From: Rhynchopus sp. YZ270_cl-10 | Taxonomy: Eukaryota | Assembly (NCBI GenBank): GCA_964035575.1 | Contig: OZ037839.1 | Span: 620,001-684,000 of the forward strand | Reading direction: 5' to 3' | DNA length: 64,000 bases | Part shown: positions 1 to 64,000 of the stretch, in pieces | How positions within the stretch are numbered: position 1 is the stretch's first letter | How the letters are laid out: every line of letters begins with the position of its first letter | Translations under genes and position numbers: made by a program | Notes under the pieces: generated by a model | What the model saw: the letters and a program-made list of their open reading frames with translations, nothing else | Database searches by the model: none | Told to the model about the DNA's origin: nothing

Positions 1-11870: not shown

Positions 11871-13223
11871 CTAACCCTCCAAATGCCCTTGCTTGTCATG
11901 CTCCTGTTTGTCCAGTTCCTGCTTGTCCTCGTCCTCTTGTGCTTGCATCAAACCTTCTCCTTCTTGTCCTGCTTTCAATGCAATACATTGTCTTGCATCT
12001 CCAGACACGTCTGTTCGTACCAGATCTTCTGTCCGCACACCTCCGAACTGTTCCGTAAACCTTGCGTAAATGTCACGCACACATGCATCGAAGGTCTTCG
12101 TGACGCCAAAGCCATGGTTCTTTTGGGCTTCATTCGGGAGAGACATCTCGTGAATGTCGATGTTGCCTGGCAAGACGACTGTTGTGAGTGCGTTGCAGTT
12201 ACCCAGGAAGTAGGGCTCGATCTCTGTGTCACTGGCAATACCTGACATGTCCAGCGTGGTCAAGGATGTGCAATCTTGTAGGAAATTCATACCAATGCTC
12301 TTAACATTGATCAGTCCTGATAAGTCTGCTGTTGTCAACGCGGAGCACTCTTGCATCCAGCTGTCCTCAATTTCGGTCACATTGGTCATCCCTGAAAAGC
12401 TGATGGTGGTCAACGACGTGCAGTAGGTAAGAAAGCAGCAGCCGATCCTCGTGACACTGCAAAAAGCTGATAAATCAATGGTTGCCAACGAGGTGCAATA
12501 CGAGAGGAAGTTGTGCTCAATGTGCGTGACTCTGCGCCATCCTGAGATGTCAATCCTTTTCAGCGACTTGCAGCGGTGGAGGAAGTAGTCACCAACCGTC
12601 GTCACACTCGTCATCGCGGATAAGTCAAGCTCTGTGACGCCACTTTCTTTGAGGAACGAGTTCCCTATCACCGTCACACCAGTGAACCCTGACACGTCAA
12701 GGCTCGTCAACGATTTGCAACTAGAGAGAAAGAGTCCCTTGATGTGCGTAACGTTGCACAATCCCGACAAGTCAACGGTTTCCACCGACGCACACTCGAA
12801 GAGGAATCCACGCTCAATTCGCGTCACCCCAGACACAGCAGAGAGATCAAGTCTCGTAAACGATGCTTCCGACAAGAACCGGTTCGGGATAACAGTCGCA
12901 ACCTCCGCCTGAAGAAGCAGAGAAGCCACCTCAGGATCCTTCACAGTCGACAACCTCGCTTCGGAAATGTCTGTCTCACCCAAGGCACGAAGTGCCTCAA
13001 GAGATTGGTACTTCGTCGACTTCGTCAACACGACTGTGTCTCCAGCACTCAGTTCTGTGATGTCCTCTCCTTCCTCCTTCCCTCCGAAGCCCATGTGGAA
13101 GCTGTCTTCGCACAACCCTGTTGCAGTCGCCACCTTCTGCCGCATCGTCTCCGTTGTGTCATCCTCACCCACCTCAATCACGAATTTGGTGTCATCATCA
13201 TATCCCTGCACACACAGTTCCAT
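11871..13223 (-). CDS. Ubiquitin-like domain + LRR protein (copy 3, longer LRR plus C-terminal extension)
   Basis: UBL N-terminus nearly identical to copy 2, followed by about 10 divergent 25-aa LRRs. Confidence 0.85.
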   Translation of the reverse strand: MELCVQGYDDDTKFVIEVGEDDTTETMRQKVATATGLCEDSFHMGFGGKEEGEDITELSAGDTVVLTKSTKYQSLEALRALGETDISEARLSTVKDPEVASLLLQAEVATVIPNRFLSEASFTRLDLSAVSGVTRIERGFLFECASVETVDLSGLCNVTHIKGLFLSSCKSLTSLDVSGFTGVTVIGNSFLKESGVTELDLSAMTSVTTVGDYFLHRCKSLKRIDISGWRRVTHIEHNFLSYCTSLATIDLSAFCSVTRIGCCFLTYCTSLTTISFSGMTNVTEIEDSWMQECSALTTADLSGLINVKSIGMNFLQDCTSLTTLDMSGIASDTEIEPYFLGNCNALTTVVLPGNIDIHEMSLPNEAQKNHGFGVTKTFDACVRDIYARFTEQFGGVRTEDLVRTDVSGDARQCIALKAGQEGEGLMQAQEDEDKQELDKQEHDKQGHLEG

Positions 13224-14076
13224 TGTTTCGAGTGAAGTGTTGCTCTGTTGTGGGGTGGTGTTGAGAAGGAGGAGGAGGGAGGCAAGATACAACAAAATAG
13301 CTTTCTTATTTGCCTTTCAAGAGGCAGCGACATTGCAGTTGTGTCAACACGTTTGTCCTGGCGCAAAAGAAGGCAAGAATGCAGAAAAGGATAAGCTCAT
13401 ATCGGCAGACCACAACTCGCTTCGCAAGGAAGAAAAGAAATGAGAATTTGAAACGTCGTGCACACACATCTTTACCACCATCGTTATCGCGCTGGAACAC
13501 GTTGTGTTTGAAGATAGGCTGTCTGTCTATCACAAACGTGCTTTTCATGGAATCAGTGTTTTATTTCCCACCCCAACAACAACGATAAAGCGTGAAGACA
13601 ATAGATAAAAGCAAATAAGTAATTTTTAGGTTTTGTGAGGCACTCAACGAAGTATGCCGGCTCTGTGGCGTCACGGAGCCACCAACACTCCCCAGTCATT
13701 TTTCCTGCGCATCCAGGAAAACTCGCAGTATGCGACCAGGAAACGAAAAGATTTTTCTTCACAGTAACAAAGTGTGAGGAAGAAGAAAAGAAAGCGAATA
13801 AAAACGAAAAAACAGTGTTTTTCTGAATGTGATGTTGTTGTTGGGGTGAGGAGAATAAAACAGTTCCAAGAAAAGCTCCTGCGTCGGTTTTCTTTTGGTT
13901 AAAAAAAATCATCCGAGAACCGGATTGTATGCTTACATCAGTCTCATGCAAACCTGCTAAGACTTATCCAGATTTGGAATGTTCTTATGGATCGGATCAC
14001 CTGCGCCTGCTTTGCCCCAACCTTCGTGCAGCAGTAGCAGTGTTCGTGGTGACCGAGGCGCTGTCTCATCGGCATA

Positions 14077-14544
14077 TTATGCTTCTGCACACCCTTCCCC
14101 TTTTTTTTTCGCCTTCTCCATCACTGTGTCGTCATACTCATCAGCAACAAACGCAGGGATTGTGTGCCCCGATGCAATCAGAAGCGCGACGGCGTCACGC
14201 CTGACTGAAGGGTGGATCCGATCTGTTGCGGGGCGGGGAAGAAGCTTGAGGACGATGCCGGGTGCTGGGAGGACCACGTCTCGCACGAAGGCCTCATCGT
14301 CAAAGAGCTGCGATGGGAAGAAACGTACGATGCGTCTCCTCCGTTGGGCAAGCTTCTGCAGCAACACCTTGTCCCGACGCAACGCTGGGCTGAGACAGCG
14401 GTACACCTCACGTGGCGACACATCCTTGCAGTTTGCGATCCGCACTGCGGGGCTCAGTGCAGAAACAGTCATGAGTCCTGTGTGATGCAGCGTTCGCATG
14501 GGGTAAAAGCTGCAGTGTGAAAGGGCTCCCATATACAGCTTCAT
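14077..14544 (-). CDS. 155-aa hypothetical protein, possibly DUF4116-like (copy 1 of 3)
   Basis: Intact in three near-identical copies. YRCLSPALRRDKVLLQKL...RFFPSQLFDDEAFVRDVV resembles the DUF4116 repeat pattern. Confidence 0.5.
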   Translation of the reverse strand: MKLYMGALSHCSFYPMRTLHHTGLMTVSALSPAVRIANCKDVSPREVYRCLSPALRRDKVLLQKLAQRRRRIVRFFPSQLFDDEAFVRDVVLPAPGIVLKLLPRPATDRIHPSVRRDAVALLIASGHTIPAFVADEYDDTVMEKAKKKGEGCAEA

Positions 14545-14883
14545 GGAAAGAAGTTCACGAAACGAACGTAAGCCTCTCGTGCGTGGTCACATTGAAAAAG
14601 TGAAACAAAGTGAAATACCCCCCATTCTCTATTTTGCTGTCGTCCTGCTCTTTGTTCATCGTATCCATCCTCTTTGAAACCCCAAAAGACCCGAAAAACC
14701 CTGGAAACCCCATATTGAAAAACCTACTGTGAGGAAGAACTGAGAGTCTCATTACAAGGGTGGAGTGAAATGAACCGGTGGCAAGGTGAAGGCCATCCAT
14801 TTGTGTTGCAACCTCCACCACCCGCCCAAACACACCCAATAATCCTAACACCCCAATTCCCACTCCCGCTTTCTTTACTGGCC

Positions 14884-15835
14884 CTAAAAACCAACGTCAC
14901 CTAGTCTGCTGCGTACAACGTTGCTACACTTGTCCATTCCGTCTACTTTCGACAACCTTTTGCAGTTGTAGAGAAACCTACCACCAATCGTGGTGACTGC
15001 TTGCAGGCCGGTGAAGTCCACTTCCGACAACGATGTGCAGTTGTAGAGAAACCCCTCACCAATCGTGGTGACTGCTTGCAGGCCGGTGAAGTCTACTTCC
15101 GACAACGATGTGCACTCGGAGAGAAAATCATCACCAATCGTGGTGACTTCTTGCAGGCCGGTGAAGTCCACTTCCGACAACGATGTGCAGTTGTAGAGAA
15201 ACCCCTCACCAATCGTGGTGACTGCTTGCAGGCCGGTGAGTTCCACTTCCGACACCACCATCAGCTTTTCAGGGATGACCAATGTGACGGATATTGAAGA
15301 CAGCTTTTGTGCGGACTGCAACATTTCGCAGTTGTAGAGAAAATAATCACCAATCGTGGTGACTGCTTGCAGGCCGGAGAAGTCCACTTCCGACAACGAT
15401 GTGCAGTTGTAGAGAAACCCCTCACCAATCGTGGTGACTGCTTGCAGGCCGGTGAAGTCCACTTCCGACAACGATGTGCAGTTGTAGAGAAACCCCTCAC
15501 CAATCGTGGTGACTGCTTGCAGGCCGGTGAAGTCCACTTTCAACAACGTGCTGTTGGAGAGAAACTTGTCACCAATCGTGGTGACGCAGGGTAATGCAGG
15601 CAGGTGCAGTGTGATGCCACAGTTGTCCTCCACATTGGGTACGCAACTGAAACCAATGCGCGTTACGTCACTACGTGAGAAGAACTCTTCTGGAATCTCA
15701 GTCGCAACTTCTGCCTGAAGAAGCAAGCTGGCCACCTTCGGATCGTCCACCTGCTGCAACCTTTCTGCTGTGATGTTTGTCTCACCCAATGCATGAAGAG
15801 CTGATATGGCTTCGTACTTCATCGTTTTCGTCAAC
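14884..15835 (-). pseudogene. 3' (linker + LRR) half of the UBL-LRR gene interrupted by the retrotransposon
   Basis: Begins LTKTMK-YEAISALHALGE, i.e. continues the 5' half at 24845-25056. It has 8 LRR units and is near-identical to copies at 26372, 30812 and 48644. Confidence 0.9.
15817..15835. repeat. Target-site duplication, copy 1 (cttcatcgttttcgtcaac)
   Basis: An identical 19-mer lies at 24844-24862; the intact paralog (~49439-49457) has a single copy. Confidence 0.95.
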
Positions 15836-15905
15836 CGTGGGGGCCCGTTTTCGATGCATGCACCCCTATCCGAGATAGGTGATACAATACATCGTGGAGG
15901 TGATG

Positions 15906-18900
15906 TTACATAAGTCCATCACCGCCCCTGCTGTGCCCATCCTTCTGCTTCGTCTGCTTCTTCTTGAAGAAGCCTCCCAGCGTCGTCTGTCGCCCCTTCG
16001 AGGTGTCGTGGTGGCGGCGGCAGCAGTGATCCAGCGTACTCTTCTCTTGCACACAGTTCCCGCACCTCGAGAGTCTATGCTTAGTGCATGCTTCGTGTCG
16101 GATCGGTAACCCGTCGTCGTTGGAGTGGTGCGCAAAGCAGCAATGCATCAGGTCTGCCTGGGCGTTCTTCGAGCAGGCATCACACTTCGTCTTCCGGTGC
16201 AGCACACATATCGCAAACTGGAAGATCGGAACCGCTCCTTCAGGTGCCTTCACGGGTGCGTCCCCTGGACGCACGTGCTCATGGTGCCGGTAGCGAGCAT
16301 GCGCAGATGTCTCCTGTTCAGCCCGCTGGATGAATGGTAGTGCCCTCCTGCCCCTAACTTCTGTGGAGGGGTACGCCGTCTCAGCAGAATACTCCCCCAT
16401 CCATGTACCTCTCGCTCTATCGCCACCACGGAGCTCCGCCTCAGACATGCCTTCGGAGCTGCGTTGCAGACGGTACGCCACACCAGCATCGTATAGCGCA
16501 CGCAATGCCTTCAACGTTTCTTCTCCGCCGGCAAAGATAGGACGGCGGTCGATGCCTGTGATGGCGTTCGCCCCAAACGAAGCGAGAACATGCGTTACCT
16601 TCACCTTCCCCGGATGGAGAGAGCTCTCCGAAAAGGTTCTGAGTGAAGCCAACATATGCCCAAAGGTGGTCGTCTTCGCCATTTCTCTGTGGACCAGCGC
16701 TACTGGCACCACGTCGTCATCATCGTCGTCTTCCTCACTCCCGTCGTCTTCCCCCCCATTGTTGACTTCTTCCCCAGTCCCATCCCTCGGCTGCTTCAGC
16801 TTCGGCGCTATTCTGCCGGTCTTGTCCCCAGGTCGGATGTCCATCCCTGTGGCAACCTCGAAGTCGATGAGCAGCTCCATGTGGGAGACTTCACGTCCAG
16901 CTTCGTCGCTCCATTGTAAACCACCCAGCCAGGAGGCAAACGCCAGCAGCAGCGCACGTCCATACGGCCACCTCCTTTTCAGGGGGGTGTAGTCCACCAA
17001 ACTGTTCGCGTGTTGCGTCGTCGTGTCCAACTCCGGCGCCCACGTCCACGGGTATCGGTCTTCTTGCAGTCGCGGGTTCGCCGCTTCCGGTCTGCTCCAC
17101 TTGGAGCGTGCGATGAGGATGCGCACCATCATCTTCTGCAGGTCTGCAACACGGGCGCATTCCAAAGGTGTGTCCGGTGTGCACATGCCGCAGATAGCGA
17201 GACAGTTTGGCCAGGTCGTTCTGTCAATGTCCAACAGCAAGGGGTACTCCGCACGAATGCTACTCCATGCTTCACATTCCCACCACAAGTGTTTGTGATT
17301 TTCGTCCACCCCCGCTTCGCAGTGCACGCAGATGGCCGAGTCCCGTATGCGCGCTCTCGCAAGTCGCACCCCCGTTATCGCACCGTCAGCTACAATGTGT
17401 CGCAGCGTCCCCGCCTCGTAATCCGTCAAAGTTTTGCTTCGGGTGAGAGCAAGGGTTTTCTCCTTATCCACCCCCGCTTCAATACCCTTCAGGTTAGCTC
17501 TGCCTTTGCCATTGGCCTTCGCAGTCGTCTTCGTACGGGAGAGTCGAATGAAGAACATCCGTTCTCGCACAACGTGGCCCAGTCTGCCCAAGCTTACTGT
17601 CTTCACATCAACGATGCTCCCATCGTGCGTTTTCACTTTTGTCGTGTCTATCCATGACCACGCAAGGCGGCTGAGGGCTCGCGCAATCAACCCGATGGGT
17701 CCTCCAGTCTTCGCCTGCTTCGCTTTCGCACGTGACCTGCACTTTTCGACCAGCAAACAGATCTCATCCGATTTGCGTATCATCGCCGCCCACGTCATGA
17801 TCCTTCTGTAGTCGAATGCCACCGAGGGGTCGAGCAGATGGCCTTTCTCGAAGACATTCAGCATGACCGGTACGCTTCTTCGGTTCATCTTGTTCACGCC
17901 GTGGACCCCTTTCTCCACTGCAGTTGCAAGACTGTTCACGTATTTCCCAGGTGGGTCCTGCACCGTGATACCGTACACAGATTTCGACATCACTGCAGCC
18001 TGCATGATGCCTGCTTTCTCACCTTGAGTCAGCGGGAGGCATCCCACCTTACCTGCTAGCGGTCCGCATGCGTCGATGGTGTCTTCCAGCTTCGTCGGGA
18101 GCGTGGGCGTCCCAGCCTGTCGGGCCTGCACCGTCGCCCCCAGGCACTCCGACTTCTCGACGCGAGTAAGATCCGCGCCGTTCATCTGCACAGTTTCCTC
18201 TTCATCAGGACGGTTGCTCTGCCACGTGCTCTTCCCCGCGTGGACGCGTTGTCCCGTCAAGTCTGCAAAGTGTCCGGTGAAGGCGACACCCGCTCGCAGC
18301 TGGTCGAGGGTCTTCGTCAGGAGGTTGGTGTCGTCAGCATACGCCAGCCCCTGCGTGCCCGTTTCCTTCTCCACCCCGTTCATCCACACCGCCACCAGCG
18401 CATTCAGGAAGATTACGCTCAGTGGGCATCCTTGGAGGATACCATTCGTCGCAAACCATTCTTTGCCAAGACCTGCCGGAAGTTTGAAACGCCTCCCCAG
18501 CTTCTTGTATATACCCCGGATGGGGCGCATCATGTTGTCGGGAAGACCCAACCGTTCGACGAGCTGGAACATGATCTCTTGGGGAACACGGTCAAAGCAC
18601 TTCTGATAGTCGAAGGAGGCTAGATAGATAGGTGTGTCGTCTATCAGAGCCTCCTCCATCTTCGCACAGAGAAACCACAGCAGGTCTTCGGTTCCGTGTT
18701 TGTTCCGGAAGCCGTGTTGCCGCTCGTGAATCCAGGATTCCTGCCACGTCGCCACTTTGCGGAGTCGAGTCGCCGCCCATAACCTGTACATCACACTGGT
18801 GATGGTAATGGGTCGCTGCTTCAGGGGCTCCTCGCCTTCTCCTTTGGGGATGAGCACCACCAACGCCCTCGCAATCACCCTGGGCCAGTTCCCAGTATCC

Positions 18901-19397
18901 TCGATCAGGTTCAGGCAGCGCGCGAGTTCCTCCAGCAGTGTCAAAGGCAGTTCCTTCAGCTCCTCCACCCTCCACCCATCGAGGCCTGCCGCCTTTTTCC
19001 GCTTCATCTTGCCGATGGTCGTACGGAGGTCTTCGGCGGTCAGGGGTTCGCATACACAAGGGGCCCCTTCAGGAATGTGTTCCTTGAACCTATCAAAGAA
19101 CGTCGTCCACGCAGGTTCTTCGGAATCGTCGTACATCCGGAACACCCCACCCCAAGCACGGTCATCCATGAGCAGTTCATCCATCTCCTGGAGGTTAGCT
19201 GTAACCGTGCCGTCCTCCCGTTTCAGGAACGTGGTGTGTGACGACGTAGCCTTCCGCAGGAACGAGAACACCTTCGCTGGGTTCACCTTCATGTGTTCCT
19301 TCATTGTGCGGCGCCATTCCTTGATGCGGGCCCGACGCCGTTGCTCCAGCAGGACAAAACCCCTCTTCTTCAAGCAGCCAAGGCCCACACAACGCCT
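15906..19397 (-). CDS. ORF2 C-terminal part: reverse transcriptase, zf-RVT-like finger, tandem Cys/His module, PIP box (frameshifted relative to APE)
   Basis: Motifs KAAGLDGW, RPITIT, QHGFR, FDYQKCFDRV, GILQGCPLS, YADD and CVHC..ENHKHLWWEC, with C-terminal QTTLGGFF. Confidence 0.93.
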   Translation of the reverse strand, partial: RRCVGLGCLKKRGFVLLEQRRRARIKEWRRTMKEHMKVNPAKVFSFLRKATSSHTTFLKREDGTVTANLQEMDELLMDDRAWGGVFRMYDDSEEPAWTTFFDRFKEHIPEGAPCVCEPLTAEDLRTTIGKMKRKKAAGLDGWRVEELKELPLTLLEELARCLNLIEDTGNWPRVIARALVVLIPKGEGEEPLKQRPITITSVMYRLWAATRLRKVATWQESWIHERQHGFRNKHGTEDLLWFLCAKMEEALIDDTPIYLASFDYQKCFDRVPQEIMFQLVERLGLPDNMMRPIRGIYKKLGRRFKLPAGLGKEWFATNGILQGCPLSVIFLNALVAVWMNGVEKETGTQGLAYADDTNLLTKTLDQLRAGVAFTGHFADLTGQRVHAGKSTWQSNRPDEEETVQMNGADLTRVEKSECLGATVQARQAGTPTLPTKLEDTIDACGPLAGKVGCLPLTQGEKAGIMQAAVMSKSVYGITVQDPPGKYVNSLATAVEKGVHGVNKMNRRSVPVMLNVFEKGHLLDPSVAFDYRRIMTWAAMIRKSDEICLLVEKCRSRAKAKQAKTGGPIGLIARALSRLAWSWIDTTKVKTHDGSIVDVKTVSLGRLGHVVRERMFFIRLSRTKTTAKANGKGRANLKGIEAGVDKEKTLALTRSKTLTDYEAGTLRHIVADGAITGVRLARARIRDSAICVHCEAGVDENHKHLWWECEAWSSIRAEYPLLLDIDRTTWPNCLAICGMCTPDTPLECARVADLQKMMVRILIARSKWSRPEAANPRLQEDRYPWTWAPELDTTTQHANSLVDYTPLKRRWPYGRALLLAFASWLGGLQWSDEAGREVSHMELLIDFEVATGMDIRPGDKTGRIAPKLKQPRDGTGEEVNNGGEDDGSEEDDDDDDVVPVALVHREMAKTTTFGHMLASLRTFSESSLHPGKVKVTHVLASFGANAITGIDRRPIFAGGEETLKALRALYDAGVAYRLQRSSEGMSEAELRGGDRARGTWMGEYSAETAYPSTEVRGRRALPFIQRAEQETSAHARYRHHEHVRPGDAPVKAPEGAVPIFQFAICVLHRKTKCDACSKNAQADLMHCCFAHHSNDDGLPIRHEACTKHRLSRCGNCVQEKSTLDHCCRRHHDTSKGRQTTLGGFFKKKQTKQKDGHSRGGDGLM

Positions 19398-20910
19398 CTA
19401 TCCCAGGAAGGTCGAGGTCCCAGGTGTCACTCTTCAGTAGATGCTTCTTCTTGCGGATTTTCGCCCACAGCTGCCGTTCGTTCAACGATTCTGCAGATGG
19501 CTGACCGAAGCGCTTCCTCCGATCACCAATGAGCTGCTCCATCTGACGACATGTCTTCTGCAGTTGAGCCGTCTCCAGGTTCACAGCATCCGGCGTGTCG
19601 CAGTCCATGCGGGCCGTCCGATGTCGGAGAACGTCGGGTTGCACCTCCCCTCTCCCCCTGTGGCGTTGTTGCTTCGGGTCTGAGTCTGCAGCACCTCTCT
19701 TCAGCAGGTAGTCCTCCGCAATCTTGCAGAAGCGTGCCCAGCGATCTTCAACCGACATCTTCGTCAGGTCGGCTTCAGGGGCAGCGTTCTCCTGCATCAC
19801 CTTCGCTGCAAGCTCCTTCTCCTTCTTCGCCGGCCATTTCGTCCAGTCGTCGCCGATCAAAGAAAGGGGAGGGCGTGCCTGCGGTGCCTTCTGCTCGTAT
19901 CGCGTCAGGTCTAACGTCAACACCACCGGTCTGTGTACCGGGAGGCAGCTCTCTTTCCAGACCACCACTTTGGAGATCGCAGGGGCAGCCACGTGGTTCG
20001 CCAGCACCAAGTCGATACGTCTGCCAGACGATGTGGAGGTATAGCATGTGTTCTCTGCTGCCTTACCCAACTGCTGTGCGTAGGTATCTGCCGCATCAAC
20101 CCATTTGCCGGAGGAGATGGCCGCTCGAATGGCTAGACTTTCGTTAGCCTCTACGTTGAAGTCTCCGGCAATGAACACCGGTATGTCCCCAAGGCTGGCT
20201 GCTTCTTCAAAGATGCCTGTCAGGAGTTGCTCCGTGCGGTCGCTGTCAGCACACACACCATAAAACGAGAACACAGAGATGTTACGTCCCCCGCTCCCAT
20301 ATGCCACCTGCGCATGCGTAAAGCGGCATTCGTTCCACGCTTGTTGGGCACATTGTGGCGGTACTGCTCTGGTCGGTATGTCAGCGCACGTCATGATCGC
20401 AACTCCACCATTCTGCGTGCGCGTGCGCAGAGGGTCTGATCCCTGGCTTCGTCTGCAAGGGGCACCAAAGAGAAGCTGCTTGGCACCATACCCCTTCACG
20501 TCGTTTGCTGCCCCCTTCATCTCTTCTTCTGTGAGGCGCACCTCCTGCAGAGCACAAACGTCCACATCCCACTCCCCCACCGCAGGGTGTGCCCTCAGAG
20601 ACGTCACGTTTGCCGTGCCAAGCGACATGGTCGACGGACCCGGATGCTCCTCCACGTCTCCACATGTCAGCAGTGACCCCCTGCCCAAAAACGCCCCTCG
20701 TCGCCTCCCTCGACGCACCCTGTGTCCGACCCCTCGCCCCACCCCCCTTCGCGTTCTACCCTTACCCCTTGTCCCCGACAGCATACAGCCCGCAGAGCGC
20801 AAACGATGCTGACCCCTTGTTGGGGAGACAGTTTTCACAAAAACGTCTCGTTCTCCAACTACGCACGAAGAAGCCAATCCTGTGCCGTACCCTTCCACCG
20901 CACCACACCG
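19195..20910 (-). CDS. ORF2 N-terminal part: linker, 2A-like peptide and apurinic endonuclease (APE) domain
   Basis: GRGSLLTCGDVEEHPGP followed by TANVTSL, ALQEVRL, IAGDFNV, RRIDLVL and PVHRPV. The frame opens immediately after the ORF1 stop. Confidence 0.88.
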   Translation of the reverse strand, partial: RCGAVEGYGTGLASSCVVGERDVFVKTVSPTRGQHRLRSAGCMLSGTRGKGRTRRGVGRGVGHRVRRGRRRGAFLGRGSLLTCGDVEEHPGPSTMSLGTANVTSLRAHPAVGEWDVDVCALQEVRLTEEEMKGAANDVKGYGAKQLLFGAPCRRSQGSDPLRTRTQNGGVAIMTCADIPTRAVPPQCAQQAWNECRFTHAQVAYGSGGRNISVFSFYGVCADSDRTEQLLTGIFEEAASLGDIPVFIAGDFNVEANESLAIRAAISSGKWVDAADTYAQQLGKAAENTCYTSTSSGRRIDLVLANHVAAPAISKVVVWKESCLPVHRPVVLTLDLTRYEQKAPQARPPLSLIGDDWTKWPAKKEKELAAKVMQENAAPEADLTKMSVEDRWARFCKIAEDYLLKRGAADSDPKQQRHRGRGEVQPDVLRHRTARMDCDTPDAVNLETAQLQKTCRQMEQLIGDRRKRFGQPSAESLNERQLWAKIRKKKHLLKSDTWDLDLPGIEALCGPWLLEEEGFCPAGATASGPHQGMAPHNEGTHEGEPSEGVLVPAEGYVVTHHVPETGGRHGYS

Positions 20911-23900
20911 TCACCGCCCCACATCGCGCAGGGTGTTGCGGCCTACCAACCTGTTGTCTAGTCCCTGGACGGGACGAAACGCGATCTCGATGACGTCCCC
21001 CGCTACCTTCACGACAGTCACCGGGATGGCTGCGCCGTTGCCTCCCTCCTCGCAGTACTCCATGGAGTCGCCAGCCTCCAGCACTGCGTTCCCGTACGAC
21101 TCCTCGTTCTTCTCGTTCCCCTCCGCCTGCTCTTTTGCGGGGACTTCCGTCCGCATCCTGCGCGGCGGACTCAGCAGCGCCACCGTCTCACCGGACTCAC
21201 TGCGGTCTTCCCGCTTGCCCGCCAGGGTCACGGCAGGTGGCGCCACCGGCACTCTGGGAGCTGGCGAGGTCTCCGCGTCCTCCTCGACAGCCGCACAGTC
21301 TGGCGATGTCTGCACCGGCAGTGCCATGTCGGCGTCGTCCATCCGTGCCTCGGCGTCTGGTGTCGTGGGTGCGGGGGTCCCTGCGCCGGCGTTCTCCCCT
21401 TGCTCCTGCTCACGTTGTGCCTGCACTGCTGCAGCACGTCTCTCCTTCTTTGCCGCCGCTTCTTCCTGTGCTGCCCGTAGTGCCTCCCGTCGTTTCTCAG
21501 CGGCCACAATGTTCCTGCGTTTCTTCTTCTTCTTCGGGGACGCCACCACTACCTCCACATCACCGGCGCCAGCAACGTCCGCAGTCGGCGATGTGTCCCT
21601 GGGCGGTGCTGACCGCGACCGGTTCCGTGCTTCGGCGACTTCTACGACTACCCCCGGCTTTCCACGGATGGTGTCAGCCCTCCTCCTCCTGCGGCGCGGG
21701 CTCAGCTCCTCAACCTCACTGGACCCATTTCCCGCACGTATCCGCTTACCTGCCATCGTTGCGGGCTCCGGTGACATCACGTCCTCGGCATTCCCGTCTG
21801 GGAGTGTGTCCAACAATTCATCCGCCATCTGCATCTCGGGTGTTGTGGGCGCTGCAGTGGGCACTGCGACAGTCGGGGCCGTAGTAGCAGCAGCCTCCCC
21901 CTCGCGCTGCCTGGCGTTCTCAGCAGCAACTGCAGCAGCGGCGGCGGCGGCTTCCTCCTCCTGCTGCCAGAGGATTGCAGCAGCAGCGTCGGCTTCCTCA
22001 CGCTGCTTGAGGACTGCAGCAGCGGCGGCCTTCTCCTCCTCCTCACGCTGCCTCAGGGCTGCAGCAGCAGCGGCCTTCACCTCCTCCTCGCGCTGCTTGA
22101 GGGCTGCGGCAGCGGCGACCTCCTCCTCCTGCCTCAGGGCTGCAGCAGCAGCGGCCTTCACCTCCTCCTCACGCTGCTTGAGGACTGCAGCAGCGGCGGC
22201 CTTCACCTCCTCCTCACGCTGCCTCAGGGCTGCAGCAGCAGCGGCCTTCACCTCCTCCTCGCGCTGCTTGAGGGCTGCAGCAGCGGCGGCCTTCGCCTCC
22301 TCCTCACGCTGCCTCAGGGCTGCAGCAGCGGCGGCCTTCACCTCTTCCTCACGCTGCTTGAGGACTGCAGCAGCAGCGGCCTTCGCCTCCTCCTCACGCT
22401 GCCTCAGGGCTGCAGCGGCGGCGGCCTTCGCCTCCTCCTCCTCCTCCTGCCTCAGGGCTGCAGCAGCAGCGGCCTTCACCTCCTCCTCACGCTGCTTGAG
22501 GACTGCAGCAGCAGCGGCCTTCGCCTCCTCCTCACGCTGCCTCAGGGCTGCAGCGGCGGCGGCCTTCGCCTCCTCCTCCTCCTGCCTCAGGGCTGCAGCA
22601 GCAGCAGCGGCGTCCTCTCTCGCAGCAGCCGTGGCCTCCTTCGGCATGGAACAGAGCTTGCCCACTTGCTCCAGCATGGCCGCCATCCACACCTGCTGCT
22701 CCTTCCGTTGCTCCACCCGTTCTTCCCGCAACTGGGCCGTCAGCGACGCCACCGTCTCCTGCAGCAGGGTCTGGAGGCGCTCGCCCACCAGGCGGTCCAA
22801 CCTCTCCTCCATCCGGCGCTCCAACTCCGCCCACTTCTCGCCTGCGTCCTCAGGTGATGGGGCGGGCGACGTCATTGGGGGTTGACCCTTCGGCGTCCGT
22901 TGCTTCGTTGTTGTTGTTGTTGTTGGTGGAGGTGTCCTTGATGTGGTAGTGGGTGGCTTCGCTGCAGCTGGCGCTGTTGCTGCTTGGCGTGCGTGCGCAG
23001 CCCAGGACACCCAACCGTAGTCGGGCCCAGTGCCACGGTTGTGCTGCGCTGTCGCCGCCGGCGCCGTCCGGGCACCAAATGTCGGACCAGACGCATGTGC
23101 GGTATGTACCTTGGCCTTCTGTTTCGCCCCCGGACCCGGAGCCGTTGCCCTACCCCCGCCCTCCTTATGCCCATCCTTGCGGATCAGCAGCCCCTTCCCG
23201 TTCCCCTCCATGTCCATGGCCCACGTCGGCGGATCCAGCTTCGCTCCCACCACCCAACGCCATCCCTCCAGCCTCCGCAGCGGCGTCACCGTCCACCCTG
23301 CGCCTGCCAGCGACTCCATCACCGCTTCACCGGACGTACCCGACGGGAAACCGGACACCACGTATCGACCTTCGGGCGCCTTTCCCTCCTGCATGAGTGC
23401 CGCATTTGCACGCTCCTGATCCTCCTTCTTCACCCGTATCCCCAGGGACTCGTACCTCGCCGCCACTCCCCATCCCCCCATCCGGGTCGCCAGCCCCTGG
23501 GCCTCTTCTAGCCCCACCCCGTCCACCAACCACACGACAGGCAGATGCTCCGACTGCTCGCGTCTCATCCGGAAGAAGACACCCCCCTTCCCACTCTGCT
23601 TCAGGCAGCGCTCTGCTACGTCCTCCCTTACGTCGGCCACCGAGGAGATCAGCTTACCCTCCTGCCACAATGGTGGGCGGTTGAGGTTGCACCCCACCTC
23701 CGCACGCATCTTCTTCCCCGCTGACACCAGGTCCTGCGCTTGTCCTGCTGTCGGCCTCATCGTCACAAACACCGTCACCAGTTGGACGGCCGCCGACGCC
23801 TTCTTCCCCCCGTTTCCTCTCCCCGGCCTCAGCCTCCCCACCACGTACACGGCCGTGCTCGCCGCCCCGTTCACCTTCCCCCCATTCCCCTGCTTACCCA

Positions 23901-24723
23901 TGGGGCACTGCATCTTCTCCCCACCAGACTTCGGGAAGGACCCGAAACCCACCCACGTCACGCCCGGCGTGCGCGCGATCTTCCCCTCTGCCTCTACCTC
24001 TCTACCCTGCGGCACAAGACAGACCCCCTCCGACTTATCCACCACCTCCCCCCACGGCACAAGCGTCGATCCCACCCACTCCGATTGCAGCAATGTCAGC
24101 GCTGCCGTCGTCTTCTTTTTCCCTCCCCCCTGGGTGAAGCCCCCCTCCGTCCCCGCCTTCGCATCGTTTCGCGGTTGCGGCACGGTGTACGGCTTCTCCG
24201 TCACCTCCAACGCACCCCCCACCATCGCCTTGCGGGCCCGGTCTTCGGCGGCTTCTTCCCCCGTGCTCGTGGGGAGGACGCACAGGTAGTGGCATGCGTC
24301 CACGTACGCCACCGTCACCGCTGCACCGCTGCCCTTCTCCTTCGGGTGCACCTTCAGCACACGCACCTCCCCATCCTTCACCGAGAAGGCATACACCTCC
24401 CGCATCAGCACCTCCGCCAACGCCTTCAGGGTCAGGTGGTCCCCCCAGGACCCCTGCTTCGCCATCGCCGAGCAGTACCTCCGGTAGGCGGACGGTCCTC
24501 CGTCAACGTGCTCACCCCAATTCTCCGCTTCCCGTTCCAACACCCCCACCGCCATCTCCCTCAGCCCCCCGTGCGCCGTGGCGTCTCCGTGCACAGCCAT
24601 CGAGACCGCCTTAAATTGGCAGTCTCCGTTCCCCCCTGCGTCCTTTACCCGCATGTCGAAGCCCCTCAGGTATTTCTGCAGCACCCCCTTTTCCCCCCCT
24701 TGGCCACCTGCCCCTCCGCACAT
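20911..24723 (-). CDS. Retrotransposon ORF1: OTU-family cysteine protease, RRM-like region, Ala/Glu-rich coiled coil
   Basis: GGNGDCQFKAVS...WGDHLTLKALA...AYVDACHY is an OTU catalytic Cys/His pattern; RYVVSGFP is an RNP2-like motif; it also carries (KAAAAAALRQREEE)n. The first element-internal ATG is at 24723. Confidence 0.82.
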   Translation of the reverse strand: MCGGAGGQGGEKGVLQKYLRGFDMRVKDAGGNGDCQFKAVSMAVHGDATAHGGLREMAVGVLEREAENWGEHVDGGPSAYRRYCSAMAKQGSWGDHLTLKALAEVLMREVYAFSVKDGEVRVLKVHPKEKGSGAAVTVAYVDACHYLCVLPTSTGEEAAEDRARKAMVGGALEVTEKPYTVPQPRNDAKAGTEGGFTQGGGKKKTTAALTLLQSEWVGSTLVPWGEVVDKSEGVCLVPQGREVEAEGKIARTPGVTWVGFGSFPKSGGEKMQCPMGKQGNGGKVNGAASTAVYVVGRLRPGRGNGGKKASAAVQLVTVFVTMRPTAGQAQDLVSAGKKMRAEVGCNLNRPPLWQEGKLISSVADVREDVAERCLKQSGKGGVFFRMRREQSEHLPVVWLVDGVGLEEAQGLATRMGGWGVAARYESLGIRVKKEDQERANAALMQEGKAPEGRYVVSGFPSGTSGEAVMESLAGAGWTVTPLRRLEGWRWVVGAKLDPPTWAMDMEGNGKGLLIRKDGHKEGGGRATAPGPGAKQKAKVHTAHASGPTFGARTAPAATAQHNRGTGPDYGWVSWAAHARQAATAPAAAKPPTTTSRTPPPTTTTTTKQRTPKGQPPMTSPAPSPEDAGEKWAELERRMEERLDRLVGERLQTLLQETVASLTAQLREERVEQRKEQQVWMAAMLEQVGKLCSMPKEATAAAREDAAAAAAALRQEEEEAKAAAAAALRQREEEAKAAAAAVLKQREEEVKAAAAAALRQEEEEEAKAAAAAALRQREEEAKAAAAAVLKQREEEVKAAAAAALRQREEEAKAAAAAALKQREEEVKAAAAAALRQREEEVKAAAAAVLKQREEEVKAAAAAALRQEEEVAAAAALKQREEEVKAAAAAALRQREEEEKAAAAAVLKQREEADAAAAILWQQEEEAAAAAAAVAAENARQREGEAAATTAPTVAVPTAAPTTPEMQMADELLDTLPDGNAEDVMSPEPATMAGKRIRAGNGSSEVEELSPRRRRRRADTIRGKPGVVVEVAEARNRSRSAPPRDTSPTADVAGAGDVEVVVASPKKKKKRRNIVAAEKRREALRAAQEEAAAKKERRAAAVQAQREQEQGENAGAGTPAPTTPDAEARMDDADMALPVQTSPDCAAVEEDAETSPAPRVPVAPPAVTLAGKREDRSESGETVALLSPPRRMRTEVPAKEQAEGNEKNEESYGNAVLEAGDSMEYCEEGGNGAAIPVTVVKVAGDVIEIAFRPVQGLDNRLVGRNTLRDVGR
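21950..22610 (-). repeat. ~45-nt coding minisatellite (KAAAAAxLxQREEEx)n in ORF1
   Basis: More than a dozen imperfect 15-aa units seen directly. Confidence 0.9.
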
Positions 24724-24759
24724 CGCGTCGAGGCTGCCCCCCGCCGCCGTCCTTCTTCC

Positions 24760-24844
24760 CCGCGCTTTAGCAGACGCCTCCCCCCATAGAGGAGGGGGGC
24801 GTCTCCCGAGGGTACCCCGTGGAGGCGCGTCGTCTCTCACCCTC
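24760..24844 (-). ncRNA. HDV-like self-cleaving ribozyme at the retrotransposon 5' end
   Basis: Minus strand: P1 GAGGGU/ACCCUC; P2 CG(A)CGC/GCGCG; P3 GCC/GGU; L3 UCCACGG; P1.1 CC/GG; P4 AGACGCC..GGCGUCU; J4/2 GCUAAA. G1 coincides with the TSD boundary. Confidence 0.8.
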
Positions 24845-25056
24845 TTCATCGTTTTCGTCAACACGACTGTGTCTCCAGCACTCAGTTCTGTGATGTCCTC
24901 TCCTTCCTCCTTCCCTCCGAAGCCCATGCGGAAGCTGTCTTCGCACAACCCTGTTGCAGTCGCCACCTTCTGCCGCATCGTCTCCGTTGTGTCGTTCTCA
25001 CCCACCTCAATCACGAATTTGGTGTCATCATCATATCCCTGCACAAACAGTTCCAT
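24845..25056 (-). pseudogene. 5' (UBL) half of the interrupted UBL-LRR gene, in frame with retrotransposon ORF1
   Basis: MELFVQGYDDD...VVLTKTMK runs without a stop into the element sequence RVRDDAPP. Confidence 0.9.
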
Positions 25057-25563
25057 TGTTTCGGGTGAAGTGTTGCTCTGTTTTGGGGTGGTGTTGAGAA
25101 GGAGGAGGGAGGCAAGATACAACAAAATAGCTTTCTTATTTGCCTTTCAAGAGGCAGTGACATTGCAGTTGTGTCAACACGTTTGTCCTGGCGCAAAAGA
25201 AGGCAAGAATGCAGAACAGGATAAGCTCATATCGGCAGACCACAACTCGCTTCGCAAAGAAGAAAAGAAATGAGAATTTGAAACGTCCTGCACACACATC
25301 TTTACCACCATCGTTATCGCGCTGGAACACGTTGTGTTTGAAGATAGGCTGTCTGTCTGTCACAAACGTGCTTTTCATGGAATCAGTGAAAAAAATCATC
25401 CGAGAACCGGATTGTATGCTTACATCAGTCTCATGCAAACCTGCTAAGACTTATCCAGATTTGGAATGTTCTTATGGATCGGATCACCTGCGCCTGCTCT
25501 GCCCCAACCTTCGTGCAGCAGTAGCAGTGTTCGTGGTGACCGAGGCGCTGTCTCATCGGCATA

Positions 25564-26031
25564 TTATGCTTCTGCACACCCTTCCCCTTTTTTTTTCGCC
25601 TTCTCCATCACTGTGTCGTCATACTCATCAGCAACAAACGCAGGGATTGTGTGCCCCGATGCAATCAGAAGCGCGACGGCGTCACGCCTGACTGAAGGGT
25701 GGATCCGATCTGTTGCGGGGCGGGGAAGAAGCTTGAGGACGATGCCGGGTGCTGGGAGGACCACGTCTCGCACGAAGGCCTCATCGTCAAAGAGCTGCGA
25801 TGGGAAGAAACGTACGATGCGTCTCCTCCGTTGGGCAAGCTTCTGCAGCAACACCTTGTCCCGACGCAACGCTGGGCTGAGACAGCGGTACACCTCACGT
25901 GGCGACACATCCTTGCAGTTTGCGATCCGCACTGCGGGGCTCAGTGCAGAAACAGTCATGAGTCCTGTGTGATGCAGCGTTCGCATGGGGTAAAAGCTGC
26001 AGTGTGAAAGGGCTGCCATATACAGCTTCAT
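25564..26031 (-). CDS. 155-aa hypothetical protein (copy 2)
   Basis: Near-identical to 14077-14544. Confidence 0.5.
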   Translation of the reverse strand: MKLYMAALSHCSFYPMRTLHHTGLMTVSALSPAVRIANCKDVSPREVYRCLSPALRRDKVLLQKLAQRRRRIVRFFPSQLFDDEAFVRDVVLPAPGIVLKLLPRPATDRIHPSVRRDAVALLIASGHTIPAFVADEYDDTVMEKAKKKGEGCAEA

Positions 26032-26371
26032 GGAAAGGAAGGTTCACGAAACGAACGTAAGCCTCTCGTGCGTGGTCACGTTGAAAAAGTGAAACAAAAT
26101 GAAATACCCCCCATTCTCTATTTTGCTGTCGTCCTCTCTTTGTTCATCGTATCCATCCTCTTTGAAACCCCAAAAGACCCGAAAAACCCTGGAAACCCCA
26201 TATTGAAAAAACTGCTGTGAGGAAGAACTGAGAGTCTCGTTACAAGGGTGGAGTGAAATGAACCGGTGGCAAGGTGAAGGCCATCCATTTGTGTTGCAAC
26301 CTCCACCACCCGCCCAAACACACCCAATAATCCTAACACCCCAATTCCCACTCCCGCTTTCTTTACTGCCC

Positions 26372-27379
26372 CTAAAAACCAACGTCACCTAGTCTGCTGC
26401 GTACAACGTTGCTACACTTGTCCATTCCGTCTACTTTCGACAACCTTTTGCAGTTGGGAAGAAAATAGTCACCAATCGTGGTGACTGCTTGCAGGCCTGT
26501 GAAGTCCACTTTCGACAACGATGTGCAGTTGCAGAGAAACCCGGCACCAATTGTGGTGACTGCTTGCAGACCGGTGAAGTCCACTTCCGACAACGTTTCG
26601 CAGTTGTAGAGAAAATCATCACCAATCGTGGTGACTGATTGCAGGCCGGTGAAGTCCACTTCCGACAACGATGTGCAGGAGAAGAGAAAAGAATCACCAA
26701 TCGTGGTGACTGCTTGCAGGCCGGTGAAGTCCACTTCCGACAACATTTTGCAGTTGCAGAGAAAATAATCACCAATCGTGGTGACTGATTGCAGGCCGGT
26801 GAAGTCCACTTCCGACAACGTTGTGCAGTCGGAGAGAAACCCGTCACCAATCGTGGTGACTGCTTGCAGGCCGGTGAAGTCCACTTCCGACAACGGTGTG
26901 CAGTTGTAGAGAAACCCGCCACCAATCGTGGTGACGCAGGGTAATGCAGGCAGGTGCAGTGTGATGCCACAGTTGTCATCCACATTGGGTACGCAACTGA
27001 AACCAATGCGCGTTACGTCACAACCTGAGAAGAACTTTTCTGGAATCTCAGTCGCAACTTCTGCCTGAAGAAGCAAGCTGGCCACCTTCGGATCCTCCAC
27101 CTGCTGCAACCTTTCTGCTGTGATGTCTGTCTCACCCAATGCATGAAGAGCTGATATGGCTTCGTACTTCACCGTTTTCGTCAACACGACAGAGTCTCCA
27201 GCACTCAGTTCTGTGATGTCCTCTCCTTCCTCCTTCCCTCCGAAGCCCATGCGGAAGCTGTCTTCGCACAACCCTGTTGCAGTCGCCACCTTCTGCCGCA
27301 TCGTCTCCGTTGTGTCGTTCTCACCCACCTCAATCACGAATTTGTTGTCATCATCATATCCCTGCACACACAGTTCCAT
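26372..27379 (-). CDS. Ubiquitin-like domain + LRR protein (7 LRR units)
   Basis: Intact ATG-initiated ORF with 75-nt repeats encoding LSEVDFTGLQAVTTIGxxFLxxC. Confidence 0.9.
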   Translation of the reverse strand: MELCVQGYDDDNKFVIEVGENDTTETMRQKVATATGLCEDSFRMGFGGKEEGEDITELSAGDSVVLTKTVKYEAISALHALGETDITAERLQQVEDPKVASLLLQAEVATEIPEKFFSGCDVTRIGFSCVPNVDDNCGITLHLPALPCVTTIGGGFLYNCTPLSEVDFTGLQAVTTIGDGFLSDCTTLSEVDFTGLQSVTTIGDYFLCNCKMLSEVDFTGLQAVTTIGDSFLFSCTSLSEVDFTGLQSVTTIGDDFLYNCETLSEVDFTGLQAVTTIGAGFLCNCTSLSKVDFTGLQAVTTIGDYFLPNCKRLSKVDGMDKCSNVVRSRLGDVGF

Positions 27380-28149
27380 TGTTTCGAGTGAAGTGTTGCT
27401 CTGTTGTGGGGTGGTGTTGAGAAGGAGGAGGATCGTTATCGCGCTGGAACACGTTGTGTTTGAAGATAGGCTGTCTGTCTATCACAAACGTGCTTTTCAT
27501 GGAATCAGTTTTTATAGTCCCCTTTGTAAACCACATTGTTTTGTTCTTCCTTTTTGCTTTCAACCTTTTTTATTCATTTACTTTTTTGTTGTTTGGGAGA
27601 CACGCCCTACGTGTCGGTTCTGTGGAAAGACCAGCACGGAACCACCTGCGTGCTCCCTTTTCATGTCGATCCATGAAAACTGTATCACAAGTGATACCGG
27701 AAAAAAAGTTTGTAAATTGCGGAAGACGCAAAACAAACTCGCGAACGAAAAAAGGGTTTTTTCTGCGAAGTGGTGGTAATGGGGAGAATAAAACATTACT
27801 TTTCTTTCCTTACTTCAAAAACTCTCTCTTTTTTAAGTTCTAATTATTTGGTTTTGGTTGAGACACATCTATGGTGTCGGTTCTGTGGAATCACTGAACC
27901 ACCCATATCCTGTATCATATCGTTGATTATTCTTTCCCTGCGTTGACTGCAGGAAAGTTCGCGAGCTATCGCGACCAGGAAATGGGACTTTTAAAGCAGC
28001 AATAAAGACAATATAACACTAGGTCAATAGTAGTTCAAAGTTATCCGAGGGAGAGAAGCATCCCCACGAAGAAAAAGCAAACATGAGAATAACATCTGCA
28101 TAGGTAGCACATCCGAGGTTGCGTGTCTGCACACTACCAACAACAGCCT

Positions 28150-29545
28150 CTCGCAGTCGACCCGAGTCGCACTGCTCCCATGGATCATTAATATGAAACA
28201 TAACACACGAGTTAAAAGAGACACGCAGGGGTTACATAGGTAAAAATTGGATGATAAGGTGAGTCAACCCGAGCCACACTGCTCCCGTTACACCTTTATT
28301 AGAGAAAAAACAGACCCATGCGACAAGGAGAAGAAAAACAGAAGAATTGCTTGACATACAGCTCACCACAGGTTGCCTGTCAGGACCGACCTGCAAAATT
28401 TCGCACAACCTAAGTGACATAACACATGAGTGCATAAAAACAGGAAAAGGATACACAACTAAAAACATGGCGATAAGACGTAAAACCATGCGCATGGTCC
28501 AAACAAAGATTGCGTGTCGGCTGCGTCCGCACACTATCAACGATTCTCTCGCAGTCGAACCGAGTCGCCCTGCTCCCGATGACACATTGGTTACATACCA
28601 CACAAATTAAAAGAAATCACAGGGGTTACATAGGTAAAAGATAAGATGATAAAATGCGTCGACCCGAGCCACATTGCTCCCGTTGCAGCTTTTTTAGTGA
28701 GAAAATAAACCCATGCAACAAAGAGAATACGAAAAACAGAAAAATGCTTGACATACAGCTAAAGTATGCCACCCTAGGTTGCTTGTCAGATAGTAAATCC
28801 TAACCTGCTAATTCCCGCAACCTATTGTAGTCGTACCCGTGACGCACTACACCCCCTTTGGCTTTTAAGGAGGCAGGTACACATCGGCGAGAATGGAGTG
28901 TAAAGCCCGAAGCCCACTGCCATTATCCTCTCGCGTAGTCGAACCCCAGTCGCACTACTACCGATGTGGCACATCAAGAGTTGCGTGTCGGATCGCTCCT
29001 GCACACTGCCCAACTCCCGTAGTCGACCCGAGTCGCACTACTACCACGATGTGACTTCACACACACACAAGCTGACTAATTGAATTTTTGACCCCACTCT
29101 GTGAGTCTTGCTTGAATTGGAAAAAAAAAATGAGGGGAAACAAAGAAAAACGTACCGTACACTCTCTGTTGAATCTAAAACAGGGGAGGGTAAAGAAAGC
29201 GCGAAAGGTAAATTGGGGAAGAGGTTGAAAAGTTGGAACGCTTCCTCGCCCCAGATCACACAATGAACATTAAACACAACAAAAAATGACAGTACTCGTT
29301 TCCGAGCACACACACTATTACAGTCACTCGACCCGAAAGAGCCCAATCTTTGGTTTGTATATATCCGTACCACCGTACACGTACCGCTTCGTATGTTTGT
29401 ACCCTCCAGAGCAAAGAATGCAACAAGAAAAACAAAAATATGCACAACATCGGCGAGAATGGAGTGTCGAGCACGAGGCTCACTGCCATCATGACCTCGC
29501 GTAGTCGAACCAGTCGCACTACTACCACGATGTGACTTCACACAC
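28150..29545. repeat. Dispersed array of about 8 degenerate hairpin motifs (g(c/t)agtcgacccgagtcgcact(g/a)c) with nested local duplications
   Basis: Copies near 28153, 28261, 28551, 28657, 28827, 28935, 29019 and 29501. Confidence 0.75.
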
Positions 29546-30002
29546 AACAAAATGAAAACGCTATTTGAACAAGAACAACAACAAGCTTCAAGGGTGGGAT
29601 GGTGGGATTTTTAAAAAAAGATGAAAAGCAGAGAGTTAAAAAAGGAGAAAGAACAGCAAAAAACGTTGTGTGAAAAAGTTTTTTCCTGTCAAGTGTTTTT
29701 GTGCGTTAGCGGAGAAGAAAACAGTTTTCGATAAAAGACTCCTGCGTCGGTTTTCTCTTTCACAGAAAAAACCTCCACTCTCATTTCGCAAGCTTCATTT
29801 CCGTTTTGGTTTTCTCCTCACAGAAAGAAATCATCCGATAACCGGATTGTATGCTTACATCAGTCTCATGCAAACCTGCTAAGACTTATCCAGATTTTTG
29901 TGGAATGTTCTTATGGATCGGATCACCTGCGCCTGCTCTGCCCCAACCTTCGTGCAGCAGTAGCAGTGTTCGTGGTGACCGAGGCGCTGTCTCATCGGCA
30001 TA

Positions 30003-30470
30003 TTATGCTTCTGCACACCCTTCCCCTTTTTTTTTCGCCTTCTCCATCACTGTGTCGTCATACTCATCAGCAACAAACGCAGGGATTGTGTGCCCCGATG
30101 CAATCAGAAGCGCGACGGCGTCACGCCTGACTGAAGGGTGGATCCGATCTGTTGCGGGGCGGAGAAGAAGCTTGAGGACGATGCCGGGTGCTGGGAGGAC
30201 CACGTCTCCCACGAAGGCCTCATCGTCAAAGAGCTGCGATGGGAAGAAACGTACGATGCGTCTCCTCCGTTGGGCAAGCTTCTGCAGCAACACCTTGTCC
30301 CGACGCAACGCTGGGCTGAGACAGCGGTACACCTCACGTGGCGACACATCCTTGCAGTCTGCGATCCGCACTGCGGGGCTCAGTGCAGACACAGTAATGA
30401 GTCCTGTGTGATGCAGCGTCCGCATGGGGTAAAAGCTGCAGTGTGAAAGGGCTCCCATATACAGCTTCAT
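30003..30470 (-). CDS. 155-aa hypothetical protein (copy 3)
   Basis: Near-identical to the other two copies, with the frame preserved. Confidence 0.5.
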   Translation of the reverse strand: MKLYMGALSHCSFYPMRTLHHTGLITVSALSPAVRIADCKDVSPREVYRCLSPALRRDKVLLQKLAQRRRRIVRFFPSQLFDDEAFVGDVVLPAPGIVLKLLLRPATDRIHPSVRRDAVALLIASGHTIPAFVADEYDDTVMEKAKKKGEGCAEA

Positions 30471-30811
30471 GGAAAGAAGTTCACGAAACGAATGTAAGCC
30501 TCTCGTGCGTGGTCACGTTGAAAAAGTGAAACAAAATGAAATACCCCCCATTCTCTATTTTGCTGTCGTCCTGCTCTTTGTTCATCGTATCCATCCTCTT
30601 TGAAACCCCAAAAGACCCGAAAAAACATCGAAAACCCGCGTATTGAAAAAACTGCTGTGAGGAAGAACTGAGAGTCTCATTACAAGGGTGGAGTGAAATG
30701 AATCGGTGGCAAGGTGAAGGCCATCCATTTGTGTTGCAACCTCCACCACCCGCCCAAACACACACAATAATCCCAACACCCCAATTCCCACTCCCGCTTT
30801 CTTTACTGCCC

Positions 30812-31666
30812 CTAAAAACCAACGTCACCTAGTCTGCTGCGTACAACGTTGCTACACTTGTCCATTCCGTCTACTTTCGACAACATTTTGCAGTTGGAGA
30901 GAAAATAGCCACCAATCGTGGTGACTGCTTGCAGGCCGGTGAAGTCCACTTCCGACAACGTTGTGCAGTTGGAGAGAAACCCGCCACCAATTGTGGTGAC
31001 TGCTTGCAGGCCGGTAAAGTCCACTTCCGACAACGATGTGCAGGAGAAGAGAAAATAATCACCAATCGTGGTGACTGCTTGCAGGCCGGTGAAGTCCACT
31101 TTCGACAACGTTGTGCAGTTGTAGAGAAACCCGCCACCAATCGTGGTGACTGCTTGCAGGCCGGTGAAGTCCACTTTCGACAACAATGTGCTGTTGGAGA
31201 GAAACCCGCCACCAATCGTGGTGACGCAGGGTAATGCAGGCAGGTGCAGTGTGATGCCACAGTTGTCATCCACATTGGGTACGCAACTGAAACCAATGCG
31301 CGTTACGTCGCTACGTGAGAAGAACTCTTCTGGAATCTCAGTCGCAACTTCTGCCTGAAGAAGCAAGCTGGCCACCTTCGGATCGTCCACCTGCTGCAAC
31401 CTTTCTGCTGTGATGTCTGTCTCACCCAATGCATGAAGAGCTGATATGGCTTCGTACTTCACCGTTTTCGTCAACACGACAGAGTCTCCAGCACTCAGTT
31501 CTGTGATGTCCTCTCCTTCCTCCTTCCCTCCGAAGCCCATGCGGAAGCTGTCTTCGCACAACCCTGTTGCAGACGCCACCTTCTGCCGCATCGTCTCCGT
31601 TGTGTCATCCTCACCCACCTCAATCACGTACTCCTTTTCTCCAAAACCCTGAACAGTCAGTTCCAT
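30812..31666 (-). CDS. Ubiquitin-like domain + LRR protein (5 LRR units)
   Basis: MELTVQGFGEKEYVIEVGEDD... start, with the same LRR class as 26372. Confidence 0.88.
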   Translation of the reverse strand: MELTVQGFGEKEYVIEVGEDDTTETMRQKVASATGLCEDSFRMGFGGKEEGEDITELSAGDSVVLTKTVKYEAISALHALGETDITAERLQQVDDPKVASLLLQAEVATEIPEEFFSRSDVTRIGFSCVPNVDDNCGITLHLPALPCVTTIGGGFLSNSTLLSKVDFTGLQAVTTIGGGFLYNCTTLSKVDFTGLQAVTTIGDYFLFSCTSLSEVDFTGLQAVTTIGGGFLSNCTTLSEVDFTGLQAVTTIGGYFLSNCKMLSKVDGMDKCSNVVRSRLGDVGF

Positions 31667-32110
31667 TGTGTTGTCTGTGTCTCTCTGTGAAGCTAGAAAG
31701 TCAAATTTGACAGCCGCAGACTCTGGCAATAGAAAGAATGGGATGTGGTTGTGATGGCTCAAGACTGTGCAGTTGATACAGACGGCACACATTCATCCTG
31801 AATATTCGTATCTCGTTTGGTGTATACCACAGGAGCTTATGAGGAGTATATGAAGGTTTCGTGAACAAAGTCGTGTTCATGACAAGCTGTGGAAATGAAA
31901 AGTTTATGAGAAGTCTTTTTTGGTGGGGTGTTCATGAACACCATCTGAGGTTACCAAAATCTGCGAATTCTTTGTGAGGTAGCACACCCACCACCCCCCC
32001 ACCTTACCCTTCAAAGTAGTTCATGTTTTTTTTTTTTTTTTTTACGCTTTTCTAAATTCTTCCACATTTTTATCCAAACTGGTTGCTCCTCCAACATACC
32101 CCCTCCCCCA

Positions 32111-35100
32111 TCACCTTGCAGGCCCCACCGTTAGATGCGCCGTCCCCACACCCTCACACACCGGCAGCTGCACCACAAGCACCTCTTCATCCTCCTCCTC
32201 CTCTTCTTCCTCTTCCTCTTCCTCCTCCTCCTCCCCCTCTTCATCACGCTCCTCCTTCCCCTTTAATTTGTGGATTGGTGCAATGATTTTTATGTCATCT
32301 GGTTGGTCCCATTCTGAACGATACCGGAGGTAGGAGGATAAGGCGCGTATTGAAACTGCATGGTGCGTGGCTGCAACATGCTGCACGCCCCGGGGAAGCG
32401 ATACTAGGTGGGGTTGCGACAGAATGCCATTTGCTGAGAGACGTGCCAGCCACGTTACCGCATAGACCCCTTCTGTATGACGCGTTGTAAGGCTGTACCA
32501 TCGATGCCGTCTCCCCTCTTCCACCCCTTCCACCAGCTCCTCCACCACCCTCCCTGCCCTCTCACGCCATTCCTCACAGCTTGCGGAGATCAGCTCCTTC
32601 GTTGTTTGTTTGTTTAATACAACCTGGCAAAACCCGACCGGTCTGTACCCTCCGCCCCCTCTTTTCTTGCTACTCTCATATACCCTTGTTGTCATTCCGA
32701 TGCGAATATCGTGCATCGGAAAATGCAGTGTTCTTGCCAAACAGATTATCCTTCTTTTTGTTAAACGGCTAATCAAAGTAAGGTTTGTAACGCCTATCGA
32801 ATGGTACATTGGGAGTGCGGAACGTCCTCCGGTAGTGGAAAATGCAGAGAGGAGATCGGTAGTGAGGGTTTGTGGGGTTTCATCTTCTTCGCATAAATTC
32901 GGAAGCGCTGAAGCGACCTGAGGCACCACTTCTGGGATTGTTTTGATAATATTCGACCGCCCGACCCACCCCATCAGATTCCATAACGATCCTTCAACCG
33001 CATCCTCCTCATCCGCAGTAAGACCTCTCTGGCATAAAGCCCGCTCCACAGCAATCACAGAGTTTGAAGCAAACCGATGTACCTCCCCAGCATCGTCGGT
33101 CCAGTGGTTGCGTTCTTTTGTTTGAAAAAATGTGTCCTCTTCCGCAGGGGCATCGTACGCAATGCTTTGCATCGTTTTTACCTCGAATTTATGAGGGTCT
33201 ATAGGGTCTAAGAATGGCAGGTCTGCAAAACATTGTGTTCCCCGGTTGATGAGAATGGTGTCGAAAGAAGTGGAGGGTGCTTCGAAACGCAAAATGTTCT
33301 GAAGCACTGCGGAGCCGTCTTCATAGCATTCGGTACACAGCCTTGCGAGGGCCCCCGCTGTAGGGTGTGAACAGCACAATGCAATTTGCAGGGCAGAAAG
33401 CAGCACCTCTGGCAGCACTATCAATGCCTCCGGGTTGGGCTGTTCGGGTCCACCTCCTGATTTCTGCAAAAATGAGACGACGGAAGCAAACAAAACAGTC
33501 TCCCTTTTACAACACGCAAAAAAAAGGGGTCCACTCCTCACAATAATTTCCGCAAAATCACATCCCAACCAACAAAGAATGAGCATCATCGCCTTTTCCT
33601 CTATGGGGTCTGGGTCTACCTCCCTCCGTAGCGAGGTGGAGAGCAGCCGCATCGTTGCGGAATTTTTTTCCTCATCAGAAAGCTTCATCAGGGACATTCG
33701 AATTTCTGCAAACCAGTCTGCAACGGTCCCTTTAACGTCCTCTGAAATGAATACACCTAATACACCGTAATATGCACAGTTTACTACAAAGCTTACTTCT
33801 GCAGAACTCCCTTCACCAAGGGGAAATCCTTTGAGCACTTCACCGCGTGAAATTAATATCTCAAGAACCTCGATTATGAAATGATATGATGTATTTAATG
33901 CATGAAGCAGCACCGAACCGCGGAGCAAATCGTCGTACACAATGGCGATTCCACCCTCTGCTAGCAAAGCAATCTCAAGCAGTTCCTTATCGCGGATCAG
34001 AATCGCAAGCCTCGCTAGGGACCGCACTGCTACCACCAACTCGCCCACCGTATAATCACACAGTATTGCTTTATATCCTAGAGATTTAAACGTACGAAGA
34101 AGTACTCCAAATCGTGATGTTCCCCCCAACGAAGCAACGCTTGAGTCTTCATAAGCTGCAAACAGCACTGCAACCGGAATCGAATGATACAAACCTTCTG
34201 TGACATGCACAAATGGTTCCCATCTGTTTGCTAGGATATCAGTAAGGTATTTGTCCTCAAATAGATCAGGGTTTTCCCATATCGCATACCGGAGCACCTC
34301 TGGTGAGAAGGTTGCTGTGAGAAGGGGTGGAGGAGGGTGGTGGTGGTGGTGTCCATCTTTCAGAGCGGATGACGCTGTGGTTACATCAATGGTGGCAGCA
34401 TCGCGTAGGATGCCCCATGATGTGGTGCAGAACGCCTTAAGCATTGCCTCAGAGCAATACGTCATGATACAATGAACGATACAAAGGGGCATATCACCAA
34501 ACAACCCACCCCCACCCCTACGCAGTAACGGAGGTGTCATTGTGGTTCTGGAACTAAATATCATGCCAGCTTGGAGTGGAAACAGATTGGGACATAAAAG
34601 CAAGGTAACGACATTTTCTCCACAAAGCTCCCTTTTTTGCAGCACCGCAGCGGAATGAGACTCCACAGACAATGCACGGAGAGCCTTTTTGGAGAGATTT
34701 CTTCCATTCCTTTTTGCCCCCTTCTTCTCTCTGATGTAAGCTGCAGCGGAACCAAGCATTTGGCTGCCATGAGGTGCCGTAGAAAACCCTGACCGCATCA
34801 TTTCCTCTACTATCCATGCTTCTTTTAGATACGGAATAGGGAACTGAATATCATGAAGAAGAAGCTGGACACGCCGGTCCGCGAGGAGTTGACATAAATT
34901 GGGAATGGTGTGCTGTCTGCACAAAATTTGAAGGGATTCGCAAAGAACCAAAGCGGGGGTACGAAATATCGAGAGCGGCGAGTACTTTAATGCGACCGCA
35001 CATCCTGCGGCAGTGTTCGTAAATATCTCAGGGCGGGAGAAATTATCCCAACACACCTTTCCACGTTTTGCAAGAAGTCGTAAAACTCGTGGTGAACGGA

Positions 35101-35632
35101 ACAGAATATCGATAGGGACGGTTTCAATGTTGGATTCAATGAGGCGTACACTTTGCACCATATCTGCACGGAGGAGAGCAGAGATAGCGGAGTCGTCTAA
35201 GGGGGAGGAAGCGTTACGTAATATGGCGGCGATGTCAGCGTCCTTCCTTCTGGTGTGGATGTAATGGAGAACGACGGAGGTAACGTCATCTGGGCGGTTT
35301 TTTGTGAAGAGGTACCGTGCATCCTGCTTCGCGGAGCTGAAGATAACCAAATGGGTCTTATGGAGGCAGAGGTGTACGTCCACTCCGCAGACCCAACGGC
35401 GTTTTGGGCAGACGATATGACGGAGGGTAATGTGCGGTTCGGTTTCAACAGAAATGACGGTGCCTTTGGAATCAAGGAATGTAAACAGACCGGTCTGATT
35501 GGACCCACAGTGTGTCTGAAACACAGCGTGTCCACGCAGTTCTGCCAAGGTAGTGTCTAAAGTGGCACCCTCCGCGCACACCGTCCCAGTCTCCATGCGT
35601 GCCACATCTACAACCTCGATGTCAGGTGGCAT
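32111..35632 (-). CDS. 1173-aa hypothetical protein with a possible internal F-box-like motif and an acidic C-terminal tract
   Basis: Long uninterrupted ATG-initiated ORF. LFGDMPLCIVHCIMTYCSEAMLKAFCTTS resembles an F-box; no family is confidently recognised. Confidence 0.75.
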   Translation of the reverse strand: MPPDIEVVDVARMETGTVCAEGATLDTTLAELRGHAVFQTHCGSNQTGLFTFLDSKGTVISVETEPHITLRHIVCPKRRWVCGVDVHLCLHKTHLVIFSSAKQDARYLFTKNRPDDVTSVVLHYIHTRRKDADIAAILRNASSPLDDSAISALLRADMVQSVRLIESNIETVPIDILFRSPRVLRLLAKRGKVCWDNFSRPEIFTNTAAGCAVALKYSPLSIFRTPALVLCESLQILCRQHTIPNLCQLLADRRVQLLLHDIQFPIPYLKEAWIVEEMMRSGFSTAPHGSQMLGSAAAYIREKKGAKRNGRNLSKKALRALSVESHSAAVLQKRELCGENVVTLLLCPNLFPLQAGMIFSSRTTMTPPLLRRGGGGLFGDMPLCIVHCIMTYCSEAMLKAFCTTSWGILRDAATIDVTTASSALKDGHHHHHPPPPLLTATFSPEVLRYAIWENPDLFEDKYLTDILANRWEPFVHVTEGLYHSIPVAVLFAAYEDSSVASLGGTSRFGVLLRTFKSLGYKAILCDYTVGELVVAVRSLARLAILIRDKELLEIALLAEGGIAIVYDDLLRGSVLLHALNTSYHFIIEVLEILISRGEVLKGFPLGEGSSAEVSFVVNCAYYGVLGVFISEDVKGTVADWFAEIRMSLMKLSDEEKNSATMRLLSTSLRREVDPDPIEEKAMMLILCWLGCDFAEIIVRSGPLFFACCKRETVLFASVVSFLQKSGGGPEQPNPEALIVLPEVLLSALQIALCCSHPTAGALARLCTECYEDGSAVLQNILRFEAPSTSFDTILINRGTQCFADLPFLDPIDPHKFEVKTMQSIAYDAPAEEDTFFQTKERNHWTDDAGEVHRFASNSVIAVERALCQRGLTADEEDAVEGSLWNLMGWVGRSNIIKTIPEVVPQVASALPNLCEEDETPQTLTTDLLSAFSTTGGRSALPMYHSIGVTNLTLISRLTKRRIICLARTLHFPMHDIRIGMTTRVYESSKKRGGGGYRPVGFCQVVLNKQTTKELISASCEEWRERAGRVVEELVEGVEEGRRHRWYSLTTRHTEGVYAVTWLARLSANGILSQPHLVSLPRGVQHVAATHHAVSIRALSSYLRYRSEWDQPDDIKIIAPIHKLKGKEERDEEGEEEEEEEEEEEEEEDEEVLVVQLPVCEGVGTAHLTVGPAR

Positions 35633-35786
35633 GGTGTGGATGTGTTATCTTGGCATGCTGTGACCAAACAAATAACCTAGGGGAAGGGAATGTGTTGCAA
35701 ATTAGTTTTATATACCATATATGGTAGTCGGAGTCGGTCCGACTTTTTGATTAATTAGTATCTAAGACCCCCCGGGCACCGGCGCA

Positions 35787-38700
35787 CACGACGGACTAGT
35801 TATGGCCATGACAGGTGATATGACAGGTGGTGTTACTAGTTATAAATATGACAGGTGATAATTGAATATTACTAGTAATATGACAGGTGGTACCTGTAAA
35901 ATGACAGGTGCACCTGTCAAATGACAGGTGGTACCTGTCATATGACAGGTGTTTTTGCCGGTGGCTATTGCCTCCCAGGGAAAGGGACTCTCGAATTTTT
36001 TTTTTGCCCCCTTTTAGGGCGAATTTCGACGATTTGAGGCCGTTAAAAGCAAAATTTGACACTTTTGAGCATCTATGGGGGTCTAAAACGCGATTTTGCG
36101 CACCACGATTTTTCGTGGGATTTACGAAAGACAAGTCAATTTTTGACCCCAAAAAAATTCACAAAATTGCCCTCGGTGGTCCTCACCCCCACATGTCCTC
36201 AATACTGGGCGAAAAAATGCAAAAAAACGCAAAAATCGGGTGTTTTAATCTGGGTGCACCAAATACACGGGAGTGCGGTACTAAGCCATAATCAGTTTTT
36301 CCGCGCTGAAGAATCCGATGAAGAATTCTTCAAAAAAAAAAAAAAAGGTACAAATAAAAAAATTGAAGAGGTGGGCTGGGGCCCGAAGGGCCGCCCACCT
36401 CTTTCATCTTCCTCCCAGCCTCCTCGCCCGAGCCATCTGCCGACTATTTCCTTCCGTTGCAACCCGACCTCGGAGATGACAAGGAGTGGGGAGAAGCTCC
36501 TGGTGGATCCGGTGAAGCCGGGGACAAGCAGAGAGGAGATGAAGACGCAACTGAAGAAGGAGTACGGGATAATGCGAGTTTGTGCGACTCGCCTTCTGAC
36601 CCCCTGTTTCGTCTTGCGAAGATGAGCGGGCATTTTCGTGATTGAAGTTGGTGAAGACACGTCTCCGCTCACAAGTTGTCGACGAACCCCTTGCTGCACT
36701 TTTGCATGCCAAGAACCATCCCGAGGGTACCTCAGTGAGGAGGTGTCCGCAGAGATTCTGCATCTCTTTGAATATCATAAAGATCCACCCCACCCACCAC
36801 CGTGCGAAAGCTCGGACCCTTTTTAGGCCAGGAATTCTAGTTTCTCCGCCGGAGGCCCAGAACTTCCGGCGCGCTACGCGCGCCGGGCTCGGGACGTATT
36901 TACCTTTTATGCACAAAATCACTATTCTTCATCAAAAATCCCGCTCCATTTTTTACAATGTACCCTAATTTTTTTCCGATCCAAAAAAATGGAAAAAGCC
37001 CGGGTGCCCGCCCACCCCTGCAAAAATCGACTTGTACAGCCATTGCTTTGGTGTGGGCTTGTTCACACCGGGCAGAGTGCGAGTTATTCTCAGCAACACG
37101 GCCCCGGCCCCCCAGATTTTTCCCGTAAGAAAACCACCTGCGCGAACCATAGGCATTTTTTGTCCTCCCTCAAGTGCTCCCTCGAACCTGGCGGGAGGGA
37201 GGGAAATAGCTATTTACTGACGCAGTGGTGGGTTTGTATGTCCAATGATGTTCTCGTACCTGGAGAGTGGACCGAGTGCGAGGTATGTTTTTAACCCCCG
37301 GTTTTCACCACCCCCGCTCCCCCTTTTCGACATTTTCCCGCTCTGGATGTACGTCTCGCCTCCGGATGTAAATTGAAGCTATTTTTTCCCGCCCAAATTA
37401 GCGACTCAGGATTTGTGCACCTCTATCTATCTCTTGTTGGGTGTCCACCCCGGTACAGCCGGTCATGTACCAAGGTACACTGTTCACGAGAGGGTTTTGT
37501 ATTTCAAGTCAACTTTTTCTTTTTGTTCTAAATGTCACTTTTGTCCTCAATTTCTCTTAACAGGTACCCGAACCGACGACCCTTCATTGTGACAGCGAAG
37601 CAGTGCCGACGGACGAGCTGGTGCAAATATTTCAAAATCAGGTGGCGACCGAGACCACCCTAATGAAAAAGTCGGGTTTATAAACCAACTTTTCCATTAA
37701 CCCACCCCATAGACCACCCTAATTATTATGAAACTCTTAGTCAGTCACTGCTATAGCCATTAACCCAGGGAGCATAGCTAGTGCAAGAAATTCGACTTCG
37801 GGATCCGGAAAGTCTGTCCTCTGCTTGCGGAGGACTAGACACAAGAAAATATTGCGTTCCCCCAGAAACCAGTTTTTGTCACAGTAATTTTTGCCCAGGG
37901 CATGCTCTTGAAGCATGGCGGCTTGGTGTGAGAAGGGGCAGTGTGTTGTTTTGTTCTAGATTTCAACGGTTGTTAGAACGAGTCAAGTGGATGCTTATCT
38001 AAACACTGACTTTAGTACAGACCCGAGAGATCACACATGACTTTGAGGAAAGAACAAAGCAATGCATCTGTACCCGCACGCCAGGTTGTAGTTACTTCAG
38101 AATTTTCTTAAGTTTGCGCGAAAGAGAGCGGGGGCAACTCCTTTGTATCATAAGCCCGCTGTGCAGAACAAAGCGAGGAACCTTAAAACACTACCTGCGT
38201 GGTGGCTGAATTCACATCCCTTAGAATTACCAGAATTCAGCCTTTGTTGAAGTAACGTACATACTTGTATGTGCGTGTCACGCTTCTCCATCCTTAAATG
38301 GGTGCACTGCTTCACTGCAGCGGGTAAGCCTCTCTCGACTAGTGCAAACTTAAGAATTTTCTGCTGTAACTTACCAAAATCGATTTTCTTTCACCCCAAA
38401 CACCCGCAACACCCCACCTGCTACTTCGGTAGCCTGTGTTGTTGGGAGTTGGTTCTCATGTTGATCCCCAGTGTTTTGCACTGCTTCTTCTGAGCCCAAC
38501 GCTGTTTGGCCTGTCGACGTAATAAATACGAAGACAGGGCGGCGGTGCCAACAATTTTCCGATGATGTAACGTTTATCTGATTGATTTATCGTTTGATAT
38601 ACCTTGTGTCCTACTTCATGCCCAAGAAAGGTTATTGAACGGTACTTTCAAGCGATACTTCGTTATGTCATTGGGGGTACCTGGGTACCTGGGTACCTGG

Positions 38701-38815
38701 TGCCTGTATTTTGACAGGTGGTACCTGTCAAAATGACAGGTACCACCTGTCAAAAATTTTCACCTGTCATTTTACTAGTAAAATCACCTGTCATGGTCAT
38801 AACTAGTCCGTCGTG
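35787..38815. mobile_element. Non-autonomous CMC/EnSpm-like DNA element A (CAC...GTG, 2-bp CA duplication)
   Basis: ~33-bp TIR cacgacggactagttatg(g/a)ccatgacaggtgat, subterminal tgacaggtg repeats at both ends, and ca on both flanks. Confidence 0.85.
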
Positions 38816-39149
38816 CAGTTGATGCCAAAAAAAAAAGTTTGTAGGTCTTCAGCAATGCGAAATTGGTAGAACCAGGAAGTGCCATCCTCCACCATCGCCC
38901 AGTTGCTGTTCGGTTCCGCACCACGCATAGCTCAGACGGGTATGTGCGACTTCGCACTCTGACCCGAACACACAAGCCGAAACCAGATCCGGACGCGTAG
39001 CGGGTAGAGAAGTTTTCCTTTGCAACTTCTCTCTGTACATATCCCCCCATCCATGTTCCTATGTATCTGCACCACCTTGCTTTTACCTATCCTTGCCCTC
39101 CAACCCCTCCAACCCGTCAAAGTTCTGTGTTGTAACACCGGAAACTAAG

Positions 39150-39410
39150 AGGATCAGACGAAAGTTTTGGAATATTCAGATGGCGCGGCCGATGACACCA
39201 AAATAGCAGAAAATAGCACAAAAAATAGCACCCCCTTTCAGCCACACCATCAGATACTTCATTCTGGAATAAAGCCCACCTGCTTGACCTGAAGGCCGGC
39301 ACCCGGCGGTGACAGAAAGGCCTGCCCCGCACGTCCTCTGTGTAGGGTCCGTTGGAAGAAAAAGAATCGGCAACAGAAACAAAAGGAAAGGGGAGGAGAA
39401 GGCCATTTTT
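39150..39410. repeat. Dispersed repeat, direct copy at ~51270-51550
   Basis: Near-identical atcagacgaaagttttgg...ggagaaggccattttt in both places. Confidence 0.85.
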
Positions 39411-40119
39411 TTTTTTTTGAGAAACTGTGTACCCGCGCATCAAAATTATGGAAAACTTTGCACCCCAAACACCCTTAACAACGCCCGCCAAAAGGCGCCC
39501 CTTGTTGCTGGGAGTTGGTTCTCATGTTTGATACTTGCACAGCAGGCATTCCTCTGAGTCCAGCGCTGTTTGGCCTGTCTGCGGCGTTGCACCGAAGGTG
39601 TACGAAGGAAGGGTCAGGTGGTAAATTTTGCGTAGTGTCGCATTCCCTCATGTGTGGGTCACTCACACTTGCGGTCATGTGCCACTGCGTGGGTCTGGGT
39701 ACCTGGGTACCTGGATACAGGATATTTGTTGTCAAAGACATCTTCCACCATGCATTGAGGAGGGTAAGACAGTGGTCGCAGTTTGTACTTGAAAGCATTA
39801 CAACATTTAATTTCTCCACGGGGGTCATGGGACTTTCACCTGGTGAAGGGTTATACCATGACTAGCGGCAGAGGCCTTTTTGGTCGCTGTAATTCGAGAT
39901 TCTCGAGAGGGGGCACACTTTGTGTGTTACGTACCTGGTTAAGTAATGCTTTCTTGTAAATTGTTGATCACTATCTCCTCAGTGCATGAATGCCCCACGT
40001 GACTGGACTGGACACTTTGTGTTCCAGTGTCGGATTGGCTGTAGTTGCCCTTTCACGACTTTTTTCCTTGTGTACCTGTGTACCAGTGTACAGTACCCAT
40101 AATACCCAAAAAAGGATAA

Positions 40120-41053
40120 GGGTGGGCGAATTGACAAAATTAATTCGGGTTACATGACGCAGAGAAAACGCTGACGCATGACGCAGAAAAAAAGTTTTCA
40201 GGGAAAAAAAAGTTTTAGGAAAAAAAGTTTTCATCAGGAAAAACTGGTTTTTGGGTGACGGGGTAGAGATTCGTGACCCAAACCACAGTTTTTTGGCATT
40301 TCCGGAATCCGTGCAGAAAGTGGTGGGGTCAATCTCGAAAATTGGACAATTTTTTGACCACGTATTTTTTTGAAAATATGAGCCCGGTCACTAATACGTG
40401 GGGCCCATTTTCGGCCAAAAAATGCTACTGAAAAATATTTTCCCCTGAAAATTTTTCAGCCCCAAAACATACCGCGGTTGGCATTTCCGGAATCTGTCCG
40501 CGCTGTGGTGGGGTCACTTTGCCGAAATGGCCAAGTTCTTGGTTTTGGTCAAAATGAGTGTAAGGTAAAGGGGACAAGGTAAATCCCACAACCCAGATTT
40601 TCTCTCCCTGATTCTGAAACATGAAAATGCCCGAAAACACCGGCATTTGCATTTTCGGAATCTGTCCGTTCTGCGGTGGGGTCAATTTGCCGAAATGGAC
40701 GAGTTCTTGGTTTTGGTCAAAACCCGTAAGTGTAAGGTAAAGGGGGGCAAGTGTTTGCCTGTAGAAACACACGGTAGCAGGGGTGTTAGGGCCCCCCATG
40801 CGTGTACATTTTGCAAAAAACGCGGGCATTTTGCATTTTGTTCGAAAACACCGGCATTTGCATTTCCTGAATCCACCCGTTCTGTGGTGGGGTCAATTTG
40901 CCGAAGCCACCAAATTTAAAAACTAGAAATCACATGTGTTTTCTAGAATTTTTTGGTTTTTTGGTGGGGGAACCAAGAGAAAACTTTTTTTTTCCAGAAT
41001 TCTGAAATCCATGACGCCAATAACCCGAATTAATTTTGTCAATTCGCCCACCC
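40120..41053. mobile_element. PIF/Harbinger-like MITE
   Basis: Perfect 33-bp TIR gggtgggcgaattgacaaaattaattcgggtta with TAA flanking both ends. The interior (~40320-40720) recurs inverted at ~53380-53790 and is related to 590-1380. Confidence 0.88.
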
Positions 41054-42002
41054 TAATAGGATAATACCCACTGGGTATTATCCAGGTTTCACAACTGGTA
41101 GACCATCTAACGCCACTCATTACGTGCAGATATACAGTGTCACGGTGGTCATTTGACAGGGGTCTTGTCATTTGACAGGGGGGTCTTGTCATTATTTAGT
41201 CTTGTCATGTAACTAGTCATGCACCTTGTCACATGAGTAGTCATAGGTGGTAACTAGGTCGTGGTGACAGGGGGGTGGGTCCCCCACCCCCAACCGCCCT
41301 GCCCCTCCGCCCCCAGGGGGGCCGCTGGGGGGTGCACTAGGGGGGTGCGTGCACCCCCTTGAAATCTCAAAAAAGTCTGACGGGGTGCGCGCGCACCCCC
41401 GCACCCCCTCCAGAAAAAACACTGATAACCAGAATTGGGGAATTCTGGTTTTCAAAACCAGAATTTGTACGGTAACTACCAGTGCTCTCAAGATCCTCCA
41501 CGTAGGGGAGGATATTTCCTCCAGGGGCTTTTTTTTTTTTTTCAGGCTTTTTTGGTGGAGGATTTCCTCCATTTTTTTTTTTTTTTTTGGCGGGCTCGGG
41601 TCAGTAATGTATATAGGGGTGGTGGTGGTGCAGTAAAGGGGAAATATGTGGGAAACCCTCTTTTTTGGTTTTTCGCGTGGTTGTGTGCAGGGTTTTATAT
41701 AGCCAGCACCCACCAAAACGGTGGTTTGTGTGAGGCAGTCATTGTTTTTGTGTGTGGAAAACTAGTGTCCTATCCAGGAATCCTGATTTCAAGATCGGGG
41801 TCAGCTTGTTTTTTTCCCCAAAAATTCAGCACTGCTGACAAAGGAAGACATTGGGAGCTGTGTATTTTTTTTGCGGAGCAAAAAAAATAAGATAAAATGG
41901 CGCCGCAGGCGAAAAAAATTCATGGTACGGTGTAAAAATCTAGCTTTTCACACCACGAGTCACTCAAAGAACCCCTTTTTGCGGAATCCCGACTCGTTTT
42001 TT

Positions 42003-45000
42003 CACGGGTTGCCTACGATCGTAGTACGATCTCTTACGATCGTAGCATTTTTTTGATCGCACTACGATCGTACTACGATCAAAGTACGATCGTAGTACGA
42101 TCGTACTTACGATCGTATTATGATCGTACGATCGTACTACGATCGTAACGATCGTAGTACGATCGTAATGATCGTAGTACGATCGTAGTACGATCGTACG
42201 ATCTTCCTTCTAAGGTGCTCGCTCTCCATACCTAGACCCTCGAATTTTTTTTTTTGCCCCTATATTGGGCTAATTTCGACGATTTGAGGCCATTAAAAGC
42301 AAAATTTGGCACTTTTGAGCAGCTAGGGGGGTCTAAAACGCGGTTCCGCGAACCCAAAATTTCGTGATTTTTACCAAAAACAAGTCGATTTTTGAAAAAA
42401 TCTCAGTGTTTCCCACGGTGAGATTTTGGGGTGAGAAATCTCACAAAAAAAAAAAAAAAAAAAAAAGTGAGGTGAGAAATCTCACCTGCAGGAAAAAATA
42501 ACTATTTATTCACCTCCTTTTAGCGGGGTTTTATTTTGCGATAACTTCACGCATTTTTTTCCCAGGCGAGGGCTACTTAATTTGCCGAGCGAAGCGAGGC
42601 AAATTGAGTGCACGAGCCTGGGAAAAAAATAAGTGAAGTATCGCAAAATAATCCGCTAAAAGGAGGTGAATACGTAATTTTATTTCACGGGAAATAAAGT
42701 ATACGAAAGGATTTGGCACTTTTAGCGTGACTTATTTATTGTGCAATAACTAACGAGTATGTGTCCTCACAGGAAGCTCTCAGGGAAAAAAAAAAAAAAG
42801 AGCGTGAAAAAAAAAAAAAAAAAGCTCTCATTACCAGGGAAGTTCCTAAGTGGGACCGAGAACATGAAATTCTGGATTTTAGTTTTTTTTTTCCTTTTTT
42901 TTTTTCCTTTTTTCCTTGGGGGGCTTTCTTGTGGTTTCTGGTGGGTTTCACTGTAGGTGACACACCACCAGTGTGGTGAAATGGTCGAAACTCTCAAAAG
43001 CAAGAGTTTTCAGGGGGCAAGAAAAAAAAAATTGACACCAAAATCCTGCACCATCCAGGGCTGTATCCCCAAAATTTTTTGCCTGCGGCGCCATTTATAT
43101 TATTTTTTGCTCCGCAAAAAGAGAAGTGCAAACGCCTCACCATTCATCGGCGGAAGCACTGGTTCCACGGGTTATCGAACCCCAGAGAGCACTTCATTGG
43201 CATGCACACGGTTACCACGAGGGAGCGTATGCCGGTACAAAATCACTGCCCCATCCAAATAATATTCCCAACGTCTTTGGGGATCCCCTTGCATTTTGCA
43301 GCCAAAATGCAACTAGACCAAAGCTGCAAAAAGTTCCGCGCGCGTGTAGCGCGCCCGGGGTTGGGACTCCTTTTTGAATTTCGAGGGGCGGTTAAAGTGG
43401 GCCCAGAATCACAGTTCTGACACTCATTTAGCATTGTGAGCAACGCACTAGTGGTCGTAACCAAAATTTGTATCAATCAAGAATTTGTCCATTTTCTCGA
43501 AATGACCCCACTACAGTGAGGGTAGAGCTCGGAAAGCCCGAAAAAGGGCAAAAAACCCCACCCAAAAAAAGGAAAAAAACGGGAACATAAATCCAGAATT
43601 TTGCTGTTTTTTCCGAGAACAAGGGGCAACCCTGCTCATTACCCTCCCGCCAGCGCTACCGGGTCCCGCGGACCCCTAGATAGGCCCGCTGAGGGGCTGG
43701 CGGGATTGAGGAGGCTGGAGGGAGGCTAAAAAAGGCTGGACGGTCCCTCCAGCCCTACCACCTACATGTACCAAAATTTAGCGTGAAATTATCATTAAAT
43801 AAAATCCCGCTAAAAGTGCCAAATCCTTCGTATACTTTATTTCCCAGGGGAATAAAAAAAAAAAAAATCATGGTTGAACCACGGGAGTACCATGGGGAAC
43901 TGGGTTGCTGACCGCACCATCCAGGCTGTACCTCAATTTTTTTTTGCCTGCAGCGCCATTTTCCCTTTTTTGCTCCGCAAAAAAGGGTTAGGACCATAAT
44001 AGGTGTGTGACTATGTGCTGTAAAAAAGATAGAATTTTACACTGTACCCTAATTTTTTTTCGCCTGCGGCGCCATTTGTTTGATTTTTTTTTTGCTCCGC
44101 AAAAATCCCTATGTTCCCAATGTCCCTGGTCAGCAGTGCTGAGAAATTTTGGGCACAAAAACAACGTCCTGGGCTGGACGTTAAATTGCATCCGGGGGCC
44201 CTTTTGTGGCACTCCTCCTGAAACTCTATGAAGGTCTGACCTGAGGGTAAAAGGTGCTGGGTATGCTACCCTGGGTGCTGAAGGCAGGCACACAACATGT
44301 GTGGAGGGACCTGCAGAGCCCTAGCCAGTGAAGCCAAGGAGGCCCCCCTAGGAAACTAGGGAACGGATTGGAAGAGACCTCGCCGGTAGCCGGGAACCCT
44401 CCCTGGGCTAGTACAATGATGAAACTTCAATCTAAAGTCCACACCCATGTGGCGGCCGCTTTGGCATGCGTCTGTAAGGACAGCCTTGACTGATACTTTC
44501 TGTATTAGCACACGATTGCCTCCCTGAAGGCTACGTAGCTACCTGAGTACAAAAAAAAAAAAACAAGCTGACCCCCCAATCTTCCAACGACAGTGACATT
44601 TATGTCAACAATTTTTAGAAATGTTGCGTACCGTGGCTTCGCTTGGGTGTCATGCCTGCCATGACTGCCGTTTATTTTGTAAATGTACTGGTGCAAATAT
44701 CAATGAAGTGCCGAACTCCGAGAAATTCTCACATTCCGCCGGAGGCCCCCAACTTGAGCTAAGGTGGGGACCCGGGCGCGCGAAGCGCGCCCGGGCTCGC
44801 CACACCTATACAAAAACCCGCAAAACCGCAAAATCTCACCTATTTTCAGAGTTAGGTGAGATGCTGGGAAACACTGAAAAATCTCAAAAAAAAAAATCCC
44901 AATTTTTTTTTCACAAGTGTTTTTGAGGCCTGCTCACTACACCCTAGGTACCCTTCTGGGACCAAAAAGTCAAAAAAAGCAAGAATTGGGCTGTTTTGAG

Positions 45001-47679
45001 CATCTAGAGTTAATTCCCCAGTCATTTTCTGTACCACCAGTGCATTTTGTATGGGCCAGCGCCTTGTCAAAAAATCAAAAAATCTCAAAAAAAAAATTTT
45101 TTTTTTCGGGAAAATTTCGACCCCTGAGTTGGGTTTTTGGGCACCAAAAAGTGCAAAAAAAACGCAAAAATCGGGTGTTTTGACGATCTGGGGGTAAACT
45201 ACATGCACTACTACAGGGGCCCACAATATCGACTTTTCCTTAGCAAATTCCTTGGAGTATTGCATGCCTTGAAGTGTTGCATTTTGTCCTCACTGAGTGT
45301 GCACTCAGAAAACACTCATCAATAAAACGACCTTTCTGTTCGGTAAAAAATAGTTATTTTCTATTGTAGTAGTGGGTTTGTCGTGCAGTGATGTTCTTTG
45401 TACCTGGAGAGTGGGCCGAGTGCAAGGTATGTTTTTAACCCCCCGGTTTTCTCCCTTTTCGACATGTCCGCTATTTTTTAGCTATTTTTTTTTTTTTTTT
45501 GAAAACTTGGTTGTATTAGTGTAGCCACCCTAGAGTGTGCTCCACTATACTAAACATTTTTATGTCACCGCAGACGAGCGCGATGATCTCTCTTGTGTGG
45601 CAGATGTCACACTGATGTCGCTGATACTACTACCCACCGGGCCATCATCAGATGGGGGTGGCGGGGCGGAGGGGGGGCATTGACGACGGATTTCTTCCGT
45701 TTTTTGGCAGTTTTGTCGCATGCTCTGGGGGAAGACGAGCGTTTTCTTTTTGAAGAACGTGTTGATGGATTCTGTTTACGGGAGGGGGGAGAAACAGAAC
45801 GCTTTAGTTTTAAAATACGGTTGGGCTCAGGGTCACCCTCAGCAGGCGGCACGTCATTCGCGGCAGGCCGATCTCCCGCTGCGAGGACGTCGTCGATCAT
45901 GTCACCCTCCGATGTGCCAGCAGAGGAGGTTGGAGGTGAAGACCACCTAGATGCTCTAGCTGATATGCTAGGGCCATAGGCATCGAGTGGTGCAGTTCCC
46001 CATGCCGCGTCAGCGAGCCATCGGACGGACCTTGACAGCTGTGACCTGATAACAGCGATGCTATCGACACCTAGACGGGCACGTTTTTGTTGTGTCGACA
46101 ATCACCTGCTAGTGCAGGATCTGTACTCAATGTCGCCCGAAGGCTATTGTACTTAAAAGATATAGACGGAGGTCGTCCTCAACTCTGGAAAGTCGCTTTT
46201 ATTTATTGTTTATGCATTCTAGTGCTGTAATATACACAAAAGTTGCATCATCAAAGTTTGGGGGATAGGGTGGGTTAAAGGGGTCACGTGAGAAAATAAA
46301 GTAGTTGGTTAGAAATTCAGTACATCTTTCATGTTTTTTTTTTTTTTTTGTCAACAAAAATGTCACTTTTACGTGGGGTACTGGGCGGCTTCTTGTTTGT
46401 TTGTTTTTTTGTTGTAGTCTCTACTTTTACATTCAATTTCTCTTAACAGGTACCCGAACAGACGACCCTTCATCGTGACAGCGAAGCAGTGCCGACGGAA
46501 GAGCTGGTGCAATTATTTCAAAACCAGGTGGCGATCGTAAAAGTAGGGTTTATATACCAACTTTTCCATTAACCCACCCCATAGACCACCCTAATTATTA
46601 TGAAACTCTTAGTCAGTCACTGCTATAGCCATTTAACCCAGGGAGCATAGCTAGTGCAAGAAATTCGACTTCGGGATCCGGAAAGTCTGTCCTCTGCTTG
46701 CGGAGGACTAGACACAAGAAAATATTGCGTTCCCCCAGAATACTAATTTTTGTCACAGTAATTTTTGCCCAGGGCATGCTCTTGAAGCATGGCGGCTTGG
46801 TGTGAGAAGGGGCAGTGTGTTGTTTTGTTCTAGATTTCAACGGTTGTTAGAACGAGTCAAGTGGATGCTTATCTAAACACTGACTTTAGTACAGACCCGA
46901 GAGATCACACATGACTTTGAGGAAAGAACAAAGCAATGCATCTGTACCCGCACGCCAGGTTGTAGTTACTTCAGAATTTTCTTGAGTTTGCATGAACGAG
47001 GAGGGGATGATTCATTCTTCGGGAACGCCTAGTATACCATGGAATGATCATCTCAAAAAAACATGTGGGGGCTGAATTCATATCCCTTAGAATTGCGAAT
47101 TCAGCCTTTGCAGAAGGTACGTCTTACTTGTACTTGTACTTGTATGCCGTGTCACCCTTCTCAACCTTACCGGTTCACAGCTCGCAAGAGCAGGGTAACC
47201 CTTCTCGCTATTGCAAACTTAAGAATTTTCTGCTGTAACTTACCAAAATCGATTTTCTTTCACCCCAAACACCCCACCTGCTACTTCGGTAGCCTGTGTT
47301 GTTGGGAGTTGGTTCTCATGTTGATCCCCAGTGACTGTCTAGCACTGCTTCTTCTGAGCCCAACGTTGTTTGGCCTGTCGACGTAATAAATACGAAGACA
47401 GGGCGGCGGTGCCAACAATTTTCCAATGATGTAACGTTTTATCTGATTGATTATCGTTTGATATACCTTGTGTGTGCTTCATGCACACCATGCAAGGAAT
47501 ATCGAACGGTATTTCAAGCGATATTCGTTATTTCGTTTGGCAAACGTACTACGATCGTACTACGATCGTTTACGATCGTAGTACGATCGTAGTTGATCGT
47601 AGTACGATATTTTACGATCGTTACGATCGTTTTTTGGTACGATCGTAAACGATCGTACTACGATCGTAGGCAACCCGTG
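42003..47679. mobile_element. Non-autonomous CMC/EnSpm-like DNA element B with nested insertions
   Basis: TIR cacgggttgcctacgatcgtagtacgatc, arrays of palindromic tacgatcgta subterminal repeats at 42013-42203 and 47545-47670, and tt on both flanks. Confidence 0.85.
42507..43858. mobile_element. Nested element: ~166-nt fold-back hairpin abutting a ~50-bp inverted-repeat pair
   Basis: 42507-42672 is an imperfect palindrome (tattcacctccttttagcgg...ccgctaaaaggaggtgaata) capped by gcGAAgc. 42678-42727 is inverted at 43808-43858. Confidence 0.6.
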
Positions 47680-48643
47680 TTTTTTAGGATTCTTGACGAC
47701 CGTGCTCTTCATGGTGGGGTCGCGTTGCTCTGGAGTCCCTTCGGGACCCCTCTTAGAGCCCTGTAAGGCAAGGTAAAAATTGCAAAAAATCCCGAAATTC
47801 TATAGTTTTTTTTTTTTTTTCCCGGTTTTTTGTGGGATTTGGTCCCACATACAGATACCTATATACATCACTGGCTCGGGTGGAGGATTATCCTCCTAGG
47901 GGTTTTATAGTGGGCGGTCACTTTGTCTCCCCCCGAGGGAGCCAATATTTTCCCGAGCCTGTATGCACCGTCCAGGGCTGCACCTTAAAAAAAATTTGCC
48001 TGCGGCGCCATTTTCATTTTTTGCTACTCAAAAAAAGGGTTCGTTGAGTGATTCTGTGGTGTAAAAGGAAGCATTTTTACACCGTACCCTAATTTTTTTT
48101 CGCCTGCGGCGCCATTTATATTATTTTTTTGCTCCGCAAAAAAATAGAGTTGGCAATGTCTTTGGATGCCCTTGAATTTTTGCAGCCGAAGAATGCAACT
48201 TGACCCCAAAGCTGCAAAAATTTTGCCATTTTGAGACGCATTGGAGTTAGACGTATTGGTTTTGTATGGTTCGTGGAGCGTACGGTGCAAGAGAAAAGAT
48301 TAAATTTCCGTTTTTTATTATCTCGCAAAATTGACCCGCCTCTCCGCTCTGTGGCTGTCAGGGAGGCGCGCGCGAAGCGCGCGACGACCGCTTGTTGCGG
48401 GGGGAAATTTTTTTTTTTTGGGGTGTTTTTTTGCAAAAATGAAATCCTCCTCATTTCGAAAATTCTGCTTTTTTCGTGGAGGATCTTGAGAGCCCTGGTA
48501 ACTATCCTGTTTTTTTTTTTGAGCGTTCTTTTCCCCACAAAAAAAGATGCCTCTTCTGTCTGTGTGCAAACACTACTCGACCCGCCCAAACACACAGAAT
48601 AATCCTAACACCCCAATTCCCACTCCCGCTTTCTTTACTGCCC

Positions 48644-49645
48644 CTAAAAACCAACGTCACCTAGTCTGCTGCGTACAACGTTGCTACACTTGTCCATTCC
48701 GTCGACTTTCGACAACATTTTGCAGTTGGAAAGAAACCTGTCACCAATCATGGTGACTGCTTGCAGGCCGGTGAAGTCCACTTCCGACAACGTTGTGCAG
48801 AAGGAGAGAAAATTGGTACCAATCGTGGTGACTGATTGCAGGCCGGTGAAGTCCACTTTCGACAACGTTGTGCAGTTGCAGAGAAACCCGCCACTAATCG
48901 TGGTGACTGCTTGCAGGCCGCTGAAGTCCACTTCCGACAACGTTGTGCAGTTGGAGAGAAAATAATTACCAATCGTGGTGACTGCTTGCAGGCCGGTGAA
49001 GTCCACTTTCGACAACGATGTGCAGTTGTAGAGAAACCCGTCACTAATCGTGGTGACTGCTTGCAGGCCGCTGAAGTCCACTTCCGACAACATTTTGCAG
49101 TTGTAGAGAAAATTGGTACCAATCGTGGTGACTGCTTGCAGGCCGGTGAAGTCCACTTTCGACAACGATGTGCAGGAGGAGAGAAACCCGTCACTAATCA
49201 TGGTGACGCAGGGTAATGCAGGCAGGTGCAGTGTGATGCCACAGTTGTCATCCACATTGGGTACGCAACTGAAACCAATGCGCGTTACGTCACTACGTGA
49301 GAAGAAGGCTTTTGGAATCTCAGTCGCAACTTCTGCCTGAAGAAGCAAGCTGGCCACCTTCGGATCGTCCACCTGCTGCAACCTTTCTGCTGTGATGTTT
49401 GTCTCACCCAATGCATGAAGAGCTGATATGGCTTCGTACTTCATCGTTTTCGTCAACACGACTGTGTCTCCAGCACTCAGTTCTGTGATGTCCTCTCCTT
49501 CCTCCTTCCCTCCGAAGCCCATGCGGAAGCTGTCTTCGCACAACTCTGTTGCAGACGCCACCTTCTGCCGCATCGTCTCCGTTGTGTCGTTCTCACCCAC
49601 CTCCATCACGAAGTCCTTCCCCAAGCCCTGGATAGTCAGTTCCAT
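48644..49645 (-). CDS. Ubiquitin-like domain + LRR protein (7 LRR units; displaced copy)
   Basis: MELTIQGLGKDFVMEVGEND... start, and it shares the 3' flank with the array copies. An upstream in-frame ATG exists at 49741. Confidence 0.88.
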   Translation of the reverse strand: MELTIQGLGKDFVMEVGENDTTETMRQKVASATELCEDSFRMGFGGKEEGEDITELSAGDTVVLTKTMKYEAISALHALGETNITAERLQQVDDPKVASLLLQAEVATEIPKAFFSRSDVTRIGFSCVPNVDDNCGITLHLPALPCVTMISDGFLSSCTSLSKVDFTGLQAVTTIGTNFLYNCKMLSEVDFSGLQAVTTISDGFLYNCTSLSKVDFTGLQAVTTIGNYFLSNCTTLSEVDFSGLQAVTTISGGFLCNCTTLSKVDFTGLQSVTTIGTNFLSFCTTLSEVDFTGLQAVTMIGDRFLSNCKMLSKVDGMDKCSNVVRSRLGDVGF

Positions 49646-52600
49646 TTTATGTGTCTCTTGATGTATCTCTGCGGGTGGGTTGTTGGGTAAGGAAGAGCTT
49701 TTAACCCGCAAACCCCAAGATTTTTTATCATCTGAATCCATGCTTGTAGCTATCTAGCCGTGGTACGTGGCGATTTTTTTCGCCAAAAGAAAGAAAAAAA
49801 TCGGCCGGAAAGAAATTTCCCTCGGGCAATAAATTTCCTCAGGAAATAAATTTCCTTCCGGGATATGCACCTGGGAACTGGGTTGCATCCTGTACCTTAA
49901 TTATTTTTGCCTGCGGCGCCATGTTTCATTTTTTGTTCCGCAAAAAAGGGTTCGTTGAGTGACTCTGGTGTCAGGGATTACGCTCCACGTGTGGAACGTA
50001 TGGAAATCCATACGTGAATTGTTTTTGAAAAGGTGGAATCAATACGTGTCCATATGTAGGTAATTTGGGTTTTGGATTGAGGCTGGGGTGGGGGTAGGTG
50101 AGGAGTGCACAGTGCACATGGGGGCTCCGCCCCCACCCCTCACCTACCCCCCACAGAATTCTATTTTTAGAAGACAATTTTCTTCTATTTTACCGGAAAA
50201 GGAAGATGCAGCATGGCGAAAGAAAAAATATTGCGTACCGTGGCTTCGCTAGAAACTTTCGTTTTAGCAAAATATGGAAGTAAAATTTACGGAACTGGGT
50301 GATAGTATTACCAACAAAAGTGCCATTTTTTGTGTCAATATTTAAAGAAATGTTGCGTACCGTGGCTTCGCCAGAACCTTTGGGTGACATGACCCCGTCC
50401 ATCTCCCATTTTTTTGATAAAACAACTTTTCCGGCTTTGAGCGTACAAACAAAAGACCCGATCTTTTCCCCCAGTTCTTTCGAACTTTCACAGCCCTTCT
50501 CATCCAACTTTGCCAGGGAGAGCGCGCGCGAGGTTTTTAATTGTTTTTGATTAGAATTGTACGTGTTGAAAATCCACACGTACAAGTATTTCGGTGCTCC
50601 GGAGCCTGTGCGCGCTGTGATGGGGTCACTTTGCGCTGAGAAATGAGTATTTTTGACCTAAAATGCATGTATCAGTTTTTACAGGCCATTTTTCAGGTTT
50701 TGTGTGCAAAGTATGGTCGCTACTTGACTTCTGAAGGAAAAGGGCAAAGTGAACGTGGGGGCAGTTTGCCTAGCTGCGAACTTTGCTGCATGTTGTGACC
50801 CACCATTTGACGGACGGAGCTCGTAGAACCCAATGAGGAGTGAGAAAGAAGGATATGGTCAAAGAAAAAAGTAGCGTACCATGCGCCTGCGGCGCAAGCT
50901 TGCATTACATCATTCCCGTGACATAGTTTGGCTGTAAAAAAAAGGTGCAATTTTAAGCGCATTTTTTAATGAATTGCCCTGTTTTTCAGCAACAAGCGTC
51001 ACAGGTTCAAAAGAAAACGAAGGTGTTCCTGCTGATGGCGGAGGAGTAGGAAGACTTCGCTCCCCCATATTTGTTTCCGGAATTGAGCTTCTGAGGACCT
51101 TTTTCGCGCGAAGCGCGAATATTATTTTTTCCCAAAAAGAAAGAAATTGGCCGTGGTATTCTAAAATTTTTCGGGAAAAACGGCATATTTAGCGATAAGT
51201 ATGTCTCGTCATAAAAAATATAGGGGATGGGGGTATTCCAAGAGGTAATCCAGCTTAACCAGGTTAAGAGAATCAGACGAAAGTTTTGGAATGTTCACAT
51301 GGCGCGGCCGATGACCCCAAAATAGCAGAACATAGCACAAAAATAGAACAAAAATAGCACAAAAAACAGCACCCCCTTTCAGCCACACCATCAGATACTT
51401 CATTCTGGAATAAAGCCCACCTGCTTGACCTGAAGGCCGGCACCCCGGCGGTGACAGAAAGACCTGCCCCGCACGTCCTCTGTGTAGGGTCCGTTGGAAG
51501 AAAAAGAATCGGTAACAGAAACAAAAGGAAAGGGGAGGAGAAGGCCATTTTTGTTGTGTCGACAATCGCCGAGTAATCCCACCAGGTGGGAGAACTTGGG
51601 TCTGTACTCATTGTTGGCCGAAGCCTTTGTACTACGGAAGGTATAGACGTAGTTCGTCCTGAACCCTTAAGAGCAACTACTACAGTTTTTTTGAGAACTG
51701 TCGCGTTTTTTTTTTTTTTTTTTGATTTTTTTTTTGAGTGTTTTTTCCCCCACAAAAAAAGATGCCTCTTCTGTGTGCATATACAGAGGGCTGTGCAAAA
51801 TATGGTGTAAAAAAATATAATGGAAGGTGGGAAGGTTAATGACGTCACCCTTTTCTTTCCCTCTCCCCCAACCTGGATCAGGAAATACCCCAACCCCAAC
51901 CCTTTTGCTATTAGGAACGAAGTTACTCGTTACAAGATTTAGTAGGGTTCTGTAAGGTTCCCCGAGGGTTATCGAACCCCCCCAGAGACCACTTCGTTGA
52001 CACGCACACGGTTTCCACGAGGGGGGGGGAAAAAGGTAGAGTTGAAATATAAAGCCCTCTCGTGAACAGTGAAAAGAAATAAGAGAAGTACACACAACGC
52101 ATCACCGTTCAAGGCGAACGCAGGCACTAACAAAAAAAAAAAATCAATACTTCCTGGCTTTTTGAAAGCTCAGGGAAAGACTGGCTCTCCCCCCATCACA
52201 CAGGAGTGCACCTTTTTTTACTTTTTTTCTCGAATAAAAAAGACAAAACGGCAACGGCACACCCTCTATAGCCTGGGGGCGTCTAGTGGCCGCAGTCTGT
52301 TGGTGTGTCCGTTGCAAAAGGAAAGAAAAAATGTTGTTTGATTTTTTTTAAAAAAGACTACCATCATCGGGATAGCAGCCACCGATATTTCCCCTTTTCT
52401 TAATTTGTTGGAGTAGTGTAGCTGCCTCGGTTGTGTTGCCACAGTTGGTGCAGTCTCCACTTTCTTCACATAAATCCAGAAAAAAACGCAAAAAAATGGC
52501 GTTATTTTTCAAAGGAAAGAAAATTCGACAGAAGAATGACACATCAATAGGTGTGTGTTTAGGTGATGTGGTCTGACACTGAGGGATACTGTCGCTCTTT

Positions 52601-55600
52601 ACCACATGACAACACTTGACATGACCATGACAAATACATGAAACAACACACAATAAAACAAAGCGTGTAACGACAGCTTCTTTGCCATAATAAAGTGTTC
52701 GCCGTTCGTGCACACCTCCGCAGGGATCGATGTGATGGGGGTGCAGATATGGGGTGGGTGTGGAGGGTGGAGGGGCAGATGTGATCAGCAGTTCAGCCGG
52801 TTCTCGAGCTTTCTCGCTTGCGACTCGGAGGTTTTCAAGTCATGCTGGATTGTGGCCTGTGTAAACTCATCTTCCAGACCCATCTTCTGGTGCATTGTGT
52901 GCGCTTCCTGCTCATCATTGTACTCCTGCTGCAACTTCGATGCTGAGAGAGGGAAAGTGTCATTTTTTTTTTTTTGAAAACTTGGTTGTATTAGTGTAGC
53001 CACCCTAGAGTGTGCTCCACTATATATTTTTTTTTTGTCCCGGCAATTGCAGGGCTATTTCTAAAAACCTGTCCCTGTCCCTGATTTTTGGAAAATGAAA
53101 GTTGCCAAAAAAATTGCACGGGGCTTATATACAGGACTGCCAAAAAATTTGCACGTACTACAGTACTTACCAAGAGGGGGGGATGGGCTTTCTGCTTGCA
53201 GAAAGTTGCCGATTTTTTTTTGTGTTGAAAAGTTTTCTTCCAGATTGTGCAAGACACGGGGGTTTTGGTGTATTCTGAAAAATCCTAGAGGGCGCACCAG
53301 GCCGCGTGCCGGAGGCACTATGAGGGGGTTTCTTAGAAAACTTGTTCTCTACACTAATATCACACCGACACCGTACTCATTTTAACAAAAACCAAGAACT
53401 TGCCCAATTCTGCAAATTGACCCCACACAGAACGGGCGGATTCCGGAAATGCAAATGCCGGTGTTTTCGTGCATTTTCATGTTTCAGGATCAGGGAGAGA
53501 AAATCTGGGTTGTGGGATTTACCTTGGCCCCTTTACCTTACACTCATTTTGACCAAAACCAAGAACTTGGCCATTTCGGCAAAGTGACCCCACCACAGCG
53601 CGGACAGATTCCGGAAATGCCAATCGCAGTATGTTTTGGGGCTGAAAAATTTTCAGAGTAAAATTTTTTTGAGCAGCATTTTTTGGCCGAAAATGGGCCC
53701 CACATATTAGTGACCGGGCTCATATTTTCAAAAATTTAAGTGGTCAAAAAATTGTCCAATTTTCGAGATTGACCCCATCACTGTGCGGGTGGATCCCAAA
53801 AATGCAAATAAGGACGTTTTTGGCACAAAATAAATCTGCCAAAAAAATTGTGTCCCGGGTTGGATTTTGGGCCCCCCGGACCCCATATTTAGAAATAGCC
53901 CTGGGCAATTGCCTAACCCTGGTGGATAACTGAGGGGTGAAAAGAATAGAAAACGACTTCAGGATAATGACAGTCGAAAAGAAAACACTTTTTCCGTTTA
54001 TGATGGTGTTTTTCGCCAAAATTCAGGAAGAAAAGTGAGAACATCGAGGCACCGAGGTCCAGTCGGCCGACCGAGAGGGGAGGGGGGATTCGACGGGAGC
54101 TTCGCGGGAAGACAAAGTGAAAAAATTCTTCTCTGATTAACTGCCATCTGCAAATGCTGTGACACAGGGTTTTTATGTTGTGAAGGAGTGCGATACTAAA
54201 ACCCGCCTGAGTCTGACGCCAATCGAATGTGCACGTTGACATACACAGCGATGTCATGAAGAGCAACAGTGTTGCTAAGACGGATCCTCTGGCTGAACTG
54301 GCTGAAGGGGGATGAAGTCTTACGCGGCACTACGTGCGATAAGCAGACACATTCAAGCGAGGGGGCGAGAAAAGGTAAATATATTTCGGATTTTTCGGGC
54401 AGATTTTTCGGGCGCGGGTCCCGATCCGCCTGTTGAAAAACACCACTGTGTATCGAAGCATCGAAGGATGGACGCAGATGTCGAAAGCGGCAAGGAAAGA
54501 GAATGGTCAATGGGGGTCGTCACGAGCGCCTACCCCGCTGCTAAAGTCTTTTCTCTTCTCTTCTGCACCGCACACACCTGCCGCATCGGAACGTCCGACG
54601 AAGACGAGATGTGTTGCCGTGTCTGTTTTGATGGTACAATTGTACAATCCAGACACTATTTGTTTGTGTCTGCGTTTCCTCGTTGTATTGCCCCCTTTTG
54701 TATTATTTGTATTTGCCCTTCCTAACCCCCATCAGAGAGAGGCCACCCAAAAAAAGTTTTTTTCCCTGGATTTTCGACTCCGTGAAAAGGCGCGAAGAGG
54801 AGAGGAAAAAATGCCAAATTATTTAATAATGTGTTTTTAACGTAGATGATGCCAGCTTTGTTGTTGTGTCATTACATACCCAGGGCTTCATCAGACTCGT
54901 ACTGCTGAACCTTCTTCACAACGTCTGTCATTTCGAGTGATGTACGTGTGGTGTTATCCTGCAGGTGGGTGGGGAGACAAAAAAAAAAAGGTGAAATAAT
55001 TTGCAGGAACTGAAAAAAGATCATGGGCATCCCTTTTTTGTTGTATCAGCAACCACTTTACACCTTACTGGTTGAAAGATCTGCACTCAATGTCTTTTTA
55101 ATAACTTTTTTTTTGTGATAATCTGTCTCGCCTATTCACAACTACGTACAGTCTTTCACCATCATTTTTTTCTCTTTGATCTAGCCTGCTCTTGAGGTGG
55201 CTTTCATTTGTGGGTACGACAAAGTGAAGGTGATAGTGCAAAACGCCTCTGGGACGCAGGCACTCATGACACCCCGCCTTCGCTGTATTTCATTTTTGTG
55301 GATGCAATTTTTGTGTGCACTCTTTGGCTGATGCCGTGTCGACACCTCGATTTTTTGTTTAGTGTGAACTCCACGTATTTTTTATTTCGCAAAAAATCGG
55401 ATCCATGCATGAAAAATCTTTTCATTTCAATAACAACAACAACGCGATACTACATACGAAAACTCATTCCCCCAAAGCAAATTGGGGGAGAAAAACAAAA
55501 TAAAAAATAAAAATAAACAGAAAAGAGGGTCAGGGGGATTTGACATAACTAACCGAAGGGAGGGTTTGAAAGTTTGTTTGTTTTGTTTTTGTTTTTTTGT

Positions 55601-57934
55601 TTTTGCCACTCTGTTTGTTTTGTATTGTATTTCATTGTAGTAGCTTTGTAAGGGAGGGGGGAAATATTACCTTAAAACTGAATGCGCCTCTGTGTGCACA
55701 CACGAGAAAAAAAAAATGGAATGATCCATTTTGGGGAAGGGTTTTTTAAAAGTTGGGAAATGGTTGGGTTTTATTTGAAACTGCAGCAACTTCATTTCTG
55801 GTATTTTTTTCAAAGGGGAAAAAAAAAAGTAGTTTCGGCCCCTTCCCATACACCACAACCGAGTATGAGCAACAAGGGGGTATGACTAGTTACATGTCAA
55901 GACTAAATAATGACAATACCCCCAGTCAAATGACAAGGCCTAACGCCACTCATTACATATAGGGGTCTTGTCGTTAGTTAGTCTTGTCATGTAACTGGTC
56001 ATGCACCTTGTCATATGACTAGTCATAGGTGGTAACTAGGTCGTGGTGATATGGTTGGGGCGGGAGGGGGGGTGAACAGAGGAGCGGCTGGGTAAACAGA
56101 TAATATCGTTTGATTGCACAATCTTCCTGTCAGGTTATGATTGGCATAGCGTGACCGTAAAGAACCATATCTCCTTCAAAGCAAGGATTGTAGGTTCTTT
56201 TGAAAAGGGGGTTTTTTCTTGGAAAGAAAAGTTAAACAGTTGTTTCATATACTAACTATTCTACTGAATAGAAGGTATAATAGGGTGCACTAAATGTACC
56301 CAAAGAAAAAGAAGTTAAACAGTGCCAAACGCCTCACCGTTCATCGGCGGGACGCAGGAGCACTGGGTCTCCGGATTGGAAGTCGAACCCCACCAGAGGG
56401 ACACTTCATTTGATATGCACACGGACTTGATTGAAAATACAAAGCCCCCTCGTGACTGTTCCTTGGTATTTAAAAACGAAACCAAACAAAACAAAAAGCA
56501 AAAAAAAAACGAGCCCTGAATTTACTTCGCTACCATGTGAACATAAGGGGAGGGGTACCCCGAGAAGGGAAAATATTGCACAGTGCTCGGCTCTCACAAG
56601 GCTCGCTCCCACGAAGGCGACACAGAAAAAAAATAAAATAAAAAGGTTGATCATGGTTTTACGCGACGGCCAACCCGATCATTGACATAACATTACTTCA
56701 AGAATTTGCATATGGCTCAGTCCATAACCCTCTCAACCCAAAAAAGTAACCTGAGCACTTATTGTAATATAAATTAACATCTGCTCAGATGTTTGGGTGT
56801 CTATGAACGGGGAGAGATTTTTTCACTAGCTCTCAGTAAGCTCTCACAGGCTCTCACAAGCTCTCACAAGGTCTCACAGGCTCTCACAAGCTCTCACAGC
56901 CTGTTACGTGTCCCACGGAGACGATCATAGAGCACCCAATGTTGTGTTCTGTTTTTGTTTTAATAAATCCAGAGTTAAGTTTCCGAACTTCCATAAAAAT
57001 CCTGAAAAGGTCGAACATTATTACGGTCGATACTTTTTACGACAATAAAACAAAAACAGAACACAACATCTGAGCAGATGTAAATTGATATCCCAATAAG
57101 TGCTCGGGTTACCTTTTTTGGGGTGAGGGGCTTATGGACTGAGCCAGACATATAATTTTTTTTTTTGTTTTGCAGCGTCACCAACTCACCTTTGTCAAAA
57201 AAGACAATGGGTTTGTACGAAGATAAAAAAGAGAAAGATTGCCAAGAAGATGAACCTATTCCGGGTTTAGTCAAAAAAGAAATCTTAACATTTGGTGCGC
57301 CTGACGACCCCATATTGCGTACTTCTTGCGCACATAGTGCGTAGTTGTCGCGTACTTGGAGTTTTGAATTTCTGGGGTACCAAACATACACTTTGTTACT
57401 TTGTTGATTTTTTTTTCAGAGGGAAAAGTCGCGAAAAATGGGGGGAAATGGGGGAATTTGTTGAAACGCTTTTACACCCGATCAAAAAAAAAAAAATAAA
57501 GATAAAAACTTGTAAGATGAATGTGTCTCTCGTGCACATACACACATCAAGAGAAGAGAGAAGACGAAAAGTGCAAAACACCTCACAACAACCAAGCAGG
57601 GACATTTGGTTCTCTGCTTGTCGAATCCCACCCCAAAAAGAGCACTTCAGAGGCATAGGGGTATGTACAACAAAACCCAGCGTAAACAAACAGCGTGAAA
57701 ATTATTTCATATACTTTCTATTCTACTGAATTGAAGGTATAAATAGGGTCGAAATGTACCCAAAACTTTTGTTCGTTGAAAAGAAAAAAAGAAAAAAAGA
57801 TTTATCAGATGGACCTAAGCTTAAGGTGCTTAGCTGCTTCAAAGAAGAAGCCTTTTGACAAAGATTGCAGGAGGTTGTTTGCAGGCACTGCACCTCCCAT
57901 CTCTTAAGAAGGAATCTCAGACCAACACTGCCCA

Positions 57935-58090
57935 CACGACGGTGAAGTATAGTACATTACAAGTGAAGTTACATGTAACGTTACAAGTGAAAAACCGTTA
58001 CAAGTGAGTTACAAGTGAGTTACATGTAACAAAAGTTACATGTAACTCACTTGTAACTCCACTTGTAACACCCGTTACTTCACCGTCGTG
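57935..58090. mobile_element. 156-bp CAC...GTG MITE
   Basis: Perfect 15-bp TIR cacgacggtgaagta with ca on both flanks; interior is gttacaagtg/gttacatgtaac repeats. Confidence 0.85.
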
Positions 58091-58420
58091 CATCTTTGAA
58101 ACATACGCCCCACCCCCCCACCTCCCCCACATACCCCAATACACTTTAACTTTTTTTTTTGCAATTTCGCTTACATCAGTACAGACTGATTGGAGGTATC
58201 TATACAAAAAATTATTCTTTGATAATGTTGGAGTGTAAGTTGGTTGCCTCGGTTGTGTTGCCACAGTTTGTACAATCTCCACTTCTTCTTTTTTTTTTTT
58301 GCGCTTTTTTTTTAGCTATCCTTTCCTCATTTACACGCTATTTTACACTGGAAAAAAAAATAAATCATAACGTTAATCTCACATTTGATATGAATCATTC
58401 GTTTTTTTATTCAAAAAAAA

Positions 58421-61400
58421 CTAGAGTAAGATGTGTGTATCGCTCTTCCCTGGGCGGCTTCCGAGGAGTTCGTCTATTGCTCGCGGGTCTGTGGAGATGA
58501 GGGACCTGGACCTGCTGCCGAGAAGAGGTTGCGAGGCGAGAGACTGGTGGTCTGCGATGGAATCCGCCTTTGTTGACTTGGAGGACCGCGTTGCACTGTC
58601 GGATGCGGTAGAGTCCCTGCTACGTGCCCTGCCGTCACCCCATTCGCTTTCGAACGGCATCTTCGTCCCCGACACCATTACATCATCGTTCACCTTAACC
58701 CCATGAATTGCAATATGATTCGTCGCTTCCTTCACCTTCGACACACCCACCATCACGTCCTCCTCCACCTTCGTCACTCCTATGGTTACATCGCTCTCAG
58801 GGACTTTCGACACTCCAATTTCAATCGGCTTTGCAACCGGAACGGCAGGGAATACTGTACAGTCTGGAGACTCTACAGATATCTGGACCTGCTCCTTTTT
58901 CCTTTTTGGGCAAAGAAGGAACATACAGAGTGCAAGGCAAATTCCTAGAACGGTTGCAGCAAGGAGCATCAGAGGGGACAGACCATAAGAAAGATCGTGT
59001 TCAATGCAGAAGGTGGAATCCGGGTAGAAAACGCAGAGTGGTATAGCCGTGGCTGTCACCGAGGTGGTGACAGATGCGGATTGGGAAAGAGAAGCGGTCA
59101 TGGTGAGGGTATGTGTGTCGGTGATGGGGGGTGTGATCGTAACGGTGGGGGTAGGTTCTGGGTCGATCCCGCTCCAGACATTAATGATGACAACGTTGTT
59201 GAGAGGCGGCAGACCTGATGCGGTGCAGTTCCCAGTAAAAATCATTTCGACAATTTCGGTTGACAAATCCGCCATTTCATACGATGGTAAGCGGATATCA
59301 AACTCCATTTCATATTCCGAACAGTGCGTCATCGAAATATTCGGAGTTAACCCTGCCTGAGGTGTTTCCGTCGCGCATTCAAAATTGCAGGTACGTGGCG
59401 CTTCTGGTCCAGGTTGGATCGTATTGAAGTAGGTGCATTCATCTGAATAATTTGCCCCACACCTCCACGTCTCCCATCCCCCAACCTCAGAATTATGCGG
59501 AAGAGATACGGAGACCGTCAAAACCTCAGAAACTGGCTTATTTTTGAAGTCCTTCCCTCGAACAACATCTTCCGAAACGTTCGCATCAATCCCCGACATC
59601 AGCCCTGCAGACGGAACAATCTGAAACCCCCCCGCATATATCCCACCATTTTGAAACGTCTCCCCAAACGGCGCGAGCAGCAGCTCATCCCACATTGTTA
59701 CATCCATCAGCTCCTCCACTGAGACATCATACTCAGGAACCTTATTTAACGTTACCACCAAGCTTGTCGGAAGGTCTACCCAGGGGTCAGCTCCAGGAAT
59801 GGGTCCTAATGCAAACCCTGATGTACTAACTAAATTGTTTTTATAGGTGTTGAATCCTCGTTCGTTCACCTGATAAGGGTGTGTCACTGAGGTGTTAATT
59901 CCGTCATAGAAAAGCTGTTTTAAAGCTTGGGAGAAATTCAATGGGTATGGCCCCCAGGCAGTTTCGAGGGAGGTGACGGTGGTATCGCAGCTCCATGGAT
60001 AGTTGCACGCTGCGAATGGGCAGGTTCCGTTGTCCGATACAACACAAGATCCGTTCGGTGCGTGGATCACTTCTTGTGTTATAGTACAACCTGCTGCAGA
60101 GTCGTTGTAGGTCGATCCGTTTACCCCAAACGGGCAGATGCTGTTTAGTTCGCAGGCAAAGCTCTGTGGACAGAACCCTATCCCACAGAGCGGAGGGGCC
60201 GGAGTATCGGGAGCTACCGTTGCGGGGATGGCTGTAGGCGAAGAAGTGGGCGGAACCAACGGAGCCAATGTCGGAGGAGCTGGGGTCTCTGGAACCAATG
60301 TGTCCGGCACCCCGGTTGAAATGGTGCAAGGTAAACACACATCTGTTGGGCACGATGCGTTTACTCCTATTGGGCATGTGGTCCCACCCCAAGGCCATAC
60401 AACATATGGTATGATCGGGCAAGAAGAAGAGTTAGGATCAATGGGGCAGCTTGCAGTGGAGGAGGTGGCGTTGAAAGGACCATGTGGGCAGAGGGAGGAG
60501 GAGCAGTCGTCTTTGGTGCCTTGCGCATCATCGCATAGAGTGCAGCGCCAGAGGCCTGGTGCGAAGAAGGGCAGCGGGCTGCCCGCGGCAAAGGTGATTT
60601 CGAAGGAGACGGAGCCAGAGCGGATCTCTTCTTCGGTGAAGATGGCGGTGATGTTGAATAGTGGAGAGCAGCGGTCCACGTGCTCGTATAGAGAGAAGGG
60701 TGTTTCTGCCGGGCAGGATGGGCCGTCCAAAGGGTAGCGCTCCGCATAGCCTTTGCCTTCGCCGCAGTCGGGGGGGTCCGTCAGTTCTTTTACTTCCCCA
60801 AAGCCGGCGGAGGTCCAGGTGCTTCCTGGGACTCCGGGGGCGTCCGGGTTGAGGGGTGGTCCCCAAACGGCTTGTTCCGTGATTTGGCAGTCCCAGCAGT
60901 TGTGTTTGACGCGGACGTTGTCGCGGACGCGTTCGAAGCGGCTGGGGAGGGGGCCCCATAGGTTGTTGTAGTCGATTGAAAAATCGTAGAATTTGCGGCC
61001 ATCGCGTCTCCACCCACCATGGCATCCGTTCCAACTCCCAAGACACGCTGTAGTTAACGGAAGAGGAAGGTCTGGTACCGGCCCCCATAGGGTATTGTTC
61101 GTAAACTCCCAAGACATTTCGTTGCAGTCGGTCGAGCCGTTTCCGGCCTCGATGATAGCTTTGATAGGCAGCGTGCCTGCAATTTTATTATGCCGTACAC
61201 GGAACCATTCTAACCGTGTCAATGTCTTCAAGGATTCATCCAACGGACCGCGTAAATTATTGTTATCCGCCCCAAATCGTTCTAATCGCGGCATTGTTGT
61301 AAAATCTGGTAATCTTCCTACCAACCCTCCGGTGCATTGCTCTGAATCGAATCTTGGGCATACTGTGTAATGTCCGATGTCTTTTATTTTTGTTAGTGCT

Positions 61401-63793
61401 TCGTCTCTCCATGATTTGTGTCCAGGTTGTGGAGGGGACATGGCGGGGTCTAAGAGACAGCATGCATTTCCATCCAAAAAGTATTCAGTTAGGACTCCGC
61501 AGGGGCAGGGCGGGATGGTCCCTGTGAGGAGGTTGTGGCCGACCCGCATGGAGACGACCTCGCTCATGCAGTCCTCGTCGGGGAGGGTGCCGGAAAGACG
61601 GTTATGATCTATCCACAGACGGTCGAGGTTTGTGAAGGAAGGGCAAAATGCAGGGAGGGGACCTTCCAGCCAGTTGTCGGAAACGCGGAGGTCTTGACCC
61701 CAGAGGGGGCCAACTAAGGGGATAGTCCCGGTCAGCATGTTACCGTAAGCGTAGAAGTTGTTGAGGGTTGGTGGTAGTGGTGGGATGGTGCCGGACATTC
61801 GCTCACCTTCGTAGAATTTTATTTCTGCGAGCTTGCAGATGGGGGTCGAGCATTTTGCGATTTGGATTCGATAGTATTGCGTGCGGTCTCGGCAGTAAGG
61901 GTCCCAGCCGCCACCTTCACCTTGCGCGCCTTCCCAACAGCTCGATTCTGCGTCGGTTCGTCGTTCGCGGCCGATGGTACGCCAGGTAGAAGGTGCGCAG
62001 GTCTGCCAGTTGTATCCGTGACGCCAGCTTCGGTCGTCGTCCCAGGAGCGCCAGATCATTTCTTCGGTGATACTGCTTTTGGCGAACCCGGTGCTTCCTT
62101 GATAAATGTTGACAGTGAGGGGGCATCCGTCGACGCCTTCCTTTGACATAGCGAAGGTAGTAGGGTTTGGTGTACGAAGCACTCCAGATTCTTGGATCCG
62201 AACCTTTTCGAGACATACAGGGCGGCCAAAGTCGAGGAGAATGTTGCACACATCGCCGGTCCCCGTTAGACACTCCCAATCTGTGGAAGCATCGCCGTCT
62301 CTTGCCGTGCCAAGAGTTGTGTCGACGGTGGTGGACCCCAAAGAACTGACCTGAACAGGGTTTAACTCCTTCCAGCCGACGTTGCGGTGGATTTGGAAGT
62401 CGCTCAGTACCGGCATGACCTGAACCTGTGGTATCGTTCCGGTCAGTCCGTTTGCACCGATGTGGAAGGTGACAACGTTGTAGAGCGCATTCACAAAGCC
62501 CTGCGCGAGAGATCCGGTCAGAATGTTGTTTGAGACCTTCAGTGTGACAAGACCGGGTGCTACCGTTTTATCTGGGATTGTACCGGAAAAGTCGTTGTCA
62601 CTCAGAGAATACTCTTCGATAACGCGGAAGTTGTCGAGACAAGGTAGCGTTCCGGTCAGCCGGTTCTCCCATCCCTGGAGGCGCTCTAATAAGGGATACG
62701 CAGTCTGATGGCACGGCAGCGTTCCGGTCATAAGGTTGCGGTAGAAGGTGAGATCGGTTAAAGCGTTCAATGGTGTCGGGTTGGGGGCCAACGCTTCCAT
62801 GCCTTGAAGAAAGTTGTCTTCAACGAAGATGCTCTCCAACGTCGGCTGCACCAACGGAGAAAACGGCGGCACCTGCCCGACCAACCGATTATGCGACAAA
62901 TCAAAATACCGCAGCCTCGTCATTGTATTCAGAGGAGGCACCGTGCCGAACACCTCCCTTTGCTCATCTATCTGCAAATGCTCTGCGACCGTCATATCCG
63001 TAAAATCTGGGATCGTCCCTGTCAGCAAATTGTTACTATGGATCTTCAGAGTAACCAGCTTTGTAAACTGCCCTGTTGGACCTGTAGAAAACGTTGGGAT
63101 CGACCCGGTCAGTTTATCGTTATTCCAGAGCACAAAGGTTTTTATGTTGGTTAGCATCAGAAGTGACGGAATGCTTCCCTGCACATTAGTGGATTGGAGA
63201 TGATATTCTTCGAGAGTGGTCAGTGTATCGAATGGAGGGAAGGCTGCGTTTGAGAAGGGCCCGTAGAAGTAGAGGTTGCGGTACGTCTCTGGGTGTTTCG
63301 TCCAGTAGTCCGGGAGGTCCCCGGTGTGGCTGTTTCCAAGACGCAGCTCGTAGAGGTTGGGTGTGTTCTCTAGTTCGTTGGGAAAGGTTCCGGAGATGGA
63401 GTTTCCTTGGAGGCGGAGGACCTCCAGGTCGGGTAAGTCTTTGAGAACGCCGTTAGGGAATGTGCCCCAGAGGTTGTTGTTGTCAAGGTCGATTGTGACG
63501 ACTTCGCAAAAGGGGCAAAGACGGCACTGCACGCCAGCCCAGCCGCCGTTTTCGCATGGATCGCCGGTCATCCACCCGCTGTAGCTGTTCCAAGTGCATT
63601 TGCAGTTAACCGGATTTGCTGCCTTACAGCATTGCACAACATTCTTCGGCCAAGTTGCGGTATAGATTTTACCTAATGCAGCGATTGCAGCGGGGTCGGT
63701 GACGCAGTTGCAGAAGGGGAGGAGGAGGAGGAGGAGGAGAAGAAGGGGGGTGGAGAGAAGGGTTCGTTGGCGTGGTGGGCGAGTGCGGAACAT
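58421..63793 (-). CDS. Type I membrane LRR receptor-like protein (plant-type LRRs, discoidin/F5-8-like island, Cys-rich region, S/T stalk, TM, kinase-less tail)
   Basis: Signal peptide (poly-Leu..CNC); LRRNT-like GW..GDPC...WAGVQC; many LxLxxNxLxGTIP repeats; TM LSPLMLLAATVLGICLALCMFLLC followed by PKRKK. Confidence 0.92.
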   Translation of the reverse strand: MFRTRPPRQRTLLSTPLLLLLLLLLPFCNCVTDPAAIAALGKIYTATWPKNVVQCCKAANPVNCKCTWNSYSGWMTGDPCENGGWAGVQCRLCPFCEVVTIDLDNNNLWGTFPNGVLKDLPDLEVLRLQGNSISGTFPNELENTPNLYELRLGNSHTGDLPDYWTKHPETYRNLYFYGPFSNAAFPPFDTLTTLEEYHLQSTNVQGSIPSLLMLTNIKTFVLWNNDKLTGSIPTFSTGPTGQFTKLVTLKIHSNNLLTGTIPDFTDMTVAEHLQIDEQREVFGTVPPLNTMTRLRYFDLSHNRLVGQVPPFSPLVQPTLESIFVEDNFLQGMEALAPNPTPLNALTDLTFYRNLMTGTLPCHQTAYPLLERLQGWENRLTGTLPCLDNFRVIEEYSLSDNDFSGTIPDKTVAPGLVTLKVSNNILTGSLAQGFVNALYNVVTFHIGANGLTGTIPQVQVMPVLSDFQIHRNVGWKELNPVQVSSLGSTTVDTTLGTARDGDASTDWECLTGTGDVCNILLDFGRPVCLEKVRIQESGVLRTPNPTTFAMSKEGVDGCPLTVNIYQGSTGFAKSSITEEMIWRSWDDDRSWRHGYNWQTCAPSTWRTIGRERRTDAESSCWEGAQGEGGGWDPYCRDRTQYYRIQIAKCSTPICKLAEIKFYEGERMSGTIPPLPPTLNNFYAYGNMLTGTIPLVGPLWGQDLRVSDNWLEGPLPAFCPSFTNLDRLWIDHNRLSGTLPDEDCMSEVVSMRVGHNLLTGTIPPCPCGVLTEYFLDGNACCLLDPAMSPPQPGHKSWRDEALTKIKDIGHYTVCPRFDSEQCTGGLVGRLPDFTTMPRLERFGADNNNLRGPLDESLKTLTRLEWFRVRHNKIAGTLPIKAIIEAGNGSTDCNEMSWEFTNNTLWGPVPDLPLPLTTACLGSWNGCHGGWRRDGRKFYDFSIDYNNLWGPLPSRFERVRDNVRVKHNCWDCQITEQAVWGPPLNPDAPGVPGSTWTSAGFGEVKELTDPPDCGEGKGYAERYPLDGPSCPAETPFSLYEHVDRCSPLFNITAIFTEEEIRSGSVSFEITFAAGSPLPFFAPGLWRCTLCDDAQGTKDDCSSSLCPHGPFNATSSTASCPIDPNSSSCPIIPYVVWPWGGTTCPIGVNASCPTDVCLPCTISTGVPDTLVPETPAPPTLAPLVPPTSSPTAIPATVAPDTPAPPLCGIGFCPQSFACELNSICPFGVNGSTYNDSAAGCTITQEVIHAPNGSCVVSDNGTCPFAACNYPWSCDTTVTSLETAWGPYPLNFSQALKQLFYDGINTSVTHPYQVNERGFNTYKNNLVSTSGFALGPIPGADPWVDLPTSLVVTLNKVPEYDVSVEELMDVTMWDELLLAPFGETFQNGGIYAGGFQIVPSAGLMSGIDANVSEDVVRGKDFKNKPVSEVLTVSVSLPHNSEVGGWETWRCGANYSDECTYFNTIQPGPEAPRTCNFECATETPQAGLTPNISMTHCSEYEMEFDIRLPSYEMADLSTEIVEMIFTGNCTASGLPPLNNVVIINVWSGIDPEPTPTVTITPPITDTHTLTMTASLSQSASVTTSVTATAIPLCVFYPDSTFCIEHDLSYGLSPLMLLAATVLGICLALCMFLLCPKRKKEQVQISVESPDCTVFPAVPVAKPIEIGVSKVPESDVTIGVTKVEEDVMVGVSKVKEATNHIAIHGVKVNDDVMVSGTKMPFESEWGDGRARSRDSTASDSATRSSKSTKADSIADHQSLASQPLLGSRSRSLISTDPRAIDELLGSRPGKSDTHILL

Positions 63794-64000
63794 TGTTAGA
63801 GGAAGGGGAAAAGAGGGGATGTGGGGGGGAGGGGGGAGGGGAAATTGAGTTCTGTTGAAAGTGTGAAGTACAAAGAAAATTGAAAAAAAAATTGTGGGGT
63901 GGGGTAGAGGGAAGGATATGTCATTTCTCCAGAGACATTTCGTGGTTTTGATTCTGTGGGTAGTCGAGTATGAGCGTGAATGGTATGCAGATGTGTGGCG

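Follow-up and report, generated by a model that had tools for sequence, protein, structure and literature searches.

How a retrotransposon with two open reading frames produces its reverse transcriptase (RT) from a single RNA is a long-standing open question for bicistronic LINEs, and the presence of 2A peptides and deubiquitinases in non-LTR elements has been unexplained so far. Both problems meet in an element of about 9 kb on the minus strand (24844–15836) of a 64,000-nucleotide window, i.e., the whole stretch of DNA analyzed here, from the single-celled eukaryote Rhynchopus sp. YZ270_cl-10. Its parts, from 5′ to 3′, are an HDV-like fold that starts at base 1, ORF1 with an OTU domain and RRM-like folds, an in-frame UGA-CGG, a 2A, an APE, an RT, a tandem Cys/His module, a PIP-like motif and, last, a structured 3′ end. 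Judged from sequence, the element is, with a probability of roughly 0.58, an APE-type non-LTR retrotransposon of full length that has multiplied recently, that targets one codon of a ubiquitin-like/LRR gene family and that has polyprotein-like control by a predicted ribozyme, likely UGA readthrough and a predicted 2A.

The element and its modules

The element is enclosed by a TSD with its 5′ copy at 24844–24862 and its 3′ copy, a direct sequence match, at 15817–15835. The TSD is 19 nt long, or 18 nt if the G at 24844, which doubles as G1 of the ribozyme fold, is counted as element. A third match within the window (49439–49457) is an empty paralogous site, and the TSD-bounded, full-length element of a preliminary description is thus confirmed. 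An APE upstream of a non-LTR RT, a CCHC knuckle, the TSD, the lack of LTRs and the existence of 5′-truncated copies identify an APE-type non-LTR retrotransposon. The 3′ end (15836–15928) is predicted to form two hairpins within a terminal stem; it abuts the TSD and there is no poly(A). The 3′-terminal 100 nt had a fold z of −5.5, equaled by none of 200 shuffles, in agreement with the hairpin 3′ end proposed before.

At the 5′ end, a descriptor scan found an HDV-like ribozyme fold (24761–24844) with P1 of 7 bp, P2 of 4 bp, P3 of 2 bp, L3, a GG P1.1, a long P4 that folds as a hairpin and a C-U-A-A-A J4/2. The descriptor matched twice on both strands of the window, once exactly at 24844 and once in GU-rich sequence, and not at all in 30 shuffles of the element. 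A nested double pseudoknot with catalytic C hence starts at base 1, and the HDV-like fold described previously stands as sequence and fold, with ribozyme activity predicted. This region is open in the ORF1 frame only. Weak points of the ribozyme call are P3, with just 2 bp, and the Rfam scan, which returned six chance-level matches and no ribozyme.

ORF1 encodes 1270 amino acids from its own conserved Met (20911–24723), as seen from the ORF and from copy comparison. The OTU cysteine protease domain claimed for it was found at 24289–24633 (Pfam E 8.6e-10). Its Cys and His motifs are kept in the sister family, and its model aligned to OTUD3 in VIA-align with Z 7.4 and rmsd 4.2 (102 aligned). The ORF1 model had a mean pLDDT of 55 and about 60–84 across a region of predicted ferredoxin/RRM-like folds (23224–23787), for which VIA-align gave Z about 5 and rmsd 2.4–3.6 (65–80 aligned), modest scores on a low-confidence model. 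From this model, RNA binding by these folds is likely; the homolog P0255 carries zinc knuckles. ESM Atlas gave no usable match for the middle part of ORF1. A 45-nt Ala/Glu-rich tandem repeat (21935–22617), delimited by repeat and copy comparison, differs in copy number among copies and is absent from the sister family.

The T2A-like peptide reported directly before the APE was located at 20691–20635. In this 2A-like StopGo motif, GD(V/I)ExNPGP, the present family has H for N (HPGP), whereas P0075/P0076 and P0004 have the canonical NPGP. The H-for-N form is a reduced-activity type (PMC3708506), and activity is predicted from the motif. Weak PDB matches of the 2A to chain tails are likely 2A scars of constructs. 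The APE endonuclease (19954–20620; Pfam Exo_endo_phos E 1.2e-10), with catalytic motifs present, and the RT core (18201–18851; Pfam RVT_1 E 1.5e-19) follow. Of the profile scans proposed at the outset, these two and that for OTU gave matches, but zf-RVT had none in the window copy. Downstream of the RT lies a CCHC knuckle as in L1 and R2 (17274–17330); its C, H and C are invariant in 21 rows, and Foldseek matched it weakly, at E of 0.79 or more, to L1 ORF2p and R2. The tandem module C-x2-H-x4-C-x2-C-x9-12-CC-x2-HH (16008–16208), also described before, was recovered in the alignment and occurs in seven of the 20 other aligned rows (P0075, P0005, P0133, P0008, P0010, P0011, P0014); P0136 has a single module. 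What had been called a terminal PIP box is a PIP-box-like motif (15966–15989) that lies 27 aa before the C terminus; P0005 (36% identical) has one like it at the corresponding position. Pfam found no RNase H in P0068 or in the window frames, although relatives do match. Foldseek gave no match at E ≤ 0.001 for either the ORF1 or the C-terminal model, and neither a restriction-like nuclease nor an RNase H fold came up, which is weak evidence of their absence. ESM Atlas returned only unnamed RT clusters for ORF2.

APE and RT were expected in succession downstream of the 2A. Both domains are present, but in the window copy they are not in one frame: a 2-nt deletion (19382–19383), private to this copy or an assembly error, splits the APE frame from the RT frame. 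Contigs of three of four runs carry the two letters missing at 19382, P0068 is an intact ORF2 of 1664 aa, and P0001 also bears on the deletion. Because of it, the window copy cannot make APE-RT, unless the deletion is an assembly error. A programmed frameshift at 19382 was rejected, since other copies are in frame.

The route from ORF1 to ORF2

A single UGA (20911–20913), as the preliminary description had stated, links ORF1 in frame to the 2A/APE frame. Together with the next codon (20908–20913) it forms UGA-CGG, the type II readthrough motif (PMC3159437), and an open linker with an Arg/Gly-rich stretch follows (20692–20910), with GUG at codon +5 and the first AUG at codon +43. The motif is the same in the sister family, where ORF1 (P0125, 50% identical) stops at the aligned position and the sister contig reads Arg-Thr-Lys-UGA-CGG in three of four runs. 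Linker length differences between the families, −6 and +39 nt, keep the frame. Because so diverged a sister ORF1 also ends in UGA-CGG and the linker indels preserve the frame, type II readthrough is somewhat favored over all other routes, as far as sequence comparison can tell, with reinitiation as the possible alternative. In a D. papillatum gene model, P0135, APE-RT shares one frame with the middle domain of ORF1 (E 9e-6). In favor of readthrough, CGG follows only nine of the 163 UGA triplets in the element. About 12 of the 18 nt after the stop are identical between the families, so that conservation of CGG alone is modest evidence. Among the changed codons listed upstream of the first AUG, four of seven are synonymous; seven of the 15 linker differences lie outside this listing. 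A search for longer proteins gave eight matches and no close ORF1–ORF2 fusion, which is weak evidence. None of 48 metagenome loci, many without a 5′ end, had UGA-CGG before a 2A, and the literature turned up no non-LTR element for which UGA readthrough is described.

Type II readthrough sites often have a 3′ stem. The linker folded with z −0.02, i.e., without significant structure, the sister sequence being visible in part. A 6-bp long-range stem from 10 nt after the stop pairs despite three visible sister changes; it was chosen by eye post hoc and was not counted.

The alternative that survives best keeps the element and its targeting and makes ORF2 a separate cistron, reached by termination–reinitiation at the AUG/GUG at +5 or the AUG at +43, so that the only role left to the 2A would be to trim or down-tune a short basic leader, which is what other ORF2-initial 2As do. 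We consider this possible and clearly less probable than readthrough. The sister family has an AUG at codon +5 after the stop, aligned to the GUG of this family, and the kept frame and the synonymous bias therefore fit reinitiation equally; in the family studied here, however, the codon at +5 is merely near-cognate. The AUG at +43 places the 2A 48 aa from a start, ORF2-initial 2As usually lie 40–80 aa from one, and reinitiation has been described for SART1 (PMC3708506). A further Met lies three codons downstream of the 2A. The missing significant 3′ stem would also suit reinitiation, as would the distant relative L014, in which ORF1 and a 2A-bearing ORF2 are in different frames, but the same frame and the same UGA-CGG in both families would be left unexplained.

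It is unlikely that ORF2 mRNA arises by spliced-leader trans-splicing to a linker AG, the UGA then being an ordinary stop. A euglenozoan host is probable, the closest named RTs being diplonemid; host genes show pyrimidine tracts followed by AG, and AG dinucleotides stand in the linker before the AUG. The best linker tract, however, has 13 of 20 pyrimidines compared with 15–20 of 20 upstream of ten host genes, splitting the RNA would part ORF2 from the full-length template, and the leaky stop context would be coincidence. A code with reassigned UGA is also unlikely, since long host ORFs end in all three stops.

The virus-like polyprotein control proposed originally is thus upheld in part. Readthrough has comparative support from the sister UGA-CGG and the kept frame, but reinitiation fits part of the data and the 2A is of the less active type.

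Target site, copies and lineage

The element disrupts a host gene. The 5′ part of this gene, a start codon and a ubiquitin-like domain (24845–25056; Pfam ubiquitin E 4.9e-5, below the curated cut-off), is in frame with ORF1, yielding a 1381-aa fusion frame matched by P0121. The 3′ part encodes BspA-type LRR (14884–15835; Pfam LRR_5 E 8.3e-30). Six of the eight long ORF1 proteins of the family (P0121, P0122, P0123, P0127, P0128, P0130) start with different host ubiquitin-like domains, all joined at the same codon; the other two (P0124, P0126) begin at an internal Met, so their flanks are unseen. The 5′-truncated copies P0062 and P0002 are fused at the same place, and the contig joint 20125/24866 is another insertion there. 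The element is site-specific: within the ubiquitin-like/LRR family it occupies different paralogs, at one codon just past the ubiquitin-like domain. Sister-family ORF1s (P0125, P0132) have other flanks, and same-codon insertion is seen in the main family only. Neither the in-frame insertion nor the private frameshift was part of the preliminary description. Cleavage of the host ubiquitin-like domain by the OTU is unsupported, since the junction has no di-glycine.

A further-reaching reading assumes a new clade-level group with three serial devices (ribozyme, UGA readthrough and StopGo) and deliberate in-frame targeting. Uncut host transcripts would lend cap, spliced leader and start codon to a ubiquitin-like–OTU–ORF1 fusion, and the ribozyme would act as a switch between message and template. 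We regard this as doubtful. Purposeful in-frame targeting is its least secure part, because an in-frame fusion could be chance (estimated at about 1 in 7) and sister copies are without it.

The modules recur in other copies and in the sister family, as module conservation would demand. Copies were counted in protein clusters and contigs; 34 members make up the ORF2 cluster, of which 15 were listed. The element represents a real, coherent and recently multiplied family. Contig depth climbs from 5′ to 3′ and is not a copy number. Among the 48 metagenome loci, two had a 2A motif and three had OTU motifs; none matched the HDV descriptor, many being without a 5′ end. The IMG/VR scan gave 139 pattern matches and no relatives.

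In a quick RT tree of 45 of 100 rows, which holds no Ingi, Proto1, Dualen or R2 reference rows, the window, Diplonema, Rhynchopus and dinoflagellate RTs lie on one side of a branch with SH-aLRT 99, apart from L1/Tx1-like and Jockey-like rows; both our trees are quick trees. The phylogeny called for earlier hence places the element with diplonemid and dinoflagellate rows, within this sampling. RTclass1 references were compared outside the tree. Inspected by eye, the RT motifs are unlike those of L1_TC and Ingi-1_Pp and closer to R2/NeSL/Proto1 types, some Proto1 motifs looking similar; Ambal-1_TP, the one Ambal reference, is plainly different. The RT is probably a member of a wide clade, so far unnamed, that spans elements of diplonemids and dinoflagellates, and not of Ingi. 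Ingi motifs are missing from it and its neighbors are unnamed elements of Diplonema, Rhynchopus and dinoflagellates, so that the traits shared with L1Tc look like convergence. The module combination had been suggested to mark a new lineage. The RT unlike Ingi and the coherent family agree with this, but an OTU with a 2A-bearing ORF2p already exists in Symbiodinium, according to the available part of the source. Because OTU-APE-RT (P0009) and 2A-APE-RT (P0004) occur in Diplonema papillatum, the stack appears to be a variant within the wider unnamed clade.

A divergent Ingi/L1Tc clade member that acquired an ORF1 is improbable. It would account for the 5′ HDV-like ribozyme with a 2A directly before the APE (shared in sequence and fold only), the H-for-N variant that the L1Tc 2A also has, the C-terminal Cys/His pair, the hot spot in a coding gene family and the likely euglenozoan host. 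However, Ingi-clade elements have a single ORF without ORF1, RNase H and poly(A), whereas we found a 1270-aa ORF1 with a conserved stop, hence two ORFs, no RNase H match and no poly(A); by eye the RT motifs are nearer to other types, and the single Jockey-like row falls outside the element's clade. That the element is a one-off chimera, a decayed copy or an artefact of assembly, as the frameshift of the window copy and the recombinant look of P0075/P0076 between the two families might suggest, is refuted by the ORF2 cluster members, the numerous near-identical protein copies, the tiling of the element by contigs of three studies, many with zero differences, and the perfect TSD with an empty paralog.

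Proposed mechanism and known systems

We propose that the element would be co-transcribed with its host gene and excised at its first base by the HDV-like ribozyme. ORF1p, with OTU and RRM-like folds, would be an abundant RNP protein. A few percent of ribosomes may pass UGA-CGG, and the 2A, 91 codons on, would free APE-RT from the ORF1p–linker; readthrough would thereby set the ratio and the 2A release the enzyme. The APE would nick the conserved target and the RT prime on the 3′ end, structured and free of poly(A), with read-on RNA perhaps helping by pairing with the target; an 18–19 nt TSD and many 5′-truncated copies would result. The PIP-like motif would recruit PCNA, and the OTU may prevent ubiquitin-dependent decay of stalled ribosomes or of the proteins that the element encodes.

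A compact cassette of UGA-CGG, about 90 codons and a 2A is common to two diverged families. Readthrough, if true, would open to non-LTR elements a way of reaching ORF2 in the manner of viruses. The ribozyme, the 2A and the coding-gene hot spot, together the ingi package of trypanosomes, seem to have been acquired convergently here, on a different RT lineage. The element also hints at a large group in diplonemids and dinoflagellates that is still unclassified, and its APE is an enzyme whose protein-coding target is sharply defined.

UGA-CGG also stands between an upstream protein and the polymerase at type II sites of alphaviruses, tobraviruses and furoviruses (PMC3159437); in contrast to these, the element has no supported 3′ stem, a 2A follows and the site lies in a retrotransposon. 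Dualen likewise combines a ubiquitin-family protease with a 2A, and the RT motifs of R5/NeSL and Proto1 resemble ours by eye. Unlike Dualen/RandI, NeSL and Proto1, the element has an OTU rather than a Josephin or Ulp1 protease and no RNase H. Dualen/RandI have an APE and a restriction-like endonuclease; the element has the APE, and no restriction-like nuclease was recognised after the CCHC knuckle, which is a weak test.

The closest named proteins, up to 40–44% identical, are from unclassified elements of Diplonema papillatum and Rhynchopus (P0004, P0009, P0135, P0028, P0030), known by automatic annotation labels only; TE classification is left for later in the D. papillatum genome paper (PMC10161547). 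In P0004 the APE is preceded by a near-identical 2A, but this protein has neither Cys/His pair nor PIP; P0009, an OTU-APE-RT, has RNase H and no 2A.

SymbioLINE and SymbioLINE-Dnmt share TSDs, missing poly(A) and an enzyme domain in ORF1 with the element (PMC5890265). In the tree, named dinoflagellate RTs group on the side of the element (P0137, E 8e-24; P0138, with OTU), but RTs of Symbiodinium LINEs are just 22–29% identical, with RNase H in several. The available parts of the sources mention no ribozyme, readthrough or site specificity for these LINEs (PMC5890265, PMC13405545), and that on S. necroappetens (Symbiodinium) ORF2p describes an OTU N-terminal to a 2A-bearing protein (PMC13405545).

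Trypanosomatid L1Tc/ingi elements, in the parts of the reports available, have a 5′ HDV-like ribozyme, a 2A just before the APE, a C-terminal Cys/His pair and a single insertion position in a protein-coding multigene family, the RHS hot spot (PMC5814959, PMC12278014, PMC7563717). They differ by a single ORF, RNase H, a poly(A) tail, Pr77, C2H2 fingers and different RT motifs, and have no OTU and no in-frame stop. Ingi/RIME insertions in RHS are reportedly in frame. Most modules hence have precedents, i.e., OTU plus 2A in Symbiodinium ORF2p, as far as the available text goes, ribozyme plus 2A in L1Tc and the gene-family hot spot in ingi/RHS.

A retrotransposon at one codon of a host gene family

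The APE-type non-LTR retrotransposon occupies positions 24844 to 15836 of the minus strand. As the preliminary description stated, it is full-length and bounded by a target-site duplication (TSD), which measures 19 nt (15817–15835 and 24844–24862). It targets one codon of a host gene family, which that description overlooked. The interrupted gene (14884–25056, minus) carries a ubiquitin-like domain in its 5′ part and BspA-type LRRs in its 3′ part, as assigned by Pfam. Seven such paralogs, i.e., this gene and those at 6813–7865, 8444–9487, 11871–13223, 26372–27379, 30812–31792 and 48644–49741, all on the minus strand, make up the target family in the window and lie partly within near-identical segmental duplications. 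The TSD 19-mer occurs a third time at 49439–49457, within an uninterrupted paralog. Six of eight long ORF1 proteins of the window family have N-terminal host ubiquitin-like domains, all different, joined in frame at one codon, and the other two begin at an internal Met. The 5′-truncated copies P0062 and P0002 are fused at the same place, and a contig joint at the target place is a third case. P0002 is a second-type copy in the same host gene family; the sister ORF1s P0125 and P0132 have flanks other than the target genes.

A single open frame runs from the host start at 25056 across the first base of the element to a UGA at 20913 and reopens until 19197. In the 5′ 121 nt of the element, the host frame alone among three is open. 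The element might borrow the host start codon, but this is a possibility only, because such an open frame is roughly estimated to arise by chance in about 1 in 7 cases.

Other features of the window are a fatty acid desaturase fused to cytochrome b5 (4674–5966), a tandem repeat with a 7-nt unit (10620–11170, 79 copies, 99% matches), an ORF of 1173 amino acids without a match in Pfam (32111–35632), an inverted repeat of 391 nt (40290–40680 and 53421–53811, 92% complementary, 12.7 kb apart), possibly DNA transposon ends, and an LRR protein of 1790 amino acids with a hydrophobic N terminus (58421–63793, minus).

Module integrity and related copies

OTU, APE and RT domains were all matched by Pfam, and modules, frames and TSD bear out the proposed one-unit architecture. 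APE and RT, however, lie in different frames in the window copy, a frameshift at 19382 that the preliminary description omitted. Contigs of three out of four runs have two extra letters at this position and P0068, a member of the ORF2 cluster, is an intact ORF2 of 1664 amino acids; the frame break is therefore private to the window copy or its assembly.

The window stretch, whole or in part, was present in 10 of 13 listed runs (half or more of it in six). Contigs from three studies tile the element, many with zero differences, including those spanning the UGA. The ORF2 cluster has 34 members; the 15 listed are mostly C-terminal pieces. A second ORF2 type (P0075, P0076) shares 78% and a second ORF1 type (P0125, P0131, P0132) 50% identity with the window family. 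These types retain the OTU motifs and the 2A as well as the Cys/His pair and the PIP-like motif, and the modules hence recur across copies. Together with the ORF2 cluster and the matching contigs from three studies, this rules out a chimera. Among 20 other proteins in the alignment, seven visibly carry the Cys/His pair; in a relative with 36% identity the pair is followed by a PIP-like motif. P0075 and P0076 place a second-type 2A-APE-RT behind the linker between the ORF1 UGA and 2A; this linker matches the window family's at every residue before the sequence switches, so both are probably recombinants.

The ORF1 model had low confidence (mean pLDDT 55, six sequences). One part of it resembles OTU (102 aligned, Z 7.4, rmsd 4.2), and other parts show folds of the ferredoxin/RRM type (Z about 5). 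In ORF1 homologs, OTU likewise occurs together with this middle region, and one homolog also has zinc knuckles, an arrangement that would be as expected of a gag-like ORF1. A putative small β-rich domain at the ORF1 C terminus (20914–21080) is kept in both families, although the low-complexity sequence ahead of it is long and divergent. For the ORF2 tail, a model (pLDDT 75) gave only weak matches to the CCHC regions of L1 and R2.

From the ORF1 stop to ORF2

The in-frame UGA leading to ORF2 is confirmed, and judging from sequence comparison we put readthrough at about 55–60%. UGA-CGG is a type II readthrough motif (PMC3159437, in part); CGG follows only nine of the 163 UGA triplets in the element. 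The sister ORF1 stop aligns with that of the window family. In three out of four runs the sister contig reads Arg-Thr-Lys-UGA-CGG and then returns to the window family's linker, 6 nt shorter; farther downstream, 108 letters replace 69. Both length differences preserve the frame. The compared linker piece has 15 differences (seven unlisted), and four of seven listed changed codons upstream of the window family's first AUG are synonymous. Ribosomes might instead terminate and reinitiate. Three observations speak against readthrough: the linker shows no significant fold, the sister has an AUG at codon +5 (GUG in the window family), and an AUG at +43 would place 2A at the usual 40–80 amino acids from an ORF2 start (PMC3708506, in part). 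We consider reinitiation less likely than readthrough. A separate ORF2 mRNA from a trans-splice acceptor in the linker is less probable still, because 10 host genes are preceded by stronger pyrimidine tracts (15–20/20) than the one in the linker (13/20).

The 2A-like peptide and the RNA ends

A 2A-like peptide, which we take to resemble T2A, does precede APE; two chain tails in the PDB, to which it was weakly matched, are consistent with this likeness. It deviates from the canonical motif by H in place of N, a change that reduced but did not abolish L1Tc 2A activity (PMC3708506, in part). The D. papillatum protein P0004 (38 members) has a near-identical 2A before APE behind a long tandem-repeat N terminus; another relative, P0136 (126 members), has two 2A-like motifs upstream of APE.

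The proposed 5′ HDV-like fold was found by descriptor, starting exactly at 24844, but was missed by Rfam. The descriptor matched twice in the window, both strands searched, and never in 30 shuffles of the element; the other match (57726, minus) is GU-rich and likely due to chance. Since Rfam gave no match and P3 has only 2 bp, ribozyme activity is a prediction. The hairpin 3′ end without poly(A) was corroborated: the final 100 nt form a strong fold (z −5.5) that directly adjoins the TSD. An 8-nt word near this end (15849–15856) recurs in the target site (15822–15829); this could be a coincidence, or the word could help priming.

RT clade and known systems

Among named proteins, those of Diplonema papillatum (up to 44% identity) and Rhynchopus come closest, which makes a diplonemid-like euglenozoan the probable host. 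Quick RT trees of 100 rows, and of 45 of these, contained no named clade references; on these trees the element probably belongs to an unnamed RT clade. It stands beside P0004 with moderate support (87–94). In the 45-row tree it groups with diplonemid, metagenomic and dinoflagellate RTs, apart from L1/Tx1-like and Jockey-like rows (SH-aLRT 99); in the 100-row tree two dinoflagellate rows fall outside under midpoint rooting. The clade signature YRLW was not found in the RTclass1 set of the PMC3708506 supplement, seen in part, where line breaks may hide some occurrences. By eye, L1_TC, Ingi-1_Pp and Ambal-1_TP of this set are unlike the element, and R5/NeSL and Proto1 are nearer. In the PDB, the matches to L1 ORF2p are about as remote as those to R2. 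Modules are reshuffled within the clade, i.e., OTU-APE-RT-RNase H in one ORF (P0009), OTU-APE-RT (P0146, L025, L027), 2A-APE-RT (P0004, L001), an ORF1 domain fused to APE-RT (P0135), and ORF1 and 2A-ORF2 in separate frames (L014). Further families are the P0014 cluster (33 members, about three C-terminal Cys/His modules) and P0006/P0120. Metagenome contigs L013, L025, L027, L016 and L022 carry several related elements in succession, three with OTU directly before APE-RT.

Our comparison literature, consulted in part, comprised PMC13405545, PMC3708506, PMC10161547, PMC2836005, PMC5890265, PMC12278014, PMC7563717, PMC3159437 and PMC5814959. A search of literature listings and the openings of abstracts, which did not extend to Dfam, Repbase Reports, preprint supplements and most subscription journals, gave no account of this family or of UGA readthrough in a non-LTR element; "undescribed" is therefore provisional. 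Testable novelties are the conserved, putatively leaky stop in series with 2A and the codon-exact in-frame targeting. Single features have precedents in the parts consulted: L1Tc combines a ribozyme with 2A, a 2A-bearing ORF2p is accompanied by OTU or Josephin in Symbiodinium and Haematococcus (PMC13405545), OTU occurs in Ginger and Helitron, and SymbioLINEs end without poly(A) (PMC5890265). Gene-family targeting is paralleled by ingi/RIME in trypanosome RHS genes (PMC7563717, in part). The element resembles L1Tc/ingi in its predicted RNA release and in gene-family targeting, and departs from Ingi in several criteria.

Follow-up and report, generated by a model that had tools for sequence, protein, structure and literature searches.

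A UGA-CGG stop kept between ORF1 and a 2A-preceded APE-RT frame suggests readthrough expression of ORF2 in a non-LTR retrotransposon

Main finding

The second open reading frame (ORF2) of a 9.0 kb non-LTR retrotransposon from Rhynchopus sp. YZ270_cl-10 is probably translated by low-level programmed readthrough of the UGA codon that ends ORF1; a 2A-like skipping event further downstream is then predicted to free the APE-RT enzyme. A diverged sister subfamily retains the hexamer UGA-CGG as well, and it is therefore likely that the ORF2 enzyme arises from occasional readthrough of the stop. The element lies in a 64 000 nt stretch of contig OZ037839.1 (positions 620 001–684 000), here called the window. 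All coordinates refer to the window, and all features described are on the minus strand.

Architecture of the element

The element is an APE-type non-LTR retrotransposon of 9009 nt (15836–24844). It is bounded by a target-site duplication of 18 nt, or 19 with a shared G (5' copy 24845–24862; 3' copy 15818–15835), and self-BLAST shows no terminal repeat, such as an LTR, besides this duplication. It is inserted into a host ubiquitin-like/leucine-rich-repeat gene, and the empty site is present in five paralogues of this gene within the window.

ORF1 (20911–24723) codes for 1270 aa from its own ATG and comprises an OTU-like cysteine protease domain (24289–24633; Pfam PF02338, E 9e-10), a conserved core, an alanine/glutamate repeat and a conserved C-terminal domain. 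ORF1 is also in frame with the ATG of the host gene at 25056. The core is modelled by AlphaFold with a mean pLDDT of 49.9 and resembles RRM domains only at E about 0.1; it has no Foldseek match at E 0.001, and an atlas search gave no usable match.

The ORF2 region extends from the codon after the UGA through a TAA (15906–20910). It contains an APE endonuclease domain (19954–20583; PF03372, E 1e-10) and a reverse transcriptase domain (18201–18851; PF00078, E 1.5e-19; best PDB matches L1 ORF2p and R2), both above the cut-off. In this copy or its assembly only, ORF2 is split by a two-base deletion (19382–19383). Contigs of the sequencing runs X1, X2 and X3 all have two extra letters at this position (no X4 cover is listed), and ORF2 is unsplit in the other copies.

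A candidate HDV-like ribozyme, predicted by fit to our own descriptor, starts at the first base of the element (24762–24844). It has a P1 of 6 bp, a P2 of just 3 bp and a long P4. The loose descriptor also matches four other positions in the window, and the candidate has no match in Rfam, a scan of which gave only two chance-level hits.

The ORF1/ORF2 junction

The earlier note on this DNA described ORF1 and ORF2 as sharing one frame, separated by UGA-CGG alone, and the sequence bears this out. The minus strand reads GTG GGG CGG TGA CGG TGT GGT GCG GTG GAA, with the hexamer at 20908–20913 (TGA 20913–20911). The ORF at 25146–20911 and that at 20910–19195 are in the same frame, which stays open from the ORF1 stop into APE. 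The 2A-like motif lies within this open stretch, between UGA-CGG and APE. The linker downstream of the stop is Arg/Gly-rich, and its remaining two frames carry three stops apiece. A stop-free linker of 82 codons arises in 3.4 per cent of composition-matched shuffles; the first 42 codons, up to an AUG at 20784, are stop-free in 16.5 per cent. CGG follows 9 of the 163 sense-strand TGA triplets of the element, and CTA follows none of them.

The 2A-like peptide (20635–20694), 91 codons downstream of the UGA, ends in GDVEEHPG|P, an N-to-H variant of the canonical GD(V/I)ExNPG|P. Two AUG codons named previously as alternative starts of ORF2 are both in frame. The upstream one (20782–20784) has U at -3 and stands 49 codons ahead of the skip site. 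The other (20626–20628), past the 2A motif, has A at -3 and is not general among relatives: a Met lies between 2A and APE in only 2 of 14 2A-bearing relatives. Ribosomes thus probably reach APE from upstream, a start at the AUG downstream of the 2A motif is disfavoured, and this AUG is ruled out as the general start of ORF2.

Conservation of the stop

Copies of the element were compared through the contigs of four sequencing runs (X1–X4) and through protein clusters. The main contigs of all four runs carry the stop; no sense codon replaces it there. Those of X2, X3 and X4 (depth 792, 919 and 1914) show no difference over 20624–20986, and that of X1 shows none at the junction. Nine ORF1 calls belong to this family (family A); two are cut early by a frameshift, and the seven that reach the C-terminus all stop at the UGA codon.

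The sister subfamily B, with an ORF1 55 per cent identical to that of family A, carries UGA-CGG at the homologous codon, and the flanking codons differ. The three B ORF1 calls all stop at the homologous residue, and their last five residues differ from those of A. A loose end of B, found in three of the four runs, reads in reverse complement as R-T-K codons followed by UGA-CGG. B returns to the frame six codons past the stop, compared with eight in A, corresponding to an in-frame deletion of 6 nt. The fifth codon after the stop is AUG, in frame, in B and GUG in A, and G stands at -3 and +4 in each. B aligns to A at 80 per cent or better over 20773–20886; the end of its ORF1 does not align. Within the 2A, B differs from A by two synonymous changes (20659 and 20653). 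Subfamily B is known from tabulated fragments, so that its changes are the listed differences, which omit 124 rows and exclude places within 30 nt of the aligned ends, and the hexamer has been seen in only two independent subfamilies, A and B.

RNA structure downstream of the stop

A hairpin had been drawn downstream of the stop, and complementarity holds for each of its 15 pairs (20859 to 20819). This conserved stem-loop (20819–20859; inner stem 20849–20825) starts at +55, counted from the U of UGA. Its inner 10 pairs form with a probability of about 0.5–0.99 across six folded contexts. In context its stability does not exceed that of shuffled sequence (z = 0.27 for 151 nt, -0.37 for 61 nt); when the exact 41 nt are excised, a segment chosen post hoc, 25 of 1000 shuffles fold equally well.

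The listed changes in B fall on 6 of 11 unpaired places of this hairpin versus 1 of 27 paired ones (Fisher p 0.001; p 0.004 with codon position kept), and the sparing of paired places has an ensemble-based p of 0.005–0.022 in all five contexts. In one of the five, the single lowest-energy fold places six of eight B changes in paired places. Covariation had been proposed as a check on the stem. Paired places are indeed conserved over unpaired ones, but none of the eight changes listed, all of them from subfamily B alone, forms part of a compensatory pair. In the stem, B has A-C in place of one A-U pair, which is thereby lost; a change in the flank would create an additional G-C pair, and no listed B change falls within 20827–20804.

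An outer pairing between UACGGC and GCUGUA (20889–20884 with 20789–20784), suggested as a possible extension, is complementary on paper. Its probability is 0 in four of five folds and 0.18 in the fifth, and it is thus unsupported. The junction had also been likened to the viral type II readthrough context. The hexamer with its in-frame downstream ORF fits this description, but the geometry finds no clear support, since the conserved hairpin starts at +55 versus +9 to +16 in VEEV, SINV, CHIKV and CTFV. A small proximal hairpin (20882–20903) starts at +11 and is a weak candidate for the stimulatory position; its pair probability ranges from 0.0 to 0.9 depending on the context. An exact motif search of viral contigs with the hairpin gave no match.

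Related elements

An ORF1-like core is fused to APE in one ORF in two proteins of the comparison, P0075 (pairwise E 4e-13) and P0119 (7e-05), and OTU and APE occur together in a single ORF in 7 of the 30 relatives scanned. A continuous frame is therefore natural in this group. The nearest named protein, KAJ9444445.1 of Diplonema papillatum (cluster P0004, 38 members), is 49 per cent identical over APE and has the same 2A motif in the same upstream context; it differs from the element here in that a repetitive, Met-initiated leader of 330 aa precedes the 2A. No ORF1 match from this relative was found among 7990 candidates scored.

Scans of IMG/VR, JGI and GTDB gave 21 loci, only one of which (L007, a 35 per cent relative) belongs to the same group. 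It has an in-frame UGA 31 codons upstream of 2A, followed by UGC and not by CGG. The other 2A matches in these scans are distant LINEs or viruses with no comparable junction. No full-length or fused ORF1–ORF2 protein was found for families A and B; this absence is weak evidence, since fusions of A, near 3000 aa, lie beyond the lengths searched.

Proposed mechanism

We propose that most ribosomes would terminate at the UGA and yield abundant ORF1p. A few, probably with the aid of RNA structure on the 3' side, would instead insert an amino acid there, read on through the Arg/Gly-rich linker and then skip at the G|P junction. The predicted products are an ORF1p–linker–2A protein and a free APE-RT starting at Pro. 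N-to-H variants of 2A are reported to have reduced activity (PMC3708506); as they skip less well, some uncut fusion is also expected. In combination, readthrough and skipping would make the ORF1p:ORF2p ratio steep with no second initiation event.

Alternative explanations

The main competitor, which we consider unlikely, is termination at the UGA followed by reinitiation, either at the fifth codon (AUG in B, GUG in A) or at the AUG at 20784, aided by the hairpin as in SART1. Fused relatives exist, and the shared frame could on this account be a relic of a fused ancestor. The fifth codon has G at -3 and +4 in both subfamilies, the AUG at 20784 would place the 2A at a usual distance from the start of ORF2 (40–80 aa is the range reported for ORF2s with their own start; PMC3708506), SART1 requires downstream structure, and unconventional reinitiation has been proposed for L1 ORF2 (PMC5972666, PMC3708506). 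Reinitiation does not, however, account for a UGA-CGG that is kept while the codons on either side change, nor for a frame-preserving indel ahead of any AUG common to both subfamilies. The AUG at 20784 has U at -3, where all 10 host starts examined have A, and, unless special signals assist, reinitiation after an ORF of 1270 codons is regarded as improbable (PMC3894237). Somewhat less probable still is spliced-leader trans-splicing at an internal AG (20817–20816 or 20860–20859), giving a capped ORF2 mRNA read from the AUG at 20784, with the conserved island as a splice signal. The host is probably a diplonemid, and in D. papillatum spliced-leader trans-splicing of polycistronic RNA yields essentially all mRNAs (PMC10161547). 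Ahead of the AG at 20817 lies a stretch like the C/A-rich ones that precede AGs upstream of host starts; the pyrimidine fraction is 0.6 for the best AG of the linker, compared with 0.6–0.8 at host sites (acceptors guessed, not mapped). The interval 20827–20804, free of listed B changes, would also fit. Trans-splicing leaves the hexamer, the frame and the sparing of both stem arms unaccounted for, and among the listed loose ends, from runs of unrecorded kind, none joins foreign sequence at either AG.

A cis intron from GT 20914–20913 to AG 20817–20816 would excise the UGA and keep the frame (99 nt, a multiple of three). Both A and B retain the G ahead of the UGA and thus the GT. The candidate donor lacks the usual G at +5, and a retrotransposon should generate copies free of the intron, yet the stop is spanned by none of the seven joints listed from the four runs; we regard such an intron as very improbable. 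Even less credit is given to UGA as a sense codon, through a change of the host code or selenocysteine, although this lone UGA is all that interrupts a frame of about 2900 codons. TGA terminates 2 of 10 host ORFs, which contain 82 TGG in 6202 codons and no internal TGA (the element has 52 TGG and one TGA), and an Rfam search of the element finds no SECIS. On the host TGA stops and the lack of internal TGA in host ORFs, UGA as Trp in the host is rejected. The copy does have private differences, such as the 2-nt deletion at 19382, but the reading of the stop as a nonsense mutation or sequencing error in this copy alone is refuted by its presence in all four runs, in the seven full-ended A calls and in the three B calls, and is the least probable explanation of all.

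Comparison with known systems

Readthrough of the ORF1 stop has been suggested, from consensus sequences, for the Group 3 non-LTR elements of Paramecium tetraurelia (Guerin et al. 2017, PMC5405496), APE-RT LINEs with ORF1 and ORF2 likewise in the same frame. They form a ciliate-specific clade, and the available portion of that report makes no mention of 2A, OTU, 3' structure or an experimental test. VEEV nsP3/nsP4 and CTFV segment 9 share with this junction the type II hexamer UGACGG and a 3' stem-loop, and in CTFV segment 9 the hexamer is followed by UGU, as here (PMC13517186). In these viruses the structure is required and starts near +12; in this element, a retrotransposon, the start of the conserved hairpin is at +55 and the hairpin at +11 is weak.

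L1Tc, the Ingi clade and other 2A-bearing APE LINEs also have a 2A-like motif just upstream of APE, and the N-to-H variant occurs in 20 per cent of L1Tc copies (PMC3708506, PMC3894237). A 5' HDV-like ribozyme, predicted here, is reported for L1Tc (PMC3185411). The Ingi clade is reported without ORF1 (PMC3708506, PMC3894237), unlike this element, in which an OTU-bearing ORF1 is joined in frame through a stop. The Ingi definition, 'single ORF, no ORF1', does not describe an element with an ORF1 of 1270 aa.

The products of Tca2, VdLTRE5 and MoMLV are processed by a protease, not by 2A. Tca2 of Candida albicans (gag-UGA-pol), whose mechanism is described as non-canonical, VdLTRE5 (gag-UGA-pol) and MoMLV (gag-UAG-pol) have structural and polymerase genes in one frame with one stop, as here, but are LTR elements or a retrovirus (PMC3956500, PMC3441728, PMC13517186). 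SART1 and mammalian L1 have bicistronic LINE RNAs, and SART1 has structure downstream of the ORF1 stop (PMC5972666, PMC3708506). They are described as using termination–reinitiation (a UAAUG overlap and a 63-nt spacer, respectively), unlike this junction, which has no stop–start overlap and a frame continuous across one stop.

Our literature search found no report of LINE readthrough paired with 2A. We put forward more tentatively, at slightly less than even confidence, the wider reading of a LINE whose RT is obtained through two serial recoding steps (structure-assisted UGA readthrough and 2A skipping), combined with a self-cleaving 5' ribozyme and site-specific in-frame insertion into a host ubiquitin-like gene family. 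If true, two viral recoding devices would be joined in one cellular mobile element. It has been proposed that 2A takes over from ORF1 in restraining ORF2; the presence of both in this element speaks against that idea, and its 2A would serve to release the enzyme from the readthrough fusion. The junction is a compact cassette of 280 nt with two natural versions, directly usable in a reporter. Translation of the second ORF of LINEs is a long-standing open question, and the routes described in the reviews consulted are forms of reinitiation (PMC3894237, PMC3708506). If the proposed mechanism is true, ORF2 would need no initiation of its own, which would be one answer to how ORF2 is translated from bicistronic LINE RNAs.

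The element and its host gene

The element is 9009 nt long, lies on the minus strand (24844–15836) and carries a target-site duplication of 18–19 nt on both flanks. Its insertion site lies within a host ubiquitin-like/leucine-rich-repeat (LRR) gene, one of a tandem array, and five paralogues in the window have the empty site. The array comprises at least seven genes (6813–31792 and 48644–49753, minus strand), and every long host ORF examined in the window is on the same strand. The nearest named proteins come from Diplonema papillatum (49%), Sulcionema specki and Flectonema neradi, which makes the host probably a diplonemid.

Among the eight ORF1 predictions of the element's own family (family A) that include the 5' end, six represent in-frame insertions at one same codon of differing ubiquitin-like/LRR members, with the host ubiquitin-like domain fused to the OTU deubiquitinase-like ORF1 (target site 24862–24845 in the window; proteins P0171, P0172, P0173, P0176, P0178 and P0179). 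Family A thus looks target-specific for these genes. Predictions of the sister type, subfamily B, have flanks other than this gene family. A candidate HDV-like ribozyme (24844–24762) starts at the element's first base; the reading frame through it is open and is similar in subfamily B (P0174, P0181). The peptide motif RRTAAG precedes the first ATG (24760–24724) and recurs directly before the 2A motif (a putative ribosome-skipping peptide) in P0021, P0030 and P0182, hinting at a leader common to the element and these three relatives.

ORF1 (ATG 24723 to TGA 20911, minus strand) encodes 1270 aa with an OTU domain. Its tandem repeat of Ala/Glu/Lys units (22617–21929), which subfamily B lacks, differs in copy number between insertions (ORF1 predictions of 1224–1425 aa). 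ORF2, with APE and RT domains, follows 3' of the ORF1 stop on the same strand and in the same frame. In the window it is split at 19382 by the loss of 2 nt, a deletion not present in contigs of sequencing runs X1, X2 and X3; differences private to the window copy or assembly cluster at this deletion, 19299, 19285, 19064 and 19032.

Conservation of the ORF1/ORF2 junction

The UGA-CGG junction, the single frame of ORF1 and ORF2, the AUGs at 20784 and 20628 and a 15-pair hairpin are all as the earlier note described them; the outer pairing it proposed had probability 0 in four of five folds and 0.18 in the fifth. In the linker, three stops interrupt each of the remaining two frames, and the probability that a linker of the same composition is stop-free by chance is 0.034 for 82 codons and 0.165 for its first 42. 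CGG follows nine of the element's 163 sense TGA triplets. The host uses UGA as a normal stop codon: two of ten host ORFs end in TGA, and 6202 host codons include 82 TGG and no internal TGA.

Across the junction, the main contigs of runs X2, X3 and X4 show no differences (depth 792–1914), and X1 agrees; the four runs represent three studies, and one may be the window's own source. Six of nine family A ORF1 predictions, the window's own included, have the same terminal residues, one has the same endpoint with three substitutions, and two end early by frameshift. A sense codon in other copies would have meant a private nonsense mutation. The stop is kept in all four runs and in seven of the nine predictions, which rules out a stop private to the window copy.

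ORF1 of subfamily B is 55% identical to that of A, and all three of its predictions terminate at the homologue of A's last residue, with the final five residues differing. In three of the four runs, a lower-depth contig aligns on 20773–20886 and diverges beyond. On the minus strand, its loose end reads the codons of B's last three residues, UGA-CGG, four differing codons and then A's frame, which is rejoined six codons after the stop in B versus eight in A. Identity between A and B is about half over the 24 positions flanking the hexamer (manual count), so that the hexamer and frame stand out in this single comparison; UGA-CGG is kept in B at the homologous codon. The two listed changes in the 2A coding region (20659 and 20653) are both synonymous. 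The junction is a real and conserved feature.

The downstream hairpin

The stability of the hairpin (20859–20819) is ordinary in context (z 0.27 and −0.37). Its pairing was tested on the structure set out in the earlier note, before the B data. Among the differences listed, whose completeness was judged from row ranking, B has at least eight in 20803–20856. Changes occupy six of 11 unpaired and one of 27 paired observable places (Fisher p 0.001; permuted within codon positions, p 0.004). The 4-nt loop holds three of these changes, the bulge one and the internal loop two, of which one would create an additional G-C pair; one further change breaks an A-U pair. Ensemble probabilities give the same bias in all five contexts (p 0.005–0.022), although the lowest-energy fold of one context disagrees. 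Because of this bias, the hairpin is likely to be a functional RNA element. Covariation was not seen: the listed differences of this single sister subfamily include no compensatory pair. The hairpin starts at +55, whereas viral type II structures are described as starting at +9 to +16 (PMC13517186), and its role as a readthrough stimulator is therefore only putative.

Translation of ORF2

A Met lies between 2A and APE in only two of 14 2A-bearing proteins and is absent there from the D. papillatum protein, which makes it likely that ribosomes enter APE from upstream of 2A. In two relatives an ORF1-like core is fused to APE in a single ORF. OTU and APE share one ORF in seven of 30 scanned relatives. 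Direct OTU-APE fusions in a single ORF occur in P0032, P0050, P0057, P0083, P0150, P0162 and P0167, and P0146 has a UCH-type domain in place of OTU. By these domain assignments, deubiquitinase domains recur in this element group, as PMC13405545 also notes; the same paper mentions an OTU-ORF2p and single ORFs in which 2A separates ORF1p from ORF2p. In a 35% identical relative (L007, 97–220), UGC follows an in-frame UGA that lies 31 codons ahead of 2A, and no AUG intervenes; the contig stops 32 codons upstream. Outside retrotransposons, a viral-collection contig (L004, 3109–3790) has a similar layout: a 557-codon ORF is followed, in one frame, by UGA-CCC, an open stretch of 219 codons, a 2A motif and an ORF of 2012 codons.

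Reinitiation after the ORF1 stop appears unlikely. It is supported by the AUG at codon +5 in B (GUG in A), by the SART1 precedent for downstream structure and by the distance of 49 codons that separates AUG 20784 from the skip site; AUG 20784 does not fit the host start context, and AUG 20628 does (A at −3, as in ten of ten host starts). Trans-splicing upstream of ORF2, supported by host biology and an acceptor-like AG at 20817, seems less likely still. A 99-nt cis intron removing the stop is formally possible, but none of the seven listed joints from the four runs spans the stop.

For Paramecium Group 3 LINEs, Guerin et al. (2017) suggested readthrough on the basis of consensus sequences (PMC5405496). 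In Zorro3 there are four in-phase stops and the mechanism is described as unclear, and Tca2 and VdLTRE5 are LTR-element cases. The 2A peptide is already known in LINEs, where it correlates with ORF1 loss, with three listed exceptions. The N-to-H variant, which the 2A motif of this element carries, reportedly skips less efficiently (PMC3708506). Our literature search, with most subscription papers and Repbase outside its scope, found neither LINE readthrough followed by 2A nor a description of this diplonemid family. By sequence context, the junction would work like type II readthrough, with putative membership of that class. We consider it fairly probable that termination at UGA would give ORF1p, that occasional readthrough would give ORF1p-linker-2A and that skipping at G|P would free APE-RT.

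Follow-up and report, generated by a model that had tools for sequence, protein, structure and literature searches.

A T2A-like peptide and a candidate readthrough stop codon in series between ORF1 and the APE-RT region of a Rhynchopus non-LTR retrotransposon

The DNA analysed here, hereafter the window, is a stretch of 64,000 nucleotides from Rhynchopus sp. YZ270_cl-10 (contig OZ037839.1, positions 620,001 to 684,000). Its minus strand carries a full-length APE-type non-LTR retrotransposon of about 9.0 kb (15836..24843), delimited by a 19-bp target-site duplication (3′ copy at 15817..15835; 5′ copy at 24844..24862) and identified by its domains; its flanks match uninterrupted paralogs of the host gene, six of which were checked within the window. 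The element sits in sense orientation within a gene of the family that joins a ubiquitin-like (Ubl) domain to a BspA-type LRR region. Self-comparison identified 24844-25388 and the region below 15835 as the two halves of one such gene, the former matching the paralog at 13011-13558 with 97% identity. In this copy, the host ubiquitin-like N-terminus (24844..25056, minus strand, ATG at 25056; PF00240, E 1e-3) is joined in frame to ORF1 of the element, and the rest of the interrupted gene encodes the BspA-type LRR (14884..15835, minus strand; PF13306, E 1e-29). Genes of this family form a dispersed array (6813-15918, 26372-31792 and 48644-49753) with at least seven members of variable repeat number. 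The window also includes a 1177-codon ORF on the minus strand (32111-35644), which has no Pfam match, and a gene for a cytochrome b5-fused fatty-acid desaturase (4674-6227).

ORF1 (20911..24843, minus strand) has about 1300 codons, the first AUG of the element being at 24723, and encodes an OTU domain, a middle domain and Ala/Glu-rich coiled-coil-like repeats. The OTU-like cysteine protease domain (24289..24633; PF02338, E 9e-10) presents the GDCQF and CHY motifs, and an Atlas search with the middle domain returned no match. The Ala/Glu/Lys-rich tandem repeats (21900-22640) have no counterpart in the ORF1 of a divergent subfamily, referred to here as subfamily B, and ORF1 length varies among the copies P0089, P0090 and P0091. 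ORF1 ends with a TGA (20913-11), which is in frame with 92 open codons ending at the Pro of a 2A peptide. The TGA is followed by CGG, and the two form a candidate readthrough site (20908..20913). The open linker after the TGA (20689..20910) is Arg/Gly-rich in its second half, and the 2A peptide (20635..20688) leads into ORF2.

The APE endonuclease domain of ORF2 (19954..20628, minus strand; PF03372, E 1e-10) is followed by the rest of this ORF (15906..19397, stop TAA at 15908-06), which includes the RT domain (18201-18851; PF00078, E 1.5e-19) and then a Cys/His-rich C-terminal region. Among PDB sequences, the best matches are LINE-1 ORF2p and R2 RTs. The two parts are separated by a frame break (19382..19383), where the window's copy lacks 2 nt that the dominant contigs of runs X1, X2 and X3 carry at full depth. 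Since these runs have the extra nucleotides and P0052 is an intact ORF2 of 1664 aa, APE and RT form one ORF in the family, and the break is peculiar to the window's copy or its assembly. The order of APE and RT in one ORF, the target-site duplication and the occurrence of 5′-truncated copies (P0007 and P0046) are those of an APE-type non-LTR element. Its 3′ end (15836-15905) has a short UTR, without a poly(A) tail before the duplication.

A host-derived N-terminus was found in 5 of the 31 proteins compared. Three are full-length, with the host part in frame with ORF1 (P0089, which is the window's copy, P0090 and P0091), and two are 5′-truncated (P0007 and P0046). In all five fusions, the in-frame class being the one detectable in this way, the junction lies where the ubiquitin-like domain ends (LTKTxK or LTKTKN), and because every visible fusion falls at one site, the sequences suggest that insertion would be specific for a single position in the Ubl/BspA-LRR family. 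P0093, the ORF1 protein assigned to subfamily B, has five residues that match neither source. A similar preference is known from the RHS hot spot of ingi/RIME (PMC7563717), where a multigene family is likewise hit at a single position of its 5′ coding region; the target here is the unrelated Ubl/BspA-LRR family, and the evidence consists of five in-frame fusions. A literature search on target specificity returned nothing specific beyond RHS.

The first 40 codons of the element (24724-24843), which precede its first AUG, contain no stop when read in the frame of the host gene, and a similar stretch is present in P0093. Translation of the element may depend on the start codon of the host, or the sequence may be constrained by a hairpin in this region. 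The predicted fold of the first 144 nt was no better than that of shuffled sequences (z -0.22), and an Rfam scan of 15700-25200 (E<=5) found no ribozyme family and no HDV-like match, only two matches at chance level.

The original prediction for this locus was a peptide almost identical to viral T2A, with an Asn-to-His variant, immediately before the start of APE, and both its identity and its placement were confirmed. The minus strand from 20688 to 20635 reads LGRGSLLTCGDVEEHPG followed by Pro, directly ahead of STMSLGTANV, and the PF03372 domain continues in the same frame three codons after the peptide. In the complete peptide, LGRGSLLTCGDVEEHPGP, skipping is predicted to occur after Gly (20640-38) and ahead of Pro (20637-35), and its His16 is encoded by CAT (20646-44, minus strand). 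In a by-eye comparison, 16 of its 18 residues are identical to the peptide labelled T2A in the supplement of PMC13405545. The octapeptide DVEEHPGP agrees with the core D(V/I)ExNPGP at seven of eight positions, and the Leu-rich tract with Gly before Asp that characterizes class A peptides is present as GRGSLLTCG, as in T2A. The peptide, whose translation we infer, is in frame with APE-RT and conserved in amino-acid sequence, as in class A. A six-frame search of the window gives a single occurrence of the octapeptide pattern D[VI]Ex[NH]PGP, where residue frequencies predict 0.0002.

T2A of Thosea asigna virus and the related class A peptides, which resemble that of the element at 16 of 18 residues, are viral, whereas the present peptide stands in a retrotransposon. 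The 2A sites of five metagenome or virus-type loci (L003, L004, L007, L012 and L023) share 14-16 of 18 residues with it, and only 34-43 of 54 nucleotides, with most of the common residues encoded by other codons, so that a recent transfer is not indicated. The metagenome scan yielded 21 loci, of which 15 were translated (all except L008-L010, L018, L019 and L021). Among these 15, L001 and L002 are related retroelements, L003, L004, L007 and L012 share the 2A alone, and the nine others showed no 2A motif, most of them resembling bacterial exonuclease III genes or chance matches. A GTDB scan gave one weak locus and a viral scan one 2A-bearing contig. In the virus-type contig L012, two T2A-like peptides occur in tandem (3686-3922).

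Copies of the element were surveyed through protein clusters and run contigs. The dominant contigs that cover both the His codon and the TGA (X2, 20624-21369; X3, 20623-21449; X4, 20623-20986) show no difference from the window, an agreement that describes the majority state only, since contigs drop rare variants. Run X8 contributed no contig over the 2A stretch. In cluster 1, 15 of whose 34 members were listed, His is present in both motif-including proteins (P0042 and P0052) and also in P0004 of the window itself. In cluster 2, all seven members of which were listed, both motif-including proteins (P0059 and P0060) have the canonical DVEENPGP; the linker of this Asn type is near-identical to that of the His type, and its ORF2 is 77% identical. 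Subfamily B, a minor one, keeps His, with two listed changes within the 2A, both synonymous, although the linker just upstream is replaced. This is seen in record 13 of X4 and record 15 of X7, the latter covering the His codon well away from its ends. His is thus the majority state of the element family, and the sister ORF2 type keeps Asn.

The same site was followed in other elements. In Diplonema papillatum, it is present in 9 of the 15 members listed (of 38), and all nine read GRGSLLTCGDVHENPGP, with His at p14. Among 158 APE relatives, 79 have no visible upstream region, 33 lack the motif and 46 bear it. PMC3708506 describes several clades, most of them lacking ORF1, in which a 2A comes directly before APE. 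The pattern GD[VI]xx[NHQ]PG was found in 20 of the 158 (N in 16, H in 3, Q in 1, with P0052, P0059 and P0009 among them), and GEAx[NHL]PG in 26 (N in 17, H in 8, L in 1). With 11 of the 46 motif-bearing relatives having His, this residue is recurrent in the clade. An APE tree was built from 76 of the 158 proteins, those with short alignments or an unseen upstream region being dropped, and was used for motif distribution only. The motif GEAx[N/H]PGP before APE (for example in P0114, P0134, P0155 and P0184) lies outside the D/G(V/I)ExNPGP core and may represent a further StopGo class.

Known activities give a mixed picture of what His does. PMC3708506 reports DIEQHPGP, a less active form, from 20% of L1Tc copies; N16H lowers activity in both L1Tc and F2A. 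In PMC12846837, p14=H and p16=H are rare natural viral variants with more than 95% activity in their native context in reticulocyte lysate, and p16=H is described as permissible, although N16H is only modestly active in F2A. Saturation libraries of P2A and F2A include no N16 substitution reaching an activity score of 0.6 (10.64898/2026.09.24.754024), and in class B peptides Asn is more active than His (PMC12338488). The peptide of the window itself was not found in the supplements of PMC12846837, PMC12338488 and PMC13405545, where it was looked up for assay results.

These data bear on the possibility that the His peptide mostly stalls, causes fall-off or yields mainly fused product, thereby lowering ORF2p. 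In its favour, besides the weaker N16H and class B variants, the very peptide that D. papillatum P0009 carries, with His at p14, was classed as 'Falloff Only, Reduced Protein Levels' in HEK293T cells, and its Glu version as 'Skipping/Skipping and Falloff' (PMC13405545). That screen, however, is noisy (a peptide with the T2A core and a different flank was classed as non-skipping, and another p14=H peptide skipped), and the result concerns p14 rather than p16. The highly active natural variants in lysate also speak against such an effect, as does the larger size of the His-type ORF2 cluster (34 members against 7), from which His appears compatible with successful transposition. We consider predominant stalling or fusion unlikely. 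His16 is a natural variant that is tolerated and probably, on a modest balance, lowers efficiency somewhat.

The peptide itself is likely a working StopGo site that would give APE-RT its own N-terminus. It is real, conserved and of a known kind, His included. N16H and the position of 2A before APE are both already known, from L1Tc and the viral p16=H variants; taken by themselves, the 2A and its His are ordinary, and His16 is not a special device of this element. The tuning of skipping by His that had been proposed is plausible, but it is not new.

What lies upstream of the peptide is less ordinary. The original prediction had assumed, without evidence, that ORF2 is reached by readthrough of ORF1, and two observations now fit this part of it: the stop is in frame with the downstream ORF, and its context persists in a subfamily that has diverged. 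The sequence UGA-CGG belongs to the type II context of viral readthrough (PMC3159437), a class defined by UGA-CGG or UGA-CUA in frame with a downstream ORF, and the arrangement is found both in the window and in subfamily B. None of ten other long ORFs checked in the window ends in a stop followed by CGG. The contigs of subfamily B diverge from the window at 20886, and their loose end reads, on the minus strand, Arg-Thr-Lys, TGA and CGG. After CGG, six codons replace the eight of the window before the sequences rejoin (-6 nt), and a second spacer measures 108 instead of 69 nt (+39); as multiples of three, both indels keep the frame. P0093, whose ORF1 is 50% identical overall and 37% near its end, terminates in GRTK and was assigned by inference to this loose end, given the shared R-T-K terminus.

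A more distant pair of similar contigs that represents one lineage (L001 and L002) has 33-35% identity in APE. Here an upstream ORF, with no BLAST match to any protein in the comparison set, ends in a TGA that is in frame with the Pro and 40 codons ahead of it, the linker is RG-rich, and the first in-frame AUG appears only at codon 104 or 124. On the other hand, the stop context of this pair is UGA-UGU or UGA-UGC, without C at +4, which argues against readthrough.

It could be objected that the TGA is an inactivating mutation or an assembly error in a single-ORF element, or that the peptide is vector-derived or a chance match. The window's copy does have the frame break at 19382, and many cluster members are fragments. 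Nevertheless, the TGA is present in the dominant contigs of three runs, ends ORF1 in P0089, P0090 and P0091 and recurs in subfamily B; the 2A varies synonymously between subfamilies and has a D. papillatum homolog, and the octapeptide is far from the chance expectation given above. An artefactual, vector or chance origin is largely refuted by the run contigs, by subfamily B and by P0089-P0091, and we regard it as very improbable.

A stronger alternative is that ORF2 is started separately, at an AUG or a near-cognate codon, through termination-reinitiation or on a spliced-leader trans-spliced mRNA. The AUG at 20784, which is in frame and precedes the skip site by 49 codons, is common to His- and Asn-type copies (in the contigs of subfamily B, this position lies in the unlisted end zone), and a second AUG occurs three codons past the Pro of the 2A. 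The UGA would then be an ordinary stop, and the 2A would trim a 49-aa basic leader off APE-RT, as in L1Tc/ingi and in the small number of 2A elements that have an ORF1. AG dinucleotides with modest pyrimidine content are present at 20860-20817, and reinitiation is reported for SART1 and LINE-1, SART1 needing a downstream structure (PMC5972666). Nearly all known elements, CR1s that keep ORF1 included, also have their 2A near the N-terminus of ORF2 (PMC3708506). With translation from the AUG at 20784, the frame of the +39 indel would need no readthrough to explain it, and the evidence for readthrough would shrink to the -6 indel, for which the chance is 1 in 3, and the CGG.

The coding constraint on the linker, which is weak, also counts against readthrough: 4 of the 7 codons changed between the A and B linkers are synonymous, and L001 and L002 differ by 2 synonymous to 3 non-synonymous changes in the linker, compared with 15 to 4 in APE. 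Separate initiation, however, does not predict the conservation of UGA-CGG or a frame kept across the -6 nt indel, it meets no in-frame AUG between stop and APE in L001 and L002, and the linker is rich in purines, where the host gene's leader is rich in pyrimidines. We consider separate initiation a serious competitor, although on these grounds a less than even prospect.

For the 149 nt that begin at the stop, the predicted RNA fold does not surpass that of shuffled sequences (z 0.38), and a short centroid stem in this same region begins 7 nt after the stop. A hairpin predicted from the centroid fold at 20849-20825 (minus strand) has weak support: 4 of its 5 unpaired positions are changed in subfamily B, compared with 1 of the 20 that pair, with p 0.002 locally, for a region chosen after the fact, and p 0.23 over the whole scored zone. 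Such a hairpin could serve either mechanism, since reinitiation in SART1 also uses a downstream structure.

Readthrough at UGA-CGG followed by StopGo at the 2A is the reading that we favour; judged from the sequences, its chances are about even. The layout of ORF1, UGA-CGG, 2A and APE-RT prevails in the family and is found again in a divergent subfamily. Most ribosomes would end at the UGA and yield ORF1p, and a minority would read through to produce ORF1p with an RG-rich tail ending in the 2A. Skipping between Gly and Pro would then set APE-RT free, with Pro as its first residue. Recoding twice in succession could provide the low ratio of ORF2p to ORF1p that LINEs need and leave the RT unfused from an ORF1p of 1300 aa. 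A wider scheme, in which the two stacked recoding events are combined with an efficiency tuned by His and with sequence-specific insertion at one site of Ubl/BspA-LRR genes, where in-frame fusion would provide the host start, should be taken as tentative, its probability falling a little below even.

Providence virus combines a 2A peptide with readthrough. The type II sites of alphaviruses, tobraviruses, furoviruses and coltiviruses (PMC3159437) resemble that of the element in the UGA-CGG and in having the upstream protein and the polymerase in one frame; the element differs in that it has no well-supported stem 7-12 nt after the stop and that a StopGo site follows. In the Paramecium group 3 LINEs, ORF1 and ORF2 are also in frame and readthrough of the ORF1 stop was proposed from consensus sequences (PMC5405496), but these form a separate ciliate clade, and the available text of that paper makes no mention of 2A. 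A combination of readthrough and 2A in a retrotransposon was not found among the titles and abstract openings searched, a coverage that leaves out most subscription papers.

The RT has 35 relatives at E<=1e-20, the best named being D. papillatum elements (40-44% identity), followed by Polarella and EukProt transcriptome entries, which points to a diplonemid as the likely host; no trypanosomatid protein is named among the 35. The D. papillatum protein P0009, with an ORF2 40% identical, carries GRGSLLTCGDVxENPGP at the same place, a T2A-like peptide equal to that of the element except that its His stands at p14 and not at p16, but 330 repetitive residues are open upstream of its 2A. Another protein of this species, P0014, combines OTU with APE-RT as the element does, but with OTU fused straight to APE in a single ORF and without a 2A. 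The available text of the D. papillatum genome paper (PMC10161547) does not describe such elements. OTU or Josephin domains ahead of 2A-ORF2 are reported in PMC13405545, and a literature search on OTU in LINEs returned nothing specific.

Among described elements, L1Tc/ingi of trypanosomes (Heras 2006, via PMC3708506 and PMC5814959) are also euglenozoan APE-type non-LTR elements and share both the 2A directly upstream of APE and a natural N-to-H variant. Elements of the Ingi/L1Tc type, however, have a single ORF without ORF1, whereas the present one has an OTU-containing ORF1 of 1300 codons with an in-frame stop. A Pr77/HDV-like ribozyme at the 5′ end is a further trait of that clade, and here the Rfam scan showed no HDV-like match at the threshold used. 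The 2A-bearing CR1/L2/Rex1/Crack elements include some that keep ORF1 together with 2A, as this one does (CR1-26_BF, CR1-53_BF and CR1-1_LG), but they belong to other hosts, and an in-frame leaky stop is not described in the accessible portions of PMC3708506.

The translation of ORF2 in two-ORF non-LTR elements is considered an open question (PMC3894237). The 2A was thought to go with the loss of ORF1, and this family keeps its ORF1; what appears new is the series of ORF1, candidate leaky stop, 2A and APE-RT. The family also supplies natural controls, namely His and Asn versions of the 2A that follow near-identical linkers and another type of ORF1 that shares the stop context, and with these natural His/Asn and ORF1-A/B pairs the translation of ORF2 becomes testable with small reporters. 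The modules around the 2A (20540-20913) occur in three combinations: linker A with His and ORF2 of type A, linker A with Asn and the 77%-identical ORF2, and linker B with His. This apparent shuffling, seen across P0052, P0059, P0093, X4 and X7, may point to the 2A as a recombination junction.

Follow-up and report, generated by a model that had tools for sequence, protein, structure and literature searches.

An APE-type non-LTR retrotransposon, termed family A here, interrupts a protein-coding gene in the 64-kb stretch of Rhynchopus sp. DNA that we analyzed (the window). The flanks of its other copies strongly support the view that the position of the insertion is not due to chance and that family A has a fixed landing codon in a multicopy gene family, the members of which encode a ubiquitin-like domain (UBL) followed by leucine-rich repeats (LRR). 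The long reading frame that joins the host UBL to the OTU domain of the element is likely incidental, a by-product of this landing site.

The element covers 9,008 bp of the minus strand, from 24843/24844 to 15836, with the host gene resuming beyond. It is a non-LTR retrotransposon with an OTU-bearing ORF1 and an ORF2 that encodes a 2A-like peptide, an APE endonuclease and a reverse transcriptase (RT). No LTRs were seen, as comparison of the element with itself returned only a repeat internal to ORF1, and there is no poly(A) tail at the 3' end. At the element's 5' end, the ORF1 frame alone is open among the three frames. Read from its own ATG at 24723, ORF1 (20911–24723, minus strand, as are all features of the element) encodes 1,270 aa and comprises the OTU domain, a middle region with no match by Pfam or Atlas, an Ala/Glu-rich 45-bp repeat (21935–22617) and a low-complexity tail that ends at a TGA. 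Two related predicted proteins, P0001 and P0009, begin at this internal Met, and a second subtype of the reading frame, ORF1-B, has a Met at the matching position.

A 2A-like peptide (20635–20694) lies just ahead of the APE domain; its motif (20635–20661) corresponds to that in PMC3708506, with H in place of N in the window copy and N in a variant, A2. The first piece of ORF2 (19195–20910) occupies the frame of ORF1, past its TGA, and contains the APE domain at about 20583–19954 (PF03372, E 1e-10; APE motifs found). The second piece (15906–19397) contains the RT at about 18851–18201 (PF00078, E 2e-19), a CCHC knuckle at about 17327–17274 and two Cys/His-rich motifs at about 16208–16008. The break in frame near 19382 is missing from contigs of sequencing runs X1 and X2 and from P0090, which is continuous over 1,664 aa; judging from these copies, the window copy is either defective or mis-assembled there. 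RNase H was found in neither P0090 nor P0097, by Pfam or by comparison with the domain of P0024. The 3' UTR (15836–15905) is 70 nt long and has a long predicted hairpin.

When the element is removed, the host gene has an open frame and is 86–90% identical to three paralogues. Its 5' part (24863–25056, minus strand), upstream of the duplication, comprises the ATG and the UBL, which is 94% identical over 71 aa to that of the paralogue at 27379. Its 3' part (14884–15816, minus strand) encodes a helical linker and BspA/TpLRR-type repeats. Between these parts lie the two 19-bp copies of the target-site duplication, at 24844–24862 (5' copy, the final G of which is possibly the first base of the element) and 15817–15835 (3' copy), both on the minus strand. 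The first-pass annotation had put the insertion directly after the UBL (VVLTKTMK), and the element start and the duplication on both sides bear this out. It had also described a frame of ∼1380 aa running from the UBL through the junction into the OTU. We compute 1,381 aa, identical to P0004, open without a stop from the ATG at 25056 to the TGA at 20911–20913 on the minus strand, with residues 1–71 contributed by the host UBL.

The host UBL matches PF00240 with E about 1e-3, below the Pfam cutoff, and in a structure model of a paralogue's UBL the strands and helix appear in beta-grasp order. Six of the seven UBL-LRR family members in the window are uninterrupted: the gene at 26372–27379 (minus strand), which serves as an example of an empty target, and five others at 6813–7799, 8444–9487, 11871–13223, 30812–31666 and 48644–49645. 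All six match residues 1–71 of the chimeric frame, and each carries a ubiquitin-like domain with a weak score, then a helical linker, then repeats of the BspA/TpLRR type. The family is arranged in tandem clusters, with a mosaic pattern of similarity. Atlas leads for the host gene were all <0.9, the top being ubiquitin+DUF285 clusters (0.85).

To map the landing site, we read flanks from predicted proteins (probably from one assembly) and from run contigs; the window junction alone was read as assembled DNA. Nine proteins are listed in the four ORF1-A clusters, eight of which contain the OTU start. In six of the eight, a UBL is joined to ORF1-A at the same codon (LTKxxK), while the other two start at the internal Met and are uninformative. 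The six fused UBLs are 55–94% identical to each other, the first 700 residues of the elements are 99.9–100% identical, and the residues within the duplicated stretch vary (TMK, TTK, VKK, TKK). Such diversity of UBLs and of duplication residues around near-identical elements is better explained by independent insertions than by the copying of a single occupied gene. We also examined 30 ORF2-type proteins (15 of the 34 main-cluster members, 7 of 7 of variant A2 and 8 others). Six have a non-element N-terminus beyond a few residues, and in four of these (P0084, P0130, P0015 and P0035) it is a UBL ending at the same codon. These 5'-truncated copies have four different truncation points and yield UBL-RT or UBL-tail fusions. 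Family-A DNA is thus found at one codon in ten different UBL paralogues (six ORF1-bearing, four truncated), in at least five element lengths (full length plus the four truncation points) and two ORF2 variants, in keeping with the preference for a multicopy gene family that had been proposed. If placement in the family were random, the probability that ten insertions would fall to within a codon of each other in a gene of 340 codons would be near 1e-18, as a rough figure.

Other data agree with a defined target. An 18-nt target motif, with at least 15 positions matching, occurs at seven places in the window, all in UBL-LRR genes. Among the public run contigs listed, empty sites at 24844 were seen in 5–8 contigs in three of four runs; the run contigs also include one 3' junction that leads into a different paralogue and one junction that varies by 2 nt. 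In run X1, contig depth over the element declines in steps, from 2,931 near its 3' end to 547 at its 5' end, which hints weakly at 5' truncation. No contig among those listed spans the 5' junction with 31 letters to either side, and nothing was found in the JGI metagenome contigs scanned. A UBL profile matched 13 of 225 proteins, all of family A or C (the latter a related family described below), 3 of the 13 having been in the profile. It matched none of 40 listed proteins of Diplonema papillatum, a weak control in that the gene family is possibly absent from those genomes. One caveat applies to these counts: UBL flanks supply an ATG and hence are easier to see than random flanks, such that only the figure of at least six out of eight full-length copies is free of this bias.

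Site specificity is not absolute, as far as these flanks indicate. Other 5' flanks are present in two of the six informative truncated copies, P0032 and P0129, the flank of the latter being a dispersed repeat that is also found at 38733 in the window. Comparison of frames ruled out that these non-UBL flanks are UBL DNA read in another frame. Among the run contigs listed, groups of two or three have unlike flanks at 15837–15864. No UBL junction was found in the four ORF1-B proteins, and both informative ORF1-B copies carry other flanks. A recurring target had been suggested in the first-pass annotation; the flanks mapped here, in proteins and contigs, place ten paralogues at the same codon and P0032, P0129 and ORF1-B elsewhere. 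P0097 and P0098 were considered as ORF2 partners of ORF1-B and rejected, their first 57 residues being common with the window ORF2 and their contigs equal in length to those of ORF1-A copies. They are treated as variant A2, which we infer to be paired with ORF1-A.

How surprising is it that the frame remains open across the junction? A chance of 1 in 3 had been proposed. In 10,000 shuffles, the 120-nt leader was open in a given frame with a frequency of 0.39, giving a probability of in-frame fusion for one site of 0.39 × 1/3 = 0.13, which is lower than proposed but still not rare. With a fixed site, all full-length copies share one frame, and hence the six fusions count as a single event, for which the prior is about 0.13. 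Chance and site preference had been presented as alternatives; site preference has held, and in-frame fusion is no alternative to it. That the fusion is likely incidental follows from the frame having been fixed once, the truncated UBL-RT fusions, the retention of ORF1's own ATG, the predicted ribozyme (below) and the presence of OTU domains elsewhere. The family A case was itself picked for being in frame.

At its 5' end, the element begins with a predicted HDV-like ribozyme (24761–24844, minus strand), the 84 bases of which fit a double pseudoknot as defined by our own descriptor, with a P1 of 7 bp, P2 of 4 bp, P3 of 2 bp, P1.1 of 2 bp and a long P4. The putative catalytic C is at 24770, and cleavage is predicted between 24845 and 24844. 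Within the 261-nt element end, the descriptor matches at 24844–24761, compared to 0 of 3,000 shuffles, a null that is only indicative given that the descriptor was hand-made from HDV features by someone who already knew this sequence. It matches one other place in the window. Rfam returned no HDV-like match at the element's 5' end. Plain folding of this end is no better than that of shuffled sequences (z −1.23), as expected of a pseudoknot. Counting against the ribozyme, P2 spans just 4 bp, and P1 has a probability of 0.28 in a pseudoknot-free fold that includes 60 nt of host sequence. The translated leader is 72% identical between ORF1-A and ORF1-B, compared to only 56% for the OTU, as an RNA constraint would give. 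Ribozymes of this type cut at the +1 position of the element and free L1Tc and R2 RNA from host co-transcripts, with an activity that varies with upstream sequence (PMC3383444, PMC4035085, PMC3774820), and hence some uncut fusion message is possible.

The OTU-fold cysteine protease domain (24256–24684, minus strand; PF02338, E 9e-10) retains the Cys (codon 24619–24621) and His (codon 24289–24291) of the active site. Both are invariant in an alignment of 61 rows and are present in 147 and 135, respectively, of 148 matches. The position three residues before the Cys is Asn in the window OTU and Asp in 134 of 148 relatives, and the position two residues after the His is Leu in family A and Val in ORF1-B, compared to Asn, Asp or Glu in 113 of 148. 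Asp at Cys-3 and Asn/Asp at His+2 are replaced in both A and ORF1-B and kept in family C and P0024, each of which has Asp at His+2. Lacking the usual third catalytic residue, the OTU of family A may have weak or altered activity. A structure model of the domain (pLDDT 95) gives its best TM scores, 0.82–0.87, to OTUD5, OTUD3 and OTUD1, and sequence searches agree. Entries for Otu1/OTUD2 rank 19, 35 and 40 (TM 0.69–0.71).

OTU domains are also carried by the D. papillatum element protein P0024 (OTU-APE-RT-RNase H), by P0034 and by P0228. Family C, the P0034 cluster (15 of 19 members listed), is 32% identical to the window ORF2 region and has an OTU-APE-RT arrangement with an RNase H-like tail. 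Its own landing site in these genes is likewise fixed but lies 22 codons further downstream, as seen in P0125, P0122 and the truncated P0121. Three paralogues are filled at site 2, with P0116 repeating the P0121 junction; P0122 has non-host sequence ahead of site 1 as well, so in this gene both sites appear to be filled. The full-length copies (P0125 and P0122) are in frame with the host gene. ORF1 of family C includes a 74-residue ubiquitin-like domain that ends in LRGG (PF00240, E 2e-9), with no Met ahead of it; past the junction, a Met is first reached 49 residues inside the domain. We considered whether family C is natively a single ORF and rejected this, since the change of frame between ORF1 and ORF2 in P0125 is not present in P0118 or P0122. 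Family D (P0228) is a fourth OTU-APE-RT family, and its fragment at 46083–45670 is outside any UBL-LRR gene, indicating that carriage of an OTU does not imply targeting. In a quick RT tree (43 of 44 rows, P0038 having been dropped and the careful search being unfinished), families A and C and the D. papillatum elements form one group of 26 rows (SH-aLRT 100). Within it, a subgroup with support 93 unites A, D. papillatum P0018 and four further rows, and C is loosely placed with P0024 (81). Because A and C fall in separate subgroups of this tree, their targeting of the same genes may be convergent.

Three other explanations of the fusions deserve consideration. A single ancestral insertion could have spread by duplication, gene conversion or assembly collapse, with no site-specific enzyme. 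The tandem clusters with mosaic similarity would suit such a history, as would the recombination described for trypanosome RHS genes (PMC7563717). However, the flanks vary inside the duplication itself, the site harbors multiple element lengths and both ORF2 variants, and a distant family occupies a second fixed site, observations that in our reading already largely refute this explanation and leave it with hardly any probability. Slightly better placed, though still very improbable, is the idea that the chimera has been selected, either as an Otu1/YOD1-like deubiquitinase or as a weapon that disables host ubiquitin-pathway receptors. A UBL-OTU architecture is indeed found in six paralogues, the OTU keeps its Cys and His, and the UBL of P0125 has a weak match, just above the cutoff, to the Pfam family OTU1_UBXL (PF21403, E 1e-4). 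On the other hand, elements ≥99.9% identical imply that the fusions are recent insertions, UBL-RT fragments arise at the same site, the OTU lacks the Asp and Asn/Asp/Glu normally found at Cys-3 and His+2, its fold is closer to OTUD5/3/1, and all but one of the family members in the window are uninterrupted. The analogy to Otu1/YOD1 drawn in the first-pass annotation is not supported: the UBL belongs to the host and was brought next to the OTU by insertion, the fold is nearer to that of other OTUs, and Pfam finds no zinc finger in ORF1. The six fusions likewise gave no match to PF21403 (UBX-like) at E ≤ 0.1. The host–element conflict over ubiquitin receptors also raised there found no direct evidence, and OTU domains are also carried by relatives that are unlinked to these genes (P0024 and family D).

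A more serious contender, which we nonetheless consider unlikely, is that the elements land in frame on purpose. On uncut, capped host transcripts, ribosomes that begin at the start codon of the UBL would read on into ORF1, the cut RNA would serve as the insertion template, and family C would shed the host leader by means of its own LRGG domain. An open frame continuous with that of the host is seen in both of the lineages that target these genes, A at site 1 and C at site 2; the LRGG domain of family C has no preceding Met; the leader frame is open in ORF1-A and ORF1-B alike; and ribozyme-cut L1Tc RNAs are described as uncapped and poorly translated (PMC3383444). Against this, family A has kept its own Met in two subtypes, neither an LRGG domain nor a 2A-like motif lies between its UBL and OTU, and the case was chosen for being in frame. 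In addition, ORF1-B, with the same open leader, is outside UBL genes in both informative copies, and non-AUG initiation could account for family C. Non-AUG initiation is known for R2. In its strongest form, two distant OTU-LINE lineages would have converged on one gene family and borrowed its capped 5' ends and start codons for ORF1, with C then cutting after LRGG, possibly by its own OTU, which would amount to a retrotransposon polyprotein switch built from ubiquitin and a protease; the odds seem to us clearly against this, and for family C the start-codon reading draws on two proteins. If in-frame landing were functional, it would explain how protein is produced from ribozyme-cut, uncapped LINE RNAs. 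A by-product reading must count the in-frame state of family C as a second coincidence.

Overall, we consider it probable that family A inserts at a fixed codon nicked by its APE endonuclease and that the fusion is a by-product cut by the predicted ribozyme. The endonuclease would recognize the target sequence, perhaps aided by the two C-terminal Cys/His motifs, and likely nicks the fixed codon for target-primed reverse transcription, the nicks being about 18–19 nt apart. The element would be co-transcribed in the sense orientation from the host gene cluster, the predicted ribozyme would self-cleave at 24844 and release the element RNA from the host transcript, and ORF1 would be translated from the element's own ATG at 24723. 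By analogy to what has been proposed for other elements that target multicopy genes, the element likely benefits from having a target that is both transcribed and redundant. The OTU would be a lineage-wide passenger, with ubiquitin conjugates or the products of the element itself as its likely substrates, and would not have been acquired to match the ubiquitin-like target.

The closest parallel that we found is the hot spot for ingi/RIME within the RHS genes of trypanosomes (PMC7563717), along with the relative site specificity of L1Tc (PMC5814959). In both systems, an APE/RT non-LTR element uses one site in a multicopy protein-coding family and splits the gene in two, and both have a 2A-like peptide ahead of the APE. 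A 5' HDV-like ribozyme, the Pr77-type hallmark of the Ingi clade, is predicted for family A by our descriptor. The target here, a UBL plus BspA-type LRR family, is unrelated to RHS; it behaves like RHS without being RHS. Family A further differs in its long OTU-bearing ORF1, 19-bp duplication, lack of RNase H and poly(A) tail, and CCHC knuckle plus two Cys/His motifs in place of C2H2 fingers, and a second lineage occupies a second fixed site of the same genes. Ingi clade elements are described as having a single ORF without ORF1, a poly(A) tail and C-terminal C2H2 fingers (PMC3708506, PMC12278014, PMC5814959), and the 2A-like peptide ahead of the APE is not exclusive to them, being reported in six clades (PMC3708506). 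Given its ORF1 and its lack of RNase H and poly(A), the element is not assigned to the Ingi clade. None of 65 RT matches was a named ingi or L1Tc, and the nearest named relatives are D. papillatum proteins, at 35–44% identity, which makes a diplonemid-like euglenozoan the likely host.

Like family A, elements of the R2, R1 and Tx1 clades, Utopia and Keno keep to one position in a gene family with redundant members, share a target gene among several families, leave 5'-truncated copies at that position and are freed from the transcript of the host by a ribozyme, the last predicted here (PMC4640811, PMC3774820). Their targets are multicopy RNA genes, whereas family A targets a protein-coding family whose members have diverged. 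R1 and R2 share the 28S gene, at nearby sites. Otu1/YOD1 (OTUD2) consists of a UBX-like domain, an OTU and a C-terminal C2H2 finger. The family A fusion is similar in having a ubiquitin-like domain N-terminal to an OTU in one frame. However, its two domains come from different genetic entities, with a predicted self-cleaving RNA between them, its OTU is nearer to OTUD5/3/1, and it has no detected zinc finger; on these sequence grounds, it is not filed as Otu1. OTU and other deubiquitinase-type domains are already known in LINEs (PMC13405545, PMC4640811), including an OTU-ORF2p of Symbiodinium and, in Dualen, a Josephin domain (PMC13405545) and the Ulp1 protease in NeSL/Utopia (PMC4640811). Family A shares with these and with P0024 a LINE-borne OTU or related protease and a 2A-like peptide. 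It differs in that its OTU is located at the start of ORF1, not in ORF2, and is missing the third residue of the usual catalytic set.

To our knowledge, LINEs with strict targeting have been described chiefly in RNA genes and in simple repeats. The trypanosome RHS hot spot is the protein-coding precedent that we found, and the UBL-LRR family would be a second case, in unrelated genes. What is new relative to RHS is that two fixed sites in one gene family are used by two distant lineages. We found no report of LINEs targeting UBL-LRR genes in the literature searched; subscription papers, Repbase and supplements, which fell outside the search, may describe them. The system makes it possible to test whether gene families act as safe harbors and how an APE recognizes a diverged coding target. 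It also carries a warning for annotation, as gene-calling programs make believable multi-domain 'genes' out of insertions of this kind.

In the family A element, the non-LTR retrotransposon that splits one UBL-LRR gene (a multicopy host family encoding a ubiquitin-like domain and leucine-rich repeats), ORF1 ends in a TGA stop followed by CGG (window 20908–20913, minus strand), which we take to be a leaky stop-codon context, in the same frame as ORF2. A 2A-like peptide lies ∼90 codons beyond this TGA. Read from the sequence, ORF2 could be made via stop-codon readthrough at the TGA and then a ribosomal skip at the 2A-like peptide. A second putative variant of ORF2 (P0097 and P0098) is ∼77% identical to the continuous ORF2 (P0090) and shares its first 57 residues, which suggests recombination of the two ORF2 variants behind one common ORF1.

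ORF2 of family A also carries two copies of a C-x2-H-x4-C-x2-C-x9/10-H-CC-x2-HH motif (16008–16208, minus strand), a candidate DNA-binding module to which Pfam returned no match; P0020–P0023 contain one copy. The last ∼60 bases of the element (15836–15895), a predicted hairpin, are common to ∼6 contigs per sequencing run whose upstream sequences differ, and these contigs may represent short non-autonomous partners.

In the distant family C (P0125, P0122 and P0118, outside the window), ORF1 bears a ubiquitin-like domain with a C-terminal LRGG and no preceding Met, and an OTU-APE-RT ORF2 follows downstream. Judging by these domains, the ubiquitin-like domain and the OTU are a possible self-processing pair. 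Family D, a further OTU-APE-RT lineage, is represented in the window by a 3'-terminal fragment (45670–46083, minus strand; 93% to P0228), which is truncated at its 5' end and lies inside no UBL-LRR gene.

Within one leucine-rich repeat of the interrupted UBL-LRR gene, a 51-nt segment (15255–15305) is an in-frame inverted copy (94%) of 12359–12409 in the neighbouring paralogue. A decayed UBL-like piece (6632–6772, minus strand) sits directly downstream of the paralogue at 6813. Two UBL-LRR genes flank an isolated LSU rRNA fragment (10341–10500) and the adjoining tandem array (10620–11170; 79 copies of a 7-bp unit). Elsewhere on the minus strand, Pfam identified a cytochrome b5-fused fatty-acid desaturase (4674–6227) and gave no match for a 1,177-aa ORF (32111–35644).

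Follow-up and report, generated by a model that had tools for sequence, protein, structure and literature searches.

Two groups of non-LTR retrotransposons, L1Tc/ingi and R2, carry active ribozymes at their 5' ends (PMC3185411, PMC4035085, PMC3774820). HDV-like ribozymes are nested double pseudoknots of P1, P1.1, P2, P3, and P4 (PMC4908430), in which J4/2 holds the catalytic C and structure is conserved rather than sequence (PMC10879173). R2, which has a restriction-like endonuclease and the 28S rRNA target, is site-specific in a repeated, host-transcribed gene and has its RNA released by a 5' HDV-like ribozyme (PMC3774820). In the L1Tc/ingi elements of trypanosomatids (Pr77, L1TcRz), the HDV-like fold starts at +1, the element encodes an APE endonuclease and a reverse transcriptase (RT), and the host genes lie in co-directional clusters. 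L1Tc has a 2A-like motif before the endonuclease, with an N-to-H variant in 20% of L1Tc (PMC3708506). The ingi clade has a 12-bp target-site duplication and poly(A) (PMC3820030, PMC12278014) as well as RNase H (PMC12278014), and ingi/RIME occupy one position in the protein multigene family of Trypanosoma RHS genes, where they split the gene (PMC7563717). The Tx1 and R1 clades have APE endonucleases specific for multicopy sequences; the targets listed are rRNA, spliced leader, tRNA, and snRNA genes, transposons, microsatellites, and telomeres, with no protein genes among them (PMC4640811).

Here we describe a LINE-type retrotransposon on the minus strand of the window, which is the whole 64,000-nucleotide stretch of DNA that was analyzed. 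Read from the sequence, the 84 bases that start at its first base show the complete arrangement expected of an HDV-like ribozyme. It resembles L1Tc/ingi in having this fold from +1, APE and RT domains, and a host setting of co-directional clusters, and it resembles L1Tc in the 2A-like motif that precedes the endonuclease. Unlike L1Tc/ingi, it has a separate ORF1 with an OTU domain, and unlike the ingi clade, it has a duplication of 18 to 19 bp, no poly(A), and no RNase H match in ORF2 (none at E ≤ 0.5 in the intact ORF2 proteins P0103 and P0110). No named L1Tc or ingi RT was found among 91 RT matches (7,994 candidates scored). Like ingi/RIME in RHS genes, it splits a gene at one position of a protein multigene family, but its target and the element itself are unrelated to RHS and apparently also to ingi, and its full-length copies fuse in frame, in contrast to the nonsense and frameshift outcomes of ingi/RIME. 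While ingi is only relatively site-specific (PMC3820030), here the readable heads belong to a single family in eight of eight cases. The likeness to R2 would lie in site specificity within a repeated, host-transcribed gene and in a putatively RNA-releasing 5' ribozyme; unlike R2, this is an APE element in a protein gene family, and an APE endonuclease specific for a multicopy sequence is what it would have in common with the Tx1 and R1 clades. Among the matches listed for the open-access text searched, we found no closer precedent than the ingi/RHS hot spot and no report of a non-LTR retrotransposon ORF1 with an OTU (ovarian tumor) domain. No ribozyme report for diplonemid-like LINEs was found either, and the Diplonema papillatum genome paper never uses the word "ribozyme" in its main text.

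Architecture of the element and its host locus

The full-length element occupies positions 15836 to 24844 (9,009 bp, ending without a poly(A) tail), and it has the features of an APE-type non-LTR retrotransposon, namely, APE and RT domains, a target-site duplication, and 5'-truncated copies. It and the host gene described below are read on the minus strand. The ORF1 frame (20911 to 24843) is open from the base after G24844 (G1), with its first own ATG at 24723, and encodes an OTU domain (about 24633 to 24289; E = 9.1e-10) and an array of 45-nt Ala/Glu repeats (about 22653 to 21881). The copy number of this array differs among otherwise identical copies, with ORF1 fusions of 1,276 to 1,425 amino acids. 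ORF2 contains the 2A-like motif GDVEEHPGP (20635 to 20661), an N-to-H variant of the motif defined in PMC3708506, which reads GDVEENPGP in the sister subfamily. It is followed by an apurinic-type endonuclease domain (19954 to 20583; Exo_endo_phos, E = 1.2e-10) and the RT core (18201 to 18851; RVT_1, E = 1.5e-19). Compared with the unbroken 1,664-residue P0103, ORF2 is split by a frameshift between 19357 and 19391, in this copy or in this assembly. A short 3' UTR with a hairpin (15836 to 15905; z = -2.34, with 5 of 200 shuffles as good) abuts the target duplication.

The nearest named RTs among the 91 matches are from D. papillatum (48%), and in a quick RT tree, built with no named clade references, the element falls in a clade of nine rows with two D. 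papillatum RTs. The ORF2 subfamilies P0103 and P0110/P0111 are almost identical over their first 90 residues and only about 75 to 80% alike in endonuclease and RT, a mosaic likeness that suggests recombination. Both have copies at the insertion site described below. OTU domains occur also in the related elements P0009, P0032, P0043, P0119, and P0268, and some OTU-bearing relatives combine it with endonuclease, RT, and RNase H in one ORF; the domain seems to be a recurrent trait of the lineage.

The element splits a gene for a protein with a ubiquitin-like (UBL) head and BspA-type leucine-rich repeats (LRR). The 5' half (24845 to 25056) holds the start codon and the UBL domain, in frame with ORF1; its ubiquitin match (E = 0.00094) is under the Pfam cut-off. 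The 3' half (14884 to 15817) has BspA-type repeats, as do the intact paralogues. Both halves match the paralogue at 49 kb in the window around the insertion site, five intact targets of the family lie inside the window, and a search with the UBL head returned 117 proteins. Near-identical intergenic blocks at 13902 to 14947, 25389 to 26435, and 29828 to 30875 show that the UBL-LRR array surrounding the insertion was recently duplicated in tandem. Three divergent UBL-LRR paralogues, P0161 (a cluster of eight), P0196, and P0239, share another insertion, unrelated to the retrotransposon, whose read-through tail is identical in all three and has no match in the window. This insertion sits at one position about 20 codons downstream of the retrotransposon site and is possibly another site-specific element of the UBL-LRR family. 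Elsewhere in the window, positions 10113 to 11483 form a unit bounded by terminal inverted repeats of 33 bp (85% complementary). Inside it are a 28S rRNA fragment (Rfam, 10341 to 10500) and a long 7-bp tandem array, and the unit resembles a non-autonomous DNA transposon that has picked up rRNA sequence. In D. papillatum, 28S pieces are scattered in their thousands (PMC10161547).

The element is bounded by a 19-bp direct repeat (24862 to 24844 and 15835 to 15817), the last G of which is G1. The 5' copy of the duplication (24845 to 24862) has 18 bp, or 19 if G24844 is counted, and the 3' copy (15817 to 15835) includes the shared G at 15817. The latter also contains an ATG whose frame continues into the LRR half and from which the split gene could in principle give a headless LRR protein. 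Taken alone, the window is compatible with both 18 bp plus G1 and 19 bp, the two options left by the sequence-only reading. Truncated copies bear on this choice, as read from their proteins rather than DNA and assuming joins free of indels: if the host sequence ends two bases into a lysine codon, the element base at the truncation point would supply the third. For P0171, P0203, P0097, and P0159, the predicted junction residues were K, K, K, and N, and K, K, K, and N were seen; P0002, a truncated copy of the sister subfamily, has N too. A 19-bp duplication predicts K in all five truncated copies, which is right in three and requires a lost base in two. We therefore favor, from the junction residues of these five copies, an 18-bp duplication with G1 probably belonging to the element. 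One contig from sequencing run X7 (depth 2) has an extra G at the junction, a host G next to the element G, which a pure 18-bp cut leaves unexplained and which may be an error.

A predicted ribozyme at the first base

From 24844 to 24761 on the minus strand (84 nt, with 24761 the true 3' end of the fold), every element of the HDV-like nested double pseudoknot is present in order, as pairing possible in the sequence. P1 (24844 to 24839 with 24813 to 24808) consists of six Watson-Crick pairs beginning with G1-C and is followed by a J1/2 of 6 nt. P2 (24832 to 24827 with 24765 to 24761) has five pairs and a bulged A24830, P3 (24826 to 24824 with 24816 to 24814) has three pairs including one G-U, and the 7-nt L3 (24823 to 24817) reads UCCACGG. 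P1.1 is formed by two pairs, of C24822 and C24821 with G24806 and G24807, and P4 (24804 to 24772) has 7 + 6 = 13 pairs. J4/2 is GCUAAA, with the equivalent of the catalytic C at 24770. The core residues of HDV are thus all represented, by C24770 with its downstream A in J4/2 and by U24823 and G24818 in L3; we take U24823, G24818, and C24770 to be the counterparts of HDV U20, G25, and C75. The sequence-only reading had described this fold, from the 6-bp P1 and the bulged-A P2 to J4/2, and had placed G1 at the exact 5' end of the element. All of the elements were found again, in the same order, and G1, 5' of which the cut is predicted, coincides with the edge of the direct repeat.

The P1 of R2 ribozymes has about 7 bp, versus 6 here (PMC3774820). 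In many R2 ribozymes the cut falls upstream, within the host, whereas the P1 of this element pairs only at the boundary: the base preceding G1 is an A, unable to lengthen P1, and an upstream P1 in the host was ruled out, 24844 being the only position within 150 nt that pairs.

The sequence-only reading had proposed a search with an HDV descriptor. Our descriptor encodes HDV features and was written after the match at 24844 had been seen. With a P2 of at least 4 and a P4 of at least 3 pairs, 24844 was the sole match on both strands of the window (128 kb); when the P4 requirement was dropped, two more A/T-rich matches sharing one common core appeared at 54367/54369. Among 85,813 dinucleotide shuffles of the surrounding 2-kb region (176.5 Mb), there were 145 loose matches and one with a P2 of at least 5 and a P4 of at least 7, thresholds that are the values of the 24844 match itself. 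At 0.8 matches per Mb, a loose match on the right strand and at most 1 nt from the element boundary is expected about 2 to 3 times per million. Rfam, on the other hand, which holds curated families only, gave no match for the ribozyme at the gathering score or at E ≤ 10; on the window it found the 28S fragment only, and on positions 24600 to 25000 it gave two chance-level matches.

The nested folding energy is unremarkable (z = -0.95, with 35 of 200 shuffles as good). In ViennaRNA, which is unable to form pseudoknots, P4 has a probability of at least 0.97 in 12 of 12 flank contexts. P1 has a probability of 0.72 alone and at most 0.02 with 50 added downstream bases (four of four contexts), and the nested minimum-energy fold prefers a 5-bp P3 at the expense of L3. 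Given the complete set of fold elements and the rarity of the descriptor match, yet also these Rfam, energy, and ViennaRNA results, we consider self-cleaving activity of the predicted ribozyme likely.

It is conceivable that the fold cleaves poorly or never in its context and that the 5' end comes from a Pr77-like internal promoter or from reverse transcription that copies the junction. The competing pairings in the ViennaRNA folds speak for this, as do the dual nature of Pr77, both promoter and ribozyme (PMC3185411), and the inactivity of some well-folded trypanosome homologues (PMC4035085); the stretch also doubles as an open reading frame, which could account for its conservation. We regard this as improbable in view of the full set of catalytic-core positions and of the A before G1, which leaves P1 nothing to extend into, and decay of the ribozyme is unlikely since the element family is young.

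Recurrent insertion at one codon

The sequence-only reading had overlooked that the insertion site is, to judge from protein junctions, not incidental, with the same codon recurring in many paralogues. Eleven element copies, six full-length and five truncated, are joined to different UBL/LRR paralogues at one codon. The full-length fusions are P0137 (the window copy), P0138, P0139, P0143, P0144, and P0146; the truncated ones, P0097, P0159, P0171, P0203, and P0002, reach the same codon from five different truncation points. For copies other than that in the window, the evidence on the site consists of 5' junctions read from proteins. The fused heads are 50 to 96% alike, and for 9 of the 11 no other fused head is closer than the nearest uninterrupted paralogue, while the six full-length copies differ by 0 to 1 residue across the first 700 residues of ORF1. 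This combination of diverse heads and a nearly identical ORF1 start argues for recent independent insertions rather than duplication of one.

Spread of one old insertion by duplication, recombination, or gene conversion, or a long-read misassembly, appears far-fetched. In RHS genes, crossing-over on the upstream side of the insertion site reshuffles the pseudogenes (PMC7563717), and most of the fused proteins here have longest-contig figures in common and probably come from one assembly. Neither process fits well with five different truncation points meeting the same codon, with heads that differ in up to half of their residues next to an identical ORF1, or with a window copy that has a perfect duplication and both of whose halves match the paralogue at 49 kb around the site.

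Six of the 11 fusions came from the 117 UBL matches, a search biased toward finding them. A less biased count starts from the element's own clusters, of which 31 members were listed (15 of the 34 members of the main RT cluster are included): nine were flagged for a foreign head, one of these, P0104, was dropped as an element variant, and the remaining eight heads were all UBL ending at the codon, while 22 members lack a foreign head and are uninformative on the site. Two further candidate junctions were rejected. P0217 leaves the host at residue 68 with a tail that matches nothing in the element or the window, and P0240 leaves it at residue 81 with a tail that matches host LRR genes. Contigs of runs X1, X3, and X7, within 4 of the 12 listed runs, show a further paralogue variant beside the element's 5' end. 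Only the X7 contig, from another study and at depth 2 (contig depth is not copy number), passes the bridging bar of 31 letters; X1, which may be the source sample, reaches 29 letters into the host.

In favor of strict specificity, all 11 UBL junctions lie at one codon and all 8 foreign heads are UBL, but 22 of 31 members are silent. With a real ribozyme, the site could instead be no more than a hot spot for an endonuclease of loose specificity, with many copies elsewhere, which we think distinctly unlikely. The ingi clade combines relative site specificity with a hot spot in RHS genes (PMC3820030, PMC7563717), the 22 uninformative members leave room for other sites, and a divergent family, described below, stands behind non-UBL sequence; moreover, the unrelated second insertion recurs in UBL-LRR genes, so that the family may simply collect insertions. 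Yet all eight foreign heads are UBL, and a random flank should presumably often give an upstream in-frame start, of which none was seen.

A second point that the sequence-only reading had missed is that the ribozyme stretch is, as judged by its reading frame, an open bridge from the host UBL to ORF1. In all six full-length copies, the frame set by the host start codon stays open across the ribozyme and on into ORF1, while the remaining two frames across the stretch contain stops.

Distribution among relatives

No DNA homologue of the ribozyme was found: 0 of 70 metagenome loci had a descriptor match, and viral contigs had none. Seven of these loci have APE and one distant locus has OTU, and the close ones stop before OTU or a recognizable 5' end; when 13 of the 70 were searched with a relaxed descriptor, a single match appeared, poor and rich in wobble pairs. 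Among 1.84 billion representatives searched with ORF1, no additional peptide encoded by the ribozyme stretch turned up.

The most informative relatives are the family of P0141 and P0148, about 50% diverged in ORF1. Across the stretch encoded by the ribozyme, 22 of its 29 residues are identical, after which the linker diverges, and it keeps the frame despite a one-codon difference. Eight base changes are forced in the 84 nt, none of them in P1, P3, L3, P1.1, or J4/2. Three fall in P4, where all seven pairs stay possible, as they do in 608 of 3,000 random three-residue changes, and four of the five P2 pairs survive. We treat this as weak covariation at the peptide level. Sequence upstream of this family is non-UBL in two of two readable cases, which would mean that the ribozyme predates the choice of the UBL target.

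Proposed mechanism

We propose that the ribozyme frees the element RNA from the host transcript and that copies target one codon of UBL/LRR genes, a reading to which we give a probability of roughly 0.72. The host, which is probably a euglenozoan of diplonemid-like type, would transcribe the gene array co-directionally through the element, co-directional gene clusters being described for D. papillatum (PMC10161547), and the ribozyme would cleave before G24844 while being made; such release from a host co-transcript is proposed by analogy with R2 and L1Tc. The endonuclease would recognize its target in the conserved end of the UBL coding region and nick the strands about 18 bp apart, and nick-primed reverse transcription would run to G1, giving a full-length copy, or end early, giving a truncated one. 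Landing in sense in another of more than 100 family genes would again bring host transcription at a low cost to the host. The sequence-only reading had added that release would sever the host UBL mRNA; this is of minor consequence, the host gene being split by the 9-kb insertion in any case.

A further-reaching version, which we consider unlikely and hold tentatively, has a strictly sequence-specific LINE with a protein-gene target and the ribozyme acting as a switch, with uncut RNA giving a UBL/OTU-deubiquitinase fusion and cut RNA serving as template. Uncut transcripts, still carrying the spliced leader and start codon of the host, would be translated across the stop-free ribozyme into ORF1, cut transcripts would begin at G1, and read-through into the host 3' half could supply target-matching RNA instead of a poly(A) tail. 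All six full-length fusions are in frame, as this version expects. However, a single fixed site makes the six in-frame fusions one event, with a chance probability of about 13% (one third of the fraction of shuffles with an open frame, 1,965 of 5,000), which is why we rank the switch low, and two ORF1 proteins begin at an internal Met.

Implications

The predicted ribozyme itself belongs to a known type, that of R2 and L1Tc/ingi; what is new is the protein-gene target and the in-frame fusion. The locus extends a known device, the 5' ribozyme, to a LINE lineage of diplonemid-like protists. Should the proposed reading hold, the homing of an APE element to a single codon in a family of more than 100 paralogues would establish a new class of target. 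Subject to confirmation of its clade, the element would also represent a natural site-specific integrase that belongs to none of the R2, R1, and Tx1 groups. The in-frame fusion offers a testable answer to the question of how uncapped retrotransposon RNA yields proteins in a trans-splicing host. For the host, if the proposed reading is true, insertion at the UBL codon would be a source of turnover in the UBL-LRR family.
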